In this document: one piece after another, positions 1 through 64,000 of the stretch
Layout: every line of letters begins with the position of its first letter
Position numbering within the stretch: the first letter of the stretch is position 1
DNA from: a plasmid
Length of the DNA stretch: 64,000 nt
Sequence record: NZ_CP104589.1
Strand: one strand, 5' to 3'
Notes under the pieces: generated by a model
Seen by the model: the letters and a program-made list of their open reading frames with translations, nothing else
The model's database searches: none
Told to the model about the DNA's origin: nothing
Translations under genes and position numbers: made by a program

Positions 1-5
1 GAATT

Positions 6-443
6 TTGATGGGGAATCTGAGACGAGCTGGCGAATATTACAACCTGTCTTCCCTCGTGGAGCGGGTTGCGCCTGGCAAGTTGATAGATGAGCTGATCAA
101 GGTTCAACACAATTGTGTGTCGGACTCACGGACGTATCGAGGCAACCTGGTCCGTGTGGCACACGAAAAATTGCTTGTATTCAGAAAGCTGCAGGCCTCC
201 CTGTTTTTGCTGGGGACTATGCAGCGGCGGGCTGAAGCCATGACAGGTATCACCTGGCGGGCAGCGGTTCGCAGGGTGCTCCAAGGCAACAAGACCCTTC
301 ACCTGAAGGAAATCAATGCTGCGGTTGAGCCCTTCGCGAAGACCAAAAGCAACAACCATTGGGCGGCAAAGGTGCGCCAGGTTCTGCAGGACGAGCGTTA
401 TTTCGTCCGTGTTGAACCAGGTGTGTACCGCCTCGCTGCCTAA
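6..443 (+). CDS. hypothetical protein, possibly 5'-truncated by the window edge; C-terminal winged-helix resembling the Mrr-N/HARE-HTH fold
   Basis: ORF in track; C-terminal ...YFVRVEPGVYRL pattern typical of Mrr-N-type wHTH domains; recall only. Confidence 0.4.
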   Translation: MMGNLRRAGEYYNLSSLVERVAPGKLIDELIKVQHNCVSDSRTYRGNLVRVAHEKLLVFRKLQASLFLLGTMQRRAEAMTGITWRAAVRRVLQGNKTLHLKEINAAVEPFAKTKSNNHWAAKVRQVLQDERYFVRVEPGVYRLAA

Positions 444-522
444 ACCTCCCAGCCGGGAGATACCACCCAAGAGGGGCCATCCCTCTTGGGCTGGCTCCTT
501 TCTCAGTGAGTAAGGAGAAATC

Positions 523-1512
523 ATGAATAACCAAGCTGCTGCACCGCTGATGCCGTTCCGTGTCTACCTGCTTGAACAGGACACTGAGGGGTTCAGCGAA
601 ACGATTTTCATCGCTCACGCCGAGGATATGGCTCATGCCATTGAGCAGGCGCGCAATGCTTACCCGGGCTGTAGCGTGAACTGGATTGGCTCCCATGGGG
701 CTAACTGGTTTCTCGCTCAAGGTCAGGCTGAGCATGTAGCGATGGATGAGGACGGGGAGTGGGGATTCATTATCCGCTTCGACGTTCCAGAAGACGTTGA
801 AGATGAATGTGAGCTCGATGACTACAGCTACAGGGTCGAAGAGTGGCGGGGTGGCGACATCGTGGATACCTACGATGCTCCAACCTACCAGGCCGCTCGT
901 GAGTGGATCTCGCGGGAACACCGAGGACATTGCTCAAGCCGTTACAGCTTGGCCGCCCTGTGCGACCTCTGGAACGAACTGAGTGATACCCCGGTAACCG
1001 ATGGCGGCTACCTGGACCAAGCCTTCCTGTTCTTCCCTCGTGGCGTACATCGCGAAGAAGTCTGGCACTGGTTCGAGTCTGTGAATCCAGCCTTCAAGGC
1101 AGGTGAAGCAGGTGGCTTTATCGGGGGTGATCATCCGTACCGCTCAGCAAATCGGGAGCAGTCGACGACCGATACCAAACGAGAGGCGTTTATCCGGGAA
1201 TCGGTTGCCGATATCCCGCCCGTGCCCTGTGAGTTTCAGAAGGGGGACGTGGTGACGGTGCTCAACGGTATGGGAGTCGAAATCAAGGGGAAAAGAATCC
1301 TGGGATTTGTTCGGGAGATTGACCCTGATTGGCGACCGAAAGCGTTCGTCTACCTGGATTGGGACTGCTACTGGTTCCCGGTTGAAGTAGAGAGGCTGAC
1401 CCTGGAGAGCCAGGACCTTTGTTCGTCCTGCAACTCACCAGCAGAAAACATCATCGGGTGTCCCGATGGTGCCGAGCTGTGCTCGCAGTGCTTCGATAGC
1501 TCGAACCACTGA
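523..1512 (+). CDS. hypothetical protein with Cys-rich C-terminus (CxxC...CxxC)
   Basis: 329-aa ORF with RBS AAGGAGA 7 nt upstream; no recognisable family. Confidence 0.5.
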   Translation: MNNQAAAPLMPFRVYLLEQDTEGFSETIFIAHAEDMAHAIEQARNAYPGCSVNWIGSHGANWFLAQGQAEHVAMDEDGEWGFIIRFDVPEDVEDECELDDYSYRVEEWRGGDIVDTYDAPTYQAAREWISREHRGHCSSRYSLAALCDLWNELSDTPVTDGGYLDQAFLFFPRGVHREEVWHWFESVNPAFKAGEAGGFIGGDHPYRSANREQSTTDTKREAFIRESVADIPPVPCEFQKGDVVTVLNGMGVEIKGKRILGFVREIDPDWRPKAFVYLDWDCYWFPVEVERLTLESQDLCSSCNSPAENIIGCPDGAELCSQCFDSSNH

Positions 1513-1613
1513 AACATAACCGGCCTGGGGCAATGCCTCAGGTCATAACCATACCCAACGGGGGAGAAATCCCCCGGATGGGGCTTCTCCTCCAGGGACG
1601 ATAGGAGAAGTCG

Positions 1614-1859
1614 ATGAACGCAATCCTCGAAGCTGCGCGTCTCCAAGGTGACGCCGAAATCACGCGAAAGGCACTGGCCTGCAGCGGTAAGAAAAAAGTC
1701 CACATCTGGGAGCTCGCCAGTGGCGAAGTGATCATGTTGCGTCATGTCCAAGGCGAAGGTTTCAAGCAGCCGGTAAAGCTGCAAGAGCCTTTGGAACTTG
1801 TGGTCGACAGGTTTCGTGAAAAACGAGGCCACCGGGTCATCTCGGCTCAGGTCATCTGA
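1614..1859 (+). CDS. hypothetical small protein
   Basis: 81-aa ORF with GGAGAAG RBS, followed by a terminator. Confidence 0.45.
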   Translation: MNAILEAARLQGDAEITRKALACSGKKKVHIWELASGEVIMLRHVQGEGFKQPVKLQEPLELVVDRFREKRGHRVISAQVI

Positions 1860-1864
1860 CACCA

Positions 1865-1890
1865 GCGCGCCCTCCGGGGCGCTTTTTTTT
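1865..1890 (+). terminator. rho-independent terminator (GCGCCC-tccg-GGGCGC + T8)
   Basis: GC stem-loop followed by TTTTTTTT. Confidence 0.5.
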
Positions 1891-2224
1891 GCTCGTAATA
1901 CTTGAGCGCAACACGCCAATCGGTATAATCGAGCCATTCAAGGCAAAAGCCTTCTGCAACACCTCCCCGCGCCTCAGCGCTAAGAATCTTCGCCAAGTGC
2001 ATGCTGCACTTAGCAAGAGCCTGAACCACCTATGTGGCCAGGCACCCAAAACCACCTATGTGGTTTTGATCAAGTCAAGTCGTACTTCAATCGACTCAAC
2101 CAAAAAGCCACAACGCATTGACCCTATGGGTTCTTTTCGTATGTGCGCAAATCAAACCCGCAGCGGGGATTAACATCCCTGCCGGGTGTTTCTCCGTCTG
2201 CACTTTGCTCAATGGAGAAACACA

Positions 2225-2359
2225 ATGAAAATGCTCGTAATCGCTATGGCCGTTGTAATTGGTGGCATCCAAGTAGGCTTTAAGGCATTCGACGCTGGCG
2301 TTGCTTCGGTTGAAAAAACTGAAGTCGCTCAAACCATCAAAGCCCGTCAGGCGCTCTGA
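2225..2359 (+). CDS. putative 44-aa membrane peptide
   Basis: ATG preceded by GGAGAAA; hydrophobic MKMLVIAMAVVIGGI...; below the ORF-track size cutoff. Confidence 0.3.
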   Translation: MKMLVIAMAVVIGGIQVGFKAFDAGVASVEKTEVAQTIKARQAL

Positions 2360-2420
2360 TTGAAACTAACCCAGTGGGGAACAATCCTCACTGGGTTGTT
2401 CTCGCATCAGGAGCTTGGCC

Positions 2421-2576
2421 ATGATTTATCACAATGCAATCGACGCTATTCGTAGCGCCGAATTCTTTGCGTCAAAATCAAATCTTGCTTATGCACTGTA
2501 CAGTGCTGGCAGTGGCTTTATCGTTGCATGTCTAGTTCACGCCAATGGGCGCGAGTTAGAAATAATTAAACCCTGA
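2421..2576 (+). CDS. putative small protein (51 aa)
   Basis: ATG with AGGAG 7 nt upstream; read by eye. Confidence 0.25.
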   Translation: MIYHNAIDAIRSAEFFASKSNLAYALYSAGSGFIVACLVHANGRELEIIKP

Positions 2577-2632
2577 CGGGAGGTATCCCGTTAGGGCCAC
2601 CTCTTTGTCATACAAAAACAATGAGGTGAAAA

Positions 2633-2857
2633 ATGTTCAAAAAAGTGTTTATAGATTGGTTTGTGGACCTACTCAAAGGAGTTGGTGGGAGCTTGTTGGC
2701 AGGTGCGCTCGTGTTGATCGTGACCCCTGCTTACGACCCTCTGACCTTTACCTTCACCGTGGTGGTAGGTGCTATGATGTACATAGCCGCGCTTGTGCTC
2801 GGCTTGGTCATGGCAATTCCTGAGAGTCCAGAAGCCAAAGCATCGAAGGATGATTGA
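2633..2857 (+). CDS. small membrane protein (74 aa)
   Basis: GAGGTGA RBS; two predicted transmembrane helices. Confidence 0.45.
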   Translation: MFKKVFIDWFVDLLKGVGGSLLAGALVLIVTPAYDPLTFTFTVVVGAMMYIAALVLGLVMAIPESPEAKASKDD

Positions 2858-2858
2858 A

Positions 2859-2972
2859 ATGAACATGATCTACGCGGTATCAGGCATCGTCGTTTTCGTC
2901 GCCGCAGCTGGAATCATCGGCTACCTGGTAGCTGACCGGCTCGACAAGAAATACGGCACCGATCACCCTTAG
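2859..2972 (+). CDS. putative 37-aa membrane peptide
   Basis: ATG 1 nt after the upstream stop; single hydrophobic helix. Confidence 0.3.
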   Translation: MNMIYAVSGIVVFVAAAGIIGYLVADRLDKKYGTDHP

Positions 2973-3094
2973 ATTCAACACGGTTGAGTAGTTACCTGCT
3001 CAACCGATAGCTTTCGGCTGGTCATCCCTCGTGGGTGATCCACCAGAGCCCTCTGCCAAGAGGCCTCCGGGGATCACCCACCAGGAGAATAATG

Positions 3095-3316
3095 ATGACC
3101 ACCAAGCAAGAATCCTATGCACTGTACTGCCCTGAACTGAAAGAGCTGATGATCGACTCTGGCCGCACTTTCCGCGTACCAGATCCGATTGCAGCCACAG
3201 TCAACCCTGGCAACCTTGACACTCGATTCGTTAAGGCCTGGGCTATGCTCCACAAGCTGATTCCTGCCTCCGGGGAAGTTTCTGTCTTGGAAGCGCAGCT
3301 CGCTGAGGTGGCGTAA
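3095..3316 (+). CDS. hypothetical protein
   Basis: start MMTTKQ with AGGAGA RBS; followed by a terminator. Confidence 0.45.
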   Translation: MTTKQESYALYCPELKELMIDSGRTFRVPDPIAATVNPGNLDTRFVKAWAMLHKLIPASGEVSVLEAQLAEVA

Positions 3317-3332
3317 GTGCAACCAGCCCCAA

Positions 3333-3364
3333 CCCCGGCAGAACCCCTGCCGGGGTTTTTCTTT
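3333..3364 (+). terminator. rho-independent terminator
   Basis: CCCCGGCAG-aacc-CTGCCGGGG followed by TTTTT. Confidence 0.5.
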
Positions 3365-3453
3365 GCCTGCAAAAAAGTGGTCACATAAGCGCCCTCTTCG
3401 CAGGGGCGTTTCTCTAGCATCAGCGTATTGATCTATACCTGGTGAATTGATCC

Positions 3454-4477
3454 ATGCGCGCACGCACCAAGCTCCACCTCAAACGCCTCGCGGTGTCTGT
3501 CATTACGGCCCTTCAGCTCAACACTGTTGCGTTTCATGCATGGGCCGACTCGATTGCTGCCAGCGCAAATCTAGGCCAGCAGACCGCTCGCATTGTTACC
3601 CAAGAGTTCGACCCGACAGCTGCTCAGATGACGCTCCAGGATCTATTTCCAGACTTGGTGGGCGGTGATGTCACAGAGTTAGAGGATGTGTACGGCGACG
3701 AGACGAGCACTATGAGCCTCGGCATCCAAGCCAACTCACGGCTTCAGGGTGAGCAATCAATGGAGGGCGAGGCTTACCGCACACTCAACGGATCTCTGCA
3801 GAAAGTATCGCCTGATCTTTCAAACGACCCGATGTTCAATACGGCAGATAAAGTCCGCGATGCTGATTTTATGGCAGGTTTTAAGGAAAACTTTGCCGAC
3901 TGTAAAAGAACAGACGTATTTGAAGAGGTTACTGGCAGCGCTCATGTAGCAAACTATAAGACTTGCGAAAGGGTTGTTGACCAAGGCGGGAATGTAAAAT
4001 TTATTCACGACTACAAAGTGGGTGTCGTTGAATATGTTTCAGGCCAGCCAAATTATCAATCATGTGGTGTGGGCTGCCTGTATATCTGGGTGGGTACAGT
4101 AGGCGATAACTACTGGGGCGGCACGTGCCGGATTTTCCAGGAATATACTCGTTTCAGAGTCATCAACAAAGAAGCGATAACGTCAGCTGTAATTGAGCGA
4201 GCCACATTTGACGATTACTTTCAGATCTACTTTAACGATGACTTGATTTGGACCCACACCCCGGGAGTTTTCCCGCCTGAGACTGCAGGTCCATGCGAAA
4301 GATCGACCAGCTGGAATGTCAATCCAAACCGAAACGTAACAGAACAATTTAAGAGCGCAGATGATGTTATCACTTTCAAAACCAGAACATCCGTAACTGG
4401 TGGCGGTGAAGGCTATGCTCGGATTCGCATCAACTATGACCCAGCTAAAGCAGTAGTCGATAACGGATGGGGCCCAG
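3454..4477 (+). pseudogene. secreted Cys-containing hypothetical protein, 3'-truncated by Tn21-like insertion
   Basis: N-terminal signal peptide; the reading frame continues into the transposon IR at 4478-4515, so the last residues are IR-encoded. Confidence 0.55.
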
Positions 4478-4515
4478 AAGGGGCGAATAGAGAAAACGGA
4501 AAAAATCGTACGCTA
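4478..4515. repeat. 38-bp terminal inverted repeat (IRtnp) of the Tn21-subfamily transposon
   Basis: GGGGCGAATAGAGAAAACGGAAAAAATCGTACGCTAAG matches the Tn21/Tn501-type IR consensus; the tnpA stop lies inside it. Confidence 0.75.
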
Positions 4516-7479
4516 AGGTTTTCCGGGCAGCCTTAGCGGCCGAAACTTCCCGTCCTCCAGCCTGCGGCTCTGCCGCCAGACATAATCGCCGGTCAGATTG
4601 ATGTGCTCCCACCCCAGCGGCGACAGGTATTGCAGCAGCTCACCATCCACCGACTTCCCCGCATCGCCCATCGCCTGGGTGGCGCGCTCCAAGTACACCG
4701 TGTTCCACAACACGATGGCGGCCGTCACCAGGTTGAGGCCACTGGCCCGGTAGCGCTGCTGCTCGAAGCTCCGATCCCTGATCTCGCCGAGGCGGTTGAA
4801 GAACACCGCCCTGGCCAGGGAGTTGCGGGCTTCGCCCTTGTTCAGTCCAGCATGCACGCGCCGGCGCAGCTCGACGCTTTGCAACCAATCGAGGATGAAA
4901 AGCGTGCGCTCGATCCGGCCCAGCTCGCGCAGGGCCACGGCCAGGCCGTTCTGGCGCGGATAGCTGCCGAGCTTGCGCAGCATCAGCGAGGCGGTGACCG
5001 TGCCCTGCTTGATCGAGCTGGCCAGGCGCAGGATGTCGTCCCAATGGGCGCGGACGTGCTTGATGTTCAGGGTGCCGCCAACCATTGGGCGCAATGTCGG
5101 GTAGTCCTGGACGCTATTCGGAACATACAGCTTGGTTTCTCCGAGGTCGCGGATGCGCGGTGCGAAGCGGAAGCCCAGCAGGTGCATCAGGGCGAAGACA
5201 TGATCGGTGAAGCCAGCCGTGTCAGTGTAGTGCTCCTCGATCCGCAAGTCGGACTCGTGGTACAGCAGACCGTCGAGCACATAGGTAGAGTCGCGCACGC
5301 CGACATTCACCACGCGGGTGCTGAACGGTGCGTACTGGTCGGAGATGTGGGTGTAGAACAGCCGCCCCGGCTCGCTGCCGTACTTCGGGTTGACGTGGCC
5401 GGTGCTTTCGCCTCGACCACCCGCCCGGAAGCGCTGGCCATCGGAAGAAGAGGTCGTGCCGTCGCCCCAGTGAGCGGCGAAGGTATGACGGTACTGGTGG
5501 TTGACCAGCTCGGCCAGGGCCGCCGAGTAGGTTTCGTCTCGGATGTGCCAGGCTTGCAGCCAGGACAGCTTGGCGTAGGTCAGGCCGGGGCTCGACTCGG
5601 CCATCTTGGTCAGCCCGAGGTTGATTGCATCGCCCAGGATCGCTGACAGCAGCAATGTCCGGTCTTTGGCCTCGGCACCGTCCTTCAGGTGTGTGAAGTG
5701 GCGGCTGAAGCCCGTCCAGTCGTCCACGTCCATCAGCAGTTCGGTGATCTTGATGCGCGGCAGCAAATGGCTGGTCTGGTCGATCAGCGCCTGCGCGGTA
5801 TTGGGCACCGCGGAATCCAGCGGGGTGATCTTCAGCCCGGACTCGGTGAGGATGGCATCGGGCAGCTCGTTGTCCTTGGCCAGGCGGGTGACGGTGGCCA
5901 GCTGCTCGTCCAGCAGCTGCAAGCGCTCTTCCAGGTACTGGTTGCTGTTCGGGTTGATCGCCAGGGGCAGAGCCTGCGCATGCTTGAGCGCGGCGAACCT
6001 CTCTGCCGGCAGCAGGTAGTCGTCGAAGTCGCGGAACTGCCGCGAGCCCTTGACCCAGATGTCACCGGAGCGCAGCGCGTTCTTCAGCTCGGACAGGGCG
6101 CAGATTTCGTAGAAGCGCCGGTCGAGGCCTTCCGGGGTTATCACTAGCGGCTTCCAGCGCGGCTTGATGAAGGCGGTGGGCGCATCGGCCGGCACCTTGC
6201 GCAGGTTGTAGGCGTTCATCTCGCTCAGGGTCTGCACGGCTGCCAGCACGCCTTGCGCAGCCGGGGCAGCGCGCAGTTCCAGCACCTCCAGCAAGGCCGG
6301 CGTGTAACGGCGCAGAGTGGCGAAGTTCTCGCCGACCAGGTGCAGATGGTCGAAGCCTTCCGGCCGGGCCAGCAGCTCGGCCTCGCTGACGCTCTCGGTG
6401 AACTCGTCCCAGGGAATCACCGCCTCAATGGCGGCATAGGGATCGCTACCGCTTTCCTTGGCTTCCAGCAGAGCCTGGCCGATCTTCGAGTACAGGCGCA
6501 CCTTGTCGTTGATCGCCTTGCCCTGCTTCTGGAACTGCTGCTGATGCTTGTGCTTCGCGCTGCTGAACAGCTTGACCAGGATACGGTCGTGCAGATCGAC
6601 CAACTCATCAATCACCGTCGCGGTGCTCTCCAGCACCACGGCGGCCAGGGTCGCGTAGCGTCGCTGCGGCTCGAACTTGCCGAGGTCTTTGGGCGTCATC
6701 TGCCCACCCTCGCGGGCCAGCTTGAGCAGGCGGTTCTGGTGGATGTGTCGGCCCAGGCCTTCGGGCAAGTCCACCAGCTGAAATGTCTTCAGCCGCTCGA
6801 TGTGTTCGAGCATGTGGCGGGAGTTCGGTTTCAGCGGTGCCTGTCGCAGCCAGGTCAACCAGGTGATGCTGCTGCCGGCCTTGAGCTTCAACAGCTCGTC
6901 CAGCTTGGCCCGATGCGAGTCCGTGAGTGGTTCGACCAGGGCGCGGTAGACTCGGCGATTGGCCCGCGCAATGGCCTCCGAACAAGCTCGATCAATTACG
7001 CTCAACGCCGGCAGAATGCGCCGCTTCTGTCGCAGGCTCTCCAGGGCCTGACCGGCCAGCAGTAAGCCCTTGTCGGTCTGCTGGGCCAACTCGGTCAGCT
7101 CGCGCACCAGGGCGCGGAAGTCGGACAGGCCGAACGGGGCCAGTTGTAGGTAGGTGCGCAGTTCCTGGGCGTGCTCGCGGCGAGTCACGTCGCGTTCGCC
7201 GTACTTCAACCAACTCGCCGGGTCGGCCTGAACTTGCTTGGCCACCCACTGGATGACCGGCTCGGGCGGCTCGCTGTCGGTGCCCAACGCATAGCCGGGG
7301 TAGCGCAGCAGGCTGAGCTGCACCGCGAAGCCCAGGCGGTTGGCGTCGCCGCGCCGCTGGCGGATCAGCGACAGGTCGGAGTCGTTGAAGGTGTAGTAGC
7401 GGATCAGGTCATCCTGGCTTTCCGGCAACGCAAGCAAGGTGTCGCGCTCCGTAGCCGAGAGAATCGAGCGACGCGGCAT
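4513..7479 (-). CDS. tnpA: Tn21-subfamily Tn3-family transposase TnpA (988 aa)
   Basis: [31 protein letters not shown]... recalled as the Tn21/Tn1696-type TnpA; length 988 aa. Confidence 0.95.
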
Positions 7480-7482
7480 GGT

Positions 7483-8043
7483 TCAGTCGTCCTTGCGAAG
7501 GTACTGATAGAGGGTTTCTCGGCTGATGCCGAACTCGCGGGCGAGCTGCGCCTTCGGCTCGCCCGCAGCGGCCCGCTGCCGCAGCGTGATGGCTTGCTCG
7601 TCGGAGAGGGCTTTCTTGCGGCCCCGGTAGGCACCGCGCTGCTTGGCCAGGGCGATGCCCTCGCGCTGCCGCTCGCGAATCAGGGCGCGCTCAAACTCGG
7701 CAAAGGCCCCCATGACCGACAGCATCAGGTTGGCCATCGGCGAGTCCTCGCCGGTGAACACCAGGCCTTCCTTCAAGAACTCGATGCGCACACCGCGCTG
7801 GGTCAGCTTCTGCACCAGGCGGCGCAAATCATCGAGGTTTCGTGCCAGGCGATCCATGCTGTGCACCACCACGGTGTCGCCTTCGCGAACGAAACCGAGC
7901 ATGGCCTCCAGCTGGGGACGCTGGGTGTCCTTGCCCGAGGCTTTGTCGGTGAACAGCTTGCCGACCTCGACCTGTTCAAGTTGGCGTTCCGGGTTCTGGT
8001 CGAAGCTGCTGACCCGGACGTAACCGATGCGTTGTCCCTGCAA
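7483..8043 (-). CDS. tnpR: Tn21-type serine resolvase TnpR (TTG start, 186 aa)
   Basis: QGQRIGYVRVSSFDQNPERQLEQ... near-identical to Tn21 TnpR as recalled; the ORF-track N-terminal extension was rejected. Confidence 0.9.
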   Translation of the reverse strand: MQGQRIGYVRVSSFDQNPERQLEQVEVGKLFTDKASGKDTQRPQLEAMLGFVREGDTVVVHSMDRLARNLDDLRRLVQKLTQRGVRIEFLKEGLVFTGEDSPMANLMLSVMGAFAEFERALIRERQREGIALAKQRGAYRGRKKALSDEQAITLRQRAAAGEPKAQLAREFGISRETLYQYLRKDD

Positions 8044-8215
8044 GATGCCTCCATGGGCTGGATGGGCGGCAGGGCTTGCGTTGGTTTTTGGTTCCATTGC
8101 GCCCGAAGCCTTGAATTTGTCAGGCTGAAATCTATGACCTTGGCAAGCATGTGTCAAAGAATGTGAAAGCGGACTCTATTCTGACGGCGTGATGCGCCTT
8201 GCCTGACATCCAGTT
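8044..8215. promoter_or_regulatory. res region of the Tn21-like element, ending at the integron IRi; contains an IR-like fragment at about 8075-8105
   Basis: position between tnpR and IRi, consistent with an integron inserted into res. Confidence 0.45.
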
Positions 8216-8240
8216 TGTCGTTTTCAGAAGACGGCTGCAC
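8216..8240. repeat. class 1 integron IRi (25 bp)
   Basis: exact TGTCGTTTTCAGAAGACGGCTGCAC. Confidence 0.8.
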
Positions 8241-8417
8241 TGAACGTCAGAAGCCGACTGCACTATAGCAGCGGAGGGGTTGGATCCATCAGGCAACGAC
8301 GGGCTGCTGCCGGCCATCAGCGGACGCAGGGAGGACTTTCCGCAACCGGCCGTTCGATGCGGCACCGATGGCCTTCGCGCAGGGGTAGTGAATCCGCCAG
8401 GATTGACTTGCGCTGCC

Positions 8418-9431
8418 CTACCTCTCACTAGTGAGGGGCGGCAGCGCATCAAGCGGTGAGCGCACTCCGGCACCGCCAACTTTCAGCACATGCGTGTAAA
8501 TCATCGTCGTAGAGACGTCGGAATGGCCGAGCAGATCCTGCACGGTTCGAATGTCGTAACCGCTGCGGAGCAAGGCCGTCGCGAACGAGTGGCGGAGGGT
8601 GTGCGGTGTGGCGGGCTTCGTGATGCCTGCTTGTTCTACGGCACGTTTGAAGGCGCGCTGAAAGGTCTGGTCATACATGTGATGGCGACGCACGACACCG
8701 CTCCGTGGATCGGTCGAATGCGTGTGCTGCGCAAAAACCCAGAACCACGGCCAGGAATGCCCGGCGCGCGGATACTTCCGCTCAAGGGCGTCGGGAAGCG
8801 CAACGCCGCTGCGGCCCTCGGCCTGGTCCTTCAGCCACCATGCCCGTGCACGCGACAGCTGCTCGCGCAGGCTGGGTGCCAAGCTCTCGGGTAACATCAA
8901 GGCCCGATCCTTGGAGCCCTTGCCCTCCCGCACGATGATCGTGCCGTGATCGAAATCCAGATCCTTGACCCGCAGTTGCAAACCCTCACTGATCCGCATG
9001 CCCGTTCCATACAGAAGCTGGGCGAACAAACGATGCTCGCCTTCCAGAAAACCGAGGATGCGAACCACTTCATCCGGGGTCAGCACCACCGGCAAGCGCC
9101 GCGACGGCCGAGGTCTTCCGATCTCCTGAAGCCAGGGCAGATCCGTGCACAGCACCTTGCCGTAGAAGAACAGCAAGGCCGCCAATGCCTGACGATGCGT
9201 GGAGACCGAAACCTTGCGCTCGTTCGCCAGCCAGGACAGAAATGCCTCGACTTCGCTGCTGCCCAAGGTTGCCGGGTGACGCACACCGTGGAAACGGATG
9301 AAGGCACGAACCCAGTGGACATAAGCCTGTTCGGTTGGTAAGCTGTAATGCAAGTAGCGTATGCGCTCACGCAACTGGTCCAGAACCTTGACCGAACGCA
9401 GCGGTGGTAACGGCGCAGTGGCGGTTTTCAT
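8418..9431 (-). CDS. intI1: class 1 integron integrase IntI1 (337 aa)
   Basis: [30 protein letters not shown]... canonical IntI1. Confidence 0.97.
9316..9344 (+). promoter_or_regulatory. cassette promoter Pc, weak variant with TGN-10 (TGGACA-N17-TAAGCT preceded by TGG); P2 inactive (no GGG insertion)
   Basis: TGGACA at 9316-9321 and TTGGTAAGCT at 9335-9344; downstream TTGTTA-N14-TACAGT lacks the GGG insertion. Confidence 0.6.
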
Positions 9432-9499
9432 GGCTTGTTATGACTGTTTTTTTGTACAGTCTATGCCTCGGGCATCCAAGCAGCAAGCGCGTTACGCCG

Positions 9500-9576
9500 T
9501 GGGTCGATGTTTGATGTTATGGAGCAGCAACGATGTTACGCAGCAGGGCAGTCGCCCTAAAACAAAGTTAGCGCCC
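9500..9576. other. attI1 recombination site
   Basis: ...GCCCTAAAACAAAGTTAG immediately before the first cassette. Confidence 0.6.
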
Positions 9577-9974
9577 ATGGAAGGTATCAGCCACATCACG
9601 CTTATTGTCCGCGACCTCTCGCGCATGACCACCTTCCTTTGCGATGGTCTCGGTGCGCGAGAGGTTTATGACAGTGCTGGCCACAATTACTCGCTTTCCC
9701 GCGAGAAATTCTTTGTCCTTGGTGGCGTTTGGTTGGCCGCTATGGAGGGAGTGCCGCCATCTGAGCGCTCCTATCAGCATGTCGCCTTTCGGGTGAGTGA
9801 GTCAGATCTTGCCGTATATCAGGCAAGACTTGGGTCGCTGGGCGTGGAGATTCGCCCACCCAGGCCACGCGTGAATGGAGAGGGGCTGTCCCTGTACTTC
9901 TATGATTTTGACAACCATCTGTTTGAGCTGCACACCGGCACATTGGAGCAGCGCCTTGCCAGGTACGGAGCTGG

Positions 9975-9981
<7 letters not shown>
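9577..9981 (+). CDS. FosX/FosE-like fosfomycin resistance cassette (glyoxalase/VOC fold)
   Basis: MEGISHITLIVRDL...RPRVNGEGLSLYFYDFDNHLFELHTGTLEQRL matches the FosX family along its full length; starts 6 nt after the attI1 crossover. Confidence 0.8.
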
Positions 9982-10860
<879 letters not shown>

Positions 10861-10867
10861 CAGGCAG

Positions 10868-10944
10868 ATGCGGCATAACATGAAGTTGCAGCCGACCATC
10901 ACTCCGCTGCGCTCCGTTCTGGCGGCTGAACTTCGGCGTTAGGC
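10868..10944. other. attC of the blaVIM cassette
   Basis: ends in GTTAGGC followed by the canonical aacA4 cassette start ATCACAAAGTACAGCATC. Confidence 0.45.
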
Positions 10945-10962
10945 ATCACAAAGTACAGCATC

Positions 10963-11517
10963 GTGACCAACAGCAACGATTCCGTCACACTGCGCCTCAT
11001 GACTGAGCATGACCTTGCGATGCTCTATGAGTGGCTAAATCGATCTCATATCGTCGAGTGGTGGGGCGGAGAAGAAGCACGCCCGACACTTGCTGACGTA
11101 CAGGAACAGTACTTGCCAAGCGTTTTAGCGCAAGAGTCCGTCACTCCATACATTGCAATGCTGAATGGAGAGCCGATTGGGTATGCCCAGTCGTACGTTG
11201 CTCTTGGAAGCGGGGACGGATGGTGGGAAGAAGAAACCGATCCAGGAGTACGCGGAATAGACCAGTCACTGGCGAATGCATCACAACTGGGCAAAGGCTT
11301 GGGAACCAAGCTGGTTCGAGCTCTGGTTGAGTTGCTGTTCAATGATCCCGAGGTCACCAAGATCCAAACGGACCCGTCGCCGAGCAACTTGCGAGCGATC
11401 CGATGCTACGAGAAAGCGGGGTTTGAGAGGCAAGGTACCGTAACCACCCCAGATGGTCCAGCCGTGTACATGGTTCAAACACGCCAGGCATTCGAGCGAA
11501 CACGCAGTGATGCCTAA
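10963..11517 (+). CDS. aacA4: aminoglycoside 6'-N-acetyltransferase AAC(6')-Ib (not the -cr variant: W102 and D179 retained)
   Basis: [36 protein letters not shown]...GDGWWEEE... Confidence 0.95.
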
Positions 11518-11584
11518 CCCTTCCATCGAGGGGGACGTCCAAGGGCTGGCGCCCTTGGCCGCCCCTCATGTCAAACGTTAGCCA
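11508..11584. other. attC of the aacA4 cassette
   Basis: imperfect palindrome ending in GTTAGCC. Confidence 0.45.
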
Positions 11585-11597
11585 CCAAGAAGGTGCC

Positions 11598-12398
11598 ATG
11601 AAAACATTTGCCGCATATGTAATTACTGCGTGTCTTTCAAGTACGGCATTAGCTAGTTCAATTACAGAAAATACGTTTTGGAACAAAGAGTTCTCTGCCG
11701 AAGCCGTCAATGGTGTTTTCGTGCTTTGTAAAAGTAGCAGTAAATCCTGCGCTACCAATAACTTAGCTCGTGCATCAAAGGAATATCTTCCAGCATCAAC
11801 ATTTAAGATCCCCAACGCAATTATCGGCCTAGAAACTGGTGTCATAAAGAATGAGCATCAGGTTTTCAAATGGGACGGAAAGCCAAGAGCCATGAAACAA
11901 TGGGAAAGAGACTTGAGCTTAAGAGGGGCAATACAAGTTTCAGCGGTTCCCGTATTTCAACAAATCGCCAGAGAAGTTGGCGAAGTAAGAATGCAGAAAT
12001 ATCTTAAAAAATTTTCATATGGTAACCAGAATATCAGTGGTGGCATTGACAAATTCTGGTTGGAGGGTCAGCTTAGAATTTCCGCAGTTAATCAAGTGGA
12101 GTTTCTAGAGTCTCTATTTTTAAATAAATTGTCAGCATCAAAAGAAAATCAGCTAATAGTAAAAGAGGCTTTGGTAACGGAGGCTGCGCCTGAATATCTT
12201 GTGCATTCAAAAACTGGTTTTTCTGGTGTGGGAACTGAGTCAAATCCTGGTGTCGCATGGTGGGTTGGTTGGGTTGAGAAGGGAACAGAGGTTTACTTTT
12301 TCGCCTTTAACATGGATATAGACAACGAAAATAAGTTGCCGCTAAGAAAATCCATTCCCACCAAAATCATGGCAAGTGAGGGCATCATTGGTGGCTAA
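11598..12398 (+). CDS. blaOXA: OXA-10-family class D beta-lactamase (266 aa)
   Basis: [51 protein letters not shown]...STFKIPN...; a variant relative to OXA-10 as recalled. Confidence 0.93.
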
Positions 12399-12452
12399 CA
12401 ATTCGCTGCAGGCGCGACGGCCCTGACGGGCCGCGGCCTGAGCTCAAACGTT
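12399..12452. other. attC of the blaOXA cassette
   Basis: TAACAATTCG...GTTAAAC followed by the canonical aadA1 cassette start CATCATGAGGGAAGC. Confidence 0.4.
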
Positions 12453-12459
12453 AAACATC

Positions 12460-13251
12460 ATGAGGGAAGCGGTGATCGCCGAAGTATCGACTCAACTATC
12501 AGAGGTAGTTGGCGTCATCGAGCGCCATCTCGAACCGACGTTGCTGGCCGTACATTTGTACGGCTCCGCAGTGGATGGCGGCCTGAAGCCACACAGTGAT
12601 ATTGATTTGCTGGTTACGGTGACCGTAAGGCTTGATGAAACAACGCGGCGAGCTTTGATCAACGACCTTTTGGAAACTTCGGCTTCCCCTGGAGAGAGCG
12701 AGATTCTCCGCGCTGTAGAAGTCACCATTGTTGTGCACGACGACATCATTCCGTGGCGTTATCCAGCTAAGCGCGAACTGCAATTTGGAGAATGGCAGCG
12801 CAATGACATTCTTGCAGGTATCTTCGAGCCAGCCACGATCGACATTGATCTGGCTATCTTGCTGACAAAAGCAAGAGAACATAGCGTTGCCTTGGTAGGT
12901 CCAGCGGCGGAGGAACTCTTTGATCCGGTTCCTGAACAGGATCTATTTGAGGCGCTAAATGAAACCTTAACGCTATGGAACTCGCCGCCCGACTGGGCTG
13001 GCGATGAGCGAAATGTAGTGCTTACGTTGTCCCGCATTTGGTACAGCGCAGTAACCGGCAAAATCGCGCCGAAGGATGTCGCTGCCGACTGGGCAATGGA
13101 GCGCCTGCCGGCCCAGTATCAGCCCGTCATACTTGAAGCTAGACAGGCTTATCTTGGACAAGAAGAAGATCGCTTGGCCTCCCGCGCAGATCAGTTGGAA
13201 GAATTTGTTCACTACGTGAAAGGCGAGATCACCAAGGTAGTCGGCAAATAA
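12460..13251 (+). CDS. aadA1: aminoglycoside 3''-adenylyltransferase AadA1
   Basis: MREAVIAEVSTQLSEVVGVIERHLEPTLLAVHLYGSAVDGGLKPHSDIDLLVTV... matches AadA1 over its full length. Confidence 0.95.
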   Translation: MREAVIAEVSTQLSEVVGVIERHLEPTLLAVHLYGSAVDGGLKPHSDIDLLVTVTVRLDETTRRALINDLLETSASPGESEILRAVEVTIVVHDDIIPWRYPAKRELQFGEWQRNDILAGIFEPATIDIDLAILLTKAREHSVALVGPAAEELFDPVPEQDLFEALNETLTLWNSPPDWAGDERNVVLTLSRIWYSAVTGKIAPKDVAADWAMERLPAQYQPVILEARQAYLGQEEDRLASRADQLEEFVHYVKGEITKVVGK

Positions 13252-13379
13252 TGTCTAAAACAAAGTTAGATGCCAGATTTGGCGTTGCGTATGCTCACAG
13301 AAAATCGACAGCCGCAAGACTGTTTTTGGCAACTCATAGCCACCACTATTTCTCCTTCATACCGTAGAGGAGATTGCAC

Positions 13380-13712
13380 GTGAAGAACTGGCTCTTTCTG
13401 GCTATTGCAATATTTGGTGAGGTCGTCGCAACTTCCGCACTGAAGTCCAGCCATGGATTCACCAAGTTAGTTCCTTCTGTTGTAGTTGTGGCTGGCTACG
13501 GGCTTGCGTTCTATTTCCTCTCTCTCGCACTCAAGTCCATCCCGGTCGGCATTGCTTATGCTGTTTGGGCTGGCCTCGGCATCGTACTTGTGGCAGCTAT
13601 CGCTTGGATCTTCCATGGCCAGAAACTAGACTTGTGGGCGTTCGTTGGCATGGGACTTATCGTTAGTGGCGTCGCCGTTCTAAATCTGCTATCCAAGGTC
13701 AGCGCACATTGA
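13380..13712 (+). CDS. qacF: QacF/QacH-type SMR quaternary-ammonium efflux protein (GTG start, 110 aa)
   Basis: [33 protein letters not shown]...[10 protein letters not shown] matches QacF/H; GAGGAG RBS 7 nt upstream; IS26 begins 6 bp after the stop. Confidence 0.85.
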
Positions 13713-13718
13713 TCGGGC

Positions 13719-14538
13719 GGCACTGTTGCAAATAGTCGGTGGTGATAAACTTATCATCCCCTTTTGCTGATGGAGCTGCACATGAACCCATTCAAAGGCC
13801 GGCATTTTCAGCGTGACATCATTCTGTGGGCCGTACGCTGGTACTGCAAATACGGCATCAGTTACCGTGAGCTGCAGGAGATGCTGGCTGAACGCGGAGT
13901 GAATGTCGATCACTCCACGATTTACCGCTGGGTTCAGCGTTATGCGCCTGAAATGGAAAAACGGCTGCGCTGGTACTGGCGTAACCCTTCCGATCTTTGC
14001 CCGTGGCACATGGATGAAACCTACGTGAAGGTCAATGGCCGCTGGGCGTATCTGTACCGGGCCGTCGACAGCCGGGGCCGCACTGTCGATTTTTATCTCT
14101 CCTCCCGTCGTAACAGCAAAGCTGCATACCGGTTTCTGGGTAAAATCCTCAACAACGTGAAGAAGTGGCAGATCCCGCGATTCATCAACACGGATAAAGC
14201 GCCCGCCTATGGTCGCGCGCTTGCTCTGCTCAAACGCGAAGGCCGGTGCCCGTCTGACGTTGAACACCGACAGATTAAGTACCGGAACAACGTGATTGAA
14301 TGCGATCATGGCAAACTGAAACGGATAATCGGCGCCACGCTGGGATTTAAATCCATGAAGACGGCTTACGCCACCATCAAAGGTATTGAGGTGATGCGTG
14401 CACTACGCAAAGGCCAGGCCTCAGCATTTTATTATGGTGATCCCCTGGGCGAAATGCGCCTGGTAAGCAGAGTTTTTGAAATGTAAGGCCTTTGAATAAG
14501 ACAAAAGGCTGCCTCATCGCTAACTTTGCAACAGTGCC
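13719..14538 (+). mobile_element. IS26 (820 bp) with 14-bp IRs GGCACTGTTGCAAA
   Basis: exact IS26 left-end and right-end sequences; length 820 bp. Confidence 0.93.
13782..14486 (+). CDS. tnp26: IS26 transposase Tnp26 (IS6 family, 234 aa)
   Basis: MNPFKGRHFQRDIILWAVRWYCKYGISYRELQEMLAERGVNVDHSTIYRWVQRYAPE... Confidence 0.93.
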   Translation: MNPFKGRHFQRDIILWAVRWYCKYGISYRELQEMLAERGVNVDHSTIYRWVQRYAPEMEKRLRWYWRNPSDLCPWHMDETYVKVNGRWAYLYRAVDSRGRTVDFYLSSRRNSKAAYRFLGKILNNVKKWQIPRFINTDKAPAYGRALALLKREGRCPSDVEHRQIKYRNNVIECDHGKLKRIIGATLGFKSMKTAYATIKGIEVMRALRKGQASAFYYGDPLGEMRLVSRVFEM

Positions 14539-14725
14539 GCTTTGCAAGGGCAAAGCCCGCGTGACCATCGACACGGCGTTGATTCTCGGTAAGGCCTTTG
14601 GCACAGGCCCCGATTACTGGCTGGAGCTGCAACAAGCGGTTGATATTTGGGACGCGCTGCACAGCGAAAAACGAAAGGAACGGCTCGAAAGCATCGTGCC
14701 GTTGATGAAAATGGTAGCAGCATAA
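14539..14725 (+). pseudogene. 3' fragment of an XRE/HigA-family antitoxin gene truncated by IS26
   Basis: ...ALILGKAFGTGPDYWLELQQAVDIWDAL... is the typical HigA C-terminal helix pattern; the N-terminal part is replaced by IS26. Confidence 0.55.
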
Positions 14726-14909
14726 AAAGCGAAGCCCCGATGCTTTCCAACTTGGCGGGCGGAAAAGCGATCAGGGCTACATCACAGTGTGGGCGGTTTC
14801 GTTAGCAACTTGGCGGGAGCTAACGAGGTGGCCGATTGCCTAGCGGGGCATGGGGCACACGTGTCTATTATAGCGCGGGTGCCCCTCTAATCAAGTAGTA
14901 GGGGTTACA

Positions 14910-15629
14910 GTGGCACAACAACAAGCGGCACAACTGGCGCTATTCGACCAGACACAAGAGGCCAACACGTATCACGACGCCGGCCGGCGCGGGTTCTTCT
15001 CGCTGCTCACCAGCAAGGACAACGGCGACAAGCGGCAGTCCTCCCACCCTCTCAGCGAAATGGCTACCGTCCTGGGCATGGTGGACTCGACCCGTGACAC
15101 CTGGCTGTCACAAGCCGAGTTCTTCCGCCCTAATCGCCGCGTGGTCAATCTGCTACGTATTGGGCTGATGTTCGTGGACCTCGATACCTACCGGGTGCCC
15201 TGGGCGACAGGGCGAACGCCAGAGGAACAAGCAGCCGGCGTTATCTACTTCTGTCAAGCCGAAGGCCTGCCCCTGCCTTCGCTGATGATCTATTCCGGCC
15301 GAGGCCTGCAACTGAAATGGTTGCTCGATGCGCCAATCCCTCGCCAGGCCCTGCCCCGCTGGAACGCCTGCCAACGCCACCTGGTAGACAAGCTGGCCGA
15401 GCTGGGCGCCGATCCTGCCGCCAAGGATGCCAGCCGCGTGTTGCGCCTGGTCGATACGGTCAACACCAAGAGCGGGAACATCTGCCGCGTGGTCCACGTC
15501 CAGGAGGAAGCCGGCGAACCCGCCCGCTACAACTTCGAGTATCTTTGCGAAATGCTGCTGCCCGTGGCTCGCTGGGACATTGAAGCGCAACAAAAGCGCC
15601 GGCGCGACCGACAACTAACCCTGATACCT
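14910..15629 (+). pseudogene. hypothetical protein gene interrupted by the Tn5563-like transposon; a possible 3' remainder lies at 21885-21986
   Basis: 278-aa ORF whose last codons are encoded by the transposon IR; the third frame after the right IR continues for about 34 codons. Confidence 0.5.
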
Positions 15630-15669
15630 GGGGTTTGGGGAGCAATGGAACCAAAAACCAACGTAAGCC

Positions 15670-16602
15670 CTACCAACGCTTTTCGGTGTCTTCTTCCCAG
15701 GCGCCCATCTCGACAAAACAGTTGCGCATGTCGGCCTCCTGGCTGATCTCGGTCAGCAGGTCATGCACGCTCTTGTCCAGCTCATCGTCGCTCCGATACG
15801 GAATGGTCAACTCATAGTGGCCGGCATCCAGCCGCTTCATGCCATAGGGCTCCAGGCAGTAGCGCTCAATGTTCTCCGTGGCCCGCTTCCGGCCGCGCAC
15901 GAACTTGCTGTTATTCACCACCGCGAGGCGCAGGGTGACGGTGGCCACCCGCTCGGCGGCGGGCGGCTCTGCCGGCGACGCGGCCGAAGGCTGCTGGTCG
16001 CGTGACCTGGCGCTCTTCTGGTACGCGCCGATCTCGACACCACGGTGGCGCAGGTAGCTGTACAGCGTGCTCTTGGAGATGTGCAGCTTCTCGCCGATCG
16101 CGCTGACGCTCAGGCGACCTTCGCGGTAGAGGGTTTCGGCCGCCATGGCGGTGGCCTCAGCCTTGGCTGGCAGGCCCTTGGGACGGCCACCGATCCGGCC
16201 ACGCGCCCGTGCGGCCGACAGACCCGCCTGAGTCCGCTCGCGGATCAGCTCGCGCTCGAACTCCGCCAGCGAGGCGAACAGGTTGAACACCAGGCGGCCT
16301 TGGGCGTGGGTGGTGTCGATGGGGTCATTCAGGCTCTGTAAGCCGACCTTGCGCTCTGCCAGCTCGCCGACCAACTCGACCAGGTGCTTGAGGGAACGCC
16401 CAAGGCGATCCAGCTTCCAGATCACCACGGCATCACCCGGCCGCACGTTGGCCAGCAGTTTGTCCAACTCCGGCCGGGCGCTTTTCGCGCCGCTGGCGAT
16501 GTCTTGGTAGATGCGTTCGCACCCGGCCTGTTTCAGGGCATCGACTTGTAGGTCGGCTTTCTGATCCCGAGTGCTCACTCGCGCATAACCGATCTTCATC
16601 AA
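15670..16602 (-). CDS. tnpR: serine resolvase with long C-terminal extension (310 aa; ISXc5/Tn5044-type long TnpR)
   Basis: MMKIGYARVSTRDQKADLQVDALKQAGCERIYQD... resolvase N-terminal domain plus HTH, followed by a 120-aa extension. Confidence 0.85.
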   Translation of the reverse strand: MMKIGYARVSTRDQKADLQVDALKQAGCERIYQDIASGAKSARPELDKLLANVRPGDAVVIWKLDRLGRSLKHLVELVGELAERKVGLQSLNDPIDTTHAQGRLVFNLFASLAEFERELIRERTQAGLSAARARGRIGGRPKGLPAKAEATAMAAETLYREGRLSVSAIGEKLHISKSTLYSYLRHRGVEIGAYQKSARSRDQQPSAASPAEPPAAERVATVTLRLAVVNNSKFVRGRKRATENIERYCLEPYGMKRLDAGHYELTIPYRSDDELDKSVHDLLTEISQEADMRNCFVEMGAWEEDTEKRW

Positions 16603-16800
16603 AAGTACTGTTTACTCGACTACGTTAGTAATAGTTGAACTTTGATTAAGCGTACCAGTTATTTGAACCGTAGCGCGGGGAGCTTAACGAACCGAGCCAT
16701 TCCTCGATAGAGTTCGGCAAAACCTTCGTTTTGTCGAACCATTGCATCGCCCTTTGTGATTGGCGTATAAACACACAAACACCTATTAGCGGAGAACGCT

Positions 16801-17040
16801 ATGAATACCATTCGCTGGAATGTCGCCGTCTCGGCCGACACCGACCAGTCGCTTCGGATGTTTCTGGCCAGCCAGGGCGGCGGCCGTAAGGGCGACCTGT
16901 CGCGCTTCATCGAAGAAGCGGTACGGGCACACATCCTGGAGCTGAGCGCTGAGCAGGCCAAGGCCGCTAACGCCCATCTGAGTGAGGCAGAATTGACCAA
17001 CGCGGTTGACGAAGCGCTCGACTGGGCACGTAAGCGCTGA
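16801..17040 (+). CDS. putative ribbon-helix-helix antitoxin (79 aa)
   Basis: small ORF directly upstream of and overlapping (ATGA) the PIN gene; lies between res/tnpR and tnpA as in Tn3-family toxin-antitoxin modules. Confidence 0.6.
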   Translation: MNTIRWNVAVSADTDQSLRMFLASQGGGRKGDLSRFIEEAVRAHILELSAEQAKAANAHLSEAELTNAVDEALDWARKR

Positions 17041-17450
17041 TGCGGGTCGTGTTGGATACCAACATCCTGTTCAGCGCCCTGATCTCGCCACATGGCGCGC
17101 CCGATGCGATCTACCGTGCCTGGCGGGCGGCGCGTTTCGAGGTGGTGACCTCGCGGATGCAACTCGATGAAATTCGTCGAGCCAGCCGCTATCCCAAGCT
17201 TCAGGCCATCCTACAGCCCGCCAAGGTGGGCGCCATGATCAATAACCTGCAACGGGCTGTGGTACTGGAGCGCCTGACCATCGAGGTCGAAGCCGATGAT
17301 CCGGATGACTCGTTTTTGCTGGCCATGGCCTTGGCGGGCGATGCGGACTACCTGGTAACCGGTGATCGCCGCGCCGGCCTGCTGCAACGCGGGCACATCG
17401 AACGCACGCGGATCGTCACGCCCGCCGTGTTCTGCGTCGAGGTGCTGTGA
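17040..17450 (+). CDS. PIN-domain toxin (VapC-like, 136 aa)
   Basis: MRVVLDTNILFSAL...EVVTSRMQLDEIRRA...LVTGD: the acidic PIN residues are present. Confidence 0.75.
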   Translation: MRVVLDTNILFSALISPHGAPDAIYRAWRAARFEVVTSRMQLDEIRRASRYPKLQAILQPAKVGAMINNLQRAVVLERLTIEVEADDPDDSFLLAMALAGDADYLVTGDRRAGLLQRGHIERTRIVTPAVFCVEVL

Positions 17451-17453
17451 TCA

Positions 17454-20447
17454 ATGCCGGTCGGTTTTCTGACTCAAGAGCAACGCGACGGTTTTGGCCG
17501 CTATGTTGATTCGCCCAGCCGTGAAGAGCTGGAACGTTACTTCCACCTGAGCGATGAAGACCGTGAAGCCATCCAGGTGCTGCGGGGTAACCATAACCGT
17601 CTGGGTTATGCCGTTCTGCTGACCACCGTCCGCTTCGTTGGCGTTCTGCCGGACAAGCCCGCCGCCGTGCCGGTGGAAGTCCTGCAGGTGCTTTGCCGAC
17701 AACTGGCGATTCCAGACCCCGACTGCCTCCAGCGCTATAGCGATCATCGCCGCTGGATACATGCCACCGATATTCAGAACCGCTTTGGCTATCGTCATTT
17801 CACCGATCCGGGCATCGGCTTTCGCTTGAGCCGCTGGCTGTATGCCCTCTGCTGGACGGGCACCGACCGGCCGGGAGTGCTGTTTGAGCGAGCCACCTCG
17901 TGGCTGTTCACACAGAAAGTCCTCCTGCCTGGTGTGTCTCAACTAGAGCGCTTTATCGCCCAGTTGCGCAGTCGGGTCGAAGAACGCCTCTGGTTTACGC
18001 TGGGCCGCAGCGTGACTGAGGAACAGCGATTGCAACTGCAAGACTTGCTGACGGTGGCCGAAGGCAACCGCAGCTCCCGGCTGGATCAATTGCGCTCCGG
18101 CCCGGTCATGGTCAGTGGCCCCGCGTTGATTCGGGCACTGCGCCGGCTCGATGACGTGCGCGGCATCGGCATCACCTTGCCGGCGGCGGCGCACATCCCT
18201 CCCAGCCGTATCGCCGCCCTGGCCCGCTTCGCCAACACGGCCAAGGTCACCGCGATTAATCGGCTGCCGGCGTCGCGGCGGATGGCGACACTGGTGGCCT
18301 TCGCACTCTGCCTGGAGGCGACTGCGCACGACGACGCACTGGAAGTCCTGGAGGCCTTGCTGCGCGACCTGTTCAGCAACGCGGAGAAGGCCGACAAGAA
18401 AGCCCGCATGCGCAGCCTGAAAGACCTGGATCGGTCGGCCGCGACGCTCGCCGCCGCGTGCAAGGTCGTGCTGGACAGCTCGATCAGCGATGACAACGTG
18501 CGCGCCCGGCTGTTCAACGACCTGCCGAGGACCACCCTGGAAAAGGCCCTGGAAGAGGTCAACGCGCTGATCCGCCCGGTAGATGACGTCTATTTTCTTG
18601 CATTGGAAGCGCGCTACCGCAGCGTGCGCCGCTTCCTGCCCGACCTGCTCAAGCACATCCGCTTCGGCTTCAGCCCGGCCGGCAAGGGCGTGGCGGCTAG
18701 TCTGGAGTGGCTGCAACTGAACCTGCCGCGCCGGAAGCCAGAGGATGACGCGCCGCAGGAGATCGTGGCCAAGGCTTGGCAGAAGCACATCACCCGCGAA
18801 GATGGCTCCCTCGACATGGGTGCCTATGTGTTCTGCACGCTCGATGCGCTGCGCACGGCCCTGCGCCGCCGCGATGTCTTCGTCTCGCCCAGTTGGCGCT
18901 ATGCCGACCCGCGCCTTGGCCTGCTCGACGGTGCCGAATGGCTGGCGGCGCGACCGATCATCTGCCGGTCACTGGGCCTGACCATCGACGCCAAAACCAC
19001 CCTGGACGCCTTGTCCGTCGAGCTGGATGCAACCTGGCTGGCAGTAGCCGCGCGCCTGCCCGACAACCCGGCGATTCAACTGAGCGAGAACACCGAGGGC
19101 AAGACCGAACTGTCGCTCGGGGCGCTGGACAAGCTGGACGAGCCCTGCTCGTTGCTGCAACTGCGGGCGGCCGTGTCTGACCTGATGCCGCGTGTCGATC
19201 TGCCGGAAATCCTCTTGGAAATCGCCGCCCGCACTGGCTTTTCCGAGGCCTTCACCCATGTCTCCGAACGCAATGCACGCGCCGACAACCTGGTCACCAG
19301 CCTCTGCGCGGTGCTGTTGGGCGGGGCCTGCAACACCGGCCTGGAGCCCTTGATCCGCACCGACAACCCGGCGCTGCGCCGTGACCGGCTGTCCTGGGTC
19401 AGCCAGAATTATATCCGCGACGACACCCTGTCAGCGGCTAACGCCATCCTGGTCGGAGCGCAAAGCCAACTGGAACTGGCCCAAGTCTGGGGTGGCGGCG
19501 AGGTCGCCTCCGCCGATGGCATGCGCTTCGTCGTACCGGTGCGCACCGTGCATGCCGGCCCCAATCCGAAGTATTTCGGCACCGGCCGGGGTGTCACCTG
19601 GTACAACCTGATTTCCGACCAATTCTCCGGCCTCAACGCCATCACCGTGCCCGGCACGCTGCGCGACAGCCTGGTGTTGCTGGCGGTCGTGCTGGAACAG
19701 CAGACCGAGTTGCAGCCGACGCAAATCATGACCGACACCGGGGCCTACAGCGATGTGGTGTTCGGGCTCTTCCGCCTACTTGGCTACCACTTCAGTCCGC
19801 GGCTGGCCGATGTCGGCGGTACCCGCTTCTGGCGCACGCGCCCGGACGCGGACTACGGCAAGCTCAACGGGCTGGCCCGCCAGTCGGTCAAACTCGACCT
19901 GATCGCCGAGCACTGGGACGACCTGCTGCGCCTGGCCGGCTCGCTCAAACTCGGCCGGGTGCCGGCGACTGGCATCATGCGCACGCTGCAAACGGGAGAT
20001 AGACCCACCCGGCTGGCCCAGGCGCTGGCCGAATTCGGGCGGATCGAAAAGACTCTGCACACGTTGACCTATATCGACGACGAGTCCAAGCGCCGCGCCA
20101 CCCTGACCCAGTTGAACCGAGGCGAAGGCCGGCACAGCCTGGCCCGCGCCGTGTTCCACGGCAAACGCGGCGAGCTCCGCCAGCGCTACCGCGAAGGCCA
20201 GGAAGACCAGCTCGGTGCTCTGGGCCTGGTGGTGAACATCATCGTGCTGTGGAACACCCTCTACATGACGGCGGCCGTGGAACGGCTCAAGCAGCACGGC
20301 TATCCAGTGCTGGAAGAGGATTTGGCCCGGCTATCGCCGCTGATCTACGAGCACATCAACATGCTCGGGCGGTATTCCTTTGCGGTACCGGAAGAAGTTG
20401 CGCGCGGCGAGCTGCGGCCACTGCGTAATCCAGACGACGACCTGTGA
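17454..20447 (+). CDS. tnpA: Tn3-family transposase TnpA (997 aa)
   Basis: Tn3-family DDE transposase architecture; shares blocks with the Tn21 TnpA in this window. Confidence 0.93.
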   Translation: MPVGFLTQEQRDGFGRYVDSPSREELERYFHLSDEDREAIQVLRGNHNRLGYAVLLTTVRFVGVLPDKPAAVPVEVLQVLCRQLAIPDPDCLQRYSDHRRWIHATDIQNRFGYRHFTDPGIGFRLSRWLYALCWTGTDRPGVLFERATSWLFTQKVLLPGVSQLERFIAQLRSRVEERLWFTLGRSVTEEQRLQLQDLLTVAEGNRSSRLDQLRSGPVMVSGPALIRALRRLDDVRGIGITLPAAAHIPPSRIAALARFANTAKVTAINRLPASRRMATLVAFALCLEATAHDDALEVLEALLRDLFSNAEKADKKARMRSLKDLDRSAATLAAACKVVLDSSISDDNVRARLFNDLPRTTLEKALEEVNALIRPVDDVYFLALEARYRSVRRFLPDLLKHIRFGFSPAGKGVAASLEWLQLNLPRRKPEDDAPQEIVAKAWQKHITREDGSLDMGAYVFCTLDALRTALRRRDVFVSPSWRYADPRLGLLDGAEWLAARPIICRSLGLTIDAKTTLDALSVELDATWLAVAARLPDNPAIQLSENTEGKTELSLGALDKLDEPCSLLQLRAAVSDLMPRVDLPEILLEIAARTGFSEAFTHVSERNARADNLVTSLCAVLLGGACNTGLEPLIRTDNPALRRDRLSWVSQNYIRDDTLSAANAILVGAQSQLELAQVWGGGEVASADGMRFVVPVRTVHAGPNPKYFGTGRGVTWYNLISDQFSGLNAITVPGTLRDSLVLLAVVLEQQTELQPTQIMTDTGAYSDVVFGLFRLLGYHFSPRLADVGGTRFWRTRPDADYGKLNGLARQSVKLDLIAEHWDDLLRLAGSLKLGRVPATGIMRTLQTGDRPTRLAQALAEFGRIEKTLHTLTYIDDESKRRATLTQLNRGEGRHSLARAVFHGKRGELRQRYREGQEDQLGALGLVVNIIVLWNTLYMTAAVERLKQHGYPVLEEDLARLSPLIYEHINMLGRYSFAVPEEVARGELRPLRNPDDDL

Positions 20448-20459
20448 TCCCCCTAAACG

Positions 20460-20672
20460 CTATGAGCAACACCCAAGCTGCTGCTGGATCGGCGGGCACT
20501 TCACCGAGCCGAACGAACAGAAAACGCAGCAATCCCCTGGGTTGGGGCGCAGCAGCGCCTTGCAGTTGCTGCACTCGTAATAGAACTGGCAGGCGTCCGT
20601 GGGCATGGTTTCCGGCTTGGCGAAGCCGCAGCGCGGGCAAGTCAGCACGGACTCAAGGACAATGGCGCTCAT
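20460..20672 (-). CDS. Cys-rich GDCC-motif putative metal-binding protein (70 aa)
   Basis: CPRCG...CSNC...GDCCVFCS; small proteins of this kind are found in mer loci. Confidence 0.55.
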   Translation of the reverse strand: MSAIVLESVLTCPRCGFAKPETMPTDACQFYYECSNCKALLRPNPGDCCVFCSFGSVKCPPIQQQLGCCS

Positions 20673-20679
20673 CGTGACC

Positions 20680-20955
20680 TCACTTCTGCACTGTGGAGGG
20701 GTATCCCGCGTTCGCGGTCGCCTCAGTCAGTGCCTCGGGCTGGGCCTTATCGGGATCGTAGGTGACGGTCGCCGTCTTCTGGTCGAAATTGACCTGGACG
20801 TCACTCACGCCGGACACCTTCTCCAGCGACTTCTTGACCGTGATCGGACAGAGTCCGCACGTCATGTTCTGCACGTCGAGCGTGACGGTTTTCGGGGGAG
20901 CCGCCAGCGCCACGAAGGGCAAGGCGAAAAGCACGGCGATCAGCAGTTTGCGCAT
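20680..20955 (-). CDS. merP: periplasmic mercury-binding protein MerP
   Basis: signal peptide plus the GMTCxxC-type motif (QNMTCGLCPITVKKSLEKV). Confidence 0.85.
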   Translation of the reverse strand: MRKLLIAVLFALPFVALAAPPKTVTLDVQNMTCGLCPITVKKSLEKVSGVSDVQVNFDQKTATVTYDPDKAQPEALTEATANAGYPSTVQK

Positions 20956-20967
20956 GGTTAATCTCCT

Positions 20968-21324
20968 TCAGTAGAACAGCGGGGCGAGCCACGGCACGGC
21001 CAATAGGCCGAGCAGCAGCACGCTGACGATCCAGAACACGAGTCGCTGTCGCACGAGCGTGCGCGGATCGGCGCAGGGTGTACCTGGCGTACAAACCTGT
21101 GGCACCAGGTAGAGCTTGCGGAATGCCAATCCCAGGAACAGTAGAGTCAACCCGATTAAGAGGGGGCGTAGTGGCTCCATCATGGTCAGAGCGCCCACCC
21201 ACGTACCGCCGACACCGAGTGCCAACAGCACCAGTGGCCCGACACAGCACACCGACGCACCGATGGCGGTCAGCGAACTCGCGACCAGCGAGCCTTTCCC
21301 GGTGAGTTGCATCCCCATTCCCAT
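20968..21324 (-). CDS. merT: mercuric ion transporter MerT
   Basis: CCVGPLVLLALG first helix Cys pair plus a second Cys pair; typical MerT topology. Confidence 0.85.
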   Translation of the reverse strand: MGMGMQLTGKGSLVASSLTAIGASVCCVGPLVLLALGVGGTWVGALTMMEPLRPLLIGLTLLFLGLAFRKLYLVPQVCTPGTPCADPRTLVRQRLVFWIVSVLLLGLLAVPWLAPLFY

Positions 21325-21362
21325 CTCCTGAGCCTGATTGCCTAGGTGCTATTCTAAACTCC

Positions 21363-21381
21363 GTACCAAAGTACGGAATCA
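21363..21381. promoter_or_regulatory. MerR operator dyad (CCGTAC-N4-GTACGG) in the merR/merT divergent promoter
   Basis: CTCCGTACCAAAGTACGGAA between merT and merR. Confidence 0.5.
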
Positions 21382-21389
21382 AGGAGAAA

Positions 21390-21791
21390 GTGATGGCCAC
21401 AGAGCTGACCATTGGCAAGCTGGCAGACGCCGCCGGGGTGAACGTCGAGACGATCCGCTACTACCAGCGACGCGGGCTGCTGGATGAACCAGCCAAACCC
21501 TTGGGTGGCCATCGGCGCTATCCGGTGGACATGGTGAAGCGACTGCGTTTCATCAAGCGGGCTCAGGCGCTGGGTTTCACGCTCTCGGAAGTCGGTGGAC
21601 TGCTGACGCTGGATGAGTCGTGCGCCTGTGCCGAAACGCGAGCACGGGCTGCACGCAAGCTCGCGTTGATCGAGCAGAAGATGGCCGACTTGGTCGTCAT
21701 GCAGCAACTGTTAGGCGAACTGGTGCAGCAATGTGATGCGGGAGACGGCGGAACGATCTGCCCGATCATCGAGGCACTGATCAGAGAGTAA
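21390..21791 (+). CDS. merR: MerR-family metal-responsive regulator
   Basis: N-terminal HTH LTIGKLADAAGVNVETIRYYQRRGLL plus C-terminal Cys residues. Confidence 0.8.
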   Translation: MMATELTIGKLADAAGVNVETIRYYQRRGLLDEPAKPLGGHRRYPVDMVKRLRFIKRAQALGFTLSEVGGLLTLDESCACAETRARAARKLALIEQKMADLVVMQQLLGELVQQCDAGDGGTICPIIEALIRE

Positions 21792-22018
21792 TGCCTGGCG
21801 GGTGAGCTGGAGATCGGAAAGCCCCTTTACGGTGGGATTCAGAGCTTACGTTGGTTTTTGGTTCCATTGCTCCCCAAACCCCACCACCTGGCCAGCGGCA
21901 TCTATGATGACCGGCCAATCACGCTGCGGTGGCCAGCACGGCGGACGGTAGTTCGGCGCATCAGGAATCGCTAGGGGCGAGTCGATGCCGAGGCCAAGTT
22001 CGGAAAGAATATTTTTCG

Positions 22019-23509
22019 TCATGCTGATCTTTGTCGCAGTTCTGCCAATCGGATGAAGCCATCCCAGGCCGGGTGGTAGTCACCTTCACTTATGCGCGCT
22101 CTGGCTTCTTCGACCCAAAGCCTGCGGACCTCGCTACTTTCTTCGAAGAAGCGCAGTTTGGCCGTCAGCCGATCGATCACCAGCAGGGCCGGATGCTCTG
22201 TCGTCAGGTGCTTACCCGAACTGGATGGGCGGTAGCGTGCCAGTTCAAGCGATTTGAGGTGGCGCAAGCTACCGAGAGACCACACATGATCCTCACTTTC
22301 GATATCCCGGTGCTGGGTACAGAACAGGCAACCGGCAGCATTGATGCAGTCGGGTCGCGGACCATTCTTCGGCATCGTGCCCACTGGTTCAGGTGTGGCC
22401 GATACACATCTACCAGGAGCAGGAGGTGAAAGGGACGGATCGGTTTGCTGATGGAAGCGCGTAATTTCCACCATAGCGATCTGCGGATGGGGGTCGGCAT
22501 ATACGCGTATCAGCGTTTGCACCGTATGCTGGGCCAACTCCGCAACCTGTTGGGGATTCTGGGACTCCCGAAGCAACCAGTTGATGCGCGTCCCGCGCAG
22601 TTTTCGCGGTCTCACTATCGGTATGCCAAGCTCGCGGCAGATGCGCGTAACGTTCGTGAACTGCGTCGCCTCTTCTAGGATTCGTCCCCCGCTACGTATA
22701 AGCGGAAAGAGCAAACCATCCGGCTCATTGGGAAACCATTCGGAACGCCATTCGAGATAGCGCTCGAACCACTCTCGATAACTGGCAAAGATCTCGAATA
22801 GCACTTCTCCTTCCCGTCGATTTTTGTAGGTACGTACCTGGTAGCCGTCTATGTGGCTGGTGTAATGAAACTGCTCAACCCGCAGGGTATGTGCTTGCTG
22901 GAGGTTCAGACCGGTCTGGGCGATGAACATCAGCAATTCACTCTCGATCCGTAAATTGACGATGGGGAAACGGGTCCGCAGTGTCCGATCTGCATCGTGG
23001 GCGGCACGCGCCGCCAGGGATGCTTCGATTTGCGCTTGGTTTTGCGGCCTGGTACGGCGGGCCGCTACTTTCTCGGGGCTCTGCAATCCCGACCATAGTT
23101 CCAGCACTTGGCCGGTGCGTAACGAAATACAAACTGGGAGGGGGGCCATTGTCCCCCTCCAGGTCAATGCCTCGCATACGTCAGCTAGAAGGTGTCCGAA
23201 TGCGAAGGTGTTTTGCAGATTCTGCTTGTCCGCTTTGCTCGTATGTACCTTGCCTTTGCCGCGCGGCTTGCGAATACGTGTGCTCTTGCTCAGGCTTGCT
23301 TGGCGGTCCAATGCTCGGTCCAGCATCGTCGCCGTGAGCCTGGTGAGATCGTACAGGGACCCATCGCTGAAATTGCGTTCGACTCGATGACGCTGGAGCA
23401 AGTGATCGGTCCAACGAATGAACGTGTCGGCCGCCGTCTCGAGACTGAGATTCACGTTTTCTGAATCGATCCAGGCAAAGAATCGGCGCAATGCACTGAT
23501 CTTGTTCTG
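22019..23509 (-). pseudogene. tyrosine recombinase B, C-terminal 496 codons; gene split by the IS256-family insertion
   Basis: R...H..R/...LAQHTVQTLIRVYADPH catalytic-tail pattern; reading frame continuous with 24854-25085 once the IS and one TSD copy are removed. Confidence 0.6.
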
Positions 23510-23517
23510 CACCGAGA

Positions 23518-24845
23518 GAGGGTGTGCAGAATTTTGTGTAACCGGGGTTGGGGTTATTGCTGCGGCAGCCGGTCTTCGTAGCTGATCGTAAAGCGCGTCA
23601 GCGCCGCCTTCCAGTCACGGATCGGCATCGTCCATTTCTTGCTGATGTTGCGTAGCGCCAGGTAGAAGAGTTTCATCAGCGCCTCGTCGCTGGGGAACGA
23701 GCCGCGGTTCTTGGTGATCTTGCGCAAGCTCATGTTCACCGATTCGATGGCGTTGGTGGTGTAGATCACCTTGCGGATCTCTGGCGGGAAGTCGAAGAAC
23801 GGCGTGATCCTGGCCCAGTTGCGTCGCCAGGACTGGCCAATCGGCAGGTAGTCGTCATCCCACTTGGCCTCGAACTCGCCAAGGCGCAGTTCGGCCTCGT
23901 CAGCCGTGCTGGCTTGGTAAATCCGTTTCAGGTCAGCGGCGACTTCAGCCCGCCGCTTCCAGGACACGTAGTTCAGGCTGTGCCTGACCATGTGCACGAT
24001 GCACAGCTGCACGCTGGTGTGCGGGAACACCGCCTCGATGGCCTCGGGGAAGCCCTTCAGGCCATCCACGCAGGCAACGAAGATGTCCTGCACACCGCGG
24101 TTGCGCAGCTCGGTCACCACCTGCAACCAGAACTTGGCGCCCTCGTTCTGGGCGATCCATAGGCCGAGGATTTCCTTCTCGCCAGCCAGATTGATGCCCA
24201 GCGCCAGATAGACCGCCTTCACCCGCACGGCGCCCTCGCGCACCTTGGTGTGGATGCAGTCGAGGTAGACGATGGGATACACCGCATCGAGCGGGCGCGA
24301 CTGCCAGGACTTGACCTCATCGGCCACGGCATCGGTCACTGAGGAGATCAGGCTGGGCGACACCTCGGCGCCGTACATTTCCTGCAAGTGCGCCTGGATC
24401 TCGCGCACCGTCATGCCGCGGGCATACAGCGAAAGGATCTTGTCGTCGAAGCCCGTCCAGCGGGTCTGGTGCTTCTCGACGATCTGCGGATCGAAGGTGC
24501 CATGCCGGTCGCGCGGCACCTCGATGGGCAGTTCGCCGAACTCGCCCTTGAGTTTCTTCCTGCTGAAACCGTTGCGCGTGTTGCCGGTCGGGTTGCTGAC
24601 CGGCTGATGCTTGTCGTGGCCCAGGTGGTGGGTCAACTCCGCATCCAGTGCACGCTCGACCAGCTTCTTGGTCAGCTGCTTGAGGATGCCGTCGGCACCG
24701 ATCAGGTCTTCAGGTTTCTGGTAGTTGGCCAGGAGCTGATCCAGCAGCTCGTCGGTGATGGGGTGTTTCGTCTTGCTCATGGTGTCTCCGGTGCGGAGCG
24801 ACAGTGTCGCTCATGAGCCGGTTACACAAAAATTCGGACACCCTC
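23518..24845 (-). mobile_element. IS256-family insertion sequence (1328 bp) with 8-bp TSD CACCGAGA
   Basis: imperfect 28-bp IRs (GAGGGTGTGCAGAATTTTGTGTAACCGG and GAGGGTGTCCGAATTTTTGTGTAACCGG); identical 8-mers at 23510-23517 and 24846-24853. Confidence 0.8.
23554..24780 (-). CDS. IS256-family (Mutator-type) transposase, 408 aa
   Basis: MSKTKHPITDELLDQLL...; DDE transposase of the IS256 family. Confidence 0.9.
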   Translation of the reverse strand: MSKTKHPITDELLDQLLANYQKPEDLIGADGILKQLTKKLVERALDAELTHHLGHDKHQPVSNPTGNTRNGFSRKKLKGEFGELPIEVPRDRHGTFDPQIVEKHQTRWTGFDDKILSLYARGMTVREIQAHLQEMYGAEVSPSLISSVTDAVADEVKSWQSRPLDAVYPIVYLDCIHTKVREGAVRVKAVYLALGINLAGEKEILGLWIAQNEGAKFWLQVVTELRNRGVQDIFVACVDGLKGFPEAIEAVFPHTSVQLCIVHMVRHSLNYVSWKRRAEVAADLKRIYQASTADEAELRLGEFEAKWDDDYLPIGQSWRRNWARITPFFDFPPEIRKVIYTTNAIESVNMSLRKITKNRGSFPSDEALMKLFYLALRNISKKWTMPIRDWKAALTRFTISYEDRLPQQ

Positions 24846-24853
24846 CACCGAGA

Positions 24854-25085
24854 AGCGACTTCCGCCACCAGCAAGGTCGTCAGTCATGTGCTCATGCAGC
24901 TGCGTCACCAGCTCGAAACGTTCCGGCAAGGGACTGCCGAGTTCGCCCTGCGCGATCTGGCGGCCCACATGCTTCACCTTTGCTGCTGCACCTCCGCGAA
25001 ACAGCAGCGGCCGGAGGTCCCAGGGCGTTTCAGTGGCCCCATACTCAAGCATCGGGAAAGTGAGGTCGAATTCGGAACTATCCAT
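24854..25085 (-). pseudogene. tyrosine recombinase B, N-terminal part (start ATG overlaps the stop of recombinase A: ATGGATAG)
   Basis: MDSSEFDLTFPMLEYG...; frame analysis across the IS insertion. Confidence 0.5.
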
Positions 25086-26367
25086 CGTGCCGCGCCCCAG
25101 CGCCGATCCCGCTAAATGCCGCCATGAAGCTATTTGAGAGGGCTTGTTTGATCGGCAGTGCCTGTACGAATCGGATGTATTTGAAGGTGGTGGCTTCAGA
25201 GTTAGGCCCATGGAGCAACGCGTCGCTGACCGTCGCAATTACAATAGCGACATCGGCACAAGCCGATAGCGCCAGACGTGCCAATTCGGTACCGAAGGTG
25301 CAGCGCGACTGATGGAAGCGGAATTTACGGAGCACCTGTAGTTCTGCTTTGACGCCCCGTTTTCGAAACTCGGACATCTCAACATTCACAGCAGATGACT
25401 GATCGGTGCCGCGCCTGCCATAGGCGTTACCAAAGCGGGTCAAGAACAGCAAATCACGATTCTCGGGCGAGGCTTTCGCCTCTCGTTCCATCCTCCGCCA
25501 GCCTTTGGCATATTCCAGCAATTCATCACGCAACGCTTCGGGTATCCAGACCTGGCCAGTCACACCGAATTTCGTGTGCACTGGCGGAGCTGCGCCTGGA
25601 CCAACTGCAAGGCGTAGAAGCCCTTCAGCGGAAGGGTCGGGGGCGGCGCGCTCCAGAGACTGAATCTTGAGATCACAGATGCTGCCGAGCCGCATCCCGG
25701 TAAAAAATCCAAGGGCCAACATGAGGTAGAGCTCGGGCGTGGCGTTCTCTGCGGCGAAATCCAGAATTGCATCGCGATCGGTCTCCGAGACTGGCAACAG
25801 CCCATCTTCAAGCGTTTGGCCTGGGCGCTTACGGTTCGGGATGCTGAGGTCGGTGGTGGTTCCGCTGATCGTTCGCTCGAACCCCACCCGGTCGAAGTAT
25901 TTAACGACGTAGGGTTTTTCCCGCCACAGCTGGACGTGTGGAGAAAGAAGCTCCCTATGCCTTACCCACCGATAGAACATGATGCAATTGCGCATGTACT
26001 CAGACGCCGTGGATGGGCCGATCTGGCCGGCATCGCGCATCTTGATCAACGCCCCTCGGTATAGCACCAGGCAGCGGTCAGCTTTGCGAGCGGGAAACTC
26101 GAACCACTGCAAATCACGAGATTCAAGAAATTTAGCGTAATTGAGAAGGCCATTCATGTTACTGGCAACGGTCTTAAGAGAAGCGTCACCAGTCGTTGCT
26201 CGCTCCACTGCCCACAGGTTTGCCTCCCTCCAAGGTGCATAGTCTGCCCAAAAGATTTGGGGCAAGCCCTCAATGGATGGCCGGCTGCTACTGGGGGAGT
26301 ATGCGACGGCGTTCTCTCTGCGCACGAGGTAATGGGGCACGAAATGAATGCGCTCTAGCGTCGCCAT
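25078..26367 (-). CDS. tyrosine recombinase A (phage-integrase family, 429 aa)
   Basis: box I ...GFFTGMRLGSI..., box II RFHQSRCTFGTE, LLHGPNSEATTFKYIRF. Confidence 0.75.
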   Translation of the reverse strand: MATLERIHFVPHYLVRRENAVAYSPSSSRPSIEGLPQIFWADYAPWREANLWAVERATTGDASLKTVASNMNGLLNYAKFLESRDLQWFEFPARKADRCLVLYRGALIKMRDAGQIGPSTASEYMRNCIMFYRWVRHRELLSPHVQLWREKPYVVKYFDRVGFERTISGTTTDLSIPNRKRPGQTLEDGLLPVSETDRDAILDFAAENATPELYLMLALGFFTGMRLGSICDLKIQSLERAAPDPSAEGLLRLAVGPGAAPPVHTKFGVTGQVWIPEALRDELLEYAKGWRRMEREAKASPENRDLLFLTRFGNAYGRRGTDQSSAVNVEMSEFRKRGVKAELQVLRKFRFHQSRCTFGTELARLALSACADVAIVIATVSDALLHGPNSEATTFKYIRFVQALPIKQALSNSFMAAFSGIGAGARHDG

Positions 26368-26416
26368 TCAACGCCCCTGGGACGCTTAACAATGTCCATA
26401 GATAGAACTCAATAGC

Positions 26417-26752
26417 TTAGGCGTCCGCACTATACAACTTACTCTTATCGATTGAGTAGATGAAGATGCGCGGGCTCAGCTCCTCCAGAATGGCCATCAT
26501 TCTGTTGCTGAGAGACTGATACAGCGGATAGTTGGATGAGAAAATTTTTACTCGGCCTTGGGCGGCCATCTCTCGCAGCTCGAAAACGGGCTGCCCCATC
26601 TTGATCCCGAGCGCCTTGGCGGCATCATTGCGGCTTACAACGGCGCCGTCATTGTTGCTGGCCACCACCACCGGATGATCCCTCAGCCAGGGCTCGAACA
26701 GCGTCTGCGCCGAGCAGTAGAAAGCGTTGGCGTCGACAAGGGCGATGGTCAT
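26417..26752 (-). pseudogene. umuC: umuC/rulB-type Y-family polymerase gene, N-terminal about 111 codons only, truncated by the recombinase element
   Basis: MTIALVDANAFYCSAQTLFEPWLRDHPVVVASNNDGAVVSRNDAAKALGIKMGQPVFEL...FSSNYPLYQSLSNRMMAILEELSPRIFIYSID then diverges. Confidence 0.75.
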
Positions 26753-27177
26753 GTCAAACCGTGCAGCACCCACATGCACACCCCCCAAACCTCCAGCTCC
26801 TCGCCATCGCCCAGCACTAACGGCGGGTACTGGTCGTTCTCAGCCACCAACATCGCCCGCCCCTCGCGGTCGTACTGCAACCGCTTGACCAAGAACTCAG
26901 CACCGATAATCGCCAGCACCACATTCCCTGGCTGGGAGCGTTGTGCCTTGTCCACCACCAGGATATCGCCGTCGAAGATGCCGGCCCCTGTCATAGAATT
27001 GCCAGAGGCCTGGAAGAGGAAAATCGAGGAGGATTTTCCCATCCCCACACGTTGATCCAGGGACAGGTCCGGCTGCTGGTAGTCAGCGGCCGGCGAGGGA
27101 AAGCCGCAGCTAGCCTGGCCGCCGAAAGCGGTCGGTGCTGGTGATGGTGAATGGATGCCGAGATAGTGAGCGCGCAT
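26749..27177 (-). CDS. umuD: UmuD (LexA-like S24 peptidase, translesion synthesis)
   Basis: ...QASGNSMTGAGIFDGDILVVDKA...VVLAIIGAEFLVKRL; start overlaps umuC. Confidence 0.85.
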   Translation of the reverse strand: MRAHYLGIHSPSPAPTAFGGQASCGFPSPAADYQQPDLSLDQRVGMGKSSSIFLFQASGNSMTGAGIFDGDILVVDKAQRSQPGNVVLAIIGAEFLVKRLQYDREGRAMLVAENDQYPPLVLGDGEELEVWGVCMWVLHGLT

Positions 27178-27185
27178 TGCTGATA

Positions 27186-27201
27186 CTGTCTATATATACA
27201 G
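27186..27201. promoter_or_regulatory. LexA/SOS box 9 bp upstream of umuD
   Basis: CTGTCTATATATACAG versus the consensus CTGT-N8-ACAG. Confidence 0.6.
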
Positions 27202-27347
27202 CACCAGTCTACCTTCTGCTGACGCATCCAGGAAGTCAGGGAGAATTTTCTTCCTGGAATTCCTTTGCCGGCGGCCTTGTTCAGGCTTGGGATTTATGGA
27301 TGCGATGTGATCCTAGATCCATATCCAGCCACTAAGAAAACCACACC

Positions 27348-27557
27348 ATGTCCATGCGCCGCTTCCAGGTTAGAGACGTATCGAGTTACTTCAACAACGA
27401 GCCGACATTTGACGTTGTTTACCACGATGACGAGCACGGGGTTGTGCGGTGCTCAGACTCCGTGTGGATCTCGAATTTTGCTGCCGAGCAAGAGGCGAAT
27501 CGCCTAGAGCGATCCAAGGCTGCCCCGACGCACTGGGAGGTTGTAGCCGATGCGTAA
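27348..27557 (+). CDS. hypothetical protein (69 aa)
   Basis: ORF in track. Confidence 0.35.
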   Translation: MSMRRFQVRDVSSYFNNEPTFDVVYHDDEHGVVRCSDSVWISNFAAEQEANRLERSKAAPTHWEVVADA

Positions 27558-27750
27558 CGCAAGTCTGAAACTGCCCGTCAAGTTTGGCCTCGGCAAACTG
27601 GATAAGCCAATGACCGAAGCCCAGGCCCGCAACTGGGGCAAAGCCAACATGCCGGCTGATCTTGCCGCCGCCGGTTTCAAGGTAGGGGTTTTTCGTTCAG
27701 ACCCTGATCTACATGGTTCCGATTTCTATCGCGTCAGCTTTGGCAAATAA
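27550..27750 (+). CDS. hypothetical protein (66 aa); start overlaps the upstream stop
   Basis: ORF in track; 8-nt overlap coupling. Confidence 0.35.
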   Translation: MRNASLKLPVKFGLGKLDKPMTEAQARNWGKANMPADLAAAGFKVGVFRSDPDLHGSDFYRVSFGK

Positions 27751-27811
27751 CCGCTTCCGGTTTGGACTTATGCAGACTGCCCAGCGGCTGCTGGGCAATC
27801 TCGCCAGGTGA

Positions 27812-29014
27812 TCAGTTAAAGCGCCGGTGAAGATCCGGAAATACCAGCTGGGCGAACCAAACCGGAAAAGCGGGATATAGCATCCTGGACTTAGGCGTTG
27901 GTGAGTCGATCACCCCTATCAGGATCAACTTCTTCAGCTGCTCAATCGCCTGCCGCTCGTGAAGGCCGAAGCAGGCTTTTGCATCGACCCTTGGTACCTC
28001 GCCCTGAGTGATCAGTAGGTGCAGTACCCGTGCCGCTGCCTCCGGCTTGATGCCGTTCTCAATAAACCTTCTCTCGTAGTGAAGAATGGCGCCGAGGCGA
28101 TCTCTAAGCTTTGTGATGGCCAGTGCATTCAGCGTGTATTCGATCTGGTCCTGGCACGCGCTCAGCATGAACCGCACGAACTCAATCAATCCAGCCTGCG
28201 TCAGCTGCCCACGGCCATCGAGCGGCCCTCTTCTTGGCTGATCCGCGGCTTTCAGCCACCCGTAATATTCGTCCTGGCGGCGGGCAAGGCCTCGCGATAT
28301 TGACCACAAAGGCGAGGCCAGACCGAGCTTGCACAGCTGCAAATTCGTGACCATTCGGATAACCCGGCCGTTACCGTCCTCAAAAGGGTGAACGTAGGCA
28401 AGCCGATGGTGATACGCCATGGTCGCCAGCAGCTTTGCAGATAATCCGTGCTTGGCGCCATAGACCTGCTGCAAACGCTCAAGCATTGGCGTAACGGACT
28501 CCCAGGCGGGGGCATCGTGATGGCCAACCGTTACGTTCTGCTGGGAAACGTCGCGCAGCTGGCCAGGCACCATTAAGCGATCTTCGCTCACCCTAAGGTC
28601 ATCCTCCCGAGCATCCGCAAATAGCCGCCGATGCACGGTTTTGACGAGCGGTACCGCGAACATATCCGACCAGGAAATATGCCGCTCAAACATGGAAAGC
28701 TTGCGCTCAAGGACTTCTTGAACCTGGATGTGGGTCAGCGCGAGCAGACCAAGCTCTTTAGCCTCCCGCCGCTTCATGCGTTGGCTCATTTCAGCAGGTT
28801 CTGTGTACTGCCCTTCAATCAGGTTGCTGTAGTAGCTGTTGGTCAGCCGCATCAGCGTCCCTAATCGTCTCGCGGTTTCGGGCGCGACAGAGCCTGCAAG
28901 CTTCCCAGCCAGGAAGGGCAAAGAGTCGGCCAGATCGCAGACATCACGGGGAAAGTCGGGCGAAGGCCAGATCGGCTCAAGCCAGTGGTTGCCCTTCACA
29001 AACTGAGTCGTCAT
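27812..29014 (-). CDS. fic: Fic/Doc-family protein (400 aa)
   Basis: HPFEDGNGRVIRMV matches the Fic motif HPFx(D/E)GNGR. Confidence 0.85.
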   Translation of the reverse strand: MTTQFVKGNHWLEPIWPSPDFPRDVCDLADSLPFLAGKLAGSVAPETARRLGTLMRLTNSYYSNLIEGQYTEPAEMSQRMKRREAKELGLLALTHIQVQEVLERKLSMFERHISWSDMFAVPLVKTVHRRLFADAREDDLRVSEDRLMVPGQLRDVSQQNVTVGHHDAPAWESVTPMLERLQQVYGAKHGLSAKLLATMAYHHRLAYVHPFEDGNGRVIRMVTNLQLCKLGLASPLWSISRGLARRQDEYYGWLKAADQPRRGPLDGRGQLTQAGLIEFVRFMLSACQDQIEYTLNALAITKLRDRLGAILHYERRFIENGIKPEAAARVLHLLITQGEVPRVDAKACFGLHERQAIEQLKKLILIGVIDSPTPKSRMLYPAFPVWFAQLVFPDLHRRFN

Positions 29015-29229
29015 TTTTTCCCCGGTTTTTCAGATTTATTTTCACATTGCCCATCACTCGGCATGGCTAGTATAGCCTGGCTTTGCGGCTATCCTAGCCG
29101 AGCATGAGACAGCCATTTTTTCAGATTTATTTTCACTTTTTTCGGGTCATATAAACCGCCCCCACTTTACCCCTTGGGTTTCGCGCCCACTGGTGGAGCA
29201 TGAGCGCATCTCAATCAGGAGTCGCGCTC

Positions 29230-29508
29230 ATGCCCTGCCCTATCTCGCAAGACATCTACGACCGCTTTCTCGATGCCATCCTGCCCGCTGAAGAGCTGGG
29301 CGGGCCTGAAAACAAAGCCTATGCCGACTTGATGATGCGCATTGCGGGTGAATGCCTGCGACGGGCGAATGCAATGGGCGAGGCAAATGAGTACAGCGAC
29401 CTGACGGGCTTTACCGGGCCGACTCTATTTCTGGTAGAAAATTTCCGCTCGGAGCTTCAGGCGGCAGAGGGCTTTGATGTGTATTCCGAGCCTAGAACCA
29501 CCCACTAA
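29230..29508 (+). CDS. hypothetical protein
   Basis: ORF 29200-29508; start chosen at MPCPIS with AGGAG upstream. Confidence 0.4.
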   Translation: MPCPISQDIYDRFLDAILPAEELGGPENKAYADLMMRIAGECLRRANAMGEANEYSDLTGFTGPTLFLVENFRSELQAAEGFDVYSEPRTTH

Positions 29509-29571
29509 GGGGCTTGGGATTCCCAGCATGCATGGGAATCTGTACCTATCAAAACCAAGGAGGTTTCCCCC

Positions 29572-30057
29572 ATGACCCCGCTTCACTTCTCCCTGATCTT
29601 CACCGGTACCGTCAGCCCGAACGGCGGCGACGAGGAGGCCAACGGCATCGCCATGACTCGCGGGGAGCTGAATGCTCACCTGGAGCAGGCTGTGGCGAAT
29701 ATCACCGCCAACGGCTTGGTCACTGGCGATACGCCGGCCACCCTCGAAGAACACACCCATTGCGTGCGTATCACCACCGGCAAGGTGGACATGATGGCCT
29801 CTCCCATCATGTCGACGGCGCACCTCGATCAAGAAACATTCGAGCTGCTGGCTCAGTCCGGCGGCTCGCTTCCATGGGCCACGGTCGCCACCTACCCCGA
29901 GGGGTTCTTCCTCCTGCTGATGGATAACCCGGATGCCTCGATCCCGAAATGCATCGCGGATATTCACCAGTGGCAAAAGAGCCAAGGCCTTAACGGCTGG
30001 GTCCGCCTGGATCGCGACTGGGAATGTGTCGATGGCCTGCCGGTTTACGAGTGGTGA
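29572..30057 (+). CDS. hypothetical protein (161 aa)
   Basis: strong RBS AAGGAGG. Confidence 0.55.
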   Translation: MTPLHFSLIFTGTVSPNGGDEEANGIAMTRGELNAHLEQAVANITANGLVTGDTPATLEEHTHCVRITTGKVDMMASPIMSTAHLDQETFELLAQSGGSLPWATVATYPEGFFLLLMDNPDASIPKCIADIHQWQKSQGLNGWVRLDRDWECVDGLPVYEW

Positions 30058-30551
30058 TGGCCATGCATTGCACCGACGCACTGAATAAAGCCCGCTCCAC
30101 CACCGCTGAGCTTGCCTTCTCGGGGTATGACTTCGGCCTGCTGATCACTGACTCTGGCTCCTGGGCCGAAACCCACACCGATGACTGGGTGAGGTTTTGC
30201 TATGGGGAGGACGACCATGCAGCGGAGCGTTACCGCATCGCCCTGAATGTCCGCTTTGAAAAAGGGTCGGCCAAGCCGGTCGAGGTGTATGCCCTGGACC
30301 TCAAGTCTGGCGGGGTCATCGGCACTGCGGGTTCGGTCGATGTCCCGGCGGCAGAAGAATCTGTGGCCACCTACAACCACGCCTTCACTATCGCGTTTTC
30401 CGTGCCTGGCTCCAAGTGCCCAGACGGCGAGGACGTGACAGCAGAGCAGATGGCCGCAGCTCTGCAACTGCGGATCAAAGACCTCATGTCGAACGGTGAA
30501 GAAATGCTTGAGGCCGTTGGTGCGCCCTACGACACCTACGTGGAGCAGTGA
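30057..30551 (+). CDS. hypothetical protein (164 aa)
   Basis: TGATG overlap with the upstream gene. Confidence 0.5.
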   Translation: MAMHCTDALNKARSTTAELAFSGYDFGLLITDSGSWAETHTDDWVRFCYGEDDHAAERYRIALNVRFEKGSAKPVEVYALDLKSGGVIGTAGSVDVPAAEESVATYNHAFTIAFSVPGSKCPDGEDVTAEQMAAALQLRIKDLMSNGEEMLEAVGAPYDTYVEQ

Positions 30552-30553
30552 CC

Positions 30554-30811
30554 ATGGCCATAGAGCGCGTTAGCGGTTCACACCCGTATGTCGCCAGCTG
30601 GCAGGCTTATGGCGGGCACACGATGTATGTCGGCGTGTTCCCCTCAGAGGCGTGTGGTCAGGTGCTGCTGGCCACCGAAAGATCATCAGAAGCGGCCGGT
30701 TTCGCGACCCCAGAGGCGTGTGCTGCCGCGATAATGGCTGCCGGCTTCAAGCTGGATGGGGAGACGTGGGTCGATATCGCCCCCCTTTGCGGCCAGCTTG
30801 GCCTCTTCTAA
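30554..30811 (+). CDS. hypothetical protein
   Basis: ORF 30548-30811. Confidence 0.4.
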   Translation: MAIERVSGSHPYVASWQAYGGHTMYVGVFPSEACGQVLLATERSSEAAGFATPEACAAAIMAAGFKLDGETWVDIAPLCGQLGLF

Positions 30812-30831
30812 TCCCAGGAGAAATTTTCCCG

Positions 30832-31133
30832 TGCGATTCCTTGATGCGGTGCTGGTCCTGGCCCTTGCCGCCCGAATACATCGTACAGACCGGGCCGTCC
30901 GAGAGGTGGCCCGGGCAATCGTTAATCGTGTTGACCCACGGTACCGGCACATCGTCGAGGCCTACGTCCGCGCCAAGACGCCGTGCGCGGCCGTTGAGCA
31001 GATGGTCGCCACCCTCCCCGATTGGATTTTGAATATGAACCCAGCCCCTTGCCCGGTGCCGAGCGCCGCAGCGGCTAACACCCCGGCAGGCGGGTTCCCC
31101 AGGAAATTTTCGACAGCAGGAGCAATAACGTGA
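30832..31133 (+). CDS. hypothetical protein (GTG start)
   Basis: AGGAGA RBS upstream of GTG; ORF-track extension rejected. Confidence 0.35.
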
Positions 31134-33328
31134 ACCAGGAGATTGAAAGCCCCGTTGCCGCCAGCATCGCGCAGGAGAAATACGGCTTAACCGCCGGCAC
31201 CCCGCTGCTGGATCTGGACCCCGGCGAACCGCTCAGCATGATGGAGCGATTGCTTGGCGAAGACATGCGCCGCGAGGGATTCAAGCTGGCCACCAGCGTT
31301 GAAATGTTCCTGACCAACGACCTCAACATTCCAGAGGTTTCCCAGCGTGTTTGGAGCAAGTGGTATGGCTCGCGCAGGGCGGCCGATAAGGTCGAAGCAG
31401 TTATTCGGTCATCGCAGGGGGCGCGGCAGGCAAAGTTCCTCAAGAAACTCCGGCACCTCCCCCCGCTGATGCTGCTGACGGTTGTATTTGGAAGCCGGGG
31501 CGCATGGTTGCTGATTAAGCACGGCCTGAGCAGCGAGTCGATCCATGCTATTCGCCCCGATGCTCGGCTGCCCTTTATCACGGAGGAACTGTTCGCCAAG
31601 TACCCCCGCAAACAGCACCAAGGGCGCTCGTATCAGGCCCAAGAAAGTGGCGAGCTGGCCGCGGTAGCTCGCACCGTCGAGCTGGCCTGGCCCTTTATGG
31701 CAAAACTGCATGACCACGGGTTTTACCGTCACGCCACTGCCGAGCGCCTGGTGAGCGTCGATGAGATTTGTAGCGTGATCGAGGCCGGCGGCGTAAGCGC
31801 TGTAGACCTTTCTCTGTTTCGCGTTTCGATAGGTCTGCTGCTGTCAAACCTGCTGCCCCGCATTGAGGCCATGGCCGCCATCACCAGGCCCGCAGTCGCC
31901 CAGAGCTACTGCGCCGGGTTTGAGTTCGGCGGAATCAAACACGCCACATTCGACCCGAATGTTTGCTTCTGGGATCAGGTAGACGGAGAACACTTCGAGG
32001 AAACCTGCAAGCAGATAGCCCTGGAGTCGCGCATGCGCCTTGAGTTCCAGGACGATGAAAGCCGGTTCTCCGCTCAGTTCGATGATGTTTCGGCCAACAT
32101 CGTGCGCGCTTCCAGCCTCGGTCGAGTCGTCGAAGCAGTGTTTTCGGAGCTGTGCTTCGAGCCTATCGGCTACGAGTTTTACTACTTGGTTCGTGACACC
32201 CTCGTTGATTGCTATGAGGCCCTCGATGACGCCCCCGAGCTGGACCTGACGCCCTTCCCCGAAGATCTGCTGGGCCGCCCCCTCAACCTGATGGACATTC
32301 AGGCACCGGATCTGGCCTTACTGGAGGTCGGTCGCCTTCGCAAGAACATCCACAGCGAGGTTATGCGCCTGACCGGCATCATTGCCGGTGACAAGGAGCG
32401 TGCCGAGCGCCTGGAGGCCATTCAGACCAAGATCAGAGAGCTGGCTGTCGAAGCCAGTCTGGCCAACATGAAGAAAATGGGGGAGCTGGCCGGCGAGGCA
32501 TCCAAACTGATCGAAAGTGGCCGGGGCTGGCTGCTGGAGGTTTTCTCCCCTGCTGCGCATGAGTATGTGGCGCACTGGCACAACTTCTATGCGGCGATAG
32601 ATGCTCTCCCGCGCAAGGGCCTGCCGGCGATGCAACACACCCCGCCTGATAGCGAAGACTCCCGCCCCGGCCCCGGCCATGGTGATGTGGAGATTGCCGA
32701 GCTGAAAGAGCTGCTGCACCTGGCGCAGGCCGACAACGAGCATCTTCGTCGTGAGCTGGATGAATTGCGCGCCTCGGCCCATCGCATGCGCAGCCAGCTG
32801 GCGAACAAACAGGAAACCCAGGAAGAAAATATTCCCCTGGATTGCATGGGTGCCATTGCCCGCCTAGTAGCCCGGAAGGATTGCGGCCCAGCCGATGTGC
32901 TGAACTACTACGCCGGTACCGCACCTGATCGGCTGACAGTTCTTCCAGGCGCGTTGGCAGGTGCTCAGGCTTACCAGATCCCGTATGAGCCAACCGAGCG
33001 AATGATCGAGGTCATGGGCAAGCTCGTAGGGCCATACCTCGACGCTCTGCGCAGCGGTCAACCCGACACCCTGGCTCGCAACGTCCTGGGCGGCAAAACC
33101 TATGCGGCCAAGGAGTCCGAAACCACCTTGGCAACATCGCGCTTCAGGGCTATGCGTGAGTTTGAGTACAAGGGCGAGAAACGCCTGTTTGTCCAGCACC
33201 TGAGGATCAGCAATGAGGTCGGCGCCAAAGGCATGCGGATCTACTTTGGCGTGGATGGTGATGGGCAGGACAAGCGCATTATCGTGGCCTATGTCGGTCC
33301 GCATATGGGGGTGCCCAGCAGCAACTGA
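31130..33328 (+). CDS. large hypothetical protein (732 aa) whose C-terminal about 60 aa resemble a RelE/ParE / HigB (Gp49)-fold domain
   Basis: ...KRLFVQHLRISNEVGAKGMRIYFGVDGDGQDKRIIVAYVGPH matches the RelE-superfamily C-terminal pattern; the remainder has no recognised motifs. Confidence 0.6.
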   Translation: MNQEIESPVAASIAQEKYGLTAGTPLLDLDPGEPLSMMERLLGEDMRREGFKLATSVEMFLTNDLNIPEVSQRVWSKWYGSRRAADKVEAVIRSSQGARQAKFLKKLRHLPPLMLLTVVFGSRGAWLLIKHGLSSESIHAIRPDARLPFITEELFAKYPRKQHQGRSYQAQESGELAAVARTVELAWPFMAKLHDHGFYRHATAERLVSVDEICSVIEAGGVSAVDLSLFRVSIGLLLSNLLPRIEAMAAITRPAVAQSYCAGFEFGGIKHATFDPNVCFWDQVDGEHFEETCKQIALESRMRLEFQDDESRFSAQFDDVSANIVRASSLGRVVEAVFSELCFEPIGYEFYYLVRDTLVDCYEALDDAPELDLTPFPEDLLGRPLNLMDIQAPDLALLEVGRLRKNIHSEVMRLTGIIAGDKERAERLEAIQTKIRELAVEASLANMKKMGELAGEASKLIESGRGWLLEVFSPAAHEYVAHWHNFYAAIDALPRKGLPAMQHTPPDSEDSRPGPGHGDVEIAELKELLHLAQADNEHLRRELDELRASAHRMRSQLANKQETQEENIPLDCMGAIARLVARKDCGPADVLNYYAGTAPDRLTVLPGALAGAQAYQIPYEPTERMIEVMGKLVGPYLDALRSGQPDTLARNVLGGKTYAAKESETTLATSRFRAMREFEYKGEKRLFVQHLRISNEVGAKGMRIYFGVDGDGQDKRIIVAYVGPHMGVPSSN

Positions 33329-33382
33329 TCCACTTGGGATTGGCGGGGCGGACGGTAGGGTGTTACAAAACAGGAGACACCC

Positions 33383-33778
33383 ATGGATAGCCGCACACTG
33401 CACCGCCTCGCCACCAATCCCAAGGCCCTGATGGAATTCCGTGCCAGCGGTCGTCTGCCGGCCGAAAATCAGCCCTCCAGCCCTCTTATCACCCTATTGC
33501 AGTCCCTGCAGCCTCGGGAGCGCCTCAGAATCGCCGCTGTGACGATTTCGCTCCCTCTGGGTTATACCGGTTCAAGAATCTTCAAAAACGCTCAGCAGGC
33601 GCTCAATTGGCTCCTTCCTGCCGGCTCGCCCCGCAATGTCCCAAGTCAATCTTGGCAGGACAAGCGATTCCGGCGTCCGCTGACCGTTGATGACCTGGGC
33701 CAGCACGCCACGGTGCCGGCCGATGTGGCAGAGGCGTGGTGGCGCCGCCACCCTCACCTGCGCCGGCCTCAGCCGTGA
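33383..33778 (+). CDS. hypothetical protein
   Basis: ORF with GGAGA RBS. Confidence 0.45.
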   Translation: MDSRTLHRLATNPKALMEFRASGRLPAENQPSSPLITLLQSLQPRERLRIAAVTISLPLGYTGSRIFKNAQQALNWLLPAGSPRNVPSQSWQDKRFRRPLTVDDLGQHATVPADVAEAWWRRHPHLRRPQP

Positions 33779-34167
33779 GTGTTGCGCAGACGCGCCTGCA
33801 GGCACTGTTGGACCCACTTGCCAAGTCTCCAGTCGAGTGCGACGGAATGACTCGGCTGGTGGCCACCGTGCTTGCTGAAAACGGTATTGCCTACCAGGGC
33901 TACTGCGGTCGAATTACCGTTGGAAATCGCACGATGTCCCCGCACCTCTGGATCGAGGTCGGTCCTTGGCGCATCGACTACCGGTCGAAAATGTGGTTTC
34001 CAGGCGAAAACGGCATCCAAGAAGGCGTTTTCCTGGCAAACCAGGGCGAAATTACCCGCGGCAACGGTACCGATACCCGCTATGACGGTATCGCCGTCGA
34101 TATCGCTCCGCTGCCCCGCTTTCTGTTCGACGTGCTGCAGGTACCAATTGTGCTGCAAAACCCCTGA
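33775..34167 (+). CDS. hypothetical protein (GTG start overlapping the upstream stop)
   Basis: ORF 33736-34167. Confidence 0.4.
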   Translation: MSVAQTRLQALLDPLAKSPVECDGMTRLVATVLAENGIAYQGYCGRITVGNRTMSPHLWIEVGPWRIDYRSKMWFPGENGIQEGVFLANQGEITRGNGTDTRYDGIAVDIAPLPRFLFDVLQVPIVLQNP

Positions 34168-34446
34168 TCGCTTGGGTTTTAGCGAGCCAGGGGCAAGCTA
34201 GCTCGGCATTGGTTGCGGTTGCGCTTGCTATCAGTTCGCTGCTGCGCCGCAGATCCATCTGACCGACTGCATGCTCAATGAAACCTCTCCCCTGGATGGG
34301 GGCTTTTGACTGTTCGTATAGGCGGTGTGATGTTGTGGGTTGCCCCTTGCTCGCGAATTTGCGCTATGAGCGATTGCCAGCTTTGCTTAGGGGACTTCCC
34401 GTTTGCGGCAGCGGTTTTGATCGCTGCCGCTTTCTCATCGAATCGG

Positions 34447-35200
34447 TTTTCCACAACCAGTTTTCGCTTTTAAAGCTTTTTAGATATTTTTTTACTTGTT
34501 TTTTCTTGTTTTTAGGAGGCTACAAGCCCCGTGGCACTAGGGCTGTAGAGGATCATCGGCTACAGATTCAATGTTTACGGCTACAGATTCAATGTTTCAT
34601 GCCTACAGATTCAATGTCATCGGCTACACATTCAATGCTACCGGCTACGGATTCAATGTGCCGTCCCCAGCTTGTCCACAGCCCGTCTAATCCGGGCCTA
34701 TTACAGCCGGCCCCTCTTGTGCGCGTTTATTCTGCAAGATTCTTGTAGGTTTTAGGATTTTCGCCTCATGATCGCGCCAAGCTGCTGATTTGTAAGGTTT
34801 TTTTCCTTCTGGCCGTGAGGTGCTTGAAGTGAGCATAAAAGCTACAGATTCAATGCTGGGTTCGCCGCTTCCTGCCGACTAAAAGCTACAGATTCAATGC
34901 CGGAAGGCCTCGATCAGCCAGTCCAAAGGCTACAGATTCAATGCTCACTCCGGGCCAAAGACCGCTTAAAGCTACAGATTCAATGCTGTCAGGGCCCGTT
35001 TCTACTCTAAAAGCTACAGATTCAATGTTCTCTGCAGTGACTGGTACCGGCAAAAGCTACAGATTCAATGCTGTGGAGGCGGCAATATGGGCAAAGGCTA
35101 CGGATTCAATGTTGCGCCATATCCTCAGGCCGTCTATATCGGCTACACATTCAATGCTCAAGAATCGTTCGGAGCCTTAAAGCTACAGATTCAATGCTGG
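34447..35200. repeat. oriV: DnaA box TTTTCCACA (34447-34455), AT-rich tract (34462-34530), 5-6 tandem 21-bp iterons (34541-34658) and 9 dispersed iterons at about 43-bp spacing (34839-35196); core GCTACAGATTCAATG
   Basis: counted directly in the sequence; lies immediately upstream of a Rep_3-family gene. Confidence 0.75.
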
Positions 35201-35277
35201 CGTTTGGGAATTCGGTTGCGCCCCTTAGTATTCGTGGTGTTAGCTTGCCGGTCAGCTCCGGCGACAAGAAATTAGGG

Positions 35278-36105
35278 ATGGTGATAGTGATGAGTTCTGA
35301 AGAAGACGTTTTGCTCGCGGAAGGCAGCAATTCGCCTCTCGTGGTTTCCAAGCACAATGATCTTGTCGGGGCATCCTACAAGCTCTCGGTCGCTGAGCAG
35401 CGCCTGATCCTTCTCGCGATCTCCAAGCTGGACTCCCGCAAACCCATGCCCACCGATGGCATTGTTGTTTCGGCTGAAGACTTCATGGGCCGCTATACCG
35501 TCAGCAAGACGGATGCCTATAACCAGCTGCAGCATGCGGCCAAGTCGCTCTTCAATGCCAAGATCACATCCATAGAAGGCACCGGAAAGCGCCAAAAGGT
35601 TCATGACGTTCGCTGGGTGGAGCGTTGCTCGTATATCAAAGGGGAGGCCCGGGTGGAGCTGCTGTTCTCGACGACCATTCGGCCGTACCTGTCCAAGCTG
35701 ATTGGCCACTACACCTCGTACGATCTCTGGCGTGTTTCCAGCATCGAATCCGCGTACACCTTCCGCCTGTTTGAGATGCTGATGCAGTTCAAGAGTCAGG
35801 GGTGGCTCTACATCACCATCGACGAGCTTCGGCACCGGCTGCAGCTGGGCGAGGCCTACGAGAAGTTCTCCAATCTACGCTCACGGGTCATCGACATGGC
35901 TGTCCGTGAGCTGAAAGCGAAGTGCAGCATGGAGGTCGAGTACGAGGTGGTGAAGGAGGGGAAAAAAGTCGTGGCCATCAAGTTCAACTTCAAGCTGCTC
36001 AACCAGATGACCCTTCAGTTCAAGCAGGGCGAATTTGTTGAAGATGCTGAGCCTGACCTGAACGAGATCATTTATGCAGAAGTCGAACCCGTCTCTGAAC
36101 AATAG
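35278..36105 (+). CDS. repA: iteron-binding replication initiator RepA (Rep_3 family)
   Basis: ...LVVSKHNDLVGASYKLSVAEQRLILLAISKLD... is the Rep_3 N-terminal winged-helix pattern; start ATG 35278 (or 35290). Confidence 0.85.
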   Translation: MVIVMSSEEDVLLAEGSNSPLVVSKHNDLVGASYKLSVAEQRLILLAISKLDSRKPMPTDGIVVSAEDFMGRYTVSKTDAYNQLQHAAKSLFNAKITSIEGTGKRQKVHDVRWVERCSYIKGEARVELLFSTTIRPYLSKLIGHYTSYDLWRVSSIESAYTFRLFEMLMQFKSQGWLYITIDELRHRLQLGEAYEKFSNLRSRVIDMAVRELKAKCSMEVEYEVVKEGKKVVAIKFNFKLLNQMTLQFKQGEFVEDAEPDLNEIIYAEVEPVSEQ

Positions 36106-36149
36106 GCCTGCCCGCTCCCAGCCAGGGGAGCTTCCCGAGGAGATTTGCT

Positions 36150-36401
36150 ATGTCCCATTACGATGTCGGCTGCTACGAATGCGGCGACCCAATGAATATT
36201 TTGCTCCCGTATACGAACCTCGACGGTGAGCAGCTATCCCTGATCAACCAAGGCCAGCCCTTCCCTGTCCGGAAGGAAAATATCTGCTCGGAAACGTCCC
36301 TCGACCAGGAGCAAAACCACGAGCTGGTTTTCCAGGGTCAAACAACCGACTACGAAGACTACCGGTTGATTTGCGACAAATGCGGTAGCGAGTCCCCATA
36401 G
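36150..36401 (+). CDS. small zinc-ribbon protein (CxxC...CxxC)
   Basis: CYECGD...CDKCGSE. Confidence 0.45.
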   Translation: MSHYDVGCYECGDPMNILLPYTNLDGEQLSLINQGQPFPVRKENICSETSLDQEQNHELVFQGQTTDYEDYRLICDKCGSESP

Positions 36402-36489
36402 CTGTAGCCACCCCTCGCCTCCCCTCCCCTTCCTTGGGTTTCCCTATGGTCGTGTGAGTCTGGTTGCATCCAACACCGGAGCGACCGCG

Positions 36490-37131
36490 ATGATCACGAC
36501 CAACACCAGCAGCAAAGACCTCGAAGACGTTGGCCTGCTGTTCCACTCGATCCTGCGCTACGCCGAGGCTAATGCAGAGCGCCTAGATCGCTCGATCATT
36601 GCTATCGGCTACAGCACCCTGCTGAGAAACGCCGACCAAGCCTCCGGTTTCCTCGCACAGCTCCACGTTGAGTCCGGCGAAGAGTGGGACGGCTGCGTCT
36701 GGCTTGAGCGCCTTGAGGACATAAGCGAGGGCAGTCTGGCCCAGAAGCTCTATGCAGATGGCGTTGATGTCGAAAGCGCCGTGACTGACTGGCTCTCGCG
36801 ATACCGCCCCAGCGCTCAATTCAAGGTGCCGGTTGAAGGGGAAGATACCGCGAGCCTGTATCTGATGAACAAGCACGGCCACTACTTCAAGCTGAATTTG
36901 ACGGCGCTGGAGGTAGACAAGGATCGCCTGCATGGCTGCACCTTCTACGAAAGCGAGGCGGCTTTGCTGGAGGCTGTATGCCGTTTGACCGGCTGCGACC
37001 TCGACGAGGTATCGGGCAGCACTTCTTATGTCGCCCTGCGCAACGGAGAGCCCACGATATTCGACGCACGCGGCATCGGTGAGGCGATTGAAGGTCCTGT
37101 CGAAGATTGCATCGTTGAGTATGAAGTTTGA
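36490..37131 (+). CDS. hypothetical protein
   Basis: ORF 36454-37131; start uncertain. Confidence 0.45.
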   Translation: MITTNTSSKDLEDVGLLFHSILRYAEANAERLDRSIIAIGYSTLLRNADQASGFLAQLHVESGEEWDGCVWLERLEDISEGSLAQKLYADGVDVESAVTDWLSRYRPSAQFKVPVEGEDTASLYLMNKHGHYFKLNLTALEVDKDRLHGCTFYESEAALLEAVCRLTGCDLDEVSGSTSYVALRNGEPTIFDARGIGEAIEGPVEDCIVEYEV

Positions 37132-37313
37132 GCCACCCAGCCGTGATGCAGCCGCCCGAGCGGAGCGGGATCTGGTTGCTGCAGGCGTGATCAAGTGAGG
37201 AGGAAATTTTCTCCTGCAATTCCCTTTGCCGGCCAGCTCCCATGGCCGGTCAGCGCTTGGGATTCTCCAGAGCAGTGAGAGGCTGAAGGCATCACCAAGG
37301 AGGCGATGCCACT

Positions 37314-39044
37314 ATGCAAACCCAGTCCCACCATCACGAGCCTACCCCGATCATCCAAGGCGAGATTCTCGACCAGTTCTATGCCCCCGTTCAGTTCGAC
37401 GCCCTGATGCTGCTTGTGAGCGAGTTCGAGCGCTTGCGCAGCCGCATCATCGAAGTGCATGGCATCGTGAGCCAAGAGCGGGTCAGTGGGGTGATGGACT
37501 ATTTCTTCAATGGCAATGGCTCAGACCAATATGGCCACAGTGCATTGTTGCGGCACCTCAATTCCTTCACCGAGATTTTCAACCTGGATGGTGCCCTCAA
37601 CGAATTGACGGCCACCTTCTGGGATCGCGCTCTGCGCCAAACAGACCTGATGGAATACATGCCACAGGCCCGGCGTACCCAGTGGCACGAGACGCTAAAT
37701 GCCTGGCGTGCTCACGGCTACAAGCGAGGGGAAAATCCTGAGCTCGATATGCCTGAATTTACCCTCGACACCCTCCGCGCCACAGTACAAAGCCTCATGG
37801 CACGCCGGGCAGAATTCCTCTCGGAGCGGGTGGACGGGATATTCCGCGGCCTGAGCCGCCAGCACGTCACGAACGTGCCCGAGGGCTTTGGCAAGCGCAT
37901 GATCATGTCGGGGGTCTACAGCGAGTGGGGCTCAACCTGCAGCAGCCGTGAAGGCGTTGTGCATGACCTCAGAATGGTGATCGCCAAGTTCATGGGCCGC
38001 GATGACCCGTGCCGAGGCTCCACCGGCCAGTTGCTTAGAACCGCCCGTGCCGCCCGGGGTGAGTGGATCGAGGCCGATGGCGGTGCTATTCGGGTGAGGG
38101 CTTACAAGGTCGGTACCGCCCACCTGGAGGTACACCCGGACATGGCCTACCGTCTGAACATGGTGCTGGCCTACCTGCACCCTGCAGCCATTCCTGAGTC
38201 ATTCCGCACACGCCCCAAGCGAGCCAAGGCCTGCGGCTTCAAGAGCAAGGCATTGTTCGAGCGTCCATTCTCGAATGCCGTGGGCGCGGTGCTGGCCGGC
38301 ATGGGCCAGTTCAAGAAGATGGTCAAATCGCAGTCCTTCCGGAACCCATACGACTACATCCCAGTAAAAAATGCGGTCGCGGCCTCCTACCAGAGCAAGG
38401 AAACCAGCAAGCACCTGCTTGCCGAGGTGAACACAGTGATGGAGGCCCTGGGAGGCGTCCTCACCACCTGCAGCGAGAATCCTCGGTTCACCTACTGGCA
38501 GTTCGACTATGACGCTCTCGATCTGGTGCATGAGGTTGGGGTTCTCGGGTATATCCCGGATCACCGCTCACATCAGTATTACCCCACTCCGGAGCCCGCG
38601 GCCCAGCAGCTGGTTGAATGGCTCGATATTTCCCTGCTCGACACGATCTGTGAGCCTTCTGCGGGTCAGGGTGGAATCGCTGACCTGCTGCCAAAGGATC
38701 GAACCCGTTGCGTCGAGATCAGCGCCCTGCACTGCGACATCTTGCGCAAGAAGGGCCACAACGTAACCGAGGCGGACTTTTTGTCCTGGAATCCCGGCCC
38801 GGATCTGTTCTCTGTGATCGCAATGAACCCGCCGTTCAGCGAAGGCCGCTGGCAGGCGCACCTCAAGCACGCCAGCACCCTGCTGGCGGACAAGGGCCGC
38901 ATCGGCGCTGTGCTGCCAATGAGCGCCAAGCGTGCTGCTGCAGAGCTGCTGCCGGGCTTCGATCTGGAGTTCTCCGAGCCAATCGATAATGCATTCGCCG
39001 GTACCACGATCAGCGTGGTGCTGCTCAAGGCCATAAAGCGCTAA
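37314..39044 (+). CDS. putative N6-adenine DNA methyltransferase with N-terminal DUF4942-like domain (576 aa)
   Basis: motif I ICEPSAGQGGIADLL and motif IV VIAMNPPFSEG (NPPF) in the C-terminal third. Confidence 0.7.
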   Translation: MQTQSHHHEPTPIIQGEILDQFYAPVQFDALMLLVSEFERLRSRIIEVHGIVSQERVSGVMDYFFNGNGSDQYGHSALLRHLNSFTEIFNLDGALNELTATFWDRALRQTDLMEYMPQARRTQWHETLNAWRAHGYKRGENPELDMPEFTLDTLRATVQSLMARRAEFLSERVDGIFRGLSRQHVTNVPEGFGKRMIMSGVYSEWGSTCSSREGVVHDLRMVIAKFMGRDDPCRGSTGQLLRTARAARGEWIEADGGAIRVRAYKVGTAHLEVHPDMAYRLNMVLAYLHPAAIPESFRTRPKRAKACGFKSKALFERPFSNAVGAVLAGMGQFKKMVKSQSFRNPYDYIPVKNAVAASYQSKETSKHLLAEVNTVMEALGGVLTTCSENPRFTYWQFDYDALDLVHEVGVLGYIPDHRSHQYYPTPEPAAQQLVEWLDISLLDTICEPSAGQGGIADLLPKDRTRCVEISALHCDILRKKGHNVTEADFLSWNPGPDLFSVIAMNPPFSEGRWQAHLKHASTLLADKGRIGAVLPMSAKRAAAELLPGFDLEFSEPIDNAFAGTTISVVLLKAIKR

Positions 39045-39156
39045 AGCTTGGGATTCCAGGGTTTGCATTCAGGCTTGCTTGCAAGGATCTGGTCAGATAA
39101 CGACGCACAGCGCCGCCTCTGGCCGGTACCCTCCCCTATCAGCAAAGGAGAACCCC

Positions 39157-39561
39157 ATGACTCAATCCGATATTCTTGCTATGCCGGCTGACGACTACAT
39201 GAACGAGGCCCAACTGGCCTTTTTTGAGTGCCTGCTGCGCGAGAAGCTGGCCGAGACAGTGGCGTCCATAGAGTCGGCACGCAAGACCATCGCAGACCTT
39301 GGCGTTGCCCCTGATGAGGTCGACCAGGCATCAATCGAAGAAGAGCGGGTGGCGCTGTCGCGCTCACTGGAGAGGCTCAACCAGCAGGTGCAGAGCATCA
39401 AGCATTCGCTGAAGTCGATAAGCGATGAAAGCTACGGGTATTGCGAAGAAACAGGCGAAGAGATCGGGCTGCAGCGTCTGCTGGCCCAGCCTACTGCGCG
39501 ATTCTCGGTAGCGGCGCAAAGCCAAAAAGAGCTTATTGCGCGTCATTATTTAGCGGCATAA
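39157..39561 (+). CDS. DksA/TraR-family C4 zinc-finger protein (134 aa)
   Basis: coiled-coil plus YGYCEETGEEIG...; AAAGGAGAA RBS. Confidence 0.75.
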   Translation: MTQSDILAMPADDYMNEAQLAFFECLLREKLAETVASIESARKTIADLGVAPDEVDQASIEEERVALSRSLERLNQQVQSIKHSLKSISDESYGYCEETGEEIGLQRLLAQPTARFSVAAQSQKELIARHYLAA

Positions 39562-39572
39562 GGAGATTTAAG

Positions 39573-40118
39573 GTGGATGCAGAAAAAGCAAGGGAATTGA
39601 TGCCATCAAGCGGACGTTACGGTAAAGAAGCCTTACTTAAAGATATCGAAGAGCGCATAAGGAAAGCAGCGCAAGAAGGTGCATCAAGCATCTGGCTGTC
39701 TCGTGTGCATGGATATCACGGGCAAAAGGATGGCACTTTCGGGGAAGTTTTTGCGGCGCTTACACAGAAAGGCTTTCACTTGGTTGATGATACCTTTTCA
39801 GGCGCACCGGCTATGCGTATCTATTGGGCGTACCAACCACCAATTCAATATAAATCAGAGCACATTCCCGCAACACTGAAGCAGCGTTTTGTTACAGCTT
39901 GCTTTGTTATGATTGGCGGGCTTGTATTCTCTACCCTCGCATCGTTTCTGGTCGCGTCTGTATCTACCGTATTTCCAATATCCAATATGGTCGCTCCGGC
40001 CACGATCTTTACTGGCTTTATGCTGGTTTGTTCCGCTATTACTTGCGCTTCAGCAATCGCCGCGTTCAGAGACGACTCTGGTACAACGAAGTTCACAAGG
40101 ATTGATCCCTCTTTATGA
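39573..40118 (+). CDS. membrane protein (GTG start, 181 aa)
   Basis: AAGGAG RBS 8 nt upstream; C-terminal transmembrane helices. Confidence 0.45.
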   Translation: MDAEKARELMPSSGRYGKEALLKDIEERIRKAAQEGASSIWLSRVHGYHGQKDGTFGEVFAALTQKGFHLVDDTFSGAPAMRIYWAYQPPIQYKSEHIPATLKQRFVTACFVMIGGLVFSTLASFLVASVSTVFPISNMVAPATIFTGFMLVCSAITCASAIAAFRDDSGTTKFTRIDPSL

Positions 40119-40492
40119 AGAAGCATCTGATTCTTCTGTTGATATGGTTGCTGCTAAGCCTCGTATTGATCACATCCATAAAATTAAGCGGTGTGCCGCT
40201 TGAAGTCCTGGCGTACCTTACTGCAGCGGCGCTGGCATTCCCGCCAAGCGCCCTAATCTACTGGCTTGCACGACTTCCAGAAGACCGGTACATAGCATTT
40301 CTAGCGTGGGCTTCGATATTCATAACTACGACTTCAGGCTTTGCAATCATTGGGGCTCTTATCGGCTGGGGCGTATCAGAGTTTATCCCTGGCATTGAGC
40401 TTTCATCGTTCTTTACTTGCGGCGCGATTGTCGGTCTTTCTATATCAGTACATGAGTTTTTCTCAGGAAAAAACAAAGCCGTGAAGATATAG
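40115..40492 (+). CDS. membrane protein (125 aa)
   Basis: ATGA overlap; 3-4 transmembrane helices. Confidence 0.45.
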   Translation: MKKHLILLLIWLLLSLVLITSIKLSGVPLEVLAYLTAAALAFPPSALIYWLARLPEDRYIAFLAWASIFITTTSGFAIIGALIGWGVSEFIPGIELSSFFTCGAIVGLSISVHEFFSGKNKAVKI

Positions 40493-40608
40493 CGATCCTC
40501 TATCCATAATGAAATGCCGCCCAGTGCGGCATTCTTTTGCCCAGGCGCAATGCTTGGGTATTTCTAACATCATGTAACGATGCCTTTATGAAAGTAGAGG
40601 CAGGCATC

Positions 40609-41355
40609 ATGTCAGAAGTTATAAATCATCGCCCTATCAGCAAATCCCACAACCTGCTCTATGTCGAGTACGGGGCCAATTCCCTCGGACGAGACTTTCT
40701 TGTGGGTGATGTCCACGGCGAGCATGACGTACTTATGGAGCTGCTTGAGTTGGTCGGATTCCGTTTTGGATACGACCGCTTATTTATGGCTGGCGATCTG
40801 GTTGATCGCGGCCCTAAGCCGCTTTCTGTACTTGGCCTGTTGCGCAATGATGGTGTTATAGCCGTTAAAGGGAATCACGATCAATGGTGTGTAGAGGCCG
40901 GGTTTGTTGGGGAGCCTGCCGGCCATCGCCGTTATGGCGGTGAGTGGTTTTATCAACTTGAGCAATTAGAGCAACAAGCCGTTGCCTTCTTCCTTAATCA
41001 ACTTCCTGTTGCCCTCTCCTTCATTGGCCCGTGCGGAAATAAGTTTGGTGTGGTTCATGCCGAAGTTCCATCCAGCTCCTGGGACTGGTTTTGCGAGGGG
41101 CTGCGCGGCGACTACGGCCAGGCGTTCTGCGAGCGCTATGTCACCGAAGCGCTCTGGAGACGCACCCGGTATGAGGAGAAACAGACTCATCCGGTCAGTG
41201 GAGTGGAGAAGGTTTTCGTCGGCCATACCGTGGTCGATGAAGTGACCGAGCTGGGCAATGTGGTGTACCTGGACACCGGCGGCTGTTTCGACGATGGACG
41301 ATTGACCCTGGTTGAGCTGCAGTCGGCCGGCGGATACCTCATCCACCAGCTCTAA
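40609..41355 (+). CDS. calcineurin-like metallophosphoesterase / Ser-Thr protein phosphatase (PPP family)
   Basis: GDVHGEHD...GDLVDRGP...GNHD motifs. Confidence 0.7.
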   Translation: MSEVINHRPISKSHNLLYVEYGANSLGRDFLVGDVHGEHDVLMELLELVGFRFGYDRLFMAGDLVDRGPKPLSVLGLLRNDGVIAVKGNHDQWCVEAGFVGEPAGHRRYGGEWFYQLEQLEQQAVAFFLNQLPVALSFIGPCGNKFGVVHAEVPSSSWDWFCEGLRGDYGQAFCERYVTEALWRRTRYEEKQTHPVSGVEKVFVGHTVVDEVTELGNVVYLDTGGCFDDGRLTLVELQSAGGYLIHQL

Positions 41356-41518
41356 CTGTGGGAGAGGCTGTGGGACGGATCATGCTGGCTGTATCAATAT
41401 CCAGCATCTACAATGCCTACAGCCAATATGTACACAGATAGATTATCTGTGTACATCAGCTGAAATTTCATGCCTCGTGCGGCCGAATACCCGCACGAAC
41501 AAAAGTTATGGATCGTCA

Positions 41519-41839
41519 ATGAGCAAAAACCTGATCGACGCCCTCAAGCACGCTTCTGAAGGCAATCCGCCTCATGCAGATTTGCTGCTGCAGGCGGCTG
41601 AGGCTCTTTCACTTCAGGCCACCGAGCGCGAATTGCTCGTGCGCCAAATTTCGCGTCAGCGTCAGCTGATCATTGATGATCGGTCACTGATCACCGAGAT
41701 GGAGCCTGTGCTGGCAGATGCCCGCGAGTTCCTCCGTCAGCATGGGCAAAACGTACTGGTCAACCGAGCCAGCGAATGCTTGCGTCATTACGATGCTTCG
41801 CTGGGCATCAAGCCGGAAAAGGCAGGTGAGCGAGCATGA
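41519..41839 (+). CDS. hypothetical protein
   Basis: ORF 41312-41839; internal start at MSKNLIDALK. Confidence 0.4.
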   Translation: MSKNLIDALKHASEGNPPHADLLLQAAEALSLQATERELLVRQISRQRQLIIDDRSLITEMEPVLADAREFLRQHGQNVLVNRASECLRHYDASLGIKPEKAGERA

Positions 41840-42225
41840 GTTATTTCGCGTGGAAAACGATTGGTGCCGACCGGGCTATTCGAGCAGTCGAGGCAGGCGC
41901 TGAAGTATGGGCTCTCCCAGCCGGTGGGTTTTTCTCGGGGGGGCATACCTACACCCACGGACTCATGACCAAGCGCGGAACGTGCTACGTAGTCAGCAAA
42001 ATGGTCATGCGTGCTGTCGAGAGCGCCCAGGCTTTGAAGTCTGATAAAGAGAACGCCCCAGATCAGGAGCGCTGGCCCCGGGCCAACCCCAAGCTGCTGG
42101 AGTCATTCGACCCAGCCACAAAGGTCTGCACCATGAACTGCGGACCACACGTCGACGACCCGCGCAGCATCGCAGAGCGAAAACTGCTCTGCACTGACTG
42201 TGATCTACGGAGTATTCAAGAATGA
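41836..42225 (+). CDS. hypothetical protein
   Basis: ORF; ATGA overlap. Confidence 0.4.
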   Translation: MSYFAWKTIGADRAIRAVEAGAEVWALPAGGFFSGGHTYTHGLMTKRGTCYVVSKMVMRAVESAQALKSDKENAPDQERWPRANPKLLESFDPATKVCTMNCGPHVDDPRSIAERKLLCTDCDLRSIQE

Positions 42226-42455
42226 GCACTACCTTTACCACCCTACCCGGCCTCCCCTCAGCATGCACTGACTGCGGTAGCGCTTCGCTGTTCTGGCAAG
42301 CCGGTAATATCGTCAAAAACGGTGTCCAGGACGGCCGGCTAAAGCTCAACGAGGTTCAATGCCAGTTCGTACTCGGGTGCGAGCGATGCTCTGAAACCTT
42401 GGCCGTGGTAAGTGCCGACCGTATGGCCGATATGCTGAATGGCGCTAAGGACTGA
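42222..42455 (+). CDS. small Cys-containing (zinc-ribbon-like) protein
   Basis: CTDCGS...CERC. Confidence 0.4.
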   Translation: MSTTFTTLPGLPSACTDCGSASLFWQAGNIVKNGVQDGRLKLNEVQCQFVLGCERCSETLAVVSADRMADMLNGAKD

Positions 42456-42466
42456 AGGAACCCCAA

Positions 42467-42973
42467 ATGACCCAGAAGGCCTCCATCTTGATCAGTTCCG
42501 AACCACTCAAGCCCTACCTTGATGCTGTCGAGCTGGCAGAGAAGAAGTGGGAAGCTGTAGGTGCTGCCTATGACGCAGCTCCGGCCGGGGAAAAAGGAAG
42601 TTATGCAGAACGGTTTCAGGATGCTGAGAGGGCCTATAACTCGGCATGCGTCCAGCTGGCGAGGTTCGTGGCGAGCGAGGTAGATGAAGCAAGGTCAGCT
42701 GAGCTGAAATCGTCAGCAGCATTGGTTCGCCCTGATCCAAAAATCTACAGCGCCAAGCTGACGCAGGGGCAGAACGCTGCACTGGCCCGTTATGAGGCAA
42801 TCTGTGGCCTTGAACCGGTGGATCTGGAGGCGTTTGATACCGGCCAAATCACCGCTTACGAGCTGTGGCAGAACAACCTGTTCCTATTGGAAAGCGTGCT
42901 GGGTGATGTCCAGAAAACTCACTTTCCAGTACCGCAGGAAGAGTCCATGGCCGCATGGGCCAAGGACGAATGA
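42467..42973 (+). CDS. hypothetical protein
   Basis: ORF with GGAAC RBS. Confidence 0.45.
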   Translation: MTQKASILISSEPLKPYLDAVELAEKKWEAVGAAYDAAPAGEKGSYAERFQDAERAYNSACVQLARFVASEVDEARSAELKSSAALVRPDPKIYSAKLTQGQNAALARYEAICGLEPVDLEAFDTGQITAYELWQNNLFLLESVLGDVQKTHFPVPQEESMAAWAKDE

Positions 42974-43299
42974 GCACCCATATGCAGAAAATTCCGGCTG
43001 GAGAAGGCCCGATGAGTGATGAAGCACAATGCGCGAGGTCCACTATGAGTCAGTTGGAACAGACCATCGTAGATCGCGCCAGAGCCCACCTGGCCGGCGT
43101 GAATGTCTTCTACATCCGAGCCAAAGCCGGTACCGCCGAAGAGGTAGATCGCCGGGGCTATGAACGCGACCATGCGGCCATGAATGCACTACTGGAGCTG
43201 GGCCACTGGCGTGACAGCGGCATGAGTGAAGCAGGCCGCAGTGCCCTGCTCGCAGTCGAGGTCGAGGCTGCCGTTGCCCTTCGGGACTACTGCTCTTAA
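42970..43299 (+). CDS. hypothetical protein
   Basis: ATGA overlap with the upstream gene. Confidence 0.4.
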   Translation: MSTHMQKIPAGEGPMSDEAQCARSTMSQLEQTIVDRARAHLAGVNVFYIRAKAGTAEEVDRRGYERDHAAMNALLELGHWRDSGMSEAGRSALLAVEVEAAVALRDYCS

Positions 43300-43355
43300 C
43301 GCTCTAGTCAGCTCCCTGTCCCTCCCCTCCAGCACCACCTTCCAGAAGGTATCTG

Positions 43356-44546
43356 ATGTCGAAACTCACCCCCAAATTCGTCAAGGAAGAATCCCAGCCA
43401 GGGGTATACCAGGACGGGCGAGGCCTGATCCTCCGAATCGCGGATACCGGCCGCAAGAGCTGGATATTCCGCTATTCCTTCCAAGGGAGCAGGCATGACC
43501 TGGCCCTGGGCACCTACCCTGCCCTTTCCCTACGCGATGCGCGCCTGGCAGCCGACAAGGAGCGGGTGACGATTTCCAGGGGAGAAAATCCGCTGGCAAT
43601 CCGCCAGGCTCAAAGGGGTGAGGCGACATCCAAGCGGCAATCGGCCAAGAGCTTCAAGGCAGTGGCAGAGCAGTTCATCAAGACCCACGCGCCTACCTGG
43701 AGCACAGGCTATGCCCGGGACTGGCGGTCGAGCATGCTGAACCATGTCTACCCTGTGATCGGTAAGTTGCCTCCGGCCGATATCGACACAGCGATGGTGC
43801 TGCGCGTCCTGGAGCCGATCTGGCTGACCATACCAACCACCGCTCAGCGCGTGCGGAATCGGATAGAGCTGGTACTGGATGCGGCCAAGGCGAAGGGTAT
43901 GCGTGATGGTGAGAACCCGGCCCGGTGGCGGGGCCACCTGGATAAGCTGCTGCCACGGCAACCAAAGAGCAAGGTGCCCTTCCCCGCTATTGAGTGGAAT
44001 CGGGCCCCCGCGGTCTACAGGGAAATTTCCTCCCTGGATGGGGTGTCAGCCCGGGCACTGGAGTTCCTGATGCTCACAGCATGTCGCAGCAAAGAGGTTC
44101 GCCTGGCCCAGTGGGATGAGATCGACCTGGAGGAGCGGATTTGGACGGTACCGGCGTCACGGATGAAGAATGGCAAGATCCATCGGGTACCACTGACAGA
44201 GGCCATGGTCAGCGTCATTGAGTCAGTTCGAGGGATTCATCCGCGCTGGCTGTTCAAGAAAACTTCGGGCGGTGGCCCGATCCCCGCGAATGCGCTGAGT
44301 CGTGTGCTTGAGCGCATAGACCTGGAGCAAGCAGTGCCCCATGGATTCAGGTCGACCTTTCGCACCTGGGCGGCTGAAGCGACTGACTTTCAGCGGGATG
44401 TTTGCGAGGTGGCCTTGGCTCATACCCTGCCTGACAAGGTAGAGGCCAGCTACAATCGTGCGGAATTTCTTGGCAAACGCCGTGCCCTGATGGAGGCCTG
44501 GTCAGGTTTCCTGGTACCCGCAGTACAGTGCAGCCAGGCCGCTTAG
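43356..44546 (+). CDS. int: P4-type tyrosine integrase (396 aa, N-terminal arm-binding DUF4102-like domain)
   Basis: ...GVYQDGRGLILRI...RYSFQG...; C-terminal R..HGFRSTFRTWAAE...LAH...Y. Confidence 0.9.
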   Translation: MSKLTPKFVKEESQPGVYQDGRGLILRIADTGRKSWIFRYSFQGSRHDLALGTYPALSLRDARLAADKERVTISRGENPLAIRQAQRGEATSKRQSAKSFKAVAEQFIKTHAPTWSTGYARDWRSSMLNHVYPVIGKLPPADIDTAMVLRVLEPIWLTIPTTAQRVRNRIELVLDAAKAKGMRDGENPARWRGHLDKLLPRQPKSKVPFPAIEWNRAPAVYREISSLDGVSARALEFLMLTACRSKEVRLAQWDEIDLEERIWTVPASRMKNGKIHRVPLTEAMVSVIESVRGIHPRWLFKKTSGGGPIPANALSRVLERIDLEQAVPHGFRSTFRTWAAEATDFQRDVCEVALAHTLPDKVEASYNRAEFLGKRRALMEAWSGFLVPAVQCSQAA

Positions 44547-45301
44547 CTGGCCTGCTGCATGGTGGCGCTAACAAGGGCGATGGTAGAGGTGGCGTCGAGC
44601 CATGGGGTGCTACGGCGGATCTGTAGCAGGAAGATGGAGGCGACGTAGAACACATCAGGCGCCTCAATCGGAACGGCTTTAACCCCCTGGCCTTTCTCGA
44701 AGACCTTCACGAACACCTTGCCGCCATCCTGCCGTTCCATTGAGAAGCCTTTGCTGTTGTCCTGGCCATGCGACTTGAACTCGCAGGACTTCCGCTTGCC
44801 AAGCAGGACTGCAGCGACAACCGGCAGCTCTGCCCGGGTCATCTGGATACGAACCTTTTTCTTCCAGTCGTAGGTCTTGGGACCGACAGATGCAGCCGCA
44901 TCCAGTGCAATGGTAGGTACACCGCCCCGCGTGGTGTCCTCCTCGAAGCACAGCGCGGCCCGGCCGCCGTAAACATGGAACTTTGCGCGCTCTTGCCCCT
45001 GAGGTTGTTCACCGCGATGACGGGGTGCCTGGTCATCATCATTGACCCGGCCCTCACCTTCGGATACTTCCGCTTGTTCTTCCGCGACCATCAAATCAGC
45101 ACCGGCTAACGCTTTGCGCACATAGTCCTGCGCAGCCGGGTTCGTCAGATTGTTTACGGCGCGAATAAGCGTAGCCCGGTCGGCATGCTGAAAGACCTCT
45201 GGCACCTTGGCTGGAGGGATTGGCGGAAAGTTGTGCGCGAGCAACTTGATGTTGATTTGCTGCAGGGTCACATTCTGCTCAGCAACTGCGTTTTTTGACA
45301 T
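44543..45301 (-). CDS. hypothetical protein (252 aa)
   Basis: ORF; converges on int. Confidence 0.5.
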   Translation of the reverse strand: MSKNAVAEQNVTLQQINIKLLAHNFPPIPPAKVPEVFQHADRATLIRAVNNLTNPAAQDYVRKALAGADLMVAEEQAEVSEGEGRVNDDDQAPRHRGEQPQGQERAKFHVYGGRAALCFEEDTTRGGVPTIALDAAASVGPKTYDWKKKVRIQMTRAELPVVAAVLLGKRKSCEFKSHGQDNSKGFSMERQDGGKVFVKVFEKGQGVKAVPIEAPDVFYVASIFLLQIRRSTPWLDATSTIALVSATMQQAS

Positions 45302-45415
45302 GACTGAACCTCAAAGCGTTTATTGCACTCTACTGAACGACTATGAAAACCCAATCGCTTGGGATTGTAAGAGTGAAGATTAAGTTTGTAGCAGGTCTAT
45401 AAGAGGAGAACCTGC

Positions 45416-45733
45416 ATGTTCAACACGCTTTCACATATCTGCTCGGTCAAAGAAATGTGCGGTGATTGCCCGTTCTTGAAGTCTACAACAGATCCAGCTG
45501 GGCTCAAGCTTCGCCGCCATCATTTAATTGAGATGCAGGCTGACTTATTGTATCGCCCTCATTGCAAATCAAAGGCATCGGAGCACGATTACGGTGATCA
45601 TCCGCTCTGTCGCGGTTCGGCTGTATACATGGTCAAGACGGGGCGAATCAATGCTGTTTTGAAGCTCGCTTTCGATCACGGTGTAATGTCGAAGAGCGAC
45701 CTGGCCAATGAAGCTGACCTGGTTATTGATTGA
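45416..45733 (+). CDS. hypothetical protein
   Basis: ORF followed by a terminator. Confidence 0.4.
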   Translation: MFNTLSHICSVKEMCGDCPFLKSTTDPAGLKLRRHHLIEMQADLLYRPHCKSKASEHDYGDHPLCRGSAVYMVKTGRINAVLKLAFDHGVMSKSDLANEADLVID

Positions 45734-45750
45734 TCTGATTGCTACATAGA

Positions 45751-45780
45751 AAAGGCCAGCAATTAGCTGGCCTTTTTTGT
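45751..45780 (+). terminator. rho-independent terminator
   Basis: AAAAGGCCAGC-aatta-GCTGGCCTTTTTT. Confidence 0.55.
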
Positions 45781-45984
45781 TGGGCTTGGTGTCGGGATTC
45801 TGCAGCTTTTGCGATTTAGAATTTCCGCGTCGCTAGGCCTTGTATGATCAAAGTTGAAAGATCCATCATCGAAATGCTCAAGGTATCCCCATTCAACATC
45901 ACGATCAGATTGACCTGGCTCAGGTCGGGTGGCCCACCAGGGCTCCCGGCTGATCAAATTTGGCATGACCCATCACCTCGCTCT

Positions 45985-46341
45985 TTAGCTCTGCAGCCAA
46001 CCCTCGACAACATCAGAACCGAATTCTTGCTTCCATGCCTTCAGTTGCTTGTGGTTGCCGCCCTTGGTTTCAATGCGTTCACCGTTGTTCGGGTTGATGT
46101 AGACCTTCACCTTGCGCCCGGCCCGAGGCGTTTTGGCCGGGGCTGCGGTGCGCATTGCCTGGGGGTCCAGGATGTTGATGATGTCCTTCAGCGACTTATT
46201 ATAGTCGGCCATCAGAGCACGCAACTGCTTCTCGAACTCGATCTCTTTCAGCAAGCGATCATCCTTGCTCATTTGATCCAGGCGGGCCTGCAGCTCTTTC
46301 AGGGCTACTTCGGTTTCACGGTACTCGTTGATAAGCGACAT
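45985..46341 (-). CDS. mvaT: MvaT/MvaU-family (H-NS-like) xenogeneic silencer
   Basis: MSLINEYRETEVALKELQ...KVKVYINPNNGERIETKGGNHKQLKAWK closely matches MvaT. Confidence 0.85.
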   Translation of the reverse strand: MSLINEYRETEVALKELQARLDQMSKDDRLLKEIEFEKQLRALMADYNKSLKDIINILDPQAMRTAAPAKTPRAGRKVKVYINPNNGERIETKGGNHKQLKAWKQEFGSDVVEGWLQS

Positions 46342-46538
46342 GCTGATTCCTTAATTGTTGATGACCTTAGACTAGGGACCACCCAAATATAAATTATTGC
46401 CCAGAAAGCGCAATGGTTCAGCTGCTGGCAATCAGAAGATTCATAAAGGCATAGCCTGCGAGCACGCCCCCCGATGCGAAAAATCCATAGAACCCGACCT
46501 TTGCCAGTTGTGCTTTTACTTTCATAGTCTTTACGAGA

Positions 46539-47075
46539 TCAGCTCTCGTCCTCCAGTTTTTGAATATTTTCCTGCAGCAGCTTGAGCGCTACTGCGGTAG
46601 CTTTTGAAGCTTCATGAAATTTCTTGAAAAGGCTCTCTTTCCCTTCGAGGAGCGAGTCGAGCTTGTTGTTCTCTTTGCGGAGAACCTTGGCGATGCTTTC
46701 AAAGTCCATGCCTTCCTCTGGCTGCTGACCACTCAGCTTCATGTCCAGGGCTGCACTTTGTTTGTTGATTAGATCCCGAACACGGTCACGTTGCGCCTGG
46801 CTTAGTGTTTCGTGGCCCGTGATGCACTCATAAAGCTTTACGACATCACGGGTTGATTTCTTCAATGCATCGCAGTGGCTTTTATAATCATCGCCCGTGT
46901 TAGCCGAATTGCCACTATTTTCATCGCTTGCCGGCGAGGTGGATTGGCTTGCCACCTCTTCCAATTGCACCTGGCCAGCCTGGTCGTTCTGCCGGAAGAA
47001 ATCAGATTCTTTAATGCTGTTGTTTGCTGCAGTGTTCATGTCTGGCTCTCTGTTGGTGGTCGATAGGTCTATCAA
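46539..47075 (-). CDS. hypothetical acidic coiled-coil protein
   Basis: ORF; low GC. Confidence 0.4.
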   Translation of the reverse strand: MIDLSTTNREPDMNTAANNSIKESDFFRQNDQAGQVQLEEVASQSTSPASDENSGNSANTGDDYKSHCDALKKSTRDVVKLYECITGHETLSQAQRDRVRDLINKQSAALDMKLSGQQPEEGMDFESIAKVLRKENNKLDSLLEGKESLFKKFHEASKATAVALKLLQENIQKLEDES

Positions 47076-47105
47076 AACACCCTTCAGAAAATACCCAACA
47101 GGCCA

Positions 47106-48011
47106 TCAGAAATTTTTTCTCAGCGCTCGTGCCTGGAGCTTTGGGAGTAGCTGCGACATGGCCTGAGCAGTAAAAAGCAGCAGCTGAATATCCAGCCCGT
47201 CTTCAACTTCATCCAGGATCTGGCCGACCAGGGTTTCAGGTTCATACCCCTCTTCCATAGCCTCGTTGGCCAACTCGAACATCCTGAGTGTTGCCGGCGG
47301 CTTCTTGTAGGATTCCTTGTACTGATCGCTGTATGCCGTGATGGTAGATGGAACCGCCGCCTCTGGGATGTCCACGGCCGGGCTCATCTCGGTGCTATCA
47401 ATGCATTCCGTCATCTCAACGGCCTTTGGCTTCGTCTTTTTCGCTGGCCTGGATTCTGCGCGTATATCCCGCACTGCAGCGCATATTGCTTTGGCGCCCT
47501 CCTCGCACAGTTCGCGCTGCGTCTCTGCATCCAGTTTGCACAGCAGCTCGGCAGCTGAAATGCTCACCTCCCCTTCCTTGACCGCGTGCAGCAGCTCCGG
47601 AACAGCCTCTCTAACCACCTTGCACGCTGACGATATTGATCGAGGACTTACCGCCATCACCTTGGCAGCCTCGTCGAGATTGAGAGGTGTCGAGGTGTCT
47701 GTTGCTTTCAGGGAGGAAAATTCCGCTGCGATAAGGGCGCGCTGGGCTACGTTGAGCTGCCGGCGATACAGGTTGAGGGACATGACGTGCCCAAGCGGGT
47801 CCGACCCTGTGTAGTGCTCGACAGTTGGCTCGATGTCGAGCTCAACACAACAACGATATCGGTTCCGGCCGTCGAGGATTTTACCCTCGTGCAGGATTAC
47901 CGGCTCCCGCTGGCCCTTGGCCTCGATGTCAGATTTGAGCGATGCGAATTCTTCGCCGGTGATAAGCGGGAAAATCTGAGAGAACGGATGGAAGTCGTAA
48001 TGGGTAACCAT
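47106..48011 (-). CDS. ParB/Srx-like nuclease-domain protein (301 aa)
   Basis: N-terminal ...REPVILHEGKILDGRNRYRCCVEL... is the ParB N-domain pattern. Confidence 0.65.
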   Translation of the reverse strand: MVTHYDFHPFSQIFPLITGEEFASLKSDIEAKGQREPVILHEGKILDGRNRYRCCVELDIEPTVEHYTGSDPLGHVMSLNLYRRQLNVAQRALIAAEFSSLKATDTSTPLNLDEAAKVMAVSPRSISSACKVVREAVPELLHAVKEGEVSISAAELLCKLDAETQRELCEEGAKAICAAVRDIRAESRPAKKTKPKAVEMTECIDSTEMSPAVDIPEAAVPSTITAYSDQYKESYKKPPATLRMFELANEAMEEGYEPETLVGQILDEVEDGLDIQLLLFTAQAMSQLLPKLQARALRKNF

Positions 48012-48107
48012 GGCTAGATACCGAGAGGTTGGATGCCCCTACGGTACCGAACGGCAGCGCGCCATGGCGGGCTAGACCTACAACTTTTTTGCATGTTTTG
48101 CAGGCAT

Positions 48108-48137
48108 GAAAAAAACCGCCGATTGGCGGTTTTTTCA
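48108..48137. terminator. bidirectional rho-independent terminator
   Basis: AAAAAAACCGCC-gatt-GGCGGTTTTTTC. Confidence 0.5.
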
Positions 48138-48386
48138 AAGCATCTGATCTTTCAAGGACTCGATCAACTTTTCGAGCTCTTCCGGGTCTGGGTCGGTTTT
48201 CACGAATCGCATGGTTTTGTCCGAAAGCACCTCCATGACACCCCAGGCAATATCGTGCAAATCCTGCCCTGGCTCGGGCGGGTTTTCCCAGTATATGAAC
48301 GAGCGAACAACGAGTGGCTCTGTTTTTTTCTTCATCGCATGCATCTCGGATTCCCTGGTGCGGGACGCATCAACTAATGGTTTCAT
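48135..48386 (-). CDS. hypothetical protein
   Basis: ORF. Confidence 0.4.
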   Translation of the reverse strand: MKPLVDASRTRESEMHAMKKKTEPLVVRSFIYWENPPEPGQDLHDIAWGVMEVLSDKTMRFVKTDPDPEELEKLIESLKDQML

Positions 48387-48734
48387 TGTATGCGAATCAC
48401 CAATTTTCGGTAATTACATCTGTGTAATTTGGTGAAATAATTCTCCACGATTGTCATGGATCAATAAGTATCAGCGATATTGACAGGGCCATCAGAGTCT
48501 TGATTCAGCTAAATTGAGGCTGCCATCGCAACCTCAAGAATCCACTTCAGCTGGAAGGCCGCATGTCCATCACTACCTTCAGGCCTGGATAGTGCTTTTC
48601 TGCCTGCTCCGTATCCTGGATCAGTTCGATCAGCTGCGAAGGAGTCGGTATTTCGTGCTGCATAACCCGCCCCCCTTCTCAATGACTCGCAAGCGCGAAC
48701 GCTTGGGTGCTGCGGCTAATCCAGGTGTTCAATT

Positions 48735-49073
48735 CTATGCTGCTGCAACCTTGTCGGCTGCAGCCATGATCGAGTCAATCATGCGAGCATGGGCGCTGAT
48801 CAGTTGATTTCGGCTTTGAAGCAGAAATGCCTTGGCGTCTGCAGCGCACTTGCACCAGTGATCAGTGATTACAGCGTATTGCTCGACACTTGTGCTGTGG
48901 GTCAAGTCAGCAGCCTTGATCATCGGGAGGCTCGCGTAATGGTCAAAGCCGTTGCGAGACGGGGCGTGCAGTGTTTCGACGTTGGCGCTGGAAATGTTCA
49001 TGGTTCCCTCCAATGTTCTTGATCGCGGCATCTTGCCATCAATGTCAAGCGAATGGCGTGTGAATTCTGCCAC
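48735..49073 (-). CDS. hypothetical protein
   Basis: ORF; start uncertain. Confidence 0.35.
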   Translation of the reverse strand: MAEFTRHSLDIDGKMPRSRTLEGTMNISSANVETLHAPSRNGFDHYASLPMIKAADLTHSTSVEQYAVITDHWCKCAADAKAFLLQSRNQLISAHARMIDSIMAAADKVAAA

Positions 49074-49177
49074 ATTCTTGTCGATTTAAGATGCTTTGCG
49101 GAATGAGAATTATTCGACATGATTCTCGTTAAGCAGCCAGGGGGCAAACTAAGAAGGCCAGCTTTCGCTGGCCTCTA

Positions 49178-49717
49178 TTACTCGTATGCCTCGGAGGCCG
49201 AGGCCATCCGTGCTGCGTTGAACTTCTCAGTCCTGTACCCCAGTGTCATTTCCTTGCTGAACAATGGGGCATGCAATGTGATTTGGCCGAACTCGAAAAC
49301 GAACAAGCTGCTTTTGCTCCCCTTGATCGGGTCGTTTGTGTTCTTGAACTCGAAGCGGCCTGAAAGTTGATTGAATGCGTTCTCGTACTGATCTGCAGCA
49401 AGAGTAAACCAGGCGGCATCAAGAACATTCGCCTTGTCGAAAGCCAGGATCATGCAGGCGATATCGCCGTATTCCTCGTACCGCGGAACAACCTGGACAA
49501 TAGCCCCCCCTGTGAAGCCCTTCCCCTGGTCGCAGGTGATGACGAACTCATCCTCCAACTCTTCGATGGTGGTGCGGCCAAGCCTGAGGCCGAAGGGTGC
49601 ATCTAATTGCTCTGGAGCTACGCCCAGCAGCGTGCTGATGCAAGTGTTAGCCAAGACGGCGACGGTCATCATGGTTCCTCGGATGTTAGACAGTGTGCAA
49701 ATTCTCCTGTGCTGCAA
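49178..49717 (-). CDS. hypothetical protein
   Basis: ORF. Confidence 0.4.
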   Translation of the reverse strand: MQHRRICTLSNIRGTMMTVAVLANTCISTLLGVAPEQLDAPFGLRLGRTTIEELEDEFVITCDQGKGFTGGAIVQVVPRYEEYGDIACMILAFDKANVLDAAWFTLAADQYENAFNQLSGRFEFKNTNDPIKGSKSSLFVFEFGQITLHAPLFSKEMTLGYRTEKFNAARMASASEAYE

Positions 49718-49966
49718 CCGTGGTGTGTTGGGTTAATAAGCAAGATTCTTGTCGGTTTTAATTTTTGTGCTGCATCCACACTAATGTCGAACGCGCTCCG
49801 TTTTGGCAGCACTGGCGCATAATCTTGCACGTCAATGCTTGCGCGTCGTCACAAGGCATCCGTTTTGGCAGCGCGACACAGATTTTGACTTTCAACAGCT
49901 CTAGTTATCGCGACCCTGCTGCCGCTACTCGTCCAATTCGGCAACAGCTTTGATCCATGCTCTCGG

Positions 49967-50330
49967 CGGGCGATTTCACGGTGAAATTTGGCAGAAGGGT
50001 GGCCAGGCGATTTCACGGTGAAATTTGGCAGAAGGGTGGCCATGCGATTTCACGGTGAAATTTGGGGGAAGGGCCGGGCGATTTCACGGTGAAATTTGGG
50101 AGAAGGGTGTCCGGGCGATTTCACGGTGAAATTTGGGAGAAGGCTGGCCATGCGATTTCACGGTGAAATTTGGGAGAAGGGTGGCCAGGCGATTTCACGG
50201 TGAAATTTGGGAGAAGGGTGTCCGGGCGATTTCACGGTGAAATTTGGGAGAAGGGTGGCCATGCGATTTCACGGTGAAATTTGGGGGAAGGGCCGGGCGA
50301 TTTCACGGTGAAATTTGAAATCCAGGGGCA
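49967..50330. repeat. centromere-like array: 10 tandem repeats of about 40 bp, each with the palindrome ATTTCAC-GG-TGAAAT (sopC/parS-like)
   Basis: GCGATTTCACGGTGAAATTTGG(G/C)AGAAGGGTGGCCAG repeated 10 times, immediately downstream of parB. Confidence 0.75.
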
Positions 50331-50344
50331 TTGCGCCCCTGGCG

Positions 50345-51334
50345 TCAGGAGTCGGAAACAGAGCCCAGGGCTTTGAGGATTGCCGCTTCAACCGCTTCGA
50401 GGTCTGCACCCTTGGGTAGCTTCAAACTGATGCTGTCTTTACGGCGAACCATCGTTGCAGCGCCAAGCTGGCCAAAGCTAAAACTCGTTGGGGCTGGATG
50501 GTGTGCCTTATCGCCGGGCTGCCCGTGGATCTTCCCTTTGATCCAGCGAAGAGCCACCTCTTGGGAGATGCCCTCCTGCTCGATTTTTGTCAGGGCGTCC
50601 AACACGAGATCGGGATGACTCTGGCCTATGTCTACAAACTCGGAGACATGCTTTACGCCAAGCGTCGCAGGGTTCTGCTCAAGGAACTTAATGCAGGCCG
50701 GCGGTAGCTTCATAAAGGCCAGGCAGCGATTAACAGTTGGAGCGCTGGAGCCGGTACGGTCTGCAAGAGTTTTCGCCGTCTTGATCTTCCCTGTGGCAAG
50801 AATTCTGGAGTATGAGCGGCCCTTCTCAAAGTCAGTCAGATCCTTGTGACCCTCGTTGTCGGTGACCGCAAGAATCTCGGCCTCTGCATCGTCAACATCT
50901 ACGATCCTGGCAGGCACAGTAGGCCATCCAAGAGAACGAACCGAGCGTAGTCTGGTGGCACCGCCTATCAACTCATAACGACCGTTATCTTTCAGGCGCA
51001 ATAGGAGAGGGCGGTTCACTCGGCCGGCTACAGCAATAGCTGTCGTGTTCCGTTCTTGCTCTTCATCACTGATGCCAAGACGCGGTTGGAAAAGCGGGTC
51101 GTCGATCAGATCAACCGGAACCTCTTGAAGCTGAGCGCTGGGAGTAGAGGAGGGAAGGGTGCGATTATGCGTCTCGGCTTCCGGCTCCAATGGAACTCTG
51201 TCCTCATCTTGCGAGGCTAGAATATCGTCGATGCTGACATTGAGGTTCGGGGTCGGGAAAGTATCGCGAACAGGCACCCCCTGGAATACTTTCGGGGCAT
51301 CCTTTTTCCCTAGCGGCCTTGGTTCTTTAGGCAT
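50345..51334 (-). CDS. parB: partition protein ParB (SopB-like)
   Basis: ParB-domain ...LIGGATRLRSVRSLGWPTVPARIV... (GxxR motif) and HTH. Confidence 0.85.
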   Translation of the reverse strand: MPKEPRPLGKKDAPKVFQGVPVRDTFPTPNLNVSIDDILASQDEDRVPLEPEAETHNRTLPSSTPSAQLQEVPVDLIDDPLFQPRLGISDEEQERNTTAIAVAGRVNRPLLLRLKDNGRYELIGGATRLRSVRSLGWPTVPARIVDVDDAEAEILAVTDNEGHKDLTDFEKGRSYSRILATGKIKTAKTLADRTGSSAPTVNRCLAFMKLPPACIKFLEQNPATLGVKHVSEFVDIGQSHPDLVLDALTKIEQEGISQEVALRWIKGKIHGQPGDKAHHPAPTSFSFGQLGAATMVRRKDSISLKLPKGADLEAVEAAILKALGSVSDS

Positions 51335-51354
51335 GAAATTCTCCTTTAATTCAG

Positions 51355-52476
51355 CTACTTAGCTAAGGTTACGAGGCGCTCAAGAATCTCGCCAAAGACA
51401 GAGCGCATCGCACCTGCAGAGTTATCAGATGCTCCCTTCCAGGTGAGGAGCGGAAGGCCTTGTTCCAGGGCCTTGGAGTAATCCTCGGAGTGGTAAAGCT
51501 TTCCCTCGGTTACCTTGCCAGGAAACATTTCTTCCAGGCGTGCCAGGTGGGCCATCGCACGGGGCCGGTTCTTGATGAACATCGTCGGTATTGCAGCAAC
51601 ATCCGGTGACCGCTGGTACTCCTCAACGAAGCTCTTGAGTTTAGTACCGAGGCGGGAGAGGGCGCGTGTGGAGAAACGATCCATCCGGATGGGGGACAGA
51701 ATCATGTCGCTTGCCACCAAGCTGTTGTGCGTCATCATCGAGCCGCTTGGGGCGTTGTCGATGATGATCACGTCATAGGGCCTCAAGTCAGCTTCTGGCA
51801 GCTCACCTTTGCGGCCCTTGCTGATGAACCGAGCATAGCGGAACTCGCGGTTAGCAGAAGCGTTCAATCCATCCTCAAGCTCTTCCAGGTAGATCTCTGC
51901 TGGGATGATGTGAGGGCCATGCTCGCCAAAAGGCTTCTTGATTATCTGGTCCAGGGTCAACTGCTCGAAGCGGGATTTAATCCCGGCCAGCAGGTTGCCA
52001 ATGCAGCCGCTCACGGCGCGGTCAGCAGGTATACCCAGATCAGCCAGTTCATCGGGCATCAGGTCTGGATCGTAACCGAGCATCTGGGTGGCATCGCCCT
52101 GGGGGTCGTTGTCGATGATCAGCACGCGCAAGCCCATGAATCCCAGGTAGATAGCCAGGTTGACGGCGTTGGTCGTCTTGGCCGTACCGCCTTTCTGCAC
52201 GAAGGTCGAGATCGTGACAGGGCGGCCAAGCGTCCGCGTCAGGCCTTTGGCTCTACGGATGGAGGCGATCAGGAAAAGATCGGCCGGGGTGTAAACCCTG
52301 CGAGGTACCGAGCCGCTGTTGATGCGGCGGATCTCGATACCTGGTTCATCCTCGACCGTCCTCAGGGCGCGGGTAGTGATGCCCAGGCAATCGGCGGCGA
52401 ACTGCGGGGAGTAATAGAGGGTGTCGTACTCAGGATATGGCTGCGATTCGTATTCCATGGCAACTCCAGTGCTCAT
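51355..52476 (-). CDS. parA: partition ATPase ParA, type Ia with N-terminal extension (373 aa)
   Basis: deviant Walker A KGGTAKTT, then IIDNDPQGD..., D..IIIDNAP. Confidence 0.9.
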   Translation of the reverse strand: MSTGVAMEYESQPYPEYDTLYYSPQFAADCLGITTRALRTVEDEPGIEIRRINSGSVPRRVYTPADLFLIASIRRAKGLTRTLGRPVTISTFVQKGGTAKTTNAVNLAIYLGFMGLRVLIIDNDPQGDATQMLGYDPDLMPDELADLGIPADRAVSGCIGNLLAGIKSRFEQLTLDQIIKKPFGEHGPHIIPAEIYLEELEDGLNASANREFRYARFISKGRKGELPEADLRPYDVIIIDNAPSGSMMTHNSLVASDMILSPIRMDRFSTRALSRLGTKLKSFVEEYQRSPDVAAIPTMFIKNRPRAMAHLARLEEMFPGKVTEGKLYHSEDYSKALEQGLPLLTWKGASDNSAGAMRSVFGEILERLVTLAK

Positions 52477-52647
52477 TTATCAGCTTTGACGTGTCCCAAT
52501 TAAAGCAAAACATTTCTTCTGCGTCATGTTTTGAGCCGAATTCACAAGCTAAACCGGACATGGGGCTGAGCAGAGGAGGGGTAGGGCAGGGTGACAGGCA
52601 AAAAAAACCCCGCTCAAGGCGGGGGGCTCAATGGTGCATTGCACAAA

Positions 52648-52992
52648 CTAGATGACCTGGTGGTCTGGCGGTACCAGGGTGATCAGGCCGCGCCGGTACT
52701 GGGCGGCTTGATTGGAAGAGATATGGCCGAGGCTCTTCAGGGTTTCAAACACGTCGACCGCATAGCGCATAGCATCATCGTCGGTTGGGTGATGGTCAAT
52801 CACCGCGACCGGGAACGCCGCGTTTCCTTTAGCCTGAATGGCCATGGCTACCGTTTGCATTGACCAGCCTAGAGGCGTTTCGACGGGCTCGATGGTCAGT
52901 CTTGCGACGCGCACAACATCACCAGATTTGATCATGTCGATAAGGCGCAGTGCCTGCGGCGACTGGTCTTGATGGATGCGGTTAGATTGCAT
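52648..52992 (-). CDS. hypothetical protein
   Basis: ORF followed by a terminator on the minus strand. Confidence 0.4.
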   Translation of the reverse strand: MQSNRIHQDQSPQALRLIDMIKSGDVVRVARLTIEPVETPLGWSMQTVAMAIQAKGNAAFPVAVIDHHPTDDDAMRYAVDVFETLKSLGHISSNQAAQYRRGLITLVPPDHQVI

Positions 52993-53265
52993 AGAGCCTC
53001 ACTTTAACAGCGCGGGCCAGAAAAAGCGTTTCAGCTCAGACGTTTACCCGCTGGATGTCGTCACTGTATCAGTGCTTGAACTGATCCCAAGTGCCTAACT
53101 TGCAGGAATGTGGTCAGGTTTTGATATCGCGAGCGGAATCGTAACGCTTCGTATAATCAACATTATGTTAAAGAAAGTAGTGACCTAATAATTAGGGCGC
53201 TACCATCGGGTTGGGATTCTTCCAGCGCATGGCAAGGTATCCTCAGTCCCATGGAGGAACCCCGA

Positions 53266-54770
53266 TGTCTTTTCCCTTTACGCACGAGCAGCTGCCTGCG
53301 ATCAATTCACTTGCGCGCCTGGTCCGATTGATCGCGTTCGCCGGCACGGGCAAAACAACGACGCTGGTTGGCTATGCGCAAGCCCGCCCTCAGCTGCGCA
53401 TCCTGTACCTGTGCTACAACAAGTCCGTGGAGGTGGAAGCAAAGAAAAGATTTCCGCCTGGGGTGGTTTGCAAAACCTCTCACGGCTTGGCCTACGCGGC
53501 GTTCGGCGCCAAGTACAAGCACAAGCTGGCCACGAACATCCGGTTGACCGATGTCGCACGGATTATTTCCAGCCAGAACTGGGATCTGGTGCGTAGCGTG
53601 CTCGATACCCTCAACGCTTTCCTGGCCAGCGCTGATCAAGAGATAGACCTGTGCCACGTTCCCGTCGAGCGCCTGCGCACCGAGCGGATGAAGCGCGCCG
53701 CCGGCAACATCGTCACCAGCGCCCGCTTGCTCTGGGCACGGATGTGCGACATCAACGATACAGAAGCAAGGATTGGCCATGACGGGTACCTAAAGGCATA
53801 TGCACTTACCCGCCCTGATCTGACTGGACGTTTCGATGTCGTGATGGCTGATGAGGCGCAGGACATTAACCCCATGCTTGCCGGCCTGCTGGAGGATCAA
53901 GCCTCCTACGGTATGGGTGTGGTCGTGTGTGGGGATGGCCACCAGATGCTTTACCGCTTCCGTGGTGCCGTCGATGCCCTTGAGGCGGACTGGCTGGAAC
54001 AGGCTGAAACGCACTACCTGACGCAAAGCTTCCGCTTTGGCCCGGCCGTGGCCACCGTGGCCAACATGCTGCTGCACTTCAAGGGTGAAACCCGTCCCCT
54101 GGTTGGGTTGGGTGAGGCTACCCGCGTTGGCAAGCGCCTTCCAGAAGACCTGGAGCACCGCACTATCCTTTGCCGCACGGTTATCGGCGTGATCGAGACT
54201 GCGCTGTTGGCACAAGCTGAGGGCGAGAAAATCTACTGGGTTGGCGGTATTGATGCCTACAACCTGCAGGACATCGAGGACGTTCACTCACTCCACCGCA
54301 ACCGGCGTGACCTGGTTAAGGGAAAGCGTCTGCTGCAGGAGTATCCGAATTTCGACCTATACAAGGAGATCGCCCAGGAAAGCGAAGACAGTGAAATGCA
54401 GCGCACGATTCGCATCGTCGAACAATACAGCCGCACACTGCCCGAGTTGTTCGCCAAGCTTCGCCGCTCTGCTGTTACTGATGAGCTGGAGGCCACCTTG
54501 TCGGTGAGCACTGCGCATCGTTGCAAGGGGCTTGAGTGGGATTATGTGGAGCTGGCCGGCGACTTCCAGTTCGAGCCGTTCAACCCGGAAAACACCCGTG
54601 AGCAGTTCGAGGATGAGATGAATCTTCTCTACGTTGCCAGCACCCGTGCGATGAAGATGCTGGCGATCAACGGGCCTGTTCTAGAGGTGATGCAGGAGTT
54701 CGTAGATCGGCGCGATGGGCGCAAACCGGATGTCCCCCTGGTCTTCAAGCCAGACCGGAAGGCCGCCTAA
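53266..54770 (+). CDS. UvrD/Rep-like superfamily-1 DNA helicase (501 aa)
   Basis: Walker A AFAGTGKTT, DEAQD, QSFRFG, TAHRCKGLEWD, VASTRA. Confidence 0.8.
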
Positions 54771-54839
54771 GGCCAGGGTTGGGATTTTCGTGGCCGGGCG
54801 TAGCGTGGTGATTCATCAGTCGCACGCCCGGAGCCTTGC

Positions 54840-55148
54840 ATGCCCAAGCCATCCATCACCGTTATCACTTCCTGCCGCCTTGAGCTGAAACTTCAGCCCG
54901 TGCCGATGCCTATCATGCCCAGCTCAAACAGCGAGGCCTGGTTGGCATTCACCAAGCGCGGCGAGCCCACCTATAGCTTTCCTCTCGCGCTCGATGAGGT
55001 GGCTCGTATCCAGGAATTCATGCTCGAAAACTCGACTGAATGCCTGAGCGACGGTAACCGTAACTACACCGTCTACGGCAGAGCCCTCGTGGGATGCCAT
55101 CCAGAAGCGATTACGCGTGAAATGGTGCGTAGATATGAGCTCGCCTGA
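54840..55148 (+). CDS. hypothetical protein
   Basis: ORF. Confidence 0.4.
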   Translation: MPKPSITVITSCRLELKLQPVPMPIMPSSNSEAWLAFTKRGEPTYSFPLALDEVARIQEFMLENSTECLSDGNRNYTVYGRALVGCHPEAITREMVRRYELA

Positions 55149-55551
55149 GTTCATTGCCCTGGAGGCCCTCCAGGCGCTCCTGAGGGGCATGGAAGGCGAT
55201 CTGCCTGCTGACGCCCTGGCTTCGGTACAAATCACGCGGTCGCGGCTTGATGGGGCATCCAGCGACTTTGCTCGCGGCCTTGTGGTTATCGAACTGCCTT
55301 CGCAGTACGGCACACTGGTTGTTCGTTCGGGTTGGGAAGCCCGCCGCCAACCTTTGCCAGCTCATGACTGGTATGTCCTGCCAGTTGCCGATGCCAAGGG
55401 TGAAGGCGTGAGCACTACGCTACCGGTTTTCGATGAGGATGCCCTTTGCCCAGCTGCAGGCGATGAGCTTGCCCAGCTTGCCTGGGATTTCTGTTCCTAC
55501 CTGGATCTACATTCCCTGGTCCTGCCGCACCTGCCGAAGGCCCCGGCTTAG
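55135..55551 (+). CDS. hypothetical protein
   Basis: start overlapping the upstream stop. Confidence 0.4.
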   Translation: MSSPEFIALEALQALLRGMEGDLPADALASVQITRSRLDGASSDFARGLVVIELPSQYGTLVVRSGWEARRQPLPAHDWYVLPVADAKGEGVSTTLPVFDEDALCPAAGDELAQLAWDFCSYLDLHSLVLPHLPKAPA

Positions 55552-55612
55552 CGCCTCTTGGGTTTCTCCTGGCGTGCGCCACGATGTCGCCACGACAACC
55601 AGGAGTAACCCT

Positions 55613-56302
55613 ATGCAAGTCACTACTTCCACCATTCAGATCCACGCTCTGCCTAACAAGCCTGCCATCCAGCTGCACGAGCATGATCGGGAGCTGGTCG
55701 GTGTCTACGGCGTCGAGGTCGACGCAATGGACTACCCACTTCACCAGTCAACCGCTGCGCTCAATGCTTTCGCAGCGAATGTCGTGCTCACCCGCCCCGA
55801 TGACTTCTCCCTGCACGTCTTCGACCCGACCAAGAACGTCTGGTTGATGACGCCAGCTGACGAAGAAGTGTTTCCGAGCGACGGTGAGTTCACCGGCATG
55901 ATCGACGCCCCGCTGCTGCCCATTGGCTCCACGCTGACGAATCTCCGCGATGAACAGGACCATGATTGCGAGGACACTTTGCGCCTAACCCCGGCCGGGT
56001 CGCGCTGGTCAGTCCTCGATATCGACCGCGGCTCGATCAGTATCGGTTGCGAGGAATCCGGGGCGACAATTTTCGTCTCCGTTTGCCAGCTGGGCACCGA
56101 CTTCCTGATTGACAAGGGGTTTGCCGAGGACGCGGGCCTGCAGAGTGTTGAGCTGGAGGAGAAGTATTCCCCGGTTGGTGGCGGTGAGCACCCGATGCTG
56201 ACCCGCCTGATGTGGCGCGAGGCGGTGGCCAACGATGACACGATCAGCGGGTATTGGGCCTGGGTTGAATCCGAAATTGCCCAGGCGCATTGGGCCAAGT
56301 AG
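55613..56302 (+). CDS. hypothetical protein (229 aa)
   Basis: AGGAGT RBS; internal start of ORF 55433-56302. Confidence 0.45.
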   Translation: MQVTTSTIQIHALPNKPAIQLHEHDRELVGVYGVEVDAMDYPLHQSTAALNAFAANVVLTRPDDFSLHVFDPTKNVWLMTPADEEVFPSDGEFTGMIDAPLLPIGSTLTNLRDEQDHDCEDTLRLTPAGSRWSVLDIDRGSISIGCEESGATIFVSVCQLGTDFLIDKGFAEDAGLQSVELEEKYSPVGGGEHPMLTRLMWREAVANDDTISGYWAWVESEIAQAHWAK

Positions 56303-56386
56303 GAAAAGCAGCCAGTTTGGTTGTTTCCAGGCGAATCTGACTCCATCTTGAATGACGCCCGGCACGGAGCCGGGCAAGGAGAAATA

Positions 56387-56797
56387 ATGCATCGACCAAA
56401 ACTGGGGCTTGTTGCCCTCGCCCTACTTCCAACGCTGGCAGCCTGCAGTGCCGCTCAATCCGACCCTGTTCCTTACCCTGCGGAAGATGGCGCCTACTAC
56501 CAGATCTATGAGCAAGACGGCGCTACCGTCCTGCAGGTGGCGCGTGTATCAAACGGCAAGACTGTAACCGTCCAGGGTGAGCTTCCGGCGGGTGCCAGTC
56601 TCGGCTCTCCGACAGTCCCTGTGCGCGTGTCGCTGGGCGCATGCGGGCCCTACAACGTCATCAATGCCACGCATGCCTCTGCGAATCCTCTTGGCCTGGA
56701 CGAGCATCGCTTGATGCTGGTCGAGGCGGTGGCCGGCGGCAGCGGGAATTGCGAGATTACGCCGATGCCATCTTCGGTATTGCGCGTCGGTGCGTAA
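56387..56797 (+). CDS. lipoprotein (lipobox LAAC)
   Basis: AAGGAGA RBS; signal peptide followed by Cys. Confidence 0.5.
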   Translation: MHRPKLGLVALALLPTLAACSAAQSDPVPYPAEDGAYYQIYEQDGATVLQVARVSNGKTVTVQGELPAGASLGSPTVPVRVSLGACGPYNVINATHASANPLGLDEHRLMLVEAVAGGSGNCEITPMPSSVLRVGA

Positions 56798-56943
56798 GTT
56801 CAAATCAAAAGCACAGCCCGCCTTCTGGCGGGTTTTCAATCTTGGCTGAGCTGGCTCAGGTAGAACTGACTAGGGCCGGCGAAATCAGCCAGAAACTCAG
56901 CTACTGGCGTTCCCTCGCCGGTCGCAACTGACCCCTCCTCTCC

Positions 56944-57675
56944 TCAGGCGGACAAGGCTACAGGCTCGTCCGCCTGACCATTCCCTCGCTTGCCGCCAAA
57001 GACAGTCTTCGGCGTTTCCAGCAGCGCCGGCCGGGCATAAACGTAGCCCTGGTACCAGGCGGTGTTTTTCACCGGCGACAGCACATCGAGGTCACGGAAA
57101 GACTCAAGCTTCTCCATGATCAGCTGAATCCCATGATCTCGCGCATAGCGGATAGCCTGGTCGAGCCAGTTCAGATTGCTCTGTTCCTGGAGCGCCGCCA
57201 GGTCGATCTTGCAGTAGCGCCAAGGGTGGATTTCAAGCCGATTCTGAACGGCATGGTCGCGACCATAATCGTCAATGGCGACCTGGGCCCCGGCGAATTC
57301 GATCTCCTTGAGCTTGTTGACCAGCTGCTTGCCAGCCACAGCACTTTTCTCTGGGATCTCGATCACCAGGGGGCCAGAGCGTGAATCAACCTGCTGGGCA
57401 ATCTGTTTGCAGAATGACGCCAGGTACTGATCATTCTCCAGGGTGGCTGGGGAAATGTTGACGAAAGTTGGACCCTTCGCCGCCCGGAGCACAGGCGAAG
57501 TGCCCACCATCTTCAGCACTTCGATATCGAGTGCATACCACGACTCCGGGGAGCACCCATGCATAAAGGCATGCGGGGTAAGAAGCTGGCTGCCTATGTG
57601 AAGCCGCGCCAGAACCTCTGAGGCGACGCTAGTGCCGTCCAGGGTATGTACCGTTTGACTCGCAATCCTAAGCAT
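56944..57675 (-). CDS. EAL-domain protein (putative c-di-GMP phosphodiesterase, stand-alone)
   Basis: EIPE...QVAIDDYG...CKIDL...QLIMEKLE motifs. Confidence 0.8.
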   Translation of the reverse strand: MLRIASQTVHTLDGTSVASEVLARLHIGSQLLTPHAFMHGCSPESWYALDIEVLKMVGTSPVLRAAKGPTFVNISPATLENDQYLASFCKQIAQQVDSRSGPLVIEIPEKSAVAGKQLVNKLKEIEFAGAQVAIDDYGRDHAVQNRLEIHPWRYCKIDLAALQEQSNLNWLDQAIRYARDHGIQLIMEKLESFRDLDVLSPVKNTAWYQGYVYARPALLETPKTVFGGKRGNGQADEPVALSA

Positions 57676-57714
57676 TGGTGGTCACCTCGTAGTGGTTGAT
57701 TCGGTGGTGGACAT

Positions 57715-58683
57715 TCATCTGCAGTTCCCTGCCAGGCGGAAGCCGGCGGCCTCGGCCTCCTGGGCTGAGCCGAAGGTCACTCGATTGGCCGGGCTGACCT
57801 TGCTGTAGCTCGGGCACCCCGTGGGCAGGTGGAAAACCCCGCTGTTGCGGTTGCCGATCACCATTCCCTGGCTGGGGCTCTGGTCGGCCTTGGCTATGCG
57901 CTGCATGGCTGAGGGGGATGATTTCTGCTGGGCGCTGATTGCTCTTAGGCCATCGGCGGACGGTCGCTGCCCGATTGACCAGGTGCGCTCACCAGTAACG
58001 TAGGGGTTTGAGTGCCCCATGATCCGAGCAATGCGTCGGTCGCGCTCCAGCTCCCAGGTCGACACGGGATACTGCCGATCCCAGGCGGAAAATATCTGCT
58101 GCTGCTGGCGGGACATGTTGAGGCCGTACCAGTCGTGCATGTAGAACTGCACGCGGGCTACCAGACCTTTCGCCTCATCACGGGGTTCTGCTGCGCGCTG
58201 CTTGAAATCCACGCGGGTACGGCAGGCGCCGTATTGGTAAGTCGTAGAAGTGAGCTGGGTCAGACGAAAATTGGAGCGATCACCATTAACCTCGCCAACG
58301 ACTGGGGTTATGTTATGAGCATCTGCCTCCATTACGCGAAATACTGGGTCGGTGGCGACACAGTTCTGCCGTCCACCGCTTTGCCAGCACTGACGCTGAT
58401 GGCCAATCACCCACGCGGACGTGATGTGTTCCCACTCTATTCGCTGTGCGCGTATAGGCTGTGCGCGTACCTCATAGCCGCATGCACCAAGATTCACCCG
58501 GCCACCTGATCGACCGACCCACTGCCAGGGACAGCCGCAGTAGGTGTCACCGGCTTGGCTGCGGTCGAAGTAAACCTTCTGGCGCAACTCTCCCTTAGCC
58601 TGCTCGAAGGATGTCGGGGCTGCGCTGGCGGCGATGGAAATGGCCGCAGGGAGCGTGGCCAGAATGAGGGGGAGAATTTTCAT
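57715..58683 (-). CDS. endA: secreted endonuclease I family nuclease (EndA/Dns-like) with a C-terminal helix-hairpin-helix-like tail
   Basis: signal peptide; YCGCPW...EWEHI... matches the endonuclease I pattern. Confidence 0.8.
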   Translation of the reverse strand: MKILPLILATLPAAISIAASAAPTSFEQAKGELRQKVYFDRSQAGDTYCGCPWQWVGRSGGRVNLGACGYEVRAQPIRAQRIEWEHITSAWVIGHQRQCWQSGGRQNCVATDPVFRVMEADAHNITPVVGEVNGDRSNFRLTQLTSTTYQYGACRTRVDFKQRAAEPRDEAKGLVARVQFYMHDWYGLNMSRQQQQIFSAWDRQYPVSTWELERDRRIARIMGHSNPYVTGERTWSIGQRPSADGLRAISAQQKSSPSAMQRIAKADQSPSQGMVIGNRNSGVFHLPTGCPSYSKVSPANRVTFGSAQEAEAAGFRLAGNCR

Positions 58684-58859
58684 CAGGGGCTGGCGTGTTT
58701 GATTTCACGCCATGCTACTGAGTGAAAACCGGCTGATGGGGGCTAATTCAACCGGTTTATGGTCAGGTTTAGGATTTTGCTCAGGTCGCGCTGCTGAGCA
58801 TTGCGCTGATCTTGTTGTAGCGCAGGCGTAGGTACAGATTCCCTCGCCGTTGAGCTCAA

Positions 58860-60415
58860 CTTTGCAGGTCAGATGTGGGTTTCGGCAAAGCCGGGCAGGT
58901 TCCAAGTGCCTGCATCCGAGTCCAGCTCGTCATCGCAGGCAGCTTCCACCAGCCCCGCATGAGCGGCTTCAAGCTTGACATCCTCCCCGGCCTCTCGCTT
59001 CGCTCGCAGCAAGCTGGAAGGCCGGGGATTCCTACGGCGCTAGGCGGCTTTCGCCGCGTCGTCGCTTCGGTGGGTTCCTGCTGCTGACGGCCTGACAGCG
59101 CCGTTCACTCCACAGGCGATCCGGGCATGGTCCTGCCCTTCGAGCAGTTTCAATCCGCGCTCACGGATGTTTTTCGCAGCCACTGTGTCGGCATTCTCGC
59201 GGTGGCGGCAGGCCAGGCACAGGAAAACGGCCTGACTCTGGCGGTTGTCGGCATGTGTGAAGCCGCAGGCCGGGCATTCCTGACTGGTGCGATGCGGCGG
59301 GACCGCTTCCAGCCAGCCACCTTCCCAGGCGGTCTTGTAGTCGAGCTGGCGGGCGAACTCGCCCCAGCCCTGATCCAGGATCGAGCGGTTGAGCCCGGCC
59401 TTCTGCCGAACCCGGCTGCCGGGTTGCTCGGCGGTGCCGCTGGCCGAACGGGTCATGCTGGCTACCTGGAGGTCTTCGACGATCACCAGCGCGTGGCTTT
59501 TGCTGATGGCGGTCGTCGCTTTGTGCAGGTAGTCGGCTCGGGCGTTGGCGATCTGGCGCTGGATGCGCTGAACCCCATCCTTGGCCTTGAGCCAATTGCG
59601 GCTGTGCTTGGTCTTGCGGGCCATCTGCCGCTGGGCCTTGGCCAGTCGGTGCTGGTGGCGGGCGAAGGTGTTGAGTGGTTCCAGCACCGTTTCCCGCTCC
59701 CCATCCCAGAGGGTGGCGAAGCGCACCACGCCGAGGTCGATGCCAACCGCGAGCGGGGCGGCGTGCAGCGGCACCGCCACTTCTCGCTCCGTCTGGATCG
59801 AAACGTACCAGTGGCCGGCGCTCAGGCTGACCGTGACGTTCTTGAGGGTGCCGAGCACCTGCCGGCTGTTTCGGTAGCGCAGCCAGCCCAGCTTGGGCAG
59901 GAAAATCCGGTTGTTGCCCTGGTCGAGCTTGAACTGCTTGGAGTCGGGGAAGCGGAAGCTGTCGTGCAGGCCGCGCTTCTTGAAGCGGGGGAAGTCGGCA
60001 CGCTTCTCGAAGAAATTCTGGTAGGCCTGGTCGAGGTCTTTGAGGGCGTGCTGCAAGGGATGCACCGGGGCAACCTTCAGCCAGGGCGCCAGCCGCCCGG
60101 AGGGCAACAGCGCACCGTTGCGCCAGGCTGTGAGTTGCTTGGCCATCGCCACATAGCCGATATATTTGCCGCCGTCTTCGCGGTTTCTCTGCTGCAACGT
60201 CAGCGCCTCATTGAACACGCAGCGGCAGGCTCCGGCGAACTGTCGCAGCTTGCGCTGCTGTTCGCCGGTTGGCTCGATGCGGAACTTGTAGGCTTGGCGT
60301 CGGAGCATAGAAATACTGTCTATCTGTACAGTTTTGATTATAGGACCGCTTCGCGGCCCGCGCTATCCTTCCCCGCACTAGAAGTACGGGGTCTGCCGCG
60401 CAGAGCGATCAGATT
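58860..60415 (-). mobile_element. IS200/IS605-family TnpB-only element (IS1341-type); boundaries approximate
   Basis: a subterminal hairpin CCCCGcactagaagtACGGGG near 60370 and GC-rich hairpins 58900-59040 flank tnpB. Confidence 0.5.
59040..60308 (-). CDS. tnpB: TnpB (OrfB) RNA-guided nuclease-type transposon protein, 422 aa
   Basis: MLRRQAYKFRIEPTGEQQRKLRQFAGACRCVFN...; C-terminal zinc finger CPACG...CLAC; RuvC-like motifs. Confidence 0.9.
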   Translation of the reverse strand: MLRRQAYKFRIEPTGEQQRKLRQFAGACRCVFNEALTLQQRNREDGGKYIGYVAMAKQLTAWRNGALLPSGRLAPWLKVAPVHPLQHALKDLDQAYQNFFEKRADFPRFKKRGLHDSFRFPDSKQFKLDQGNNRIFLPKLGWLRYRNSRQVLGTLKNVTVSLSAGHWYVSIQTEREVAVPLHAAPLAVGIDLGVVRFATLWDGERETVLEPLNTFARHQHRLAKAQRQMARKTKHSRNWLKAKDGVQRIQRQIANARADYLHKATTAISKSHALVIVEDLQVASMTRSASGTAEQPGSRVRQKAGLNRSILDQGWGEFARQLDYKTAWEGGWLEAVPPHRTSQECPACGFTHADNRQSQAVFLCLACRHRENADTVAAKNIRERGLKLLEGQDHARIACGVNGAVRPSAAGTHRSDDAAKAA

Positions 60416-60655
60416 CGCGAAAGCCACCATTTGATCGGCGGTCTGCTCGATGCGCTCCACCAACTCCGTTACCGTCAGGTTCCGGTAATCGGGGTTGATA
60501 GGGAAATCGCGCACTTCACTCGCCAAAAGGCAATTGCCCTCGCTGGATAGTGTTTTCAGGCGCGGGTAAACCTCGTCCGCGTCGTAATTCAGTAGTTGGC
60601 CATCTACAAAATGGGTAGCTGATAGGGTCAATGCGCGGGCAAGTACGTGGCTCAT
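60338..60655 (-). pseudogene. hypothetical protein, possibly HEPN-like; 3' end appears to be provided by the IS605-family element's left end
   Basis: the ORF runs into the IS left-end hairpins; weak RN..V.E..ERI similarity to the HepT motif. Confidence 0.35.
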
Positions 60656-60734
60656 GGTGCCTTCCTCTGTTTTCGATATGAGGTCAGCATCACACGGGCT
60701 GCAGGAAACCCAACCCTACTTCACCAGAATCTTG

Positions 60735-61121
60735 TCAGATAGATTGGTTGCTGCTGGCCGCTGCGCGGCCTGGAAGCAGGGCATTGAGGGCCGCGCAGAC
60801 TTCTTCGATTCCTGCCTGGTGATTACCTTCTTGCAGCTGGTAATCGCCCTTGTCGCTGACGCCGATCACAACCCATTCCAAGCCGCCGAAGTAGCCAAGG
60901 CAGTAGTGGTTCTGGTTAAGGTCATGGTCGGTGGGTACCAGGGCGGCCAGTTCAGCGTCCTGGTCGTGGATGACAGCGAGGCCCGGCGGGTTGCCGTTGT
61001 CGAATGCGTGGGCCTGCAGAAGCTCCTCATCCTGGTCGGGGTGAATCGCGAGGTGCAGCACCTGAGGTTCATCGTCGTACACAACACGAATGACACGGCG
61101 GACTTCAAAGCTGGTGAATTG
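60735..61121 (-). CDS. hypothetical protein (128 aa)
   Basis: ORF; internal start MQFTSF. Confidence 0.4.
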   Translation of the reverse strand, partial: QFTSFEVRRVIRVVYDDEPQVLHLAIHPDQDEELLQAHAFDNGNPPGLAVIHDQDAELAALVPTDHDLNQNHYCLGYFGGLEWVVIGVSDKGDYQLQEGNHQAGIEEVCAALNALLPGRAAASSNQSI

Positions 61122-61194
61122 CATTAGGGCTCTCCTTGAGCTGGTTTCTGCATTCACCTTATCGCGGCTCTAGAGGAACCCAAGCGCCCACGCC

Positions 61195-61482
61195 CTACTC
61201 TTCGCGTTCTGCCTGCATGTCCTGCTCGATGGCCCTGATGTCCGCGTCCAGCGAGCTGGCTGCGGCCTTGAGTTGCGCAATTCGCTCGGTTTTGAGGCGG
61301 ATAATTTCATCCTGGAATTTGGCGTACTCGCTGGCCTGAATCCGGTCCAGGTCATAGAGGGCTGCCAGATAACCTTCTGCCGCACGAGCACTGAGGCGGG
61401 CACCAACATCGCTGTCGGCCTCCCGGATTAGGTCGACGTGCATCGAGAGGAAGGCTGTTTTGGGGTCGCGAGAGAGGGTCAT
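61195..61482 (-). CDS. hypothetical coiled-coil protein
   Basis: ORF. Confidence 0.4.
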   Translation of the reverse strand: MTLSRDPKTAFLSMHVDLIREADSDVGARLSARAAEGYLAALYDLDRIQASEYAKFQDEIIRLKTERIAQLKAAASSLDADIRAIEQDMQAEREE

Positions 61483-61584
61483 GGTGTCCTGGTCAGCTGT
61501 GCAAGGAGGTCAGAAAGGAGGTCGATTTGAGCTTGTGATAGCTGCTGAGTCTCCCCATGGATAAATCCAGGGGCTTGCGCGGCT

Positions 61585-61833
61585 CTATTGGTCAGGGTCG
61601 CCCAGGGCGGCGACCGAAAAGTAGCACCGGCACGCCTCGCAAGCCTCGTGCCCCTCGTCTACCCATCCGCGCACCTGGTCGGGCCAATCGTAAACCCCAC
61701 CAGGGGCGCACATCGGGCACGGCCTGCACTCGGACACAGCATTAAGAAGGCGACGGGCGCGAGCGGTGCCGGTAGGCCAATCATCGCCAGGTAGGGCCAG
61801 CGCGGCGACCTGGGCGGGAGTCGGCTCGATCAT
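61585..61833 (-). CDS. small Cys-rich protein
   Basis: CRPCPMCAPGG...CEACRC. Confidence 0.35.
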   Translation of the reverse strand: MIEPTPAQVAALALPGDDWPTGTARARRLLNAVSECRPCPMCAPGGVYDWPDQVRGWVDEGHEACEACRCYFSVAALGDPDQ

Positions 61834-61978
61834 CGGGCGGGCTCCTTCACGATTTCCTCGGTATTCGTTATGGGCTCAGGTTCTCATGGGTTGGCAGAAA
61901 CCCAAGGCCATCGTCAGGCTGGCCGGCGGGTGCCGCCAGCCTGATTTCCCTCCTACCGGAGGCCGGAAGGGATGTCGA

Positions 61979-62896
61979 TTAGTCGACAACACCGACCGGA
62001 TCAACACCGGTGCGATTACGGGAGTCGGCTTTGCCGGCGATCAGATAGACCAGTGCTGCAGGCTTGTTTTTGCCAAGCTCAGCGACAAGATCTTCGACAG
62101 TAAAGGAGTTACCGGGTAGTGCCCATACATGCGGGTAGAAGTGAAAGATGTGGGCCTTGAAGCCACCCATCTGCACCGGCGCCATGCCTTGAAAGTATTG
62201 AGTGCGACTACGAGCCAAGGACATGCCAACACGACCATTGCCCTGAGATGCTGTCGGAACTTCGATTACGAACTTGGCAATACCCTGGCCAGGTTTGTCC
62301 ACCTGCTGATGGGGCAGAGAGCGCATTTGACCGAGCCAATCACTCCAGCACGATTGCAGCGCGGCACTGGCATCAAAATCGGCTTGCGACTTGTAGCAGA
62401 GTAAATGCGACCAGGTAGTACGGGGATCAGCATTCTCGCCAGCTGCCCCAATGCCCGCCAGCGCACCCACCAATGCAAGCCCACCATTCCCAGAGCCAAG
62501 CCCCGCAGTGATGATGGAATCAGCAGTATTCGGGCCGCCTAGCTTACTTTGCGGCTTCAAGTCGCCCGGTCCACCGTAGGTCGGACGCATATAGAGCGGC
62601 GTCTCGATGATCGCGACCTGCGTAGTGTTCTTATAGGTCAAACGGCCCTCGGGGTACCAACTAAGCTTCGGGTAGCCGAAAAGAGCCATGGCCTTTTCTG
62701 TTTGAGTCTCATGGACACTGAGGTCTACAGGCTGGGCATTGATCCAACGATCAAGACCGGTATCCCGGGGACGATAGCTGACATTCACACCCTCAACTTG
62801 AGTGGAGAATTCAGGCGGCAGCATGCCAGCACAGCCATGAAGGAGCGCGGCACTTGCGATAGTCATGGCGATTCGAATAGCAGTTGATTTGATCAT
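61979..62896 (-). CDS. lipoprotein (lipobox LHGC), 305 aa
   Basis: signal peptide followed by Cys. Confidence 0.5.
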   Translation of the reverse strand: MIKSTAIRIAMTIASAALLHGCAGMLPPEFSTQVEGVNVSYRPRDTGLDRWINAQPVDLSVHETQTEKAMALFGYPKLSWYPEGRLTYKNTTQVAIIETPLYMRPTYGGPGDLKPQSKLGGPNTADSIITAGLGSGNGGLALVGALAGIGAAGENADPRTTWSHLLCYKSQADFDASAALQSCWSDWLGQMRSLPHQQVDKPGQGIAKFVIEVPTASQGNGRVGMSLARSRTQYFQGMAPVQMGGFKAHIFHFYPHVWALPGNSFTVEDLVAELGKNKPAALVYLIAGKADSRNRTGVDPVGVVD

Positions 62897-62911
62897 GGTG
62901 TGAATTCCCCG

Positions 62912-63259
62912 CTACTCAAACAGCGCCTGGACACGGGCCAGGGCATCTTCGATTACTACAGTCGGCGCGGCCTCGATGCGTTTTGCGCCGCGTGCCTCCA
63001 AGTCAACCGAGCGAATCTGGTTGCACAAGATCACGCCCTGCGTTTCGGTTCCCGCTCCGCTCAGCGTCACGGCAAAACCGGCGTAGCGGGCAAAATCACC
63101 GCCCTGGGTGATCGGCGCAATCACTGCAAGGCCAGTCGCGTTGTAGGCTGCTGGGGTGAGGATCAAGGCCGGGCGGAAATCGCCCTGCTGCTCACGGCCT
63201 GCCGTGGGATTCAGATTCAGGCGCACAATATCGCCTCGACCGTATTTCGCTCGCTTCAC
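62912..63259 (-). CDS. pemK: PemK/Kid/MazF-family toxin
   Basis: ...GDIVRLNLNPTAGREQQGDFRPALILTPAAYN...; high similarity to Kid. Confidence 0.85.
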   Translation of the reverse strand: MKRAKYGRGDIVRLNLNPTAGREQQGDFRPALILTPAAYNATGLAVIAPITQGGDFARYAGFAVTLSGAGTETQGVILCNQIRSVDLEARGAKRIEAAPTVVIEDALARVQALFE

Positions 63260-63516
63260 GCTTCACGCCCCACCGGCTGCATTTCGTTCCAGGCGGCAAG
63301 CTCTGCCGGCTCCGGCGCGCTCAGATCGCACTGGGCCATCAGGTCAGCCAGCTTGTAGTGCGGCTTGGCCTTCGCCGGTTTCAGCGTCATCGCTTCACCC
63401 GTGAAGTCGAGGCTCAGCACGTTGCCCACGTCGATGCTCATTTGCTTGAGCACGGCGGCAGGCAGGCGAATCGCCGCGCTGTTGCCCCACTGTTGAACTT
63501 TGACTTCCATAAGCAC
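63256..63516 (-). CDS. pemI: PemI/Kis/MazE-family antitoxin
   Basis: MEVKVQQWGNSAAIRLPAAVLKQM... (SpoVT/AbrB fold); overlaps pemK. Confidence 0.8.
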   Translation of the reverse strand: MLMEVKVQQWGNSAAIRLPAAVLKQMSIDVGNVLSLDFTGEAMTLKPAKAKPHYKLADLMAQCDLSAPEPAELAAWNEMQPVGREA

Positions 63517-63523
63517 CTCGCTC

Positions 63524-63600
63524 TATGTAGATACATTGTAGATACATACCATGAGAACACAAGGTCTATGTAGATACAATGTATCTACAATGCCAGCTCG
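63524..63600. promoter_or_regulatory. pemIK promoter with two palindromic operator repeats (TATGTAGATACA-TTGTAGATACAT)
   Basis: GTAGATACA repeated 4 times in direct and inverted orientation, immediately upstream of pemI. Confidence 0.45.
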
Positions 63601-63711
63601 CAAGCTCGACGTACAGTCTCCTGATCCCTACCAGGGAAGAGGCGCATTCCGCCCTTGGGAATCCGCCTCGCCATGTGATGATCCAGGCTCATACACCAAC
63701 GGAGCCCACCC

Positions 63712-64000
63712 ATGGCAAAACAAGCGCGACTTCCAGGCCTGGATCATCTGCAAATCGACGGGGAGTATTTCTCCTGGAACGAATCCTTCGACGAATACTG
63801 GAGCGATTCCGGCGAGCCTCGGGTGCTGCAGGAGGGCGAGATTGCCGCCTGGCGGGTGCAGTTCAACACCTTGCGCGGATACACCCCGCAGGGCCAGGAG
63901 ATCGAGGCGAAAATCCTCTCCTGGCAGCTTTGCCCGCTGGAAGGCCGCGACGTTTACAAGCTGGGTTTTATCGACCGGAGCCGTGGCATCTGCGGAACCG
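63712..64000 (+). CDS. hypothetical protein, 3'-partial at the window edge
   Basis: ATG with GGAGCCCACCC upstream; open to the window end. Confidence 0.35.
   Translation, partial: MAKQARLPGLDHLQIDGEYFSWNESFDEYWSDSGEPRVLQEGEIAAWRVQFNTLRGYTPQGQEIEAKILSWQLCPLEGRDVYKLGFIDRSRGICGT

Follow-up and report, generated by a model that had tools for sequence, protein, structure and literature searches.

Some integron gene cassettes have lost their attC site and carry a fragment of attI in its place. Such cassettes are listed as type ii by Partridge et al. 2009 and were named “unusual ΔattI-type gene cassettes” by Gonzales Machuca et al. (Sci Rep 2026; PMC12901181), who report 96 ΔattI1 cassettes in 1,685 class 1 integrons and give 5'-AAACAAAGTTRRRY-3' as the minimal ΔattI1 consensus. 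Nearly all of them (90/96) carry the -11 variant, in which the G↓TT crossover is preceded by 11 nt of attI1. The commonest is blaOXA-10-ΔattI1-11, with 65 of the 96 catalogued cases, and Table S1 of that study also contains aacA4-aadA1-ΔattI1-11-blaOXA-9 (In907, the arrangement of Tn1331, whose 'attI1*' junction is credited there to Ramirez et al. 2008) along with several aadA6-, aadA10-, aadA2-, aadA16-, and aadA24-ΔattI1-11 cassettes.

How do such cassettes arise, and can they still move? According to the same study, the origin of ΔattI sites is largely unknown. The model it quotes from Partridge 2000 invokes a reaction between the L box of attI1 and the R'' box of an attC (L × R''), which has never been reconstituted experimentally; for blaOXA-10 and aadA6, a requirement for a structurally defective attC has been proposed (PMC12901181). 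A ΔattI1-11 site downstream of an ORF permits low-rate excision by IntI1 in vivo—4% for aadB-ΔattI1-11, with excision of the Tn1331 aadA1-ΔattI1-11 likewise below canonical—while insertion of ΔattI1-11 cassettes into attI1 is about as efficient as that of canonical cassettes. When ΔattI precedes the ORF, the cassette is not excisable (PMC12901181).

Here we analyze a 64,000-nucleotide stretch of plasmid NZ_CP104589.1 (hereafter, the window), which contains a class 1 integron whose last two cassettes are the streptomycin-resistance cassette aadA1 and qacL (Table 1). The junction between them is a ΔattI1-11 site, which makes this aadA1 an unusual ΔattI1-type gene cassette and thus a member of a catalogued class. 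A short-site aadA1 was already known; what is new here is the downstream partner, qacL, together with the aadA1 allele, and aadA1-ΔattI1-11-qacL is not among the arrays of Table S1 of PMC12901181.

Table 1. Features of the integron, with window coordinates and the basis of each assignment
Feature	Position	Strand	Basis
intI1, complete class 1 integron integrase (337 aa)	8418..9431	-	ORF list; NCBIfam integron integrase, 797 bits (cutoff 435)
Intact attI1, ending ...GTCGCCCTAAAACAAAG↓TTAGCG, crossover between 9567 and 9568	9490..9573	+	Sequence; reference copy of the 15-mer (9557-9571)
fosE cassette (CDS 9577-9981) with its own attC	9568..10029	+	NCBIfam FosX/FosE/FosI, 199.6 bits (cutoff 170)
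blaVIM-84 cassette (CDS 10060-10860), attC normal	10030..10940	+	NCBIfam VIM, 590.7 bits
aacA4 / aac(6')-Ib4 CDS	10963..11517	+	NCBIfam AAC(6')-Ib, 434 bits; annotated in pWTJH36
blaOXA-101 CDS (OXA-10 family)	11598..12398	+	NCBIfam OXA-10 family, 618 bits; pWTJH36 annotation
blaOXA-101 attC, complete, GGCTAACAATTCG...CAAACG↓TTAAAC	12393..12455	+	Sequence; fold of the bottom strand
aadA1 CDS, TAA stop at 13249-13251	12460..13251	+	NCBIfam AadA1, 597.6 bits (cutoff 587)
GTCTAA, remnant of the aadA1 attC R'' box (inverse core, GTCTAAC)	13253..13258	+	Alignments with canonical attC and attI1
ΔattI1-11, CTAAAACAAAG, 11/11 nt identical to attI1 positions -11 to -1	13255..13265	+	Alignments; definition and consensus of PMC12901181
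qacL cassette from the TTAGATGCC boundary; CDS 13380-13712, GTG start; without attC	13266..13718	+	NCBIfam QacL, 227 bits (cutoff 205)
IS26	13719..14538	+	820 bp 100% identical to the IS26 of the sul3-type comparator (L002); IS6-family transposase, 275.6 bits

Structure of the aadA1-qacL Junction

Reading from attI1, the cassettes are fosE, blaVIM-84, aacA4, blaOXA-101, aadA1, and qacL, followed by IS26; all gene identities in the array lie above the NCBIfam curated cutoffs. The final gene had been called qacF in a preliminary description of this DNA, made from the sequence alone, but it is qacL: besides its score against the QacL model, it is 100% identical to AMRFinder qacL (pWTJH36), whereas true qacF cassettes are only ~92% identical to it. 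The left inverted repeat of IS26 begins 6 nt past the qacL stop codon, and a comparison of this end with pWTJH36 shows that IS26 has replaced the qacL attC and the 3'-CS.

What lies between the two genes? Past the aadA1 stop codon come a T, GTCTAA (13253–13258), AACAAAG (13259–13265), and TTAGATGCC (13266–13274)—the last being the usual start of qacL, as found elsewhere after the aadB attC, after the aadA1 attC, or directly after attI1—and then the qacL 5' UTR, up to the GTG start at 13380. Positions 13258–13271 read AAACAAAGTTAGAT, and the 11 nt upstream of G↓TT match the window's own attI1. The 15-mer CTAAAACAAAGTTAG has exactly two copies in the window, one in attI1 (9557–9571) and one at the junction (13255–13269), against a chance expectation of ~0.05 per window even with 2 mismatches tolerated. 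The match of 15 of 16 nt to the end of attI1 that had been reported is therefore right, the 15-mer being exact and the base before it, attI1 position -12, being T at the junction vs. C in attI1; it is this difference that defines the -11 variant. CTAA (13255–13258) is common to the attI1 L box and the aadA1 R'' box, and the breakpoint falls somewhere inside it; only AACAAAG (13259–13265) is unambiguously attI1-derived.

As a canonical comparator we used the sul3-type integron of Salmonella pSE08-00436-1 (locus L002), in which aadA1, its attC, and qacL are adjacent. In the alignment, the 60-bp aadA1 attC (GTCTAACAATTCG...CTCAAGCG↓TTAGATGCC) is missing from the window, which is a net 41 bp shorter, and AACAAAG, a string not present in the aadA1 attC, stands in for it. 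The folds agree: the bottom strand of the canonical aadA1 attC reaches -18.8 kcal/mol (z -3.7) and that of the OXA-101 attC (window 12393–12462) -17.8 kcal/mol (z -3.6), vs. -0.9 kcal/mol (z -0.4) for the junction remnant. The absence of the canonical attC from aadA1, noted in the preliminary description, is thus confirmed, with no hairpin left, and this aadA1 is not a canonical cassette, which would have the 60-bp attC, its R''/L''...L'/R' boxes, and the bottom-strand hairpin.

It has instead the features of the ΔattI1 class: a known ORF whose attC is missing beyond R'' (only GTCTAA is kept), an attI1 3' end that fits AAACAAAGTTRRRY in place of that attC, and a position within an array, with intI1 and attI1 upstream and the next cassette beginning at the site's TTRRRY. 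The involvement of attI1 that had been suspected is accordingly borne out, the junction being an attI1-derived replacement of the aadA1 attC that agrees with both the definition and the consensus of ΔattI1-11. A cassette fusion, proposed at the same time, does not apply in the strict sense (ORF fusion or internal deletion of an attC; Partridge type i), because AACAAAG is foreign, the aadA1 stop is kept, and qacL keeps its 5' UTR and start.

Distribution of the Junction and Its Closest Relatives

How rare is this combination? Among 72,556 plasmids, aadA1-ΔattI1-11-qacL was found in two, pWTJH36 and pWTJH6, both IncP-2 megaplasmids of Pseudomonas aeruginosa from one Wuhan hospital. A search for the same junction in other integrons, as had been suggested, thus led to two sibling P. 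aeruginosa megaplasmids only. None of 5,426 complete Escherichia coli genomes contains the junction; in these, aadA1-qacL occurs in the canonical form only. Exact junction patterns had 0 matches in a contig set with one genome per species, in which a shorter 20-mer gave a single chance match, located where a gene begins in an AT-rich Tenericutes metagenome-assembled genome (MAG). JGI metagenomes were scanned twice, once with the specific junction and once with the general aadA1-ΔattI1 end, and gave 0 matches both times.

The two siblings carry blaVIM-85 and share an identical junction; their array is 99.95% identical to that of the window. The single SNP relative to pWTJH36, at 10408, falls in VIM codon 117, which encodes Asp in the window and Asn in VIM-85. 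Unlike the window, pWTJH36 has no fosE and still carries the qacL attC and qacEΔ1-sul1; BLAST against comparison locus L001 likewise marks the fosE region (9571–10028) as extra in the window. A published blaVIM-84 integron is described as 'derived from In2021', with fosE upstream of blaVIM-84 and IS26 replacing qacEΔ1-sul1 (PMC10580930). The window array matches that integron, and Asp at codon 117 fits the definition of VIM-84 given there. In the main text of that paper aadA1 is named 'ant1', the term 'attC' is absent, and 'qac' appears only as two mentions of qacEΔ1, so the paper comments on neither qacL nor the junction.

Which known arrays come closest? One is Tn1331/In907, where aadA1, again without attC, ends in the identical GTCTAA plus AACAAAG↓TT. 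Read directly from Tn1331 (L004), the junction is GGCAAATAATGTCTAAAACAAAG↓TTATGC; the left side, GGCAAATAATGTCTAAAACAAAG, is identical to the window's, and the next cassette is blaOXA-9 (TTATGC...) vs. qacL (TTAGAT...) in the window. Within the final 120 bp of aadA1, three sites distinguish the alleles: G, ΔAAG, and G in Tn1331 vs. A, AAG, and C in the window. The settings differ as well—a Tn3-family transposon in Enterobacterales vs. a Tn1403-associated integron in P. aeruginosa—and the window has neither the Tn1331 allele nor the downstream blaOXA-9 that together mark the Tn1331 lineage. The Tn1331 form of aadA1-ΔattI1-11 is present in ~565 PLSDB plasmids. The preliminary description had considered that the pair might be a standard arrangement of a catalogued short-attC aadA1 and a qacF/H cassette that naturally begins in this way; half of this held, as the short aadA1 site is indeed catalogued (In907/Tn1331), and the gene that follows it here is qacL, not qacF.

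The architecture is equally that of blaOXA-10-ΔattI1-11-aadA1 (In53/In834-type; L003), where R''-CTAA is followed by AACAAAG↓TT and the next cassette (GGTGGCTAAAACAAAG↓TTAAAC); there blaOXA-10 bears ΔattI1-11, whereas in the window OXA-101 keeps a complete attC and aadA1 bears the site. Sul3-type integrons (...cmlA1-aadA1-qacL(qacH)-IS440-sul3) share both cassettes and their order, with an identical aadA1 and a qacL 1 SNP apart, but, unlike the window, have the full 60-bp aadA1 attC between the two. This canonical aadA1-attC-qacL occurs in ~770 plasmids and 395 E. coli genomes, in none of which is the ΔattI1 form found.

The window's aadA1 allele, identical to that of the sul3-type integrons and of In2123, is the 'C' allele, present in 1,032 of 2,346 aadA1 plasmids. 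In In2123 it carries a ΔattI2-11 end (GTCTAATAAAATG↓TTAACC). The qacL cassette matches those of pWTJH36 and of attI1-aadB-qacL arrays at 100% identity; one of these arrays adjoins Tn1403-type genes in Pseudomonas putida pPC9. Arrays with qacL as first cassette, directly after attI1, occur in at least 23 plasmids, and the inspected copies are 2 SNPs from the window's qacL.

Origin of the Site

The explanation that best accounts for these observations as a whole, to which we give a probability of roughly 0.85, is that the ΔattI1-11 site arose by IntI1-mediated recombination between the attI1 L box and the R'' box of the aadA1 attC, probably independently of Tn1331. The L box (CCTAAAAC) and the R'' box (GTCTAAC) would have recombined within their common CTAA; the junction string expected from such an L × R'' reaction is GTCTAAAACAAAG. 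By direct comparison, the window, Tn1331, and OXA-10 all have the breakpoint within CTAA. Two routes can be envisaged. In one, aadA1 located beside attI1 would yield a circular aadA1-ΔattI1-11 cassette, which would then be inserted before qacL by a normal G↓TT reaction; in the other, the aadA1 attC would react directly with an integron in which qacL follows attI1. Possible substrates exist, both as attI1-qacL integrons and as the attI1-aadB-qacL arrays with an identical qacL. Under either route, blaOXA-101, aacA4, blaVIM, and lastly fosE would have been added at attI1 afterwards.

Was the event separate from the one behind the aadA1-ΔattI1-11-blaOXA-9 of Tn1331? The comparison of sequences suggests that it probably was, given the three allele differences, the lack of intermediates, and the occurrence of the 'C' allele with an attI2-derived end. 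No intermediate aadA1 allele is attached to ΔattI1-11 in the 72,556 plasmids, where 100% matches come from pWTJH36 and pWTJH6 only, and the 'C' allele with ΔattI2-11 in In2123 implies that the aadA1 R'' box has been used at least three times and is a recurrent partner. The three differences are closely spaced, and homologous exchange between aadA1 copies could erase or create them.

The main competitor is that IntI1 excised the ready-made aadA1-ΔattI1-11 of Tn1331 and inserted it before qacL, the allele being changed later by homologous recombination. The identical left side of the junction, the great abundance of the Tn1331 unit (~565 plasmids), and the published assays in which ΔattI1-11 cassettes could be excised and reinserted (PMC12901181) all speak for such a transfer. 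We nevertheless consider it unlikely: the three allele differences lie no more than 120 bp from the junction; replacement of the allele would require a crossover within the ~75 bp that separate the C/G site (13183) from the junction; no intermediate alleles were seen; and the identical end is found on other aadA-family and on non-aadA cassettes, so the event recurs.

Less probable still, and by a clear step, is a deletion independent of any recombinase—replication slippage or microhomology at CTAA—that joined the aadA1 attC to a downstream attI1-qacL, for example in tandem integrons. Such a deletion would leave its breakpoint inside the 4-nt CTAA, as observed, and integrons with qacL first do exist; yet a tandem-integron precursor was not found, and the -11 breakpoint is repeated in 90 catalogued arrays with varied upstream cassettes and has an analogue with attI2. 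Such recurrence is what recognition of the L and R'' boxes would produce, rather than random microhomology. The breakpoint is placed only to CTAA, and at this resolution a recombinase-independent microhomology deletion would look identical to the L × R'' reaction.

A simple deletion inside the aadA1 attC, with a coincidental likeness to attI1—one reading of the deletion raised in the preliminary description—is effectively refuted by the alignments: although truly internally deleted aadA1 attCs exist elsewhere (GTCTAAC-TCAAGCGTTAGATGC, ~99 plasmids, e.g., L003), AACAAAG is foreign to the aadA1 attC, so that no single deletion gives the observed junction, and the 15-nt match to attI1 is exact, with the low chance expectation given above.

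We also considered in situ conversion of a sul3-type aadA1-attC-qacL array, as its aadA1 is identical and its qacL 1 SNP apart. It was rejected as unnecessary, because the 'C' allele is common, the window's qacL is 100% identical to that of the attI1-aadB-qacL arrays and not to that of sul3 arrays, and after such a swap the array would begin with a hybrid attI1/attC, whereas attI1 is intact in the window.

Returning to the L × R'' reaction, a bolder version of it would be a recent, independent, de novo event on a fully proficient, hairpin-forming aadA1 attC in a Tn1403-borne P. aeruginosa integron. We regard this version as possible, though on balance doubtful. If it were true, the reaction would need no structurally defective attC; an internal ΔattI1-11 could give an array a second, weak attI-like entry point partway along its length; and attI1-qacL, aadA1-attC-qacL, and aadA1-ΔattI1-11-qacL would form a natural trio of before-and-after substrates for the Partridge 2000 model.

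Mobility and Expression of aadA1 and qacL

Can the two cassettes still move? The hybrid site keeps the R box GTTAGAT and most of the L box (TCTAAAAC vs. CCTAAAAC in attI1), and DR1/DR2 and the hairpin are absent from it. On these grounds—R box and most of the L box kept, no DR1/DR2, no hairpin—it should be a weak substrate for IntI1. The aadA1 cassette may therefore be mobile at low frequency through a reaction between the OXA-101 attC and ΔattI1-11, with the intact intI1 as the source of integrase. The +6 positions downstream of the window's site (TTAGAT) and its flanks differ from those of the constructs tested in PMC12901181.

The qacL cassette is immobile: it has ΔattI1-11 as its upstream site and has lost its attC to IS26, the latter being mostly responsible. 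The earlier view of aadA1 and qacL as one non-mobilizable unit consequently stands for qacL, which is fixed, and is not supported for aadA1, given the published low-rate excision of ΔattI1-11 cassettes by IntI1.

The stem-loops of attC sites attenuate the expression of downstream cassette genes (attC-mediated attenuation). It is conceivable that, with the 60-nt attC stem-loop gone, qacL is expressed more readily by read-through. A scan of positions 13150–13450 found no promoter-like sites, and the sole feature in a terminator scan was a weak minus-strand terminator-like hairpin within the qacL 5' UTR; nothing relevant is created by the junction.

Implications

The feature itself is ordinary—a known kind of cassette in a rare new combination, with modest practical consequences and a sequence already public in the sibling records. 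Its qacL and its junction were overlooked in the published description of the integron (PMC10580930), and integron finders based on attC would report aadA1 and qacL as a single cassette or fail to place the boundary between them. The weak ΔattI1-11 site and the truncation by IS26 tend to hold aadA1-qacL in place as the distal part of the VIM-84 carbapenemase array. For the ΔattI-type cassettes as a family, the junction is another apparently independent natural example, and the third kind on aadA1 alone; it supports recurrent natural recombination of the attC R'' box with the attI L box.

Cassette array

How does the integron array of the window differ from those of pWTJH36 and pWTJH6, the sibling Pseudomonas aeruginosa megaplasmids with the same aadA1-ΔattI1-11-qacL junction? 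The first cassette, adjoining attI1, is fosE, which is missing from these otherwise near-identical arrays, and this absence is consistent with fosE being the cassette most recently gained. Over 3.7 kb of array the sole nucleotide difference from pWTJH36 is at position 10408 (G in the window, A in pWTJH36), within VIM codon 117, which encodes Asp in the window and Asn in pWTJH36. Because this codon specifies Asp, the window gene is blaVIM-84 and not blaVIM-85.

The blaOXA-101 cassette (OXA-10 family) retains a full attC that folds well. Since this attC is complete, while most catalogued ΔattI1 cases (65 of 96; PMC12901181) have the ΔattI1-11 end on the blaOXA-10 cassette, the window is the mirror image of the usual OXA-10-ΔattI1-11-aadA1 arrays.

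The array ends at IS26, whose left end begins 6 nt past the qacL stop codon; the qacL attC and the entire 3'-CS are gone at this point, whereas pWTJH36 has both. The sequence on the right-hand side of IS26 does not look like integron DNA; it resembles the 3' part of a small ORF that has been truncated and whose frame ends at 14725. The flanks of IS26 (window 13713-13732 and 14525-14725) show no evident 8-bp target duplication, and IS26 therefore probably brought about a deletion.

Two further kinds of unusual aadA1 end occur in other plasmids. In the Klebsiella pneumoniae AR_0107 plasmid (locus L003, 2524-2550), the aadA1 attC is internally deleted to GTCTAAC-TCAAGCGTTAGATGC; this end, also present in about 99 other plasmids and usually placed downstream of blaOXA-10-ΔattI1-11, is of Partridge type i (ORF fusion or internal attC deletion) and differs from that of the window. 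In Providencia stuartii pM2-1 (In2123; locus L007, 825-850), the aadA1 gene is of the window's allele and has at its end a remnant of attI2, GTCTAATAAAATG|TTAACC, with dfrA1 as the next gene. In2123 holds this class 2 attI fragment inside a class 1 array.

Flanking and remaining sequence

The Tn1403-type genes are 100% identical to those of many Pseudomonas megaplasmids; for the mercury-resistance transposon, plasmids of P. aeruginosa and P. putida hold copies with 100% identity.

Features of the window
Feature	Position	Remark
Tn1403-type tnpA/tnpR	within 4478-8417	left of integron
fosE	9568-10029
blaOXA-101 attC	12393-12455
278-aa ORF	14910-15746	right of IS26; no Pfam match
Tn3-family mercury-resistance transposon	within 14540-21900	beyond 278-aa ORF; tnpA, recombinase, PIN toxin, merR/merT
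Its tnpA	17454-20447	997 aa
IS256/Mutator-family transposase ORF	23554-24780
Tyrosine-recombinase-like protein	25078-26367	weak likeness
Fic-domain protein	27812-29014
DUF4942 protein	37314-39044
UvrD-like helicase	53211-54770

Beyond 22,000, the search of the plasmid collection reached 39,500, and no close match spans 22,000-39,500. There are no tRNAs in 22000-64000. This part of the window looks like a piece of a chromosomal island or of an unsampled plasmid backbone.

Follow-up and report, generated by a model that had tools for sequence, protein, structure and literature searches.

Tn5563 in a 64-kb plasmid window: unrelated flanking genes and mercury genes without merA

What is a transposon that carries mercury transport genes and no merA, and how did it come to lie between its present neighbours? 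Both questions are raised by an element in a 64-kb stretch of plasmid DNA, the whole of which was analysed and is called the window here. Positions 15630-21882 very probably hold an intact Tn5563, which belongs to the Tn3 family (Tn3 subgroup), with junctions from two different insertion events. The features are collected in Table 1.

Table 1. Features of the element and its flanks (positions in the window)
Feature	Coordinates	Strand	Score or description
Left flank, pVIM-20710/pEIB202-type plasmid remnant	14539..15629	+	3' part of higA and first 720 bp of a replication gene (14910-15629)
IRL, 39-bp terminal inverted repeat	15630..15668	+	starts GGGGTTTGGGGAGCAATGG...; perfect complement of 21844-21882
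tnpR, long serine resolvase, 309 aa from ATG	15670..16599	-	PF00239, 157.9 bits
res site	16604..16739	-	subsite III 16604-16632, II 16638-16678, I 16712-16739
RHH_6 antitoxin (VapB-like), 79 aa	16801..17040	+	PF16762, 144.3 bits
PIN_3 toxin (VapC-like putative RNase), 136 aa	17040..17450	+	PF13470, 67.4 bits
tnpA, Tn3-family DDE transposase, 997 aa, full length	17454..20447	+	PF01526, 506 bits; DUF4158, 174 bits
GDCCVxC-domain protein, 70 aa, 11 Cys, no hydrophobic segment	20460..20672	-	NF041374, 105.6 bits (cut-off 40)
merP, periplasmic Hg(II)-binding protein	20680..20955	-	TIGR02052, 106.3 bits (cut-off 92.55)
merT, inner-membrane Hg(II) importer	20968..21324	-	PF02411, 112.6 bits; RefSeq start 21318
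mer operator/promoter	21351..21382	-	TTGATT, 19-20-nt spacer with perfect dyad TCCGTAC-N4-GTACGGA, TAGAAT
merR, Hg(II)-responsive regulator, divergent	21393..21791	+	TIGR02051, 178.8 bits (cut-off 150.85)
IRR, 39-bp terminal inverted repeat	21844..21882	-	pairs with IRL
Right flank, ~140-bp 5' end of the 679-aa gene WP_155684878	21883..22022	-	remainder missing from the window

Identity and gene content of the element

The element is 6253 bp long. Full-length alignment with the prototype copy of pRA2 (NC_005909.1) showed identity at 6251 of 6253 positions (99.97%). One of the two SNPs is silent in tnpA, and the other gives a MerT variant (WP_028697165) that is also found in the P. aeruginosa plasmid pWTJH17, whose copy (NZ_CP073083.1) is identical at all 6253 positions, with no SNPs. 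An earlier note had recognized a Tn5563-like transposon of the length of Tn5563 and proposed a comparison with the pRA2 copy; the similarity is there over the full length. Judged by its sequence, the element is Tn5563 itself and not just Tn5563-like, and it is an already described, ordinary one. Tn5563 of the Pseudomonas alcaligenes plasmid pRA2 was reportedly described by Yeo et al. in 1998. At least 80% of Tn5563 is present in 180 PLSDB plasmids, and 235 match at a level of at least 99%. A P. aeruginosa chromosome that was reached via the GDCC protein represents a different locus, where Tn5563 is interrupted by Tn5393.

The terminal inverted repeats are perfect over 39 bp, a match that shuffles of the window never gave (0 matches), and they show the Tn3-family feature of ~38-bp repeats beginning with GGGG. 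The earlier note thus had the perfection of the repeats right and their length, given as 38 bp, one base short of the 39 bp also found in the literature. Pfam and NCBIfam searches gave the gene order tnpR, res, RHH_6/PIN_3 pair, tnpA, GDCCVxC Cys-rich gene, merP, merT and merR, bearing out the gene content that had been read from the open reading frames. A scan of the element for sigma-70 promoters and terminators returned nothing beyond chance level.

All transposition and toxin-antitoxin proteins (TnpA, TnpR, RHH_6 and PIN_3) score above their family thresholds, TnpA reaching 1015 bits with NF033527 (cut-off 500). The mechanical open reading frame of tnpR starts at a TTG at 16602 and encodes 310 aa; the protein matches WP_003150544.1, the annotated resolvase of pRA2 and pWTJH17, without a difference. 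Its catalytic domain and HTH occupy residues 1 to ~190 and are followed by a C-terminal extension of ~120 aa without a Pfam match. The three res subsites match exactly those predicted for the isoform Tn5563a (Table S2, PMC7157771), and subsite I is a 12-nt inverted repeat. By family knowledge, TnpA would bind the 39-bp repeats and copy the element replicatively into a new site, donor and target would be fused into a cointegrate, and TnpR would then resolve the cointegrate at the three-subsite res. The window copy may be expected to transpose on the same family grounds; movement is known for Tn5563a, which is likewise 6253 bp long and was caught transposing into a trap plasmid (PMC4133298; PMC4447125).

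The toxin-antitoxin genes sit between res subsite I (16712-16739) and tnpA (17454). The antitoxin stop overlaps the toxin start by 1 nt (TGATG), and only 3 nt separate the end of the toxin gene from tnpA. The toxin scores 59.6 bits with TIGR00305 (cut-off 29.15), and the acidic residues D6, E44, D87-D90 and D108 are visible in its sequence. Lima-Mendez et al. 2020 (PMC7157771) list the PIN_3/RHH_6 arrangement '<tnpR A> T> tnpA>' for Tn5563a, which agrees with the earlier suggestion that the position of the pair fits a described Tn3-family arrangement. The pair is probably co-transcribed with tnpA and may serve addiction or a function linked to transposition. No promoter for the TA-tnpA unit came out of a simple sigma-70 scan, and no experiments on toxicity or stabilization by the Tn5563 pair were found in the literature on Tn3-family TA modules. 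In the transposon itself there is nothing new: its transposition, the position of its toxin-antitoxin pair and its effect on mercury tolerance have all been published.

Flanking genes and the origin of the junctions

We confirmed that a 5-bp target duplication is missing, as had been noted from the flanks: TACCT stands on the left and ACCAC on the right. The further claim that the insertion splits one hypothetical gene (14910-15629 plus about 21885-21986) did not hold. Comparison of the flanks with uninterrupted homologues, a check that had been proposed, found two separate intact genes, unrelated and on opposite strands, and no single split gene. The missing duplication is explained by this finding, because the two flanks come from different genes.

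The left flank is bounded by IS26 (13719-14538) on its left and by Tn5563 on its right. Of the plasmid replication gene (+ strand, 450 aa, uninterrupted in pVIM-20710) it retains the first 240 codons. The intact target reads ...GATACCT/GGCGGCC in NZ_CP030081.1 (a stroke marks the junction), and in intact homologues the rep gene continues, on the + strand, as ...GATACCT/GGCGGCCGCC. The right piece comprises the first ~46 codons of WP_155684878 on the - strand; this gene adjoins and precedes two tyrosine integrase genes. Its intact target reads ...GGCTC/ACCACCTGG in NZ_CP063457.1 and pMKPA34-1, and in intact homologues the right flank is preceded, in the 679-aa gene (- strand), by ...CCAACGGCTC/ACCACC. 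Neither disrupted gene has its remaining part anywhere in the window. Likewise, synthetic queries for the reciprocal junctions (...GGCTCACCAC/IRL and IRR/TACCTGGCGGCC) found neither one in the window or in PLSDB.

The two junctions have different distributions. The left one is shared with the P. aeruginosa megaplasmids pWTJH17 and pAFM-PA19-3158; to the right of it, pWTJH17 has a different flank and pAFM-PA19-3158 has a tni element inserted in res. The right junction was found in 0 of 72,556 PLSDB plasmids. Among ten other full-length Tn5563 copies, five have a clean AT-rich 5-bp duplication and five have none, indicating that a duplication is the normal outcome of Tn5563 insertion and often disappears in later rearrangements. 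The RefSeq copy of pRA2 has no 5-bp duplication, and published descriptions of Tn5563 give 5- or 7-bp repeats. A target duplication describes the insertion event and not the element itself.

The window copy is chimeric, the probable product of a cointegrate that was pruned or of recombination between two copies. The left junction would stem from an insertion in the rep gene of a small resistance plasmid, with TACCT as its duplication half, and the right junction from an insertion in the gene next to the two tyrosine integrases, with ACCAC as its half. A Tn5563-mediated cointegrate, or recombination between two Tn5563 copies, would give exactly such a structure; the small plasmid would be fused into the host element, and IS26 would later have removed most of it. 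We infer this pathway from the surviving junctions: only 1,093 bp of pVIM-20710 backbone survives in the window, so that the cointegrate model cannot be reconstructed, and the region from 26.4 to 50 kb has almost no plasmid match. The junctions that survive are those expected equally from cointegrate formation, homologous recombination, res-site recombination and intramolecular transposition.

The last of these, intramolecular replicative transposition, is a rival that we consider somewhat unlikely. Tn5563 in the rep fragment would have attacked the integrase-neighbour gene on the same molecule, with deletion or inversion of the intervening DNA and no fusion of replicons. This too leaves one old and one new junction with precise IR ends and no matching duplication, and it agrees with the loss of the remainders of both genes. 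Moreover, a second, oppositely oriented Tn5563 junction lies in the same rep gene of p716811-VIM, which suggests that the region rearranges repeatedly. However, no second, inverted Tn5563 copy is present in the 64 kb, and repeated donor fusions explain equally well that the left junction is shared by different replicons with different right-hand DNA. A single simple insertion in one gene, with the duplication blurred by mutations or by a slipped target (ACCTG lies 3 bp away), is highly implausible: ACCT does occur on both sides (TACCT/ on the left, /ACCACCTGG on the right), but the intact versions of the rep gene (+) and the 679-aa gene (-) continue differently and belong to different replicons, and a single split gene was rejected.

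As a pruned cointegrate or recombinant, the copy makes its chimeric flanks a useful local marker, in that a resistance plasmid of VIM type, akin to pVIM-20710/pEIB202, would have been fused into a Pseudomonas-type element via Tn5563 and then trimmed by IS26. Fusion of this kind is among the routes by which carbapenemase regions pass from one replicon to another.

The mercury genes and the GDCC protein

The mercury genes keep their functional residues. MerP (51% identical to Tn21 MerP) has the metal-binding motif MTCGLC, MerT (48% identical to its Tn21 counterpart) has both its Cys pairs, CC in TM1 and C-x5-C on the cytoplasmic side, and MerR (50% identical) has the three Cys that align with C82, C117 and C126 of Tn21 MerR. 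The MerT score with NF010314 is 120.7 bits, under the equivalog cut-off of 150. The operator/promoter was called by alignment with the Tn21 merOP, TTGACT-CCGTACATGAGTACGGAAG-TAAGGT.

There is no merA in the element, as had been claimed, and the whole 64-kb window contains no homologue of merA, merC, merD or merE. No CxNxGCxPSK motif was found in the 64 kb, and a phmmer search with Tn21 MerA matched only the HMA domain of MerP. Since merA was not found, a result that covers the 64-kb window, the element should not be filed as a resistance operon. Going by its genes, the MerR-controlled merT-merP-GDCC operon would bring Hg(II) into the cytoplasm, with no reductase encoded. The earlier note had predicted such import without detoxification, and the published data for Tn5563a agree: of 15 hosts that received it, 6 showed an Hg MIC reduced by a factor of 2 or more, although the MIC rose in 2 (Dziewit 2015, PMC4447125). 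The Hg sensitivity assay that had been proposed is therefore already in print.

The third gene of this operon encodes the GDCC protein. It follows merP after a 7-nt gap, with a GAGG ribosome-binding site that lies across the stop codon of merP, and 12 nt separate its end from the stop of tnpA, which is convergent with it. Across 20 homologues, the GDCCVFC motif and 10 Cys never vary. The AlphaFold model is of low confidence (pLDDT 59.6), and a PDB sequence search returned only a non-significant zinc-ribbon resemblance (E = 0.18). A literature search on GDCCVxC found no paper on the protein family, and the gene is passed over in the Tn5563 literature examined.

Are these genes what is left of a larger operon? 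On the published view, which we regard as unlikely, they are the decayed remnant of a Tn5044-type operon that lost merA, neutral or harmful hitch-hikers with an irrelevant Cys-rich ORF. Dai 2016 labels the mer genes of Tn5563 a 'defective mer locus', Dziewit 2015 (PMC4447125) calls Tn5563a a 'deletion derivative of Tn5044' and reports the lowered MIC in 6 of 15 hosts, and Tn5044 and Tn5563 have their transposition and TA modules in common. Against decay, no metal-binding Cys has been lost and the MerR operator is undamaged. Furthermore, a merR / merT-merP-GDCC unit without merA is conserved outside transposons in Ralstonia, with an identical 7-nt merP-GDCC gap, and the merP-GDCC pair with the same gap is found in Acidobacteria.

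The same pattern emerged from a census of 80 species-representative genomes with a GDCC gene, where the 8-kb neighbourhood was checked for MerA. merT and merP lie directly upstream of the GDCC gene in 30 of the 80, and within 8 kb of those 30 loci no ORF reached the NCBIfam MerA cut-off. Flavoprotein ORFs near two GDCC genes (L027 and L037) were considered as MerA and not counted, their scores of 314.7 and 378.1 being below the cut-off of 454.45. A Tn3-family transposase was near the GDCC locus in only one of the census loci. GDCC, MerP and MerT of the closest modules share 72-91% identity with the Tn5563 proteins; for MerR the figure is 73-75% in three of these four modules and 41% in the other one. 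Between Tn5563 and Tn21, identity is only 48-51%. At the DNA level, the Tn5563 mer genes find only short matches in the classic mer operons of PLSDB, at no more than 72% identity. Finally, GDCC is sometimes joined to MerC at the latter's cytoplasmic end.

The mer genes thus resemble a conserved unit of four genes (merR, merT, merP, GDCC) and not a truncated operon, and the recurrence of this unit without merA in many unrelated genomes, together with the MerC fusion, suggests a self-contained module, not a 'defective' operon. We tentatively go further, to a reading that we would place just short of probable: the Tn5563 mer locus would be a complete, ancient four-gene unit captured whole, with GDCC as the cytoplasmic end-point of Hg(II) import, taking the metal from MerT (or MerC) and then holding it or handing it on. 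The occurrence across phyla without merA, the merA-less closest relatives and the GDCC-MerC fusion are compatible with this. If true, it would mean regulated Hg(II) uptake and sequestration without a reductase. GDCC, which is conserved as the fourth gene of a mercury module that is widespread and lacks merA, is the only forward-looking point of this locus, and a cheap experimental target for non-reductive mercury handling.

Comparison with known systems

The closest system is Tn5563 of pRA2, with its isoform Tn5563a (KJ920395; Szuplewska 2014), which shares the 6253-bp length, the 39-bp repeats, the gene order and the res subsites. The copy of pRA2 has other flanking DNA, and the window copy lacks a target duplication. 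By published descriptions, Tn5044, Tn5046, Tn1412 and TnXc4/TnXc5 form a Tn3 subgroup with a long resolvase, PIN_3/RHH_6 and the layout '<tnpR res A> T> tnpA>', like Tn5563. The res of Tn5044 differs from that of Tn5563a by one base in subsite III, and the subsites of the group are near-identical (PMC7157771). Tn5044 and Tn5046 have complete mer operons with merA according to the literature (PMC4133298), and the TnXc elements carry other cargo than Tn5563.

VapBC-type type II systems resemble the toxin-antitoxin pair in that the gene of an RHH antitoxin overlaps the downstream gene of a PIN toxin and the PIN acidic residues are present. In contrast to them, the Tn5563 pair, a prediction from the genes, is embedded in the transposition module between res and tnpA.

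The narrow-spectrum mer operon of Tn21/Tn501, merRTP(C)ADE, shares with Tn5563 the divergent merR, the over-long promoter spacer that contains the MerR operator dyad, and a merT and merP that keep every metal-binding Cys. The proteins are only 48-51% identical, however, and Tn5563 lacks merA/C/D/E and has the GDCCVxC gene after merP instead; its module is therefore predicted to take up and sense Hg(II) and not to reduce it. The stand-alone merR-merT-merP-GDCC loci of Ralstonia, Pandoraea, Paraburkholderia, Pseudomonas, Acidobacteria and others, on chromosomes and plasmids, have the same four genes, order and 7-nt merP-GDCC gap as Tn5563. Named only through NCBIfam NF041374, with no paper found, they differ from the Tn5563 module in lying outside any Tn5563-type transposon.

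Identity, ends and genes of the element

The element is Tn5563 itself, a member of the Tn3 subgroup of the Tn3 family, as judged by nucleotide comparison. Megablast with the whole element against 72,556 plasmids matched 591 plasmid records; at least 80% of the element is covered at one place in 180 records, and the match is at least 99% in 235. These plasmids are mostly from Pseudomonas, with others from Klebsiella, Aeromonas, Citrobacter, Enterobacter and Serratia, and they include pRA2 of P. alcaligenes (NC_005909.1), in which Tn5563 was defined. The earlier note had matched the element to Tn5563, subject to a nucleotide search against pRA2. Indeed, base-by-base comparison over the 6253 bp of the element gave 2 differences from pRA2 and none from pWTJH17 of P. 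aeruginosa. All testable defining features of Tn5563 were found except the target duplication, which is a trait of the insertion event rather than of the element, and its absence is accounted for by the chimeric flanks. As Tn5563 is a known transposon, what the analysis adds is mainly the correct name, a revised view of the flanks and a reference to experiments already done.

A repeat search of the window showed that a single long inverted repeat bounds the element, from 15629/15630 to 21882/21883. Within the 64 kb, the terminal 38-mer is found just two times, once per strand, and in none of 100 shuffles. The repeats had been described as perfect and 38 bp long; they are perfect, but direct reading of the ends gave 39 bp, equal to the length in the literature for Tn5563 and Tn5563a. 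Profile searches bore out the earlier list of open reading frames. The published res subsites of Tn5563a, to which those of the window were compared, are themselves predictions (Table S2 of Lima-Mendez et al., PMC7157771). The stop codon of the antitoxin gene and the start codon of the toxin gene overlap, and 3 nt separate the end of the toxin gene from tnpA. This placement, as read previously, agrees with the order '<tnpR A> T> tnpA>' tabulated for Tn5563a, Tn5044, Tn5046, Tn1412 and TnXc elements (PMC7157771). By sequence and position, the module conforms to the Tn3-associated PIN_3/RHH_6 class already published, with putative toxicity.

Features of the element, of neighbouring DNA and of GDCC fusions (window positions unless a comparison locus, L, is named; P, comparison proteins)
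Feature	Position	Details
Terminal inverted repeats	15630-15668 and 21844-21882	perfect, 39 bp; ends read directly
Serine resolvase, 309/310 aa		PF00239; ~120 extra C-terminal residues without family match
res subsites	I 16712-16739; II 16638-16678; III 16604-16632	exact matches to predicted Tn5563a subsites
RHH_6		PF16762, 144 bits
PIN_3		PF13470; TIGR00305 above its cut-off
Tn3-family transposase, full-length		NF033527, 1015 bits (cut-off 500)
GDCCVxC-domain protein, 70 aa		NF041374, 105.6 (cut-off 40)
MerP		TIGR02052 above its cut-off
MerT		PF02411 above its cut-off, below NCBIfam equivalog cut-off
MerR		TIGR02051 above its cut-off
mer operator/promoter	merR-merT intergenic	TTGATT, 19-20-nt spacer with perfect dyad TCCGTAC-N4-GTACGGA, TAGAAT
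IS26	13719-14538	complete, 820 bp; two copies of the 14-bp terminal repeat
Second Tn3-family TnpA	4513-7479	988 aa
Fic protein	27812-29014
DUF4942 protein	37314-39044
UvrD-like helicase	53211-54770
IS605 OrfB/TnpB	59040-60308	Cas12f-like TNB domain
GDCC fusion cases	L058 2389-2991	further cases: proteins P0182, P0228, P0205, P0197

Flanks of the element and neighbouring DNA

The insertion had been proposed to split one hypothetical gene; comparison with intact homologues showed that the flanks are in fact two different genes. The left flank (14539-15629) matches, at 99.8-100% identity, a higA-rep segment of small conjugative plasmids; this segment is carried by pVIM-20710, pEIB202 and Piscirickettsia and Aeromonas plasmids. 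The ORF from 14910 corresponds to the first 240 codons of the 450-aa replication protein of these small plasmids, and the uninterrupted rep gene reads ...GATACCT/GGCGGCC at the insertion point (slash). From 21883 on, the right flank consists of the initial ~140 bp of a minus-strand gene for a 679-aa protein (WP_155684878). Many plasmids of Pseudomonas and Klebsiella carry this gene ahead of two genes for tyrosine integrases, and its uninterrupted copies read ...GGCTC/ACCACCTGG. The earlier observation of no clean 5-bp duplication held in this check against uninterrupted homologues. Since the flanks come from two genes, the duplication halves, TACCT on the left and ACCAC on the right, stem from two different insertion events. 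As read from its flanks, the window's Tn5563 copy is chimeric.

The remainders of the rep gene and of the 679-aa gene are absent from the 64-kb window, and no PLSDB plasmid carries the window's right junction or the reciprocal junctions expected on a partner Tn5563 copy (...CAACGGCTCACCAC/GGGGTTTGGGG and CCCCAAACCCC/TACCTGGCGGCCGCC). The left junction is common to pWTJH17 and pAFM-PA19-3158, with different DNA to the right of it: pWTJH17 has a right flank unlike the window's, and in pAFM-PA19-3158 (L105, NZ_CP140112.1, 3394-3435) a Tn402-like tni element interrupts res and the right end of Tn5563 was not seen. In p716811-VIM (L106, NZ_MN310372.1, 9841-9880), the rep gene abuts the other Tn5563 end at a second site, equivalent to window position 15554, with Tn5563 in the opposite orientation. 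This second hit in rep, together with the left junction in pAFM-PA19-3158, therefore shows that the association of rep with Tn5563 recurs. Ten other full-length Tn5563 copies were sampled, five with clean AT-rich 5-bp duplications and five without. The latter include the RefSeq copy of pRA2 (L001, NC_005909.1; ATTTT at 2996-3000 versus TAGCT at 9254-9258), the prototype for which papers cite direct repeats of 5 or 7 bp. The right-hand TAGCT of pRA2 is also found in pKPC-038c.

The simplest reading of the flanks, and the one we infer, is plasmid fusion via Tn5563. A resistance plasmid of the pVIM-20710 type would have joined a host element via Tn5563, in a replicative cointegrate or through recombination of two Tn5563 copies; the Tn5563 copy at the distal boundary would then carry the plasmid's rep half on the left and the host target on the right. 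Intramolecular transposition predicts the same pair of junctions as a fusion does, and we consider it a possible but less likely source of the chimeric flanks. After a fusion via Tn5563, most of the small plasmid would have been lost through IS26. Only 1,093 bp of small-plasmid backbone survives in the window, ending at IS26, which adjoins the higA-rep remnant at 14538/14539, where homology to pVIM-20710 and pWTJH17 stops.

A second Tn3-family transposon, distinct from Tn5563, carries a class 1 integron region (4479-13722) with intI1, a VIM-type metallo-beta-lactamase gene, an OXA-10-family gene and other genes; this region is matched at 100% identity in IncP-2-type megaplasmids of P. aeruginosa. 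At 22019-26367, two adjacent tyrosine-recombinase genes make up, with the truncated 679-aa gene, a trio widespread on plasmids of Pseudomonas and Klebsiella; here a 1325-bp insertion of the IS256 family (Transposase_mut, 23518-24842) interrupts the gene for the 576-aa integrase. The DNA from 26400 to 64000 has almost no match among the 72,556 plasmids and is probably a chromosomal island or ICE.

The GDCC gene and its neighbours

The cited Tn5563 literature gives merP, merT and merR as the only cargo of the transposon. In RefSeq, a gene for a 70-aa GDCCVxC protein is annotated 7 nt after merP, and a literature search for the family name GDCCVxC returned no paper with that name. The family comprises 4139 90%-clusters, or 2992 50%-clusters at E <= 0.001, and occurs in at least 594 species-representative genomes. 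Ten cysteines are invariant across 20 diverse members, and the protein has no hydrophobic segment. A PDB sequence search found no relative of solved structure, and the AlphaFold model is of low confidence. A further, chromosomal Tn5563 copy in P. aeruginosa (L095, CP110346.1, 8882-19347) has a Tn5393-type strA-strB transposon between the GDCC gene and tnpA, whereby the annotated GDCC protein is 91 aa long.

A census took in 80 species-representative GDCC loci and 8 kb of flanking DNA to either side, a sample skewed to the query's close relatives. MerT and MerP lie directly upstream on the same strand in 30 of the 80, with a divergent MerR in 22 of those 30. No ORF in any locus reached the NCBIfam MerA cut-off within 8 kb on each side. 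Two flavoprotein ORFs near GDCC genes score below this cut-off; one of them, in Noviherbaspirillum (L027 8277-9623), resembles glutathione reductase and MerA and comes directly after merRTP-GDCC. A MerC gene lies directly upstream of GDCC in one locus (L035 2997-4351), and just one locus has a Tn3-family transposase nearby. Ralstonia has merR and merT-merP-GDCC with an identical 7-nt merP-GDCC gap, without merA and without Tn5563. Acidobacteria have a MerP-like gene and GDCC, again 7 nt apart, merT and merR not being called there, and in Bacteroidota MerT and MerP are fused. Fusions of GDCC itself comprise MerC+GDCC (two separate clusters and one MAG ORF), HMA+GDCC and partial MerT+GDCC.

In the closest modules, GDCC, MerP and MerT are 72-91% identical to those of Tn5563, and MerR is 41% identical in one of the four modules (L014) and 73-75% in the other three. 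Classic plasmid mer operons match Tn5563 mer DNA in short stretches alone, at up to 72% identity. These comparisons argue that merR/merT-merP-GDCC is a conserved merA-independent module, in which GDCC would partner the Hg(II) importer in the cytoplasm. The census also speaks against a fresh deletion remnant as the likely origin of the Tn5563 mer genes. Sequestration, hand-off or redox may be imagined as speculative roles for GDCC, a modest lead.

Mercury functions compared with known mer systems

The MerA active-site motif was found in none of the six frames of the 64-kb window, whose sole HMA motif is that of MerP. phmmer searches with Tn21 Mer proteins, among them MerA, MerC, MerD and MerE taken from R100, which also served as positive control, found only MerT, MerP and MerR in the window. 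Neither observation that the earlier note held to count against its reading, a lack of similarity to Tn5563 or a merA in the element, was made: the element is Tn5563 and has no merA. Lacking the defining reductase, it does not strictly count as a mercury resistance operon, and other authors have named the mer locus 'defective' (Dai 2016). The mercury assay proposed earlier is already published for Tn5563a: of the 15 hosts into which Dziewit et al. 2015 (PMC4447125) introduced Tn5563a (6253 bp), 2 showed a significant increase in Hg(II) MIC and 6 a decrease of 2-fold or more, and the authors ascribed the decrease to uptake without reduction.

The merR-merT intergenic region aligns with the Tn21 mer operator/promoter. 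MerR, MerT and MerP of Tn5563 are just 48-51% identical to their Tn21 counterparts, yet all metal-binding cysteines are kept: the equivalents of C82, C117 and C126 in MerR, the CC and C-x5-C pairs in MerT, and the MTCxxC motif in MerP. By this likeness to Tn21, the mer part of Tn5563 looks functional for mercury sensing and uptake.

Follow-up and report, generated by a model that had tools for sequence, protein, structure and literature searches.

A probable decayed remnant of the strand-biased circularizing integrative element SE-PaeBT2436 interrupts umuC on a VIM-integron plasmid

Results

The 64,000-nucleotide stretch of plasmid NZ_CP104589.1 that was analyzed here, referred to as the window, carries a umuC gene that is inactivated by an inserted element. 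Positions 21883-26447 very probably (probability about 0.9) represent the left, intA-proximal end of a strand-biased circularizing integrative element (SE) of the SE-PaeBT2436 type, now a decayed remnant. The element has already been published and named and is not a new two-recombinase element. A preliminary description of the region had proposed that umuC was cut by a site-specific element encoding two consecutive recombinases; the kind of element was correctly recognized, but the core of such elements consists of four genes, arranged in the order intA-tfp-intB-srap (Idola et al. 2023, PMC10214605). The features of the region are listed in Table 1.

Table 1. Features identified in and around the interrupted umuDC operon.
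Feature	Position	Strand	Evidence or comment
Tn5563-like Tn3-family mercury transposon	15630..21882	.	43-nt terminal inverted repeats and gene content
intB stub, first ~47 codons of a 679-aa large recombinase (WP_034039551)	21883..22022	-	start overlaps tfp stop
tfp 3' fragment, codons 78-576	22019..23517	-	weak Phage_integrase match, E 1.4e-5, below Pfam cut-off
ISPa1328-like IS256-family IS, 1,328 bp, inside tfp	23518..24845	-	transposase 23554-24780
tfp 5' fragment, codons 1-80	24846..25085	-	start overlaps intA stop by ATGGATAG
intA, intact tyrosine recombinase, 429 aa	25078..26367	-	identical to WP_034039555, 0 differences from L001 CDS
umuC' ORF, 111 codons	26417..26752	-	IMS profile match, tblastn, alignment to L015 umuC
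attL junction	26430..26452	-	core AATCGA (26448-26453), then element left terminus TAAGAGTAAGTTGTATAG from 26447 downwards
umuD, intact, 142 aa	26749..27177	-	Peptidase_S24, E 8.6e-22
LexA (SOS) box CTGTCTATATATACAG	27186..27201	.	exact CTGT-N8-ACAG, 8 nt upstream of umuD start codon

The umuDC operon and the truncation of umuC

The operon begins with the LexA-box palindrome, a pattern that occurs three times in the window as compared to 0.76 matches expected, and the intact umuD gene, both as previously described. The start codon of umuC at 26752 overlaps the stop codon of umuD. A truncated umuC with about 111 codons had also been described, and the gene is indeed cut, with an open reading frame of that length, but only about 102 of the 111 codons encode UmuC: positions 26448-26752 represent umuC up to the residues IYSID, while positions 26417-26447 contribute nine codons (KSKLYSADA) and a stop codon from the inserted element. 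Accordingly, umuC' tracks the intact UmuC protein to ...IFIYSID and then diverges, the match to the IMS family is restricted to profile positions 1-98 of 148, and a tblastn search of the window with a full-length UmuC protein recovered residues 1-103 only. That the truncation does not reflect a naturally short gene is shown by L015, a 98.7%-identical backbone that encodes the same UmuD protein beside an intact umuC of 432 aa, which runs uninterrupted across the junction.

The element is inserted co-directionally with the LexA-controlled operon. In a promoter scan, not even the region in front of umuD yielded a sigma-70-like site, so that the scan is uninformative on whether transcription from the SOS promoter continues into intA.

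The left terminus and the target site

Comparison with other copies demonstrates that the same left terminus abuts five different flanks, each of which ends with (T/A)(C/T)(C/T)GA. These flanks encode IYSID, QYSID, VYSVD, PYSID and YCID, such that the shared junction falls in the codon for Asp within the UmuC motif YSIDE. In the K. variicola copy, the 6-bp sequence CATCGA is repeated at attR, after which umuC resumes with its 3' part. Idola et al. 2023 (PMC10214605) place the end of SE-PaeBT2436 at position 370244 of pBT2436, which maps to position 26447 of the window. The insertion is thus specific for its target site, with the 6-bp core kept at attL. The empty target site was seen in L015 and L017. 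In a pattern scan for empty or scarred sites, nothing was found among the species-representative genomes, and one intact site was identified in a metagenome contig.

SEs are characterized by short, imperfect inverted repeats at their termini (motifs C and C'). The right terminus of the reference element is GGCTGTTCTTCTTTCCTTTA, and 11 of 18 positions in its reverse complement match the left terminus, as counted by eye. No right terminus was found in the window with up to 3 mismatches allowed. Nor did searches of the window recover the remainder of the reference element or the 3' part of umuC, which the preliminary description had suggested might lie elsewhere on the replicon and which was sought here with a full-length homolog.

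Identity to SE-PaeBT2436

In the definition of Idola et al. 2023 (PMC10214605), SE-PaeBT2436 has WP_034039553 as its Tfp and WP_023443007 as its Srap, spans positions 354557-370244 of pBT2436 (15,688 bp), and carries tmexCD-toprJ. The proteins annotated in the reference plasmids are WP_034039555, WP_034039553, WP_034039551 and WP_023443007. Plasmids of K. variicola and P. aeruginosa share 100% identity with positions 21882-23517 of the window and 99.9% with positions 24843-26452. At the protein level, neither IntA nor the restored Tfp differs from its counterpart in the type copy, while srap is absent from the window. The copy therefore resembles SE-PaeBT2436 in nucleotide sequence over all retained DNA, in its left terminus and in its insertion point in the umuC YSIDE motif, but differs from it by the IS in tfp, the interruption of intB at codon 47, and the lack of srap, cargo and right end within the window. 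It also differs in its umuC allele and in its backbone, for which a megablast search against PLSDB found no close relative.

The left 3.2 kb is the only part of SE-PaeBT2436 that survives here, and the four-gene core is incomplete, with tfp split, intB reduced to about 47 codons and srap missing. Each of the four genes is reported to be essential (Idola et al. 2023, PMC10214605). Judged from its sequence, what remains here descends from an SE but is no longer a functional member of the group, and is predicted to be unable to move by itself. Since the copy is incomplete, it may or may not once have carried srap, tmexCD-toprJ or a right end.

The genes intA, tfp and intB

The 429-aa recombinase gene noted earlier to adjoin umuC' was confirmed as Phage_integrase-like (Pfam E 6.8e-6), and so was the overlap of its stop codon with the start of the next gene, which is the same in the reference copies. 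The Arg of the GMRLGS segment in IntA aligns with the box I Arg of XerA, HQSR is located at residues 352-355, and the C-terminal segment LLHGPNSEATTFKY was read by eye; IntA thus contains the R-H-R-Y catalytic residues.

The second recombinase had been given as about 627 aa with an unusual C-terminal extension, but there is no such open reading frame. Instead, the gene is tfp, which is split by the IS; removal of the IS and of one copy of the target duplication restores a protein of 576 aa that matches the SE-PaeBT2436 Tfp, WP_034039553, at every residue. The supposed extension is a conserved domain of the Tfp family with the invariant residues C448, C468, C474, C477 and H488. Asn282, which is nearly invariant, occupies the position of the first catalytic Arg (aligned to XerD by eye) and Arg382 that of the first catalytic His. 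R385, H408 and Y417 are invariant in 30 homologs and align with R247, H270 and Y279 of XerD in hhalign, at low probability. Single-sequence and profile searches against PDB produced no usable recombinase alignment for IntA or Tfp other than a weak match of IntA to XerA; the C-terminal catalytic region of Tfp could be aligned by hhalign against XerD and by no other search. These residues suggest that the published description of Tfp, a tyrosine-recombinase fold without the catalytic RHRY set, fits this clade only partly. More speculatively, Tfp of this clade could supply a tyrosine in trans, as opposed to serving as a purely structural subunit.

The intB stub (MTKNIL...AAGQVV) is identical to the N-terminus of IntB in L001 and then enters the inverted repeat of the transposon.

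Insertions that disrupt the element

Homology to the reference element breaks at the IS in tfp, which is 94.4% identical to ISPa1328, encodes a transposase with a Transposase_mut domain (E 9e-120), and is bounded by inverted repeats of 28 nt. The 8-bp target sequence CACCGAGA is duplicated at 23510-23517 and 24846-24853.

The Tn5563-like transposon (tnpR, a toxin-antitoxin pair, tnpA, merP, merT and merR) truncates intB at 21882/21883 and marks the present end of the element, of which it is not a part. Its flanks, TACCT and ACCAC, show no 5-bp duplication. The block at 14539-21882 is 100% identical to pWTJH17, where it is located in an unrelated context. The DNA to the left of the element consists of the Tn5563-like transposon, rep', higA', IS6100 and a class 1 (VIM) integron. 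The cargo of the element, including the higA fragment, had been placed here, a view that we abandon: this DNA has no similarity to the known cargo of the element and begins at the transposon end that truncates intB.

Inferred history and the missing half

The backbone of the window is 99.99% identical to contig JALKGU010000025.1, relative to which the window appears to carry an inversion. This inversion places the missing half of the element approximately 14.5 kb to the left of the window start; both the inversion and this position are derived from the comparison with a relative, not from the source replicon. Exact look-ups of three products specific to the junctions, namely UmuC', the IntB stub and a truncated TraN, matched no recorded protein. 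In the history that we infer, an SE would have integrated into the intact umuC of a Rep3/ParAB/TraN plasmid-type backbone, the ISPa1328-like IS would then have split tfp, and the Tn5563-like transposon would have struck intB at codon 47, as part of a rearrangement in which the segment from intB to traN was turned around. To the left of the window start, we would therefore expect srap, the cargo (tmexCD-toprJ in the reference copies), attR and the remainder of umuC, with the right terminus and the 6-bp footprint joined to a 3' umuC segment that begins with CGAATGTTTTGCC. The inversion would leave attL and attR in inverted orientation.

According to the published mechanism, the four co-transcribed genes of an intact SE would recombine attL with attR to give a circular intermediate, which would integrate at the 6-bp core. 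Strand-biased circularization is reported for other SE members (PMC10214605).

Discussion

The annotation of the region is corrected by these results from a new two-recombinase element to a published, umuC-targeting SE. Insertions into umuC of int-int-hp-hp-(recF)-tnfxB-tmexCD-toprJ units have been described in several papers on tigecycline resistance, and this unit is SE-PaeBT2436. The SE-PaeBT2436 type spreads tmexCD-toprJ, and hence tigecycline resistance, between plasmids of Pseudomonas, Aeromonas and Enterobacterales. In epidemiological terms, its core would have entered a VIM-integron plasmid backbone that had not been sampled before, and would have decayed there. A clean pair of empty and occupied sites is gained for this umuC allele, and the window yields a concrete predicted location for the other half of the element.

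We compared this interpretation with other explanations for the region. It is very unlikely that the element is intact, larger and mobile, and that its cargo comprises the Tn5563-like transposon, the higA fragment, IS6100 and the VIM integron. SEs and GInts do gather resistance cargo, and a resistance mosaic directly adjoins the element here, but an IS separates tfp into two fragments, intB ends after about 47 codons at a transposon end with no 5-bp target duplication, and the window is without srap, right terminus and 3' umuC, and each of the four genes is reportedly essential. The left block is, moreover, 100% identical to the unrelated context of pWTJH17, and after the inversion indicated by the backbone comparison attL and attR would no longer be in direct orientation. 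Still less probable is a GInt, that is, a ginABCD island with three integrases, in which two catalytic recombinases come first and are followed by the non-catalytic GinC and the small GinD. GInts are site-specific and produce imperfect flanking repeats, and their annotated layout is superficially the same, with two integrases, a hypothetical protein and a small protein. However, it is the second protein, WP_034039553, and not the third, that is catalogued as Tfp and paired with Srap WP_023443007, and it is in the second that Asn replaces the first catalytic Arg, whereas the third shows R...HxxR...H...Y-like motifs, as read by eye. In addition, Idola et al. 2023 (PMC10214605) report that the GinC/GinD proteins cluster apart from Tfp/Srap. 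The GInt reading, which was based on the annotated gene order, was dropped once the protein identifiers were found to be those of the Tfp/Srap pair of SE-PaeBT2436.

That the recombinases are ordinary XerC/XerD, shufflon or RIT-type proteins unrelated to the truncation, or that umuC is naturally short, is refuted by the terminus shared among five different umuC-like flanks and the intact umuC of L015, and we assign these readings next to no probability. The Pfam Phage_integrase matches are weak (E ~1e-5, below the cut-off), which would suit such proteins, but the backbone with 98.7% identity has a 432-aa umuC, and the point at which umuC breaks off here is, to the base, the conserved terminus of the element. 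RIT elements also contain tandem tyrosine recombinases, one of them large, but they have three catalytic recombinases between long inverted repeats and no demonstrated target specificity. The element does not belong to this group: its core has four genes, of which one encodes a protein without the first Arg and another a small protein, and its termini are short.

The SE interpretation can also be placed among related systems. The resemblance to the rulB/umuC ILEs that was pointed out previously stands as a family link, since Idola et al. 2023 (PMC10214605) list the pGRT1 ILE proteins WP_004573996 (525 aa) and WP_004574005 (138 aa) among the orthologs of Tfp and Srap, but the ILEs represent a separate lineage with another site in umuC. 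The rulB ILEs (ILE-FH1/FH4/FH5, pGRT1; PMC4542609) have the same order of recombinase, non-Pfam protein, recombinase and small protein, and are likewise inserted co-directionally in rulB/umuC downstream of a LexA-controlled promoter. However, their target is SNND/G near codon 35-42, with a GAT repeat, as compared to YSID/E at codon 101 here, their first gene encodes a XerD-like protein of 385 aa, and their terminus is CTGAGGG, as compared to TAAGAG here. Their IntA (Rhodes et al. 2014, PMC4542609) is 24% identical to the IntA described here (E 9e-7), and Tfp had no BLAST match to the rulB ILE proteins. By its YSID junction, TAAGAG terminus and divergent IntA, the element is not a Rhodes-type rulB ILE. 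GInts (Bardaji et al. 2017, PMC5385486) likewise need all four genes and form a circular intermediate, but have the non-catalytic protein in third position, whereas it is in second position here. Tn554 (tnpA-tnpB-tnpC) also encodes tyrosine recombinases in tandem, including a large one, together with a small auxiliary protein, and leaves a 6-bp footprint, but it has no counterpart to Tfp.

Also, this umuC allele has served as a target for three different recombinase elements, each at a conserved motif of its own; one of them is a Rhodes-type ILE in CP129981.1. The sister backbone GCA_024520255.1 (99.99% identical) has a 4-bp deletion (AATC) exactly at the 6-bp crossover core. Tentatively, this deletion may be a scar of SE activity, left by imprecise loss of the element or by abortive integration, although a different origin seems the likelier one. 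If it were such a scar, it would be natural evidence that SEs, which reportedly leave no empty sites, can leave a mutagenic footprint that keeps umuC inactive after their loss. The targeting by three elements and the deletion at the core are both in keeping with umuC/rulB being a hotspot for such elements.

Truncation of umuC by an inserted element

The umuD gene is intact and is preceded by a LexA box, as the preliminary description stated, but at a spacing of 8 nt rather than 9 bp (exact CTGT-N8-ACAG sites: three in the window vs. 0.76 expected). The proposed interruption of umuC was likewise borne out. A full-length UmuC homologue used as query matched residues 1-103 only, with the remaining UmuC absent from the 64-kb window, and a backbone of 98.7% identity (L015) encodes an intact 432-aa UmuC; umuC was therefore cut by an insertion rather than being short by nature. 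The junction region reads ...ATCTACTCAATCGACGAATG (IYSIDECF) in L015, and its counterpart in the window is ...ATCTACTCAATCGA joined to TAAGAGTAAG. The truncated ORF does have the 111 codons reported earlier, but only 102 of these are genuine UmuC codons and nine are foreign, and the catalytic Asp/Glu pair and all that follows it are missing.

Features of the umuC locus and of the remainder of the window
Feature	Coordinates	Strand	Description
LexA-box palindrome	27186-27201		CTGT-N8-ACAG, exact pattern match, 8 nt upstream of umuD
umuD	26749-27177	minus	142 aa; Peptidase_S24, E 8.6e-22
umuC'	start 26752	minus	overlaps umuD stop; IMS family match, profile positions 1-98 of 148 only
intA	25078-26367	minus	429-aa ORF; weak Phage_integrase match
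IS256-family element	23518-24845	minus	1,328 bp; splits tfp
IS transposase	23554-24780	minus	Transposase_mut, E 9e-120
intB stub	22022-21883	minus	about 47 codons left; start overlapped by tfp stop
Tn5563-like transposon	15630-21882		Tn3-family mercury transposon; truncates intB
Tn3-family transposon in mosaic	inverted repeat 4481; tnpA 4513-7479; resolvase 7483-8157
Second Tn5563-like inverted repeat	8068-8110		88% match
Class 1 integron	intI1 8418-9431		cassettes matching VIM, OXA-10-family and aadA genes
Palindrome	9444-9459		CTGT-N8-ACAG, 13 nt upstream of intI1 start codon
Further parts of the mosaic	IS6100 13764-14486		truncated qacE-delta1, IS6100
P4-type integrase	43356-44546	plus	396 aa; NCBIfam PRK09692 domain, E 8e-43
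TnpB/IS605 OrfB-type ORF	59040-60308	minus	422 aa; OrfB_IS605, Cas12f1-like TNB domain
Palindrome	60316-60331		CTGT-N8-ACAG, 8 nt upstream of the TnpB-type ORF

Identity of the element

The 429-aa tyrosine recombinase of the preliminary description corresponds to intA, the stop of which overlaps the start of the next gene, tfp, by ATGGATAG, as described. The second recombinase, thought to be of about 627 aa, has no continuous ORF; it is a 576-aa gene split by an insertion sequence that is 94.4% identical to ISPa1328, with terminal inverted repeats of 28 nt and flanked by a target duplication of 8 bp, CACCGAGA. In silico removal of the insertion sequence and one duplication copy restored the 576-aa ORF. 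The third gene, intB, reads directly into the terminal inverted repeat of the Tn5563-like transposon.

Without the insertion sequence, window 21882-26452 matches many plasmids of Klebsiella, Pseudomonas, Citrobacter, Raoultella and Enterobacter at 99.9-100% identity; in these plasmids the module comprises four overlapping genes, WP_034039555 (429 aa), WP_034039553 (576 aa), WP_034039551 (679 aa) and WP_023443007 (154 aa), with an AAA ATPase gene, tnfxB and tmexCD-toprJ downstream. The IntA and restored Tfp proteins of the window are identical to WP_034039555 and WP_034039553. SE-PaeBT2436, a strand-biased circularizing integrative element (SE), is defined by precisely this combination of Tfp (WP_034039553) with Srap (WP_023443007); it occupies 15,688 bp of pBT2436 (354557-370244) and bears tmexCD-toprJ (Idola et al., 2023, PMC10214605). 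The tigecycline-resistance literature describes the same unit as "int-int-hp-hp" and locates it in umuC. A first reading of the module as a GInt (ginABCD) was dropped, since both its gene order and its catalogue entry match an SE. The window copy is thus an already known element, now decayed and in a new backbone.

Among 30 Tfp homologues, the first catalytic Arg position is Asn282 (XerD alignment by eye), and R385, H408 and Y417 are invariant and aligned with XerD R247, H270 and Y279, at low probability in hhalign. The published description of Tfp, that it "lacks RHRY", suits this clade only partly. The C-terminal 150 aa contain a Cys cluster (C-x19-C-x5-C-x2-C...H, residues 448-488) that is invariant among the homologues, so what had been regarded as an unusual extension of about 180 aa is a conserved domain of the Tfp family. 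Full-length homologues of Tfp, with 50-56% identity across 98% of its length, are assigned by their source records to Betaproteobacteria (Cupriavidus, Pseudoduganella, Polaromonas, Collimonas, Herminiimonas, Herbaspirillum, Paraburkholderia); outside Gammaproteobacteria, no tfp-srap blocks were reported (Idola et al., 2023, PMC10214605).

Target site and mechanism

The left terminus, TAAGAGTAAGTTG..., is the same next to each of five distinct flanks (IYSID in the window, QYSID in K. variicola, VYSVD, PYSID, and YCID in pBT2436), all of which end with the GA of the Asp codon. In the K. variicola copy, CATCGA recurs at the right end and is followed by the 3' part of umuC. In the published SE model, the 6-bp attB core remains beside the left terminus, while a 6-bp footprint moves with the right terminus, and the junction pattern fits this model. 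According to the published account, the four core proteins of an intact copy recombine attL with attR, and the resulting circular intermediate would then insert into the umuC core; all four core genes are reported as essential. The element is co-directional with umuDC and located downstream of the LexA-controlled promoter, which makes SOS-driven read-through into intA plausible.

A probable inversion and the half missing from the window

None of srap, the reference cargo, the right terminus of the SE and 3' umuC was found within the window. We infer that this copy is an immobile remnant, because tfp is disrupted, intB is truncated, and srap and attR are missing in cis. The sequences flanking the Tn5563-like transposon differ (TACCT vs. 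ACCAC), and a 5-bp target duplication is absent both here and in pWTJH17 (NZ_CP073083), which is 100% identical to the window over the block 14539-21882 (higA', rep', transposon) and has a different right flank of the transposon. Such unlike flanks would be expected from replicative transposition or cointegration, not from simple insertion, and suggest that a small rep::Tn5563-like plasmid has taken part in cointegrate-type fusions more than once.

Window segments 1-4480 and 26454-37177 were compared with L012 and with the sister backbone JALKGU010000025.1 (L014), which is 99.99% identical to window 37177-26454 and 99.97% identical to window 1-3336. In this contig, umuD and the counterpart of the gene at 523-1512 have the same direction and are 14.5 kb apart, whereas they are on opposite strands in the window; this difference in arrangement indicates that, relative to the closest backbone, the window bears an inversion, one end of which falls in traN (~4480) and the other in intB (21883). 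The remaining half of the element, with 3' umuC, is predicted immediately to the left of the start of the window. In the relative, umuC is followed by 14.5 kb (acetyltransferase, DEAD helicase, HU, UvrD-like helicase, AAA_5, VWA) that the window lacks.

umuC as a recurrent target

The resemblance to integrase-bearing rulB elements (ILEs) noted earlier stands in part. The pGRT1 ILE has the same gene order as the SE, and the SE Tfp/Srap ortholog table lists two of its proteins, of 525 aa and 138 aa. It is a distant lineage all the same: its IntA is 24% identical to the window IntA, and it inserts between SNND and G rather than between YSID and E. The same umuC allele carries a Rhodes-type ILE/SE with a mer operon after SNND (codon 35) in CP129981.1 (L013, 10490-10580 and 10649-15692), the backbone of which is 100% identical to that of the window over 7.8 kb and the IntA of which is 84% identical to pGRT1 IntA. 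A third integrase, of 389 aa and with 34% identity to the pGRT1 integrase, follows GIKM (codon ~52) of this allele in a metagenome contig (L016, 3470-4883). With the window copy included, one umuC allele has thus received three recombinase elements at three sites.

The sister backbone L014 (GCA_024520255.1; 10720-10730; window equivalent ~26448-26456), which lacks the element, reads ATCTAC, a four-position gap and TCGACGAATG. This 4-bp deletion (AATC) is located exactly on the 6-bp crossover core of the element, frameshifts umuC and is the sole indel in a 2.4-kb alignment to L015, where the site is intact; loss of an SE or an abortive integration may have left it as a scar. Perhaps only this deletion and the three elements in one umuC allele merit follow-up. 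In K. variicola pJNQH579-2 (L006, 17913-25654), three 3' umuC fragments are located to the right of the tmexCD2 element, along with a further recombinase module of Tn554-like layout (proteins of 445, 977 and 148 aa), which suggests that different elements inserted in nested fashion into one umuC copy after another.

Other features of the window

A resistance mosaic (4481-14538) begins within traN. The palindrome at 60316-60331 may be a LexA box ahead of the TnpB gene. The P4-type integrase is encoded by a separate gene of the backbone and has no relation to the umuC element.
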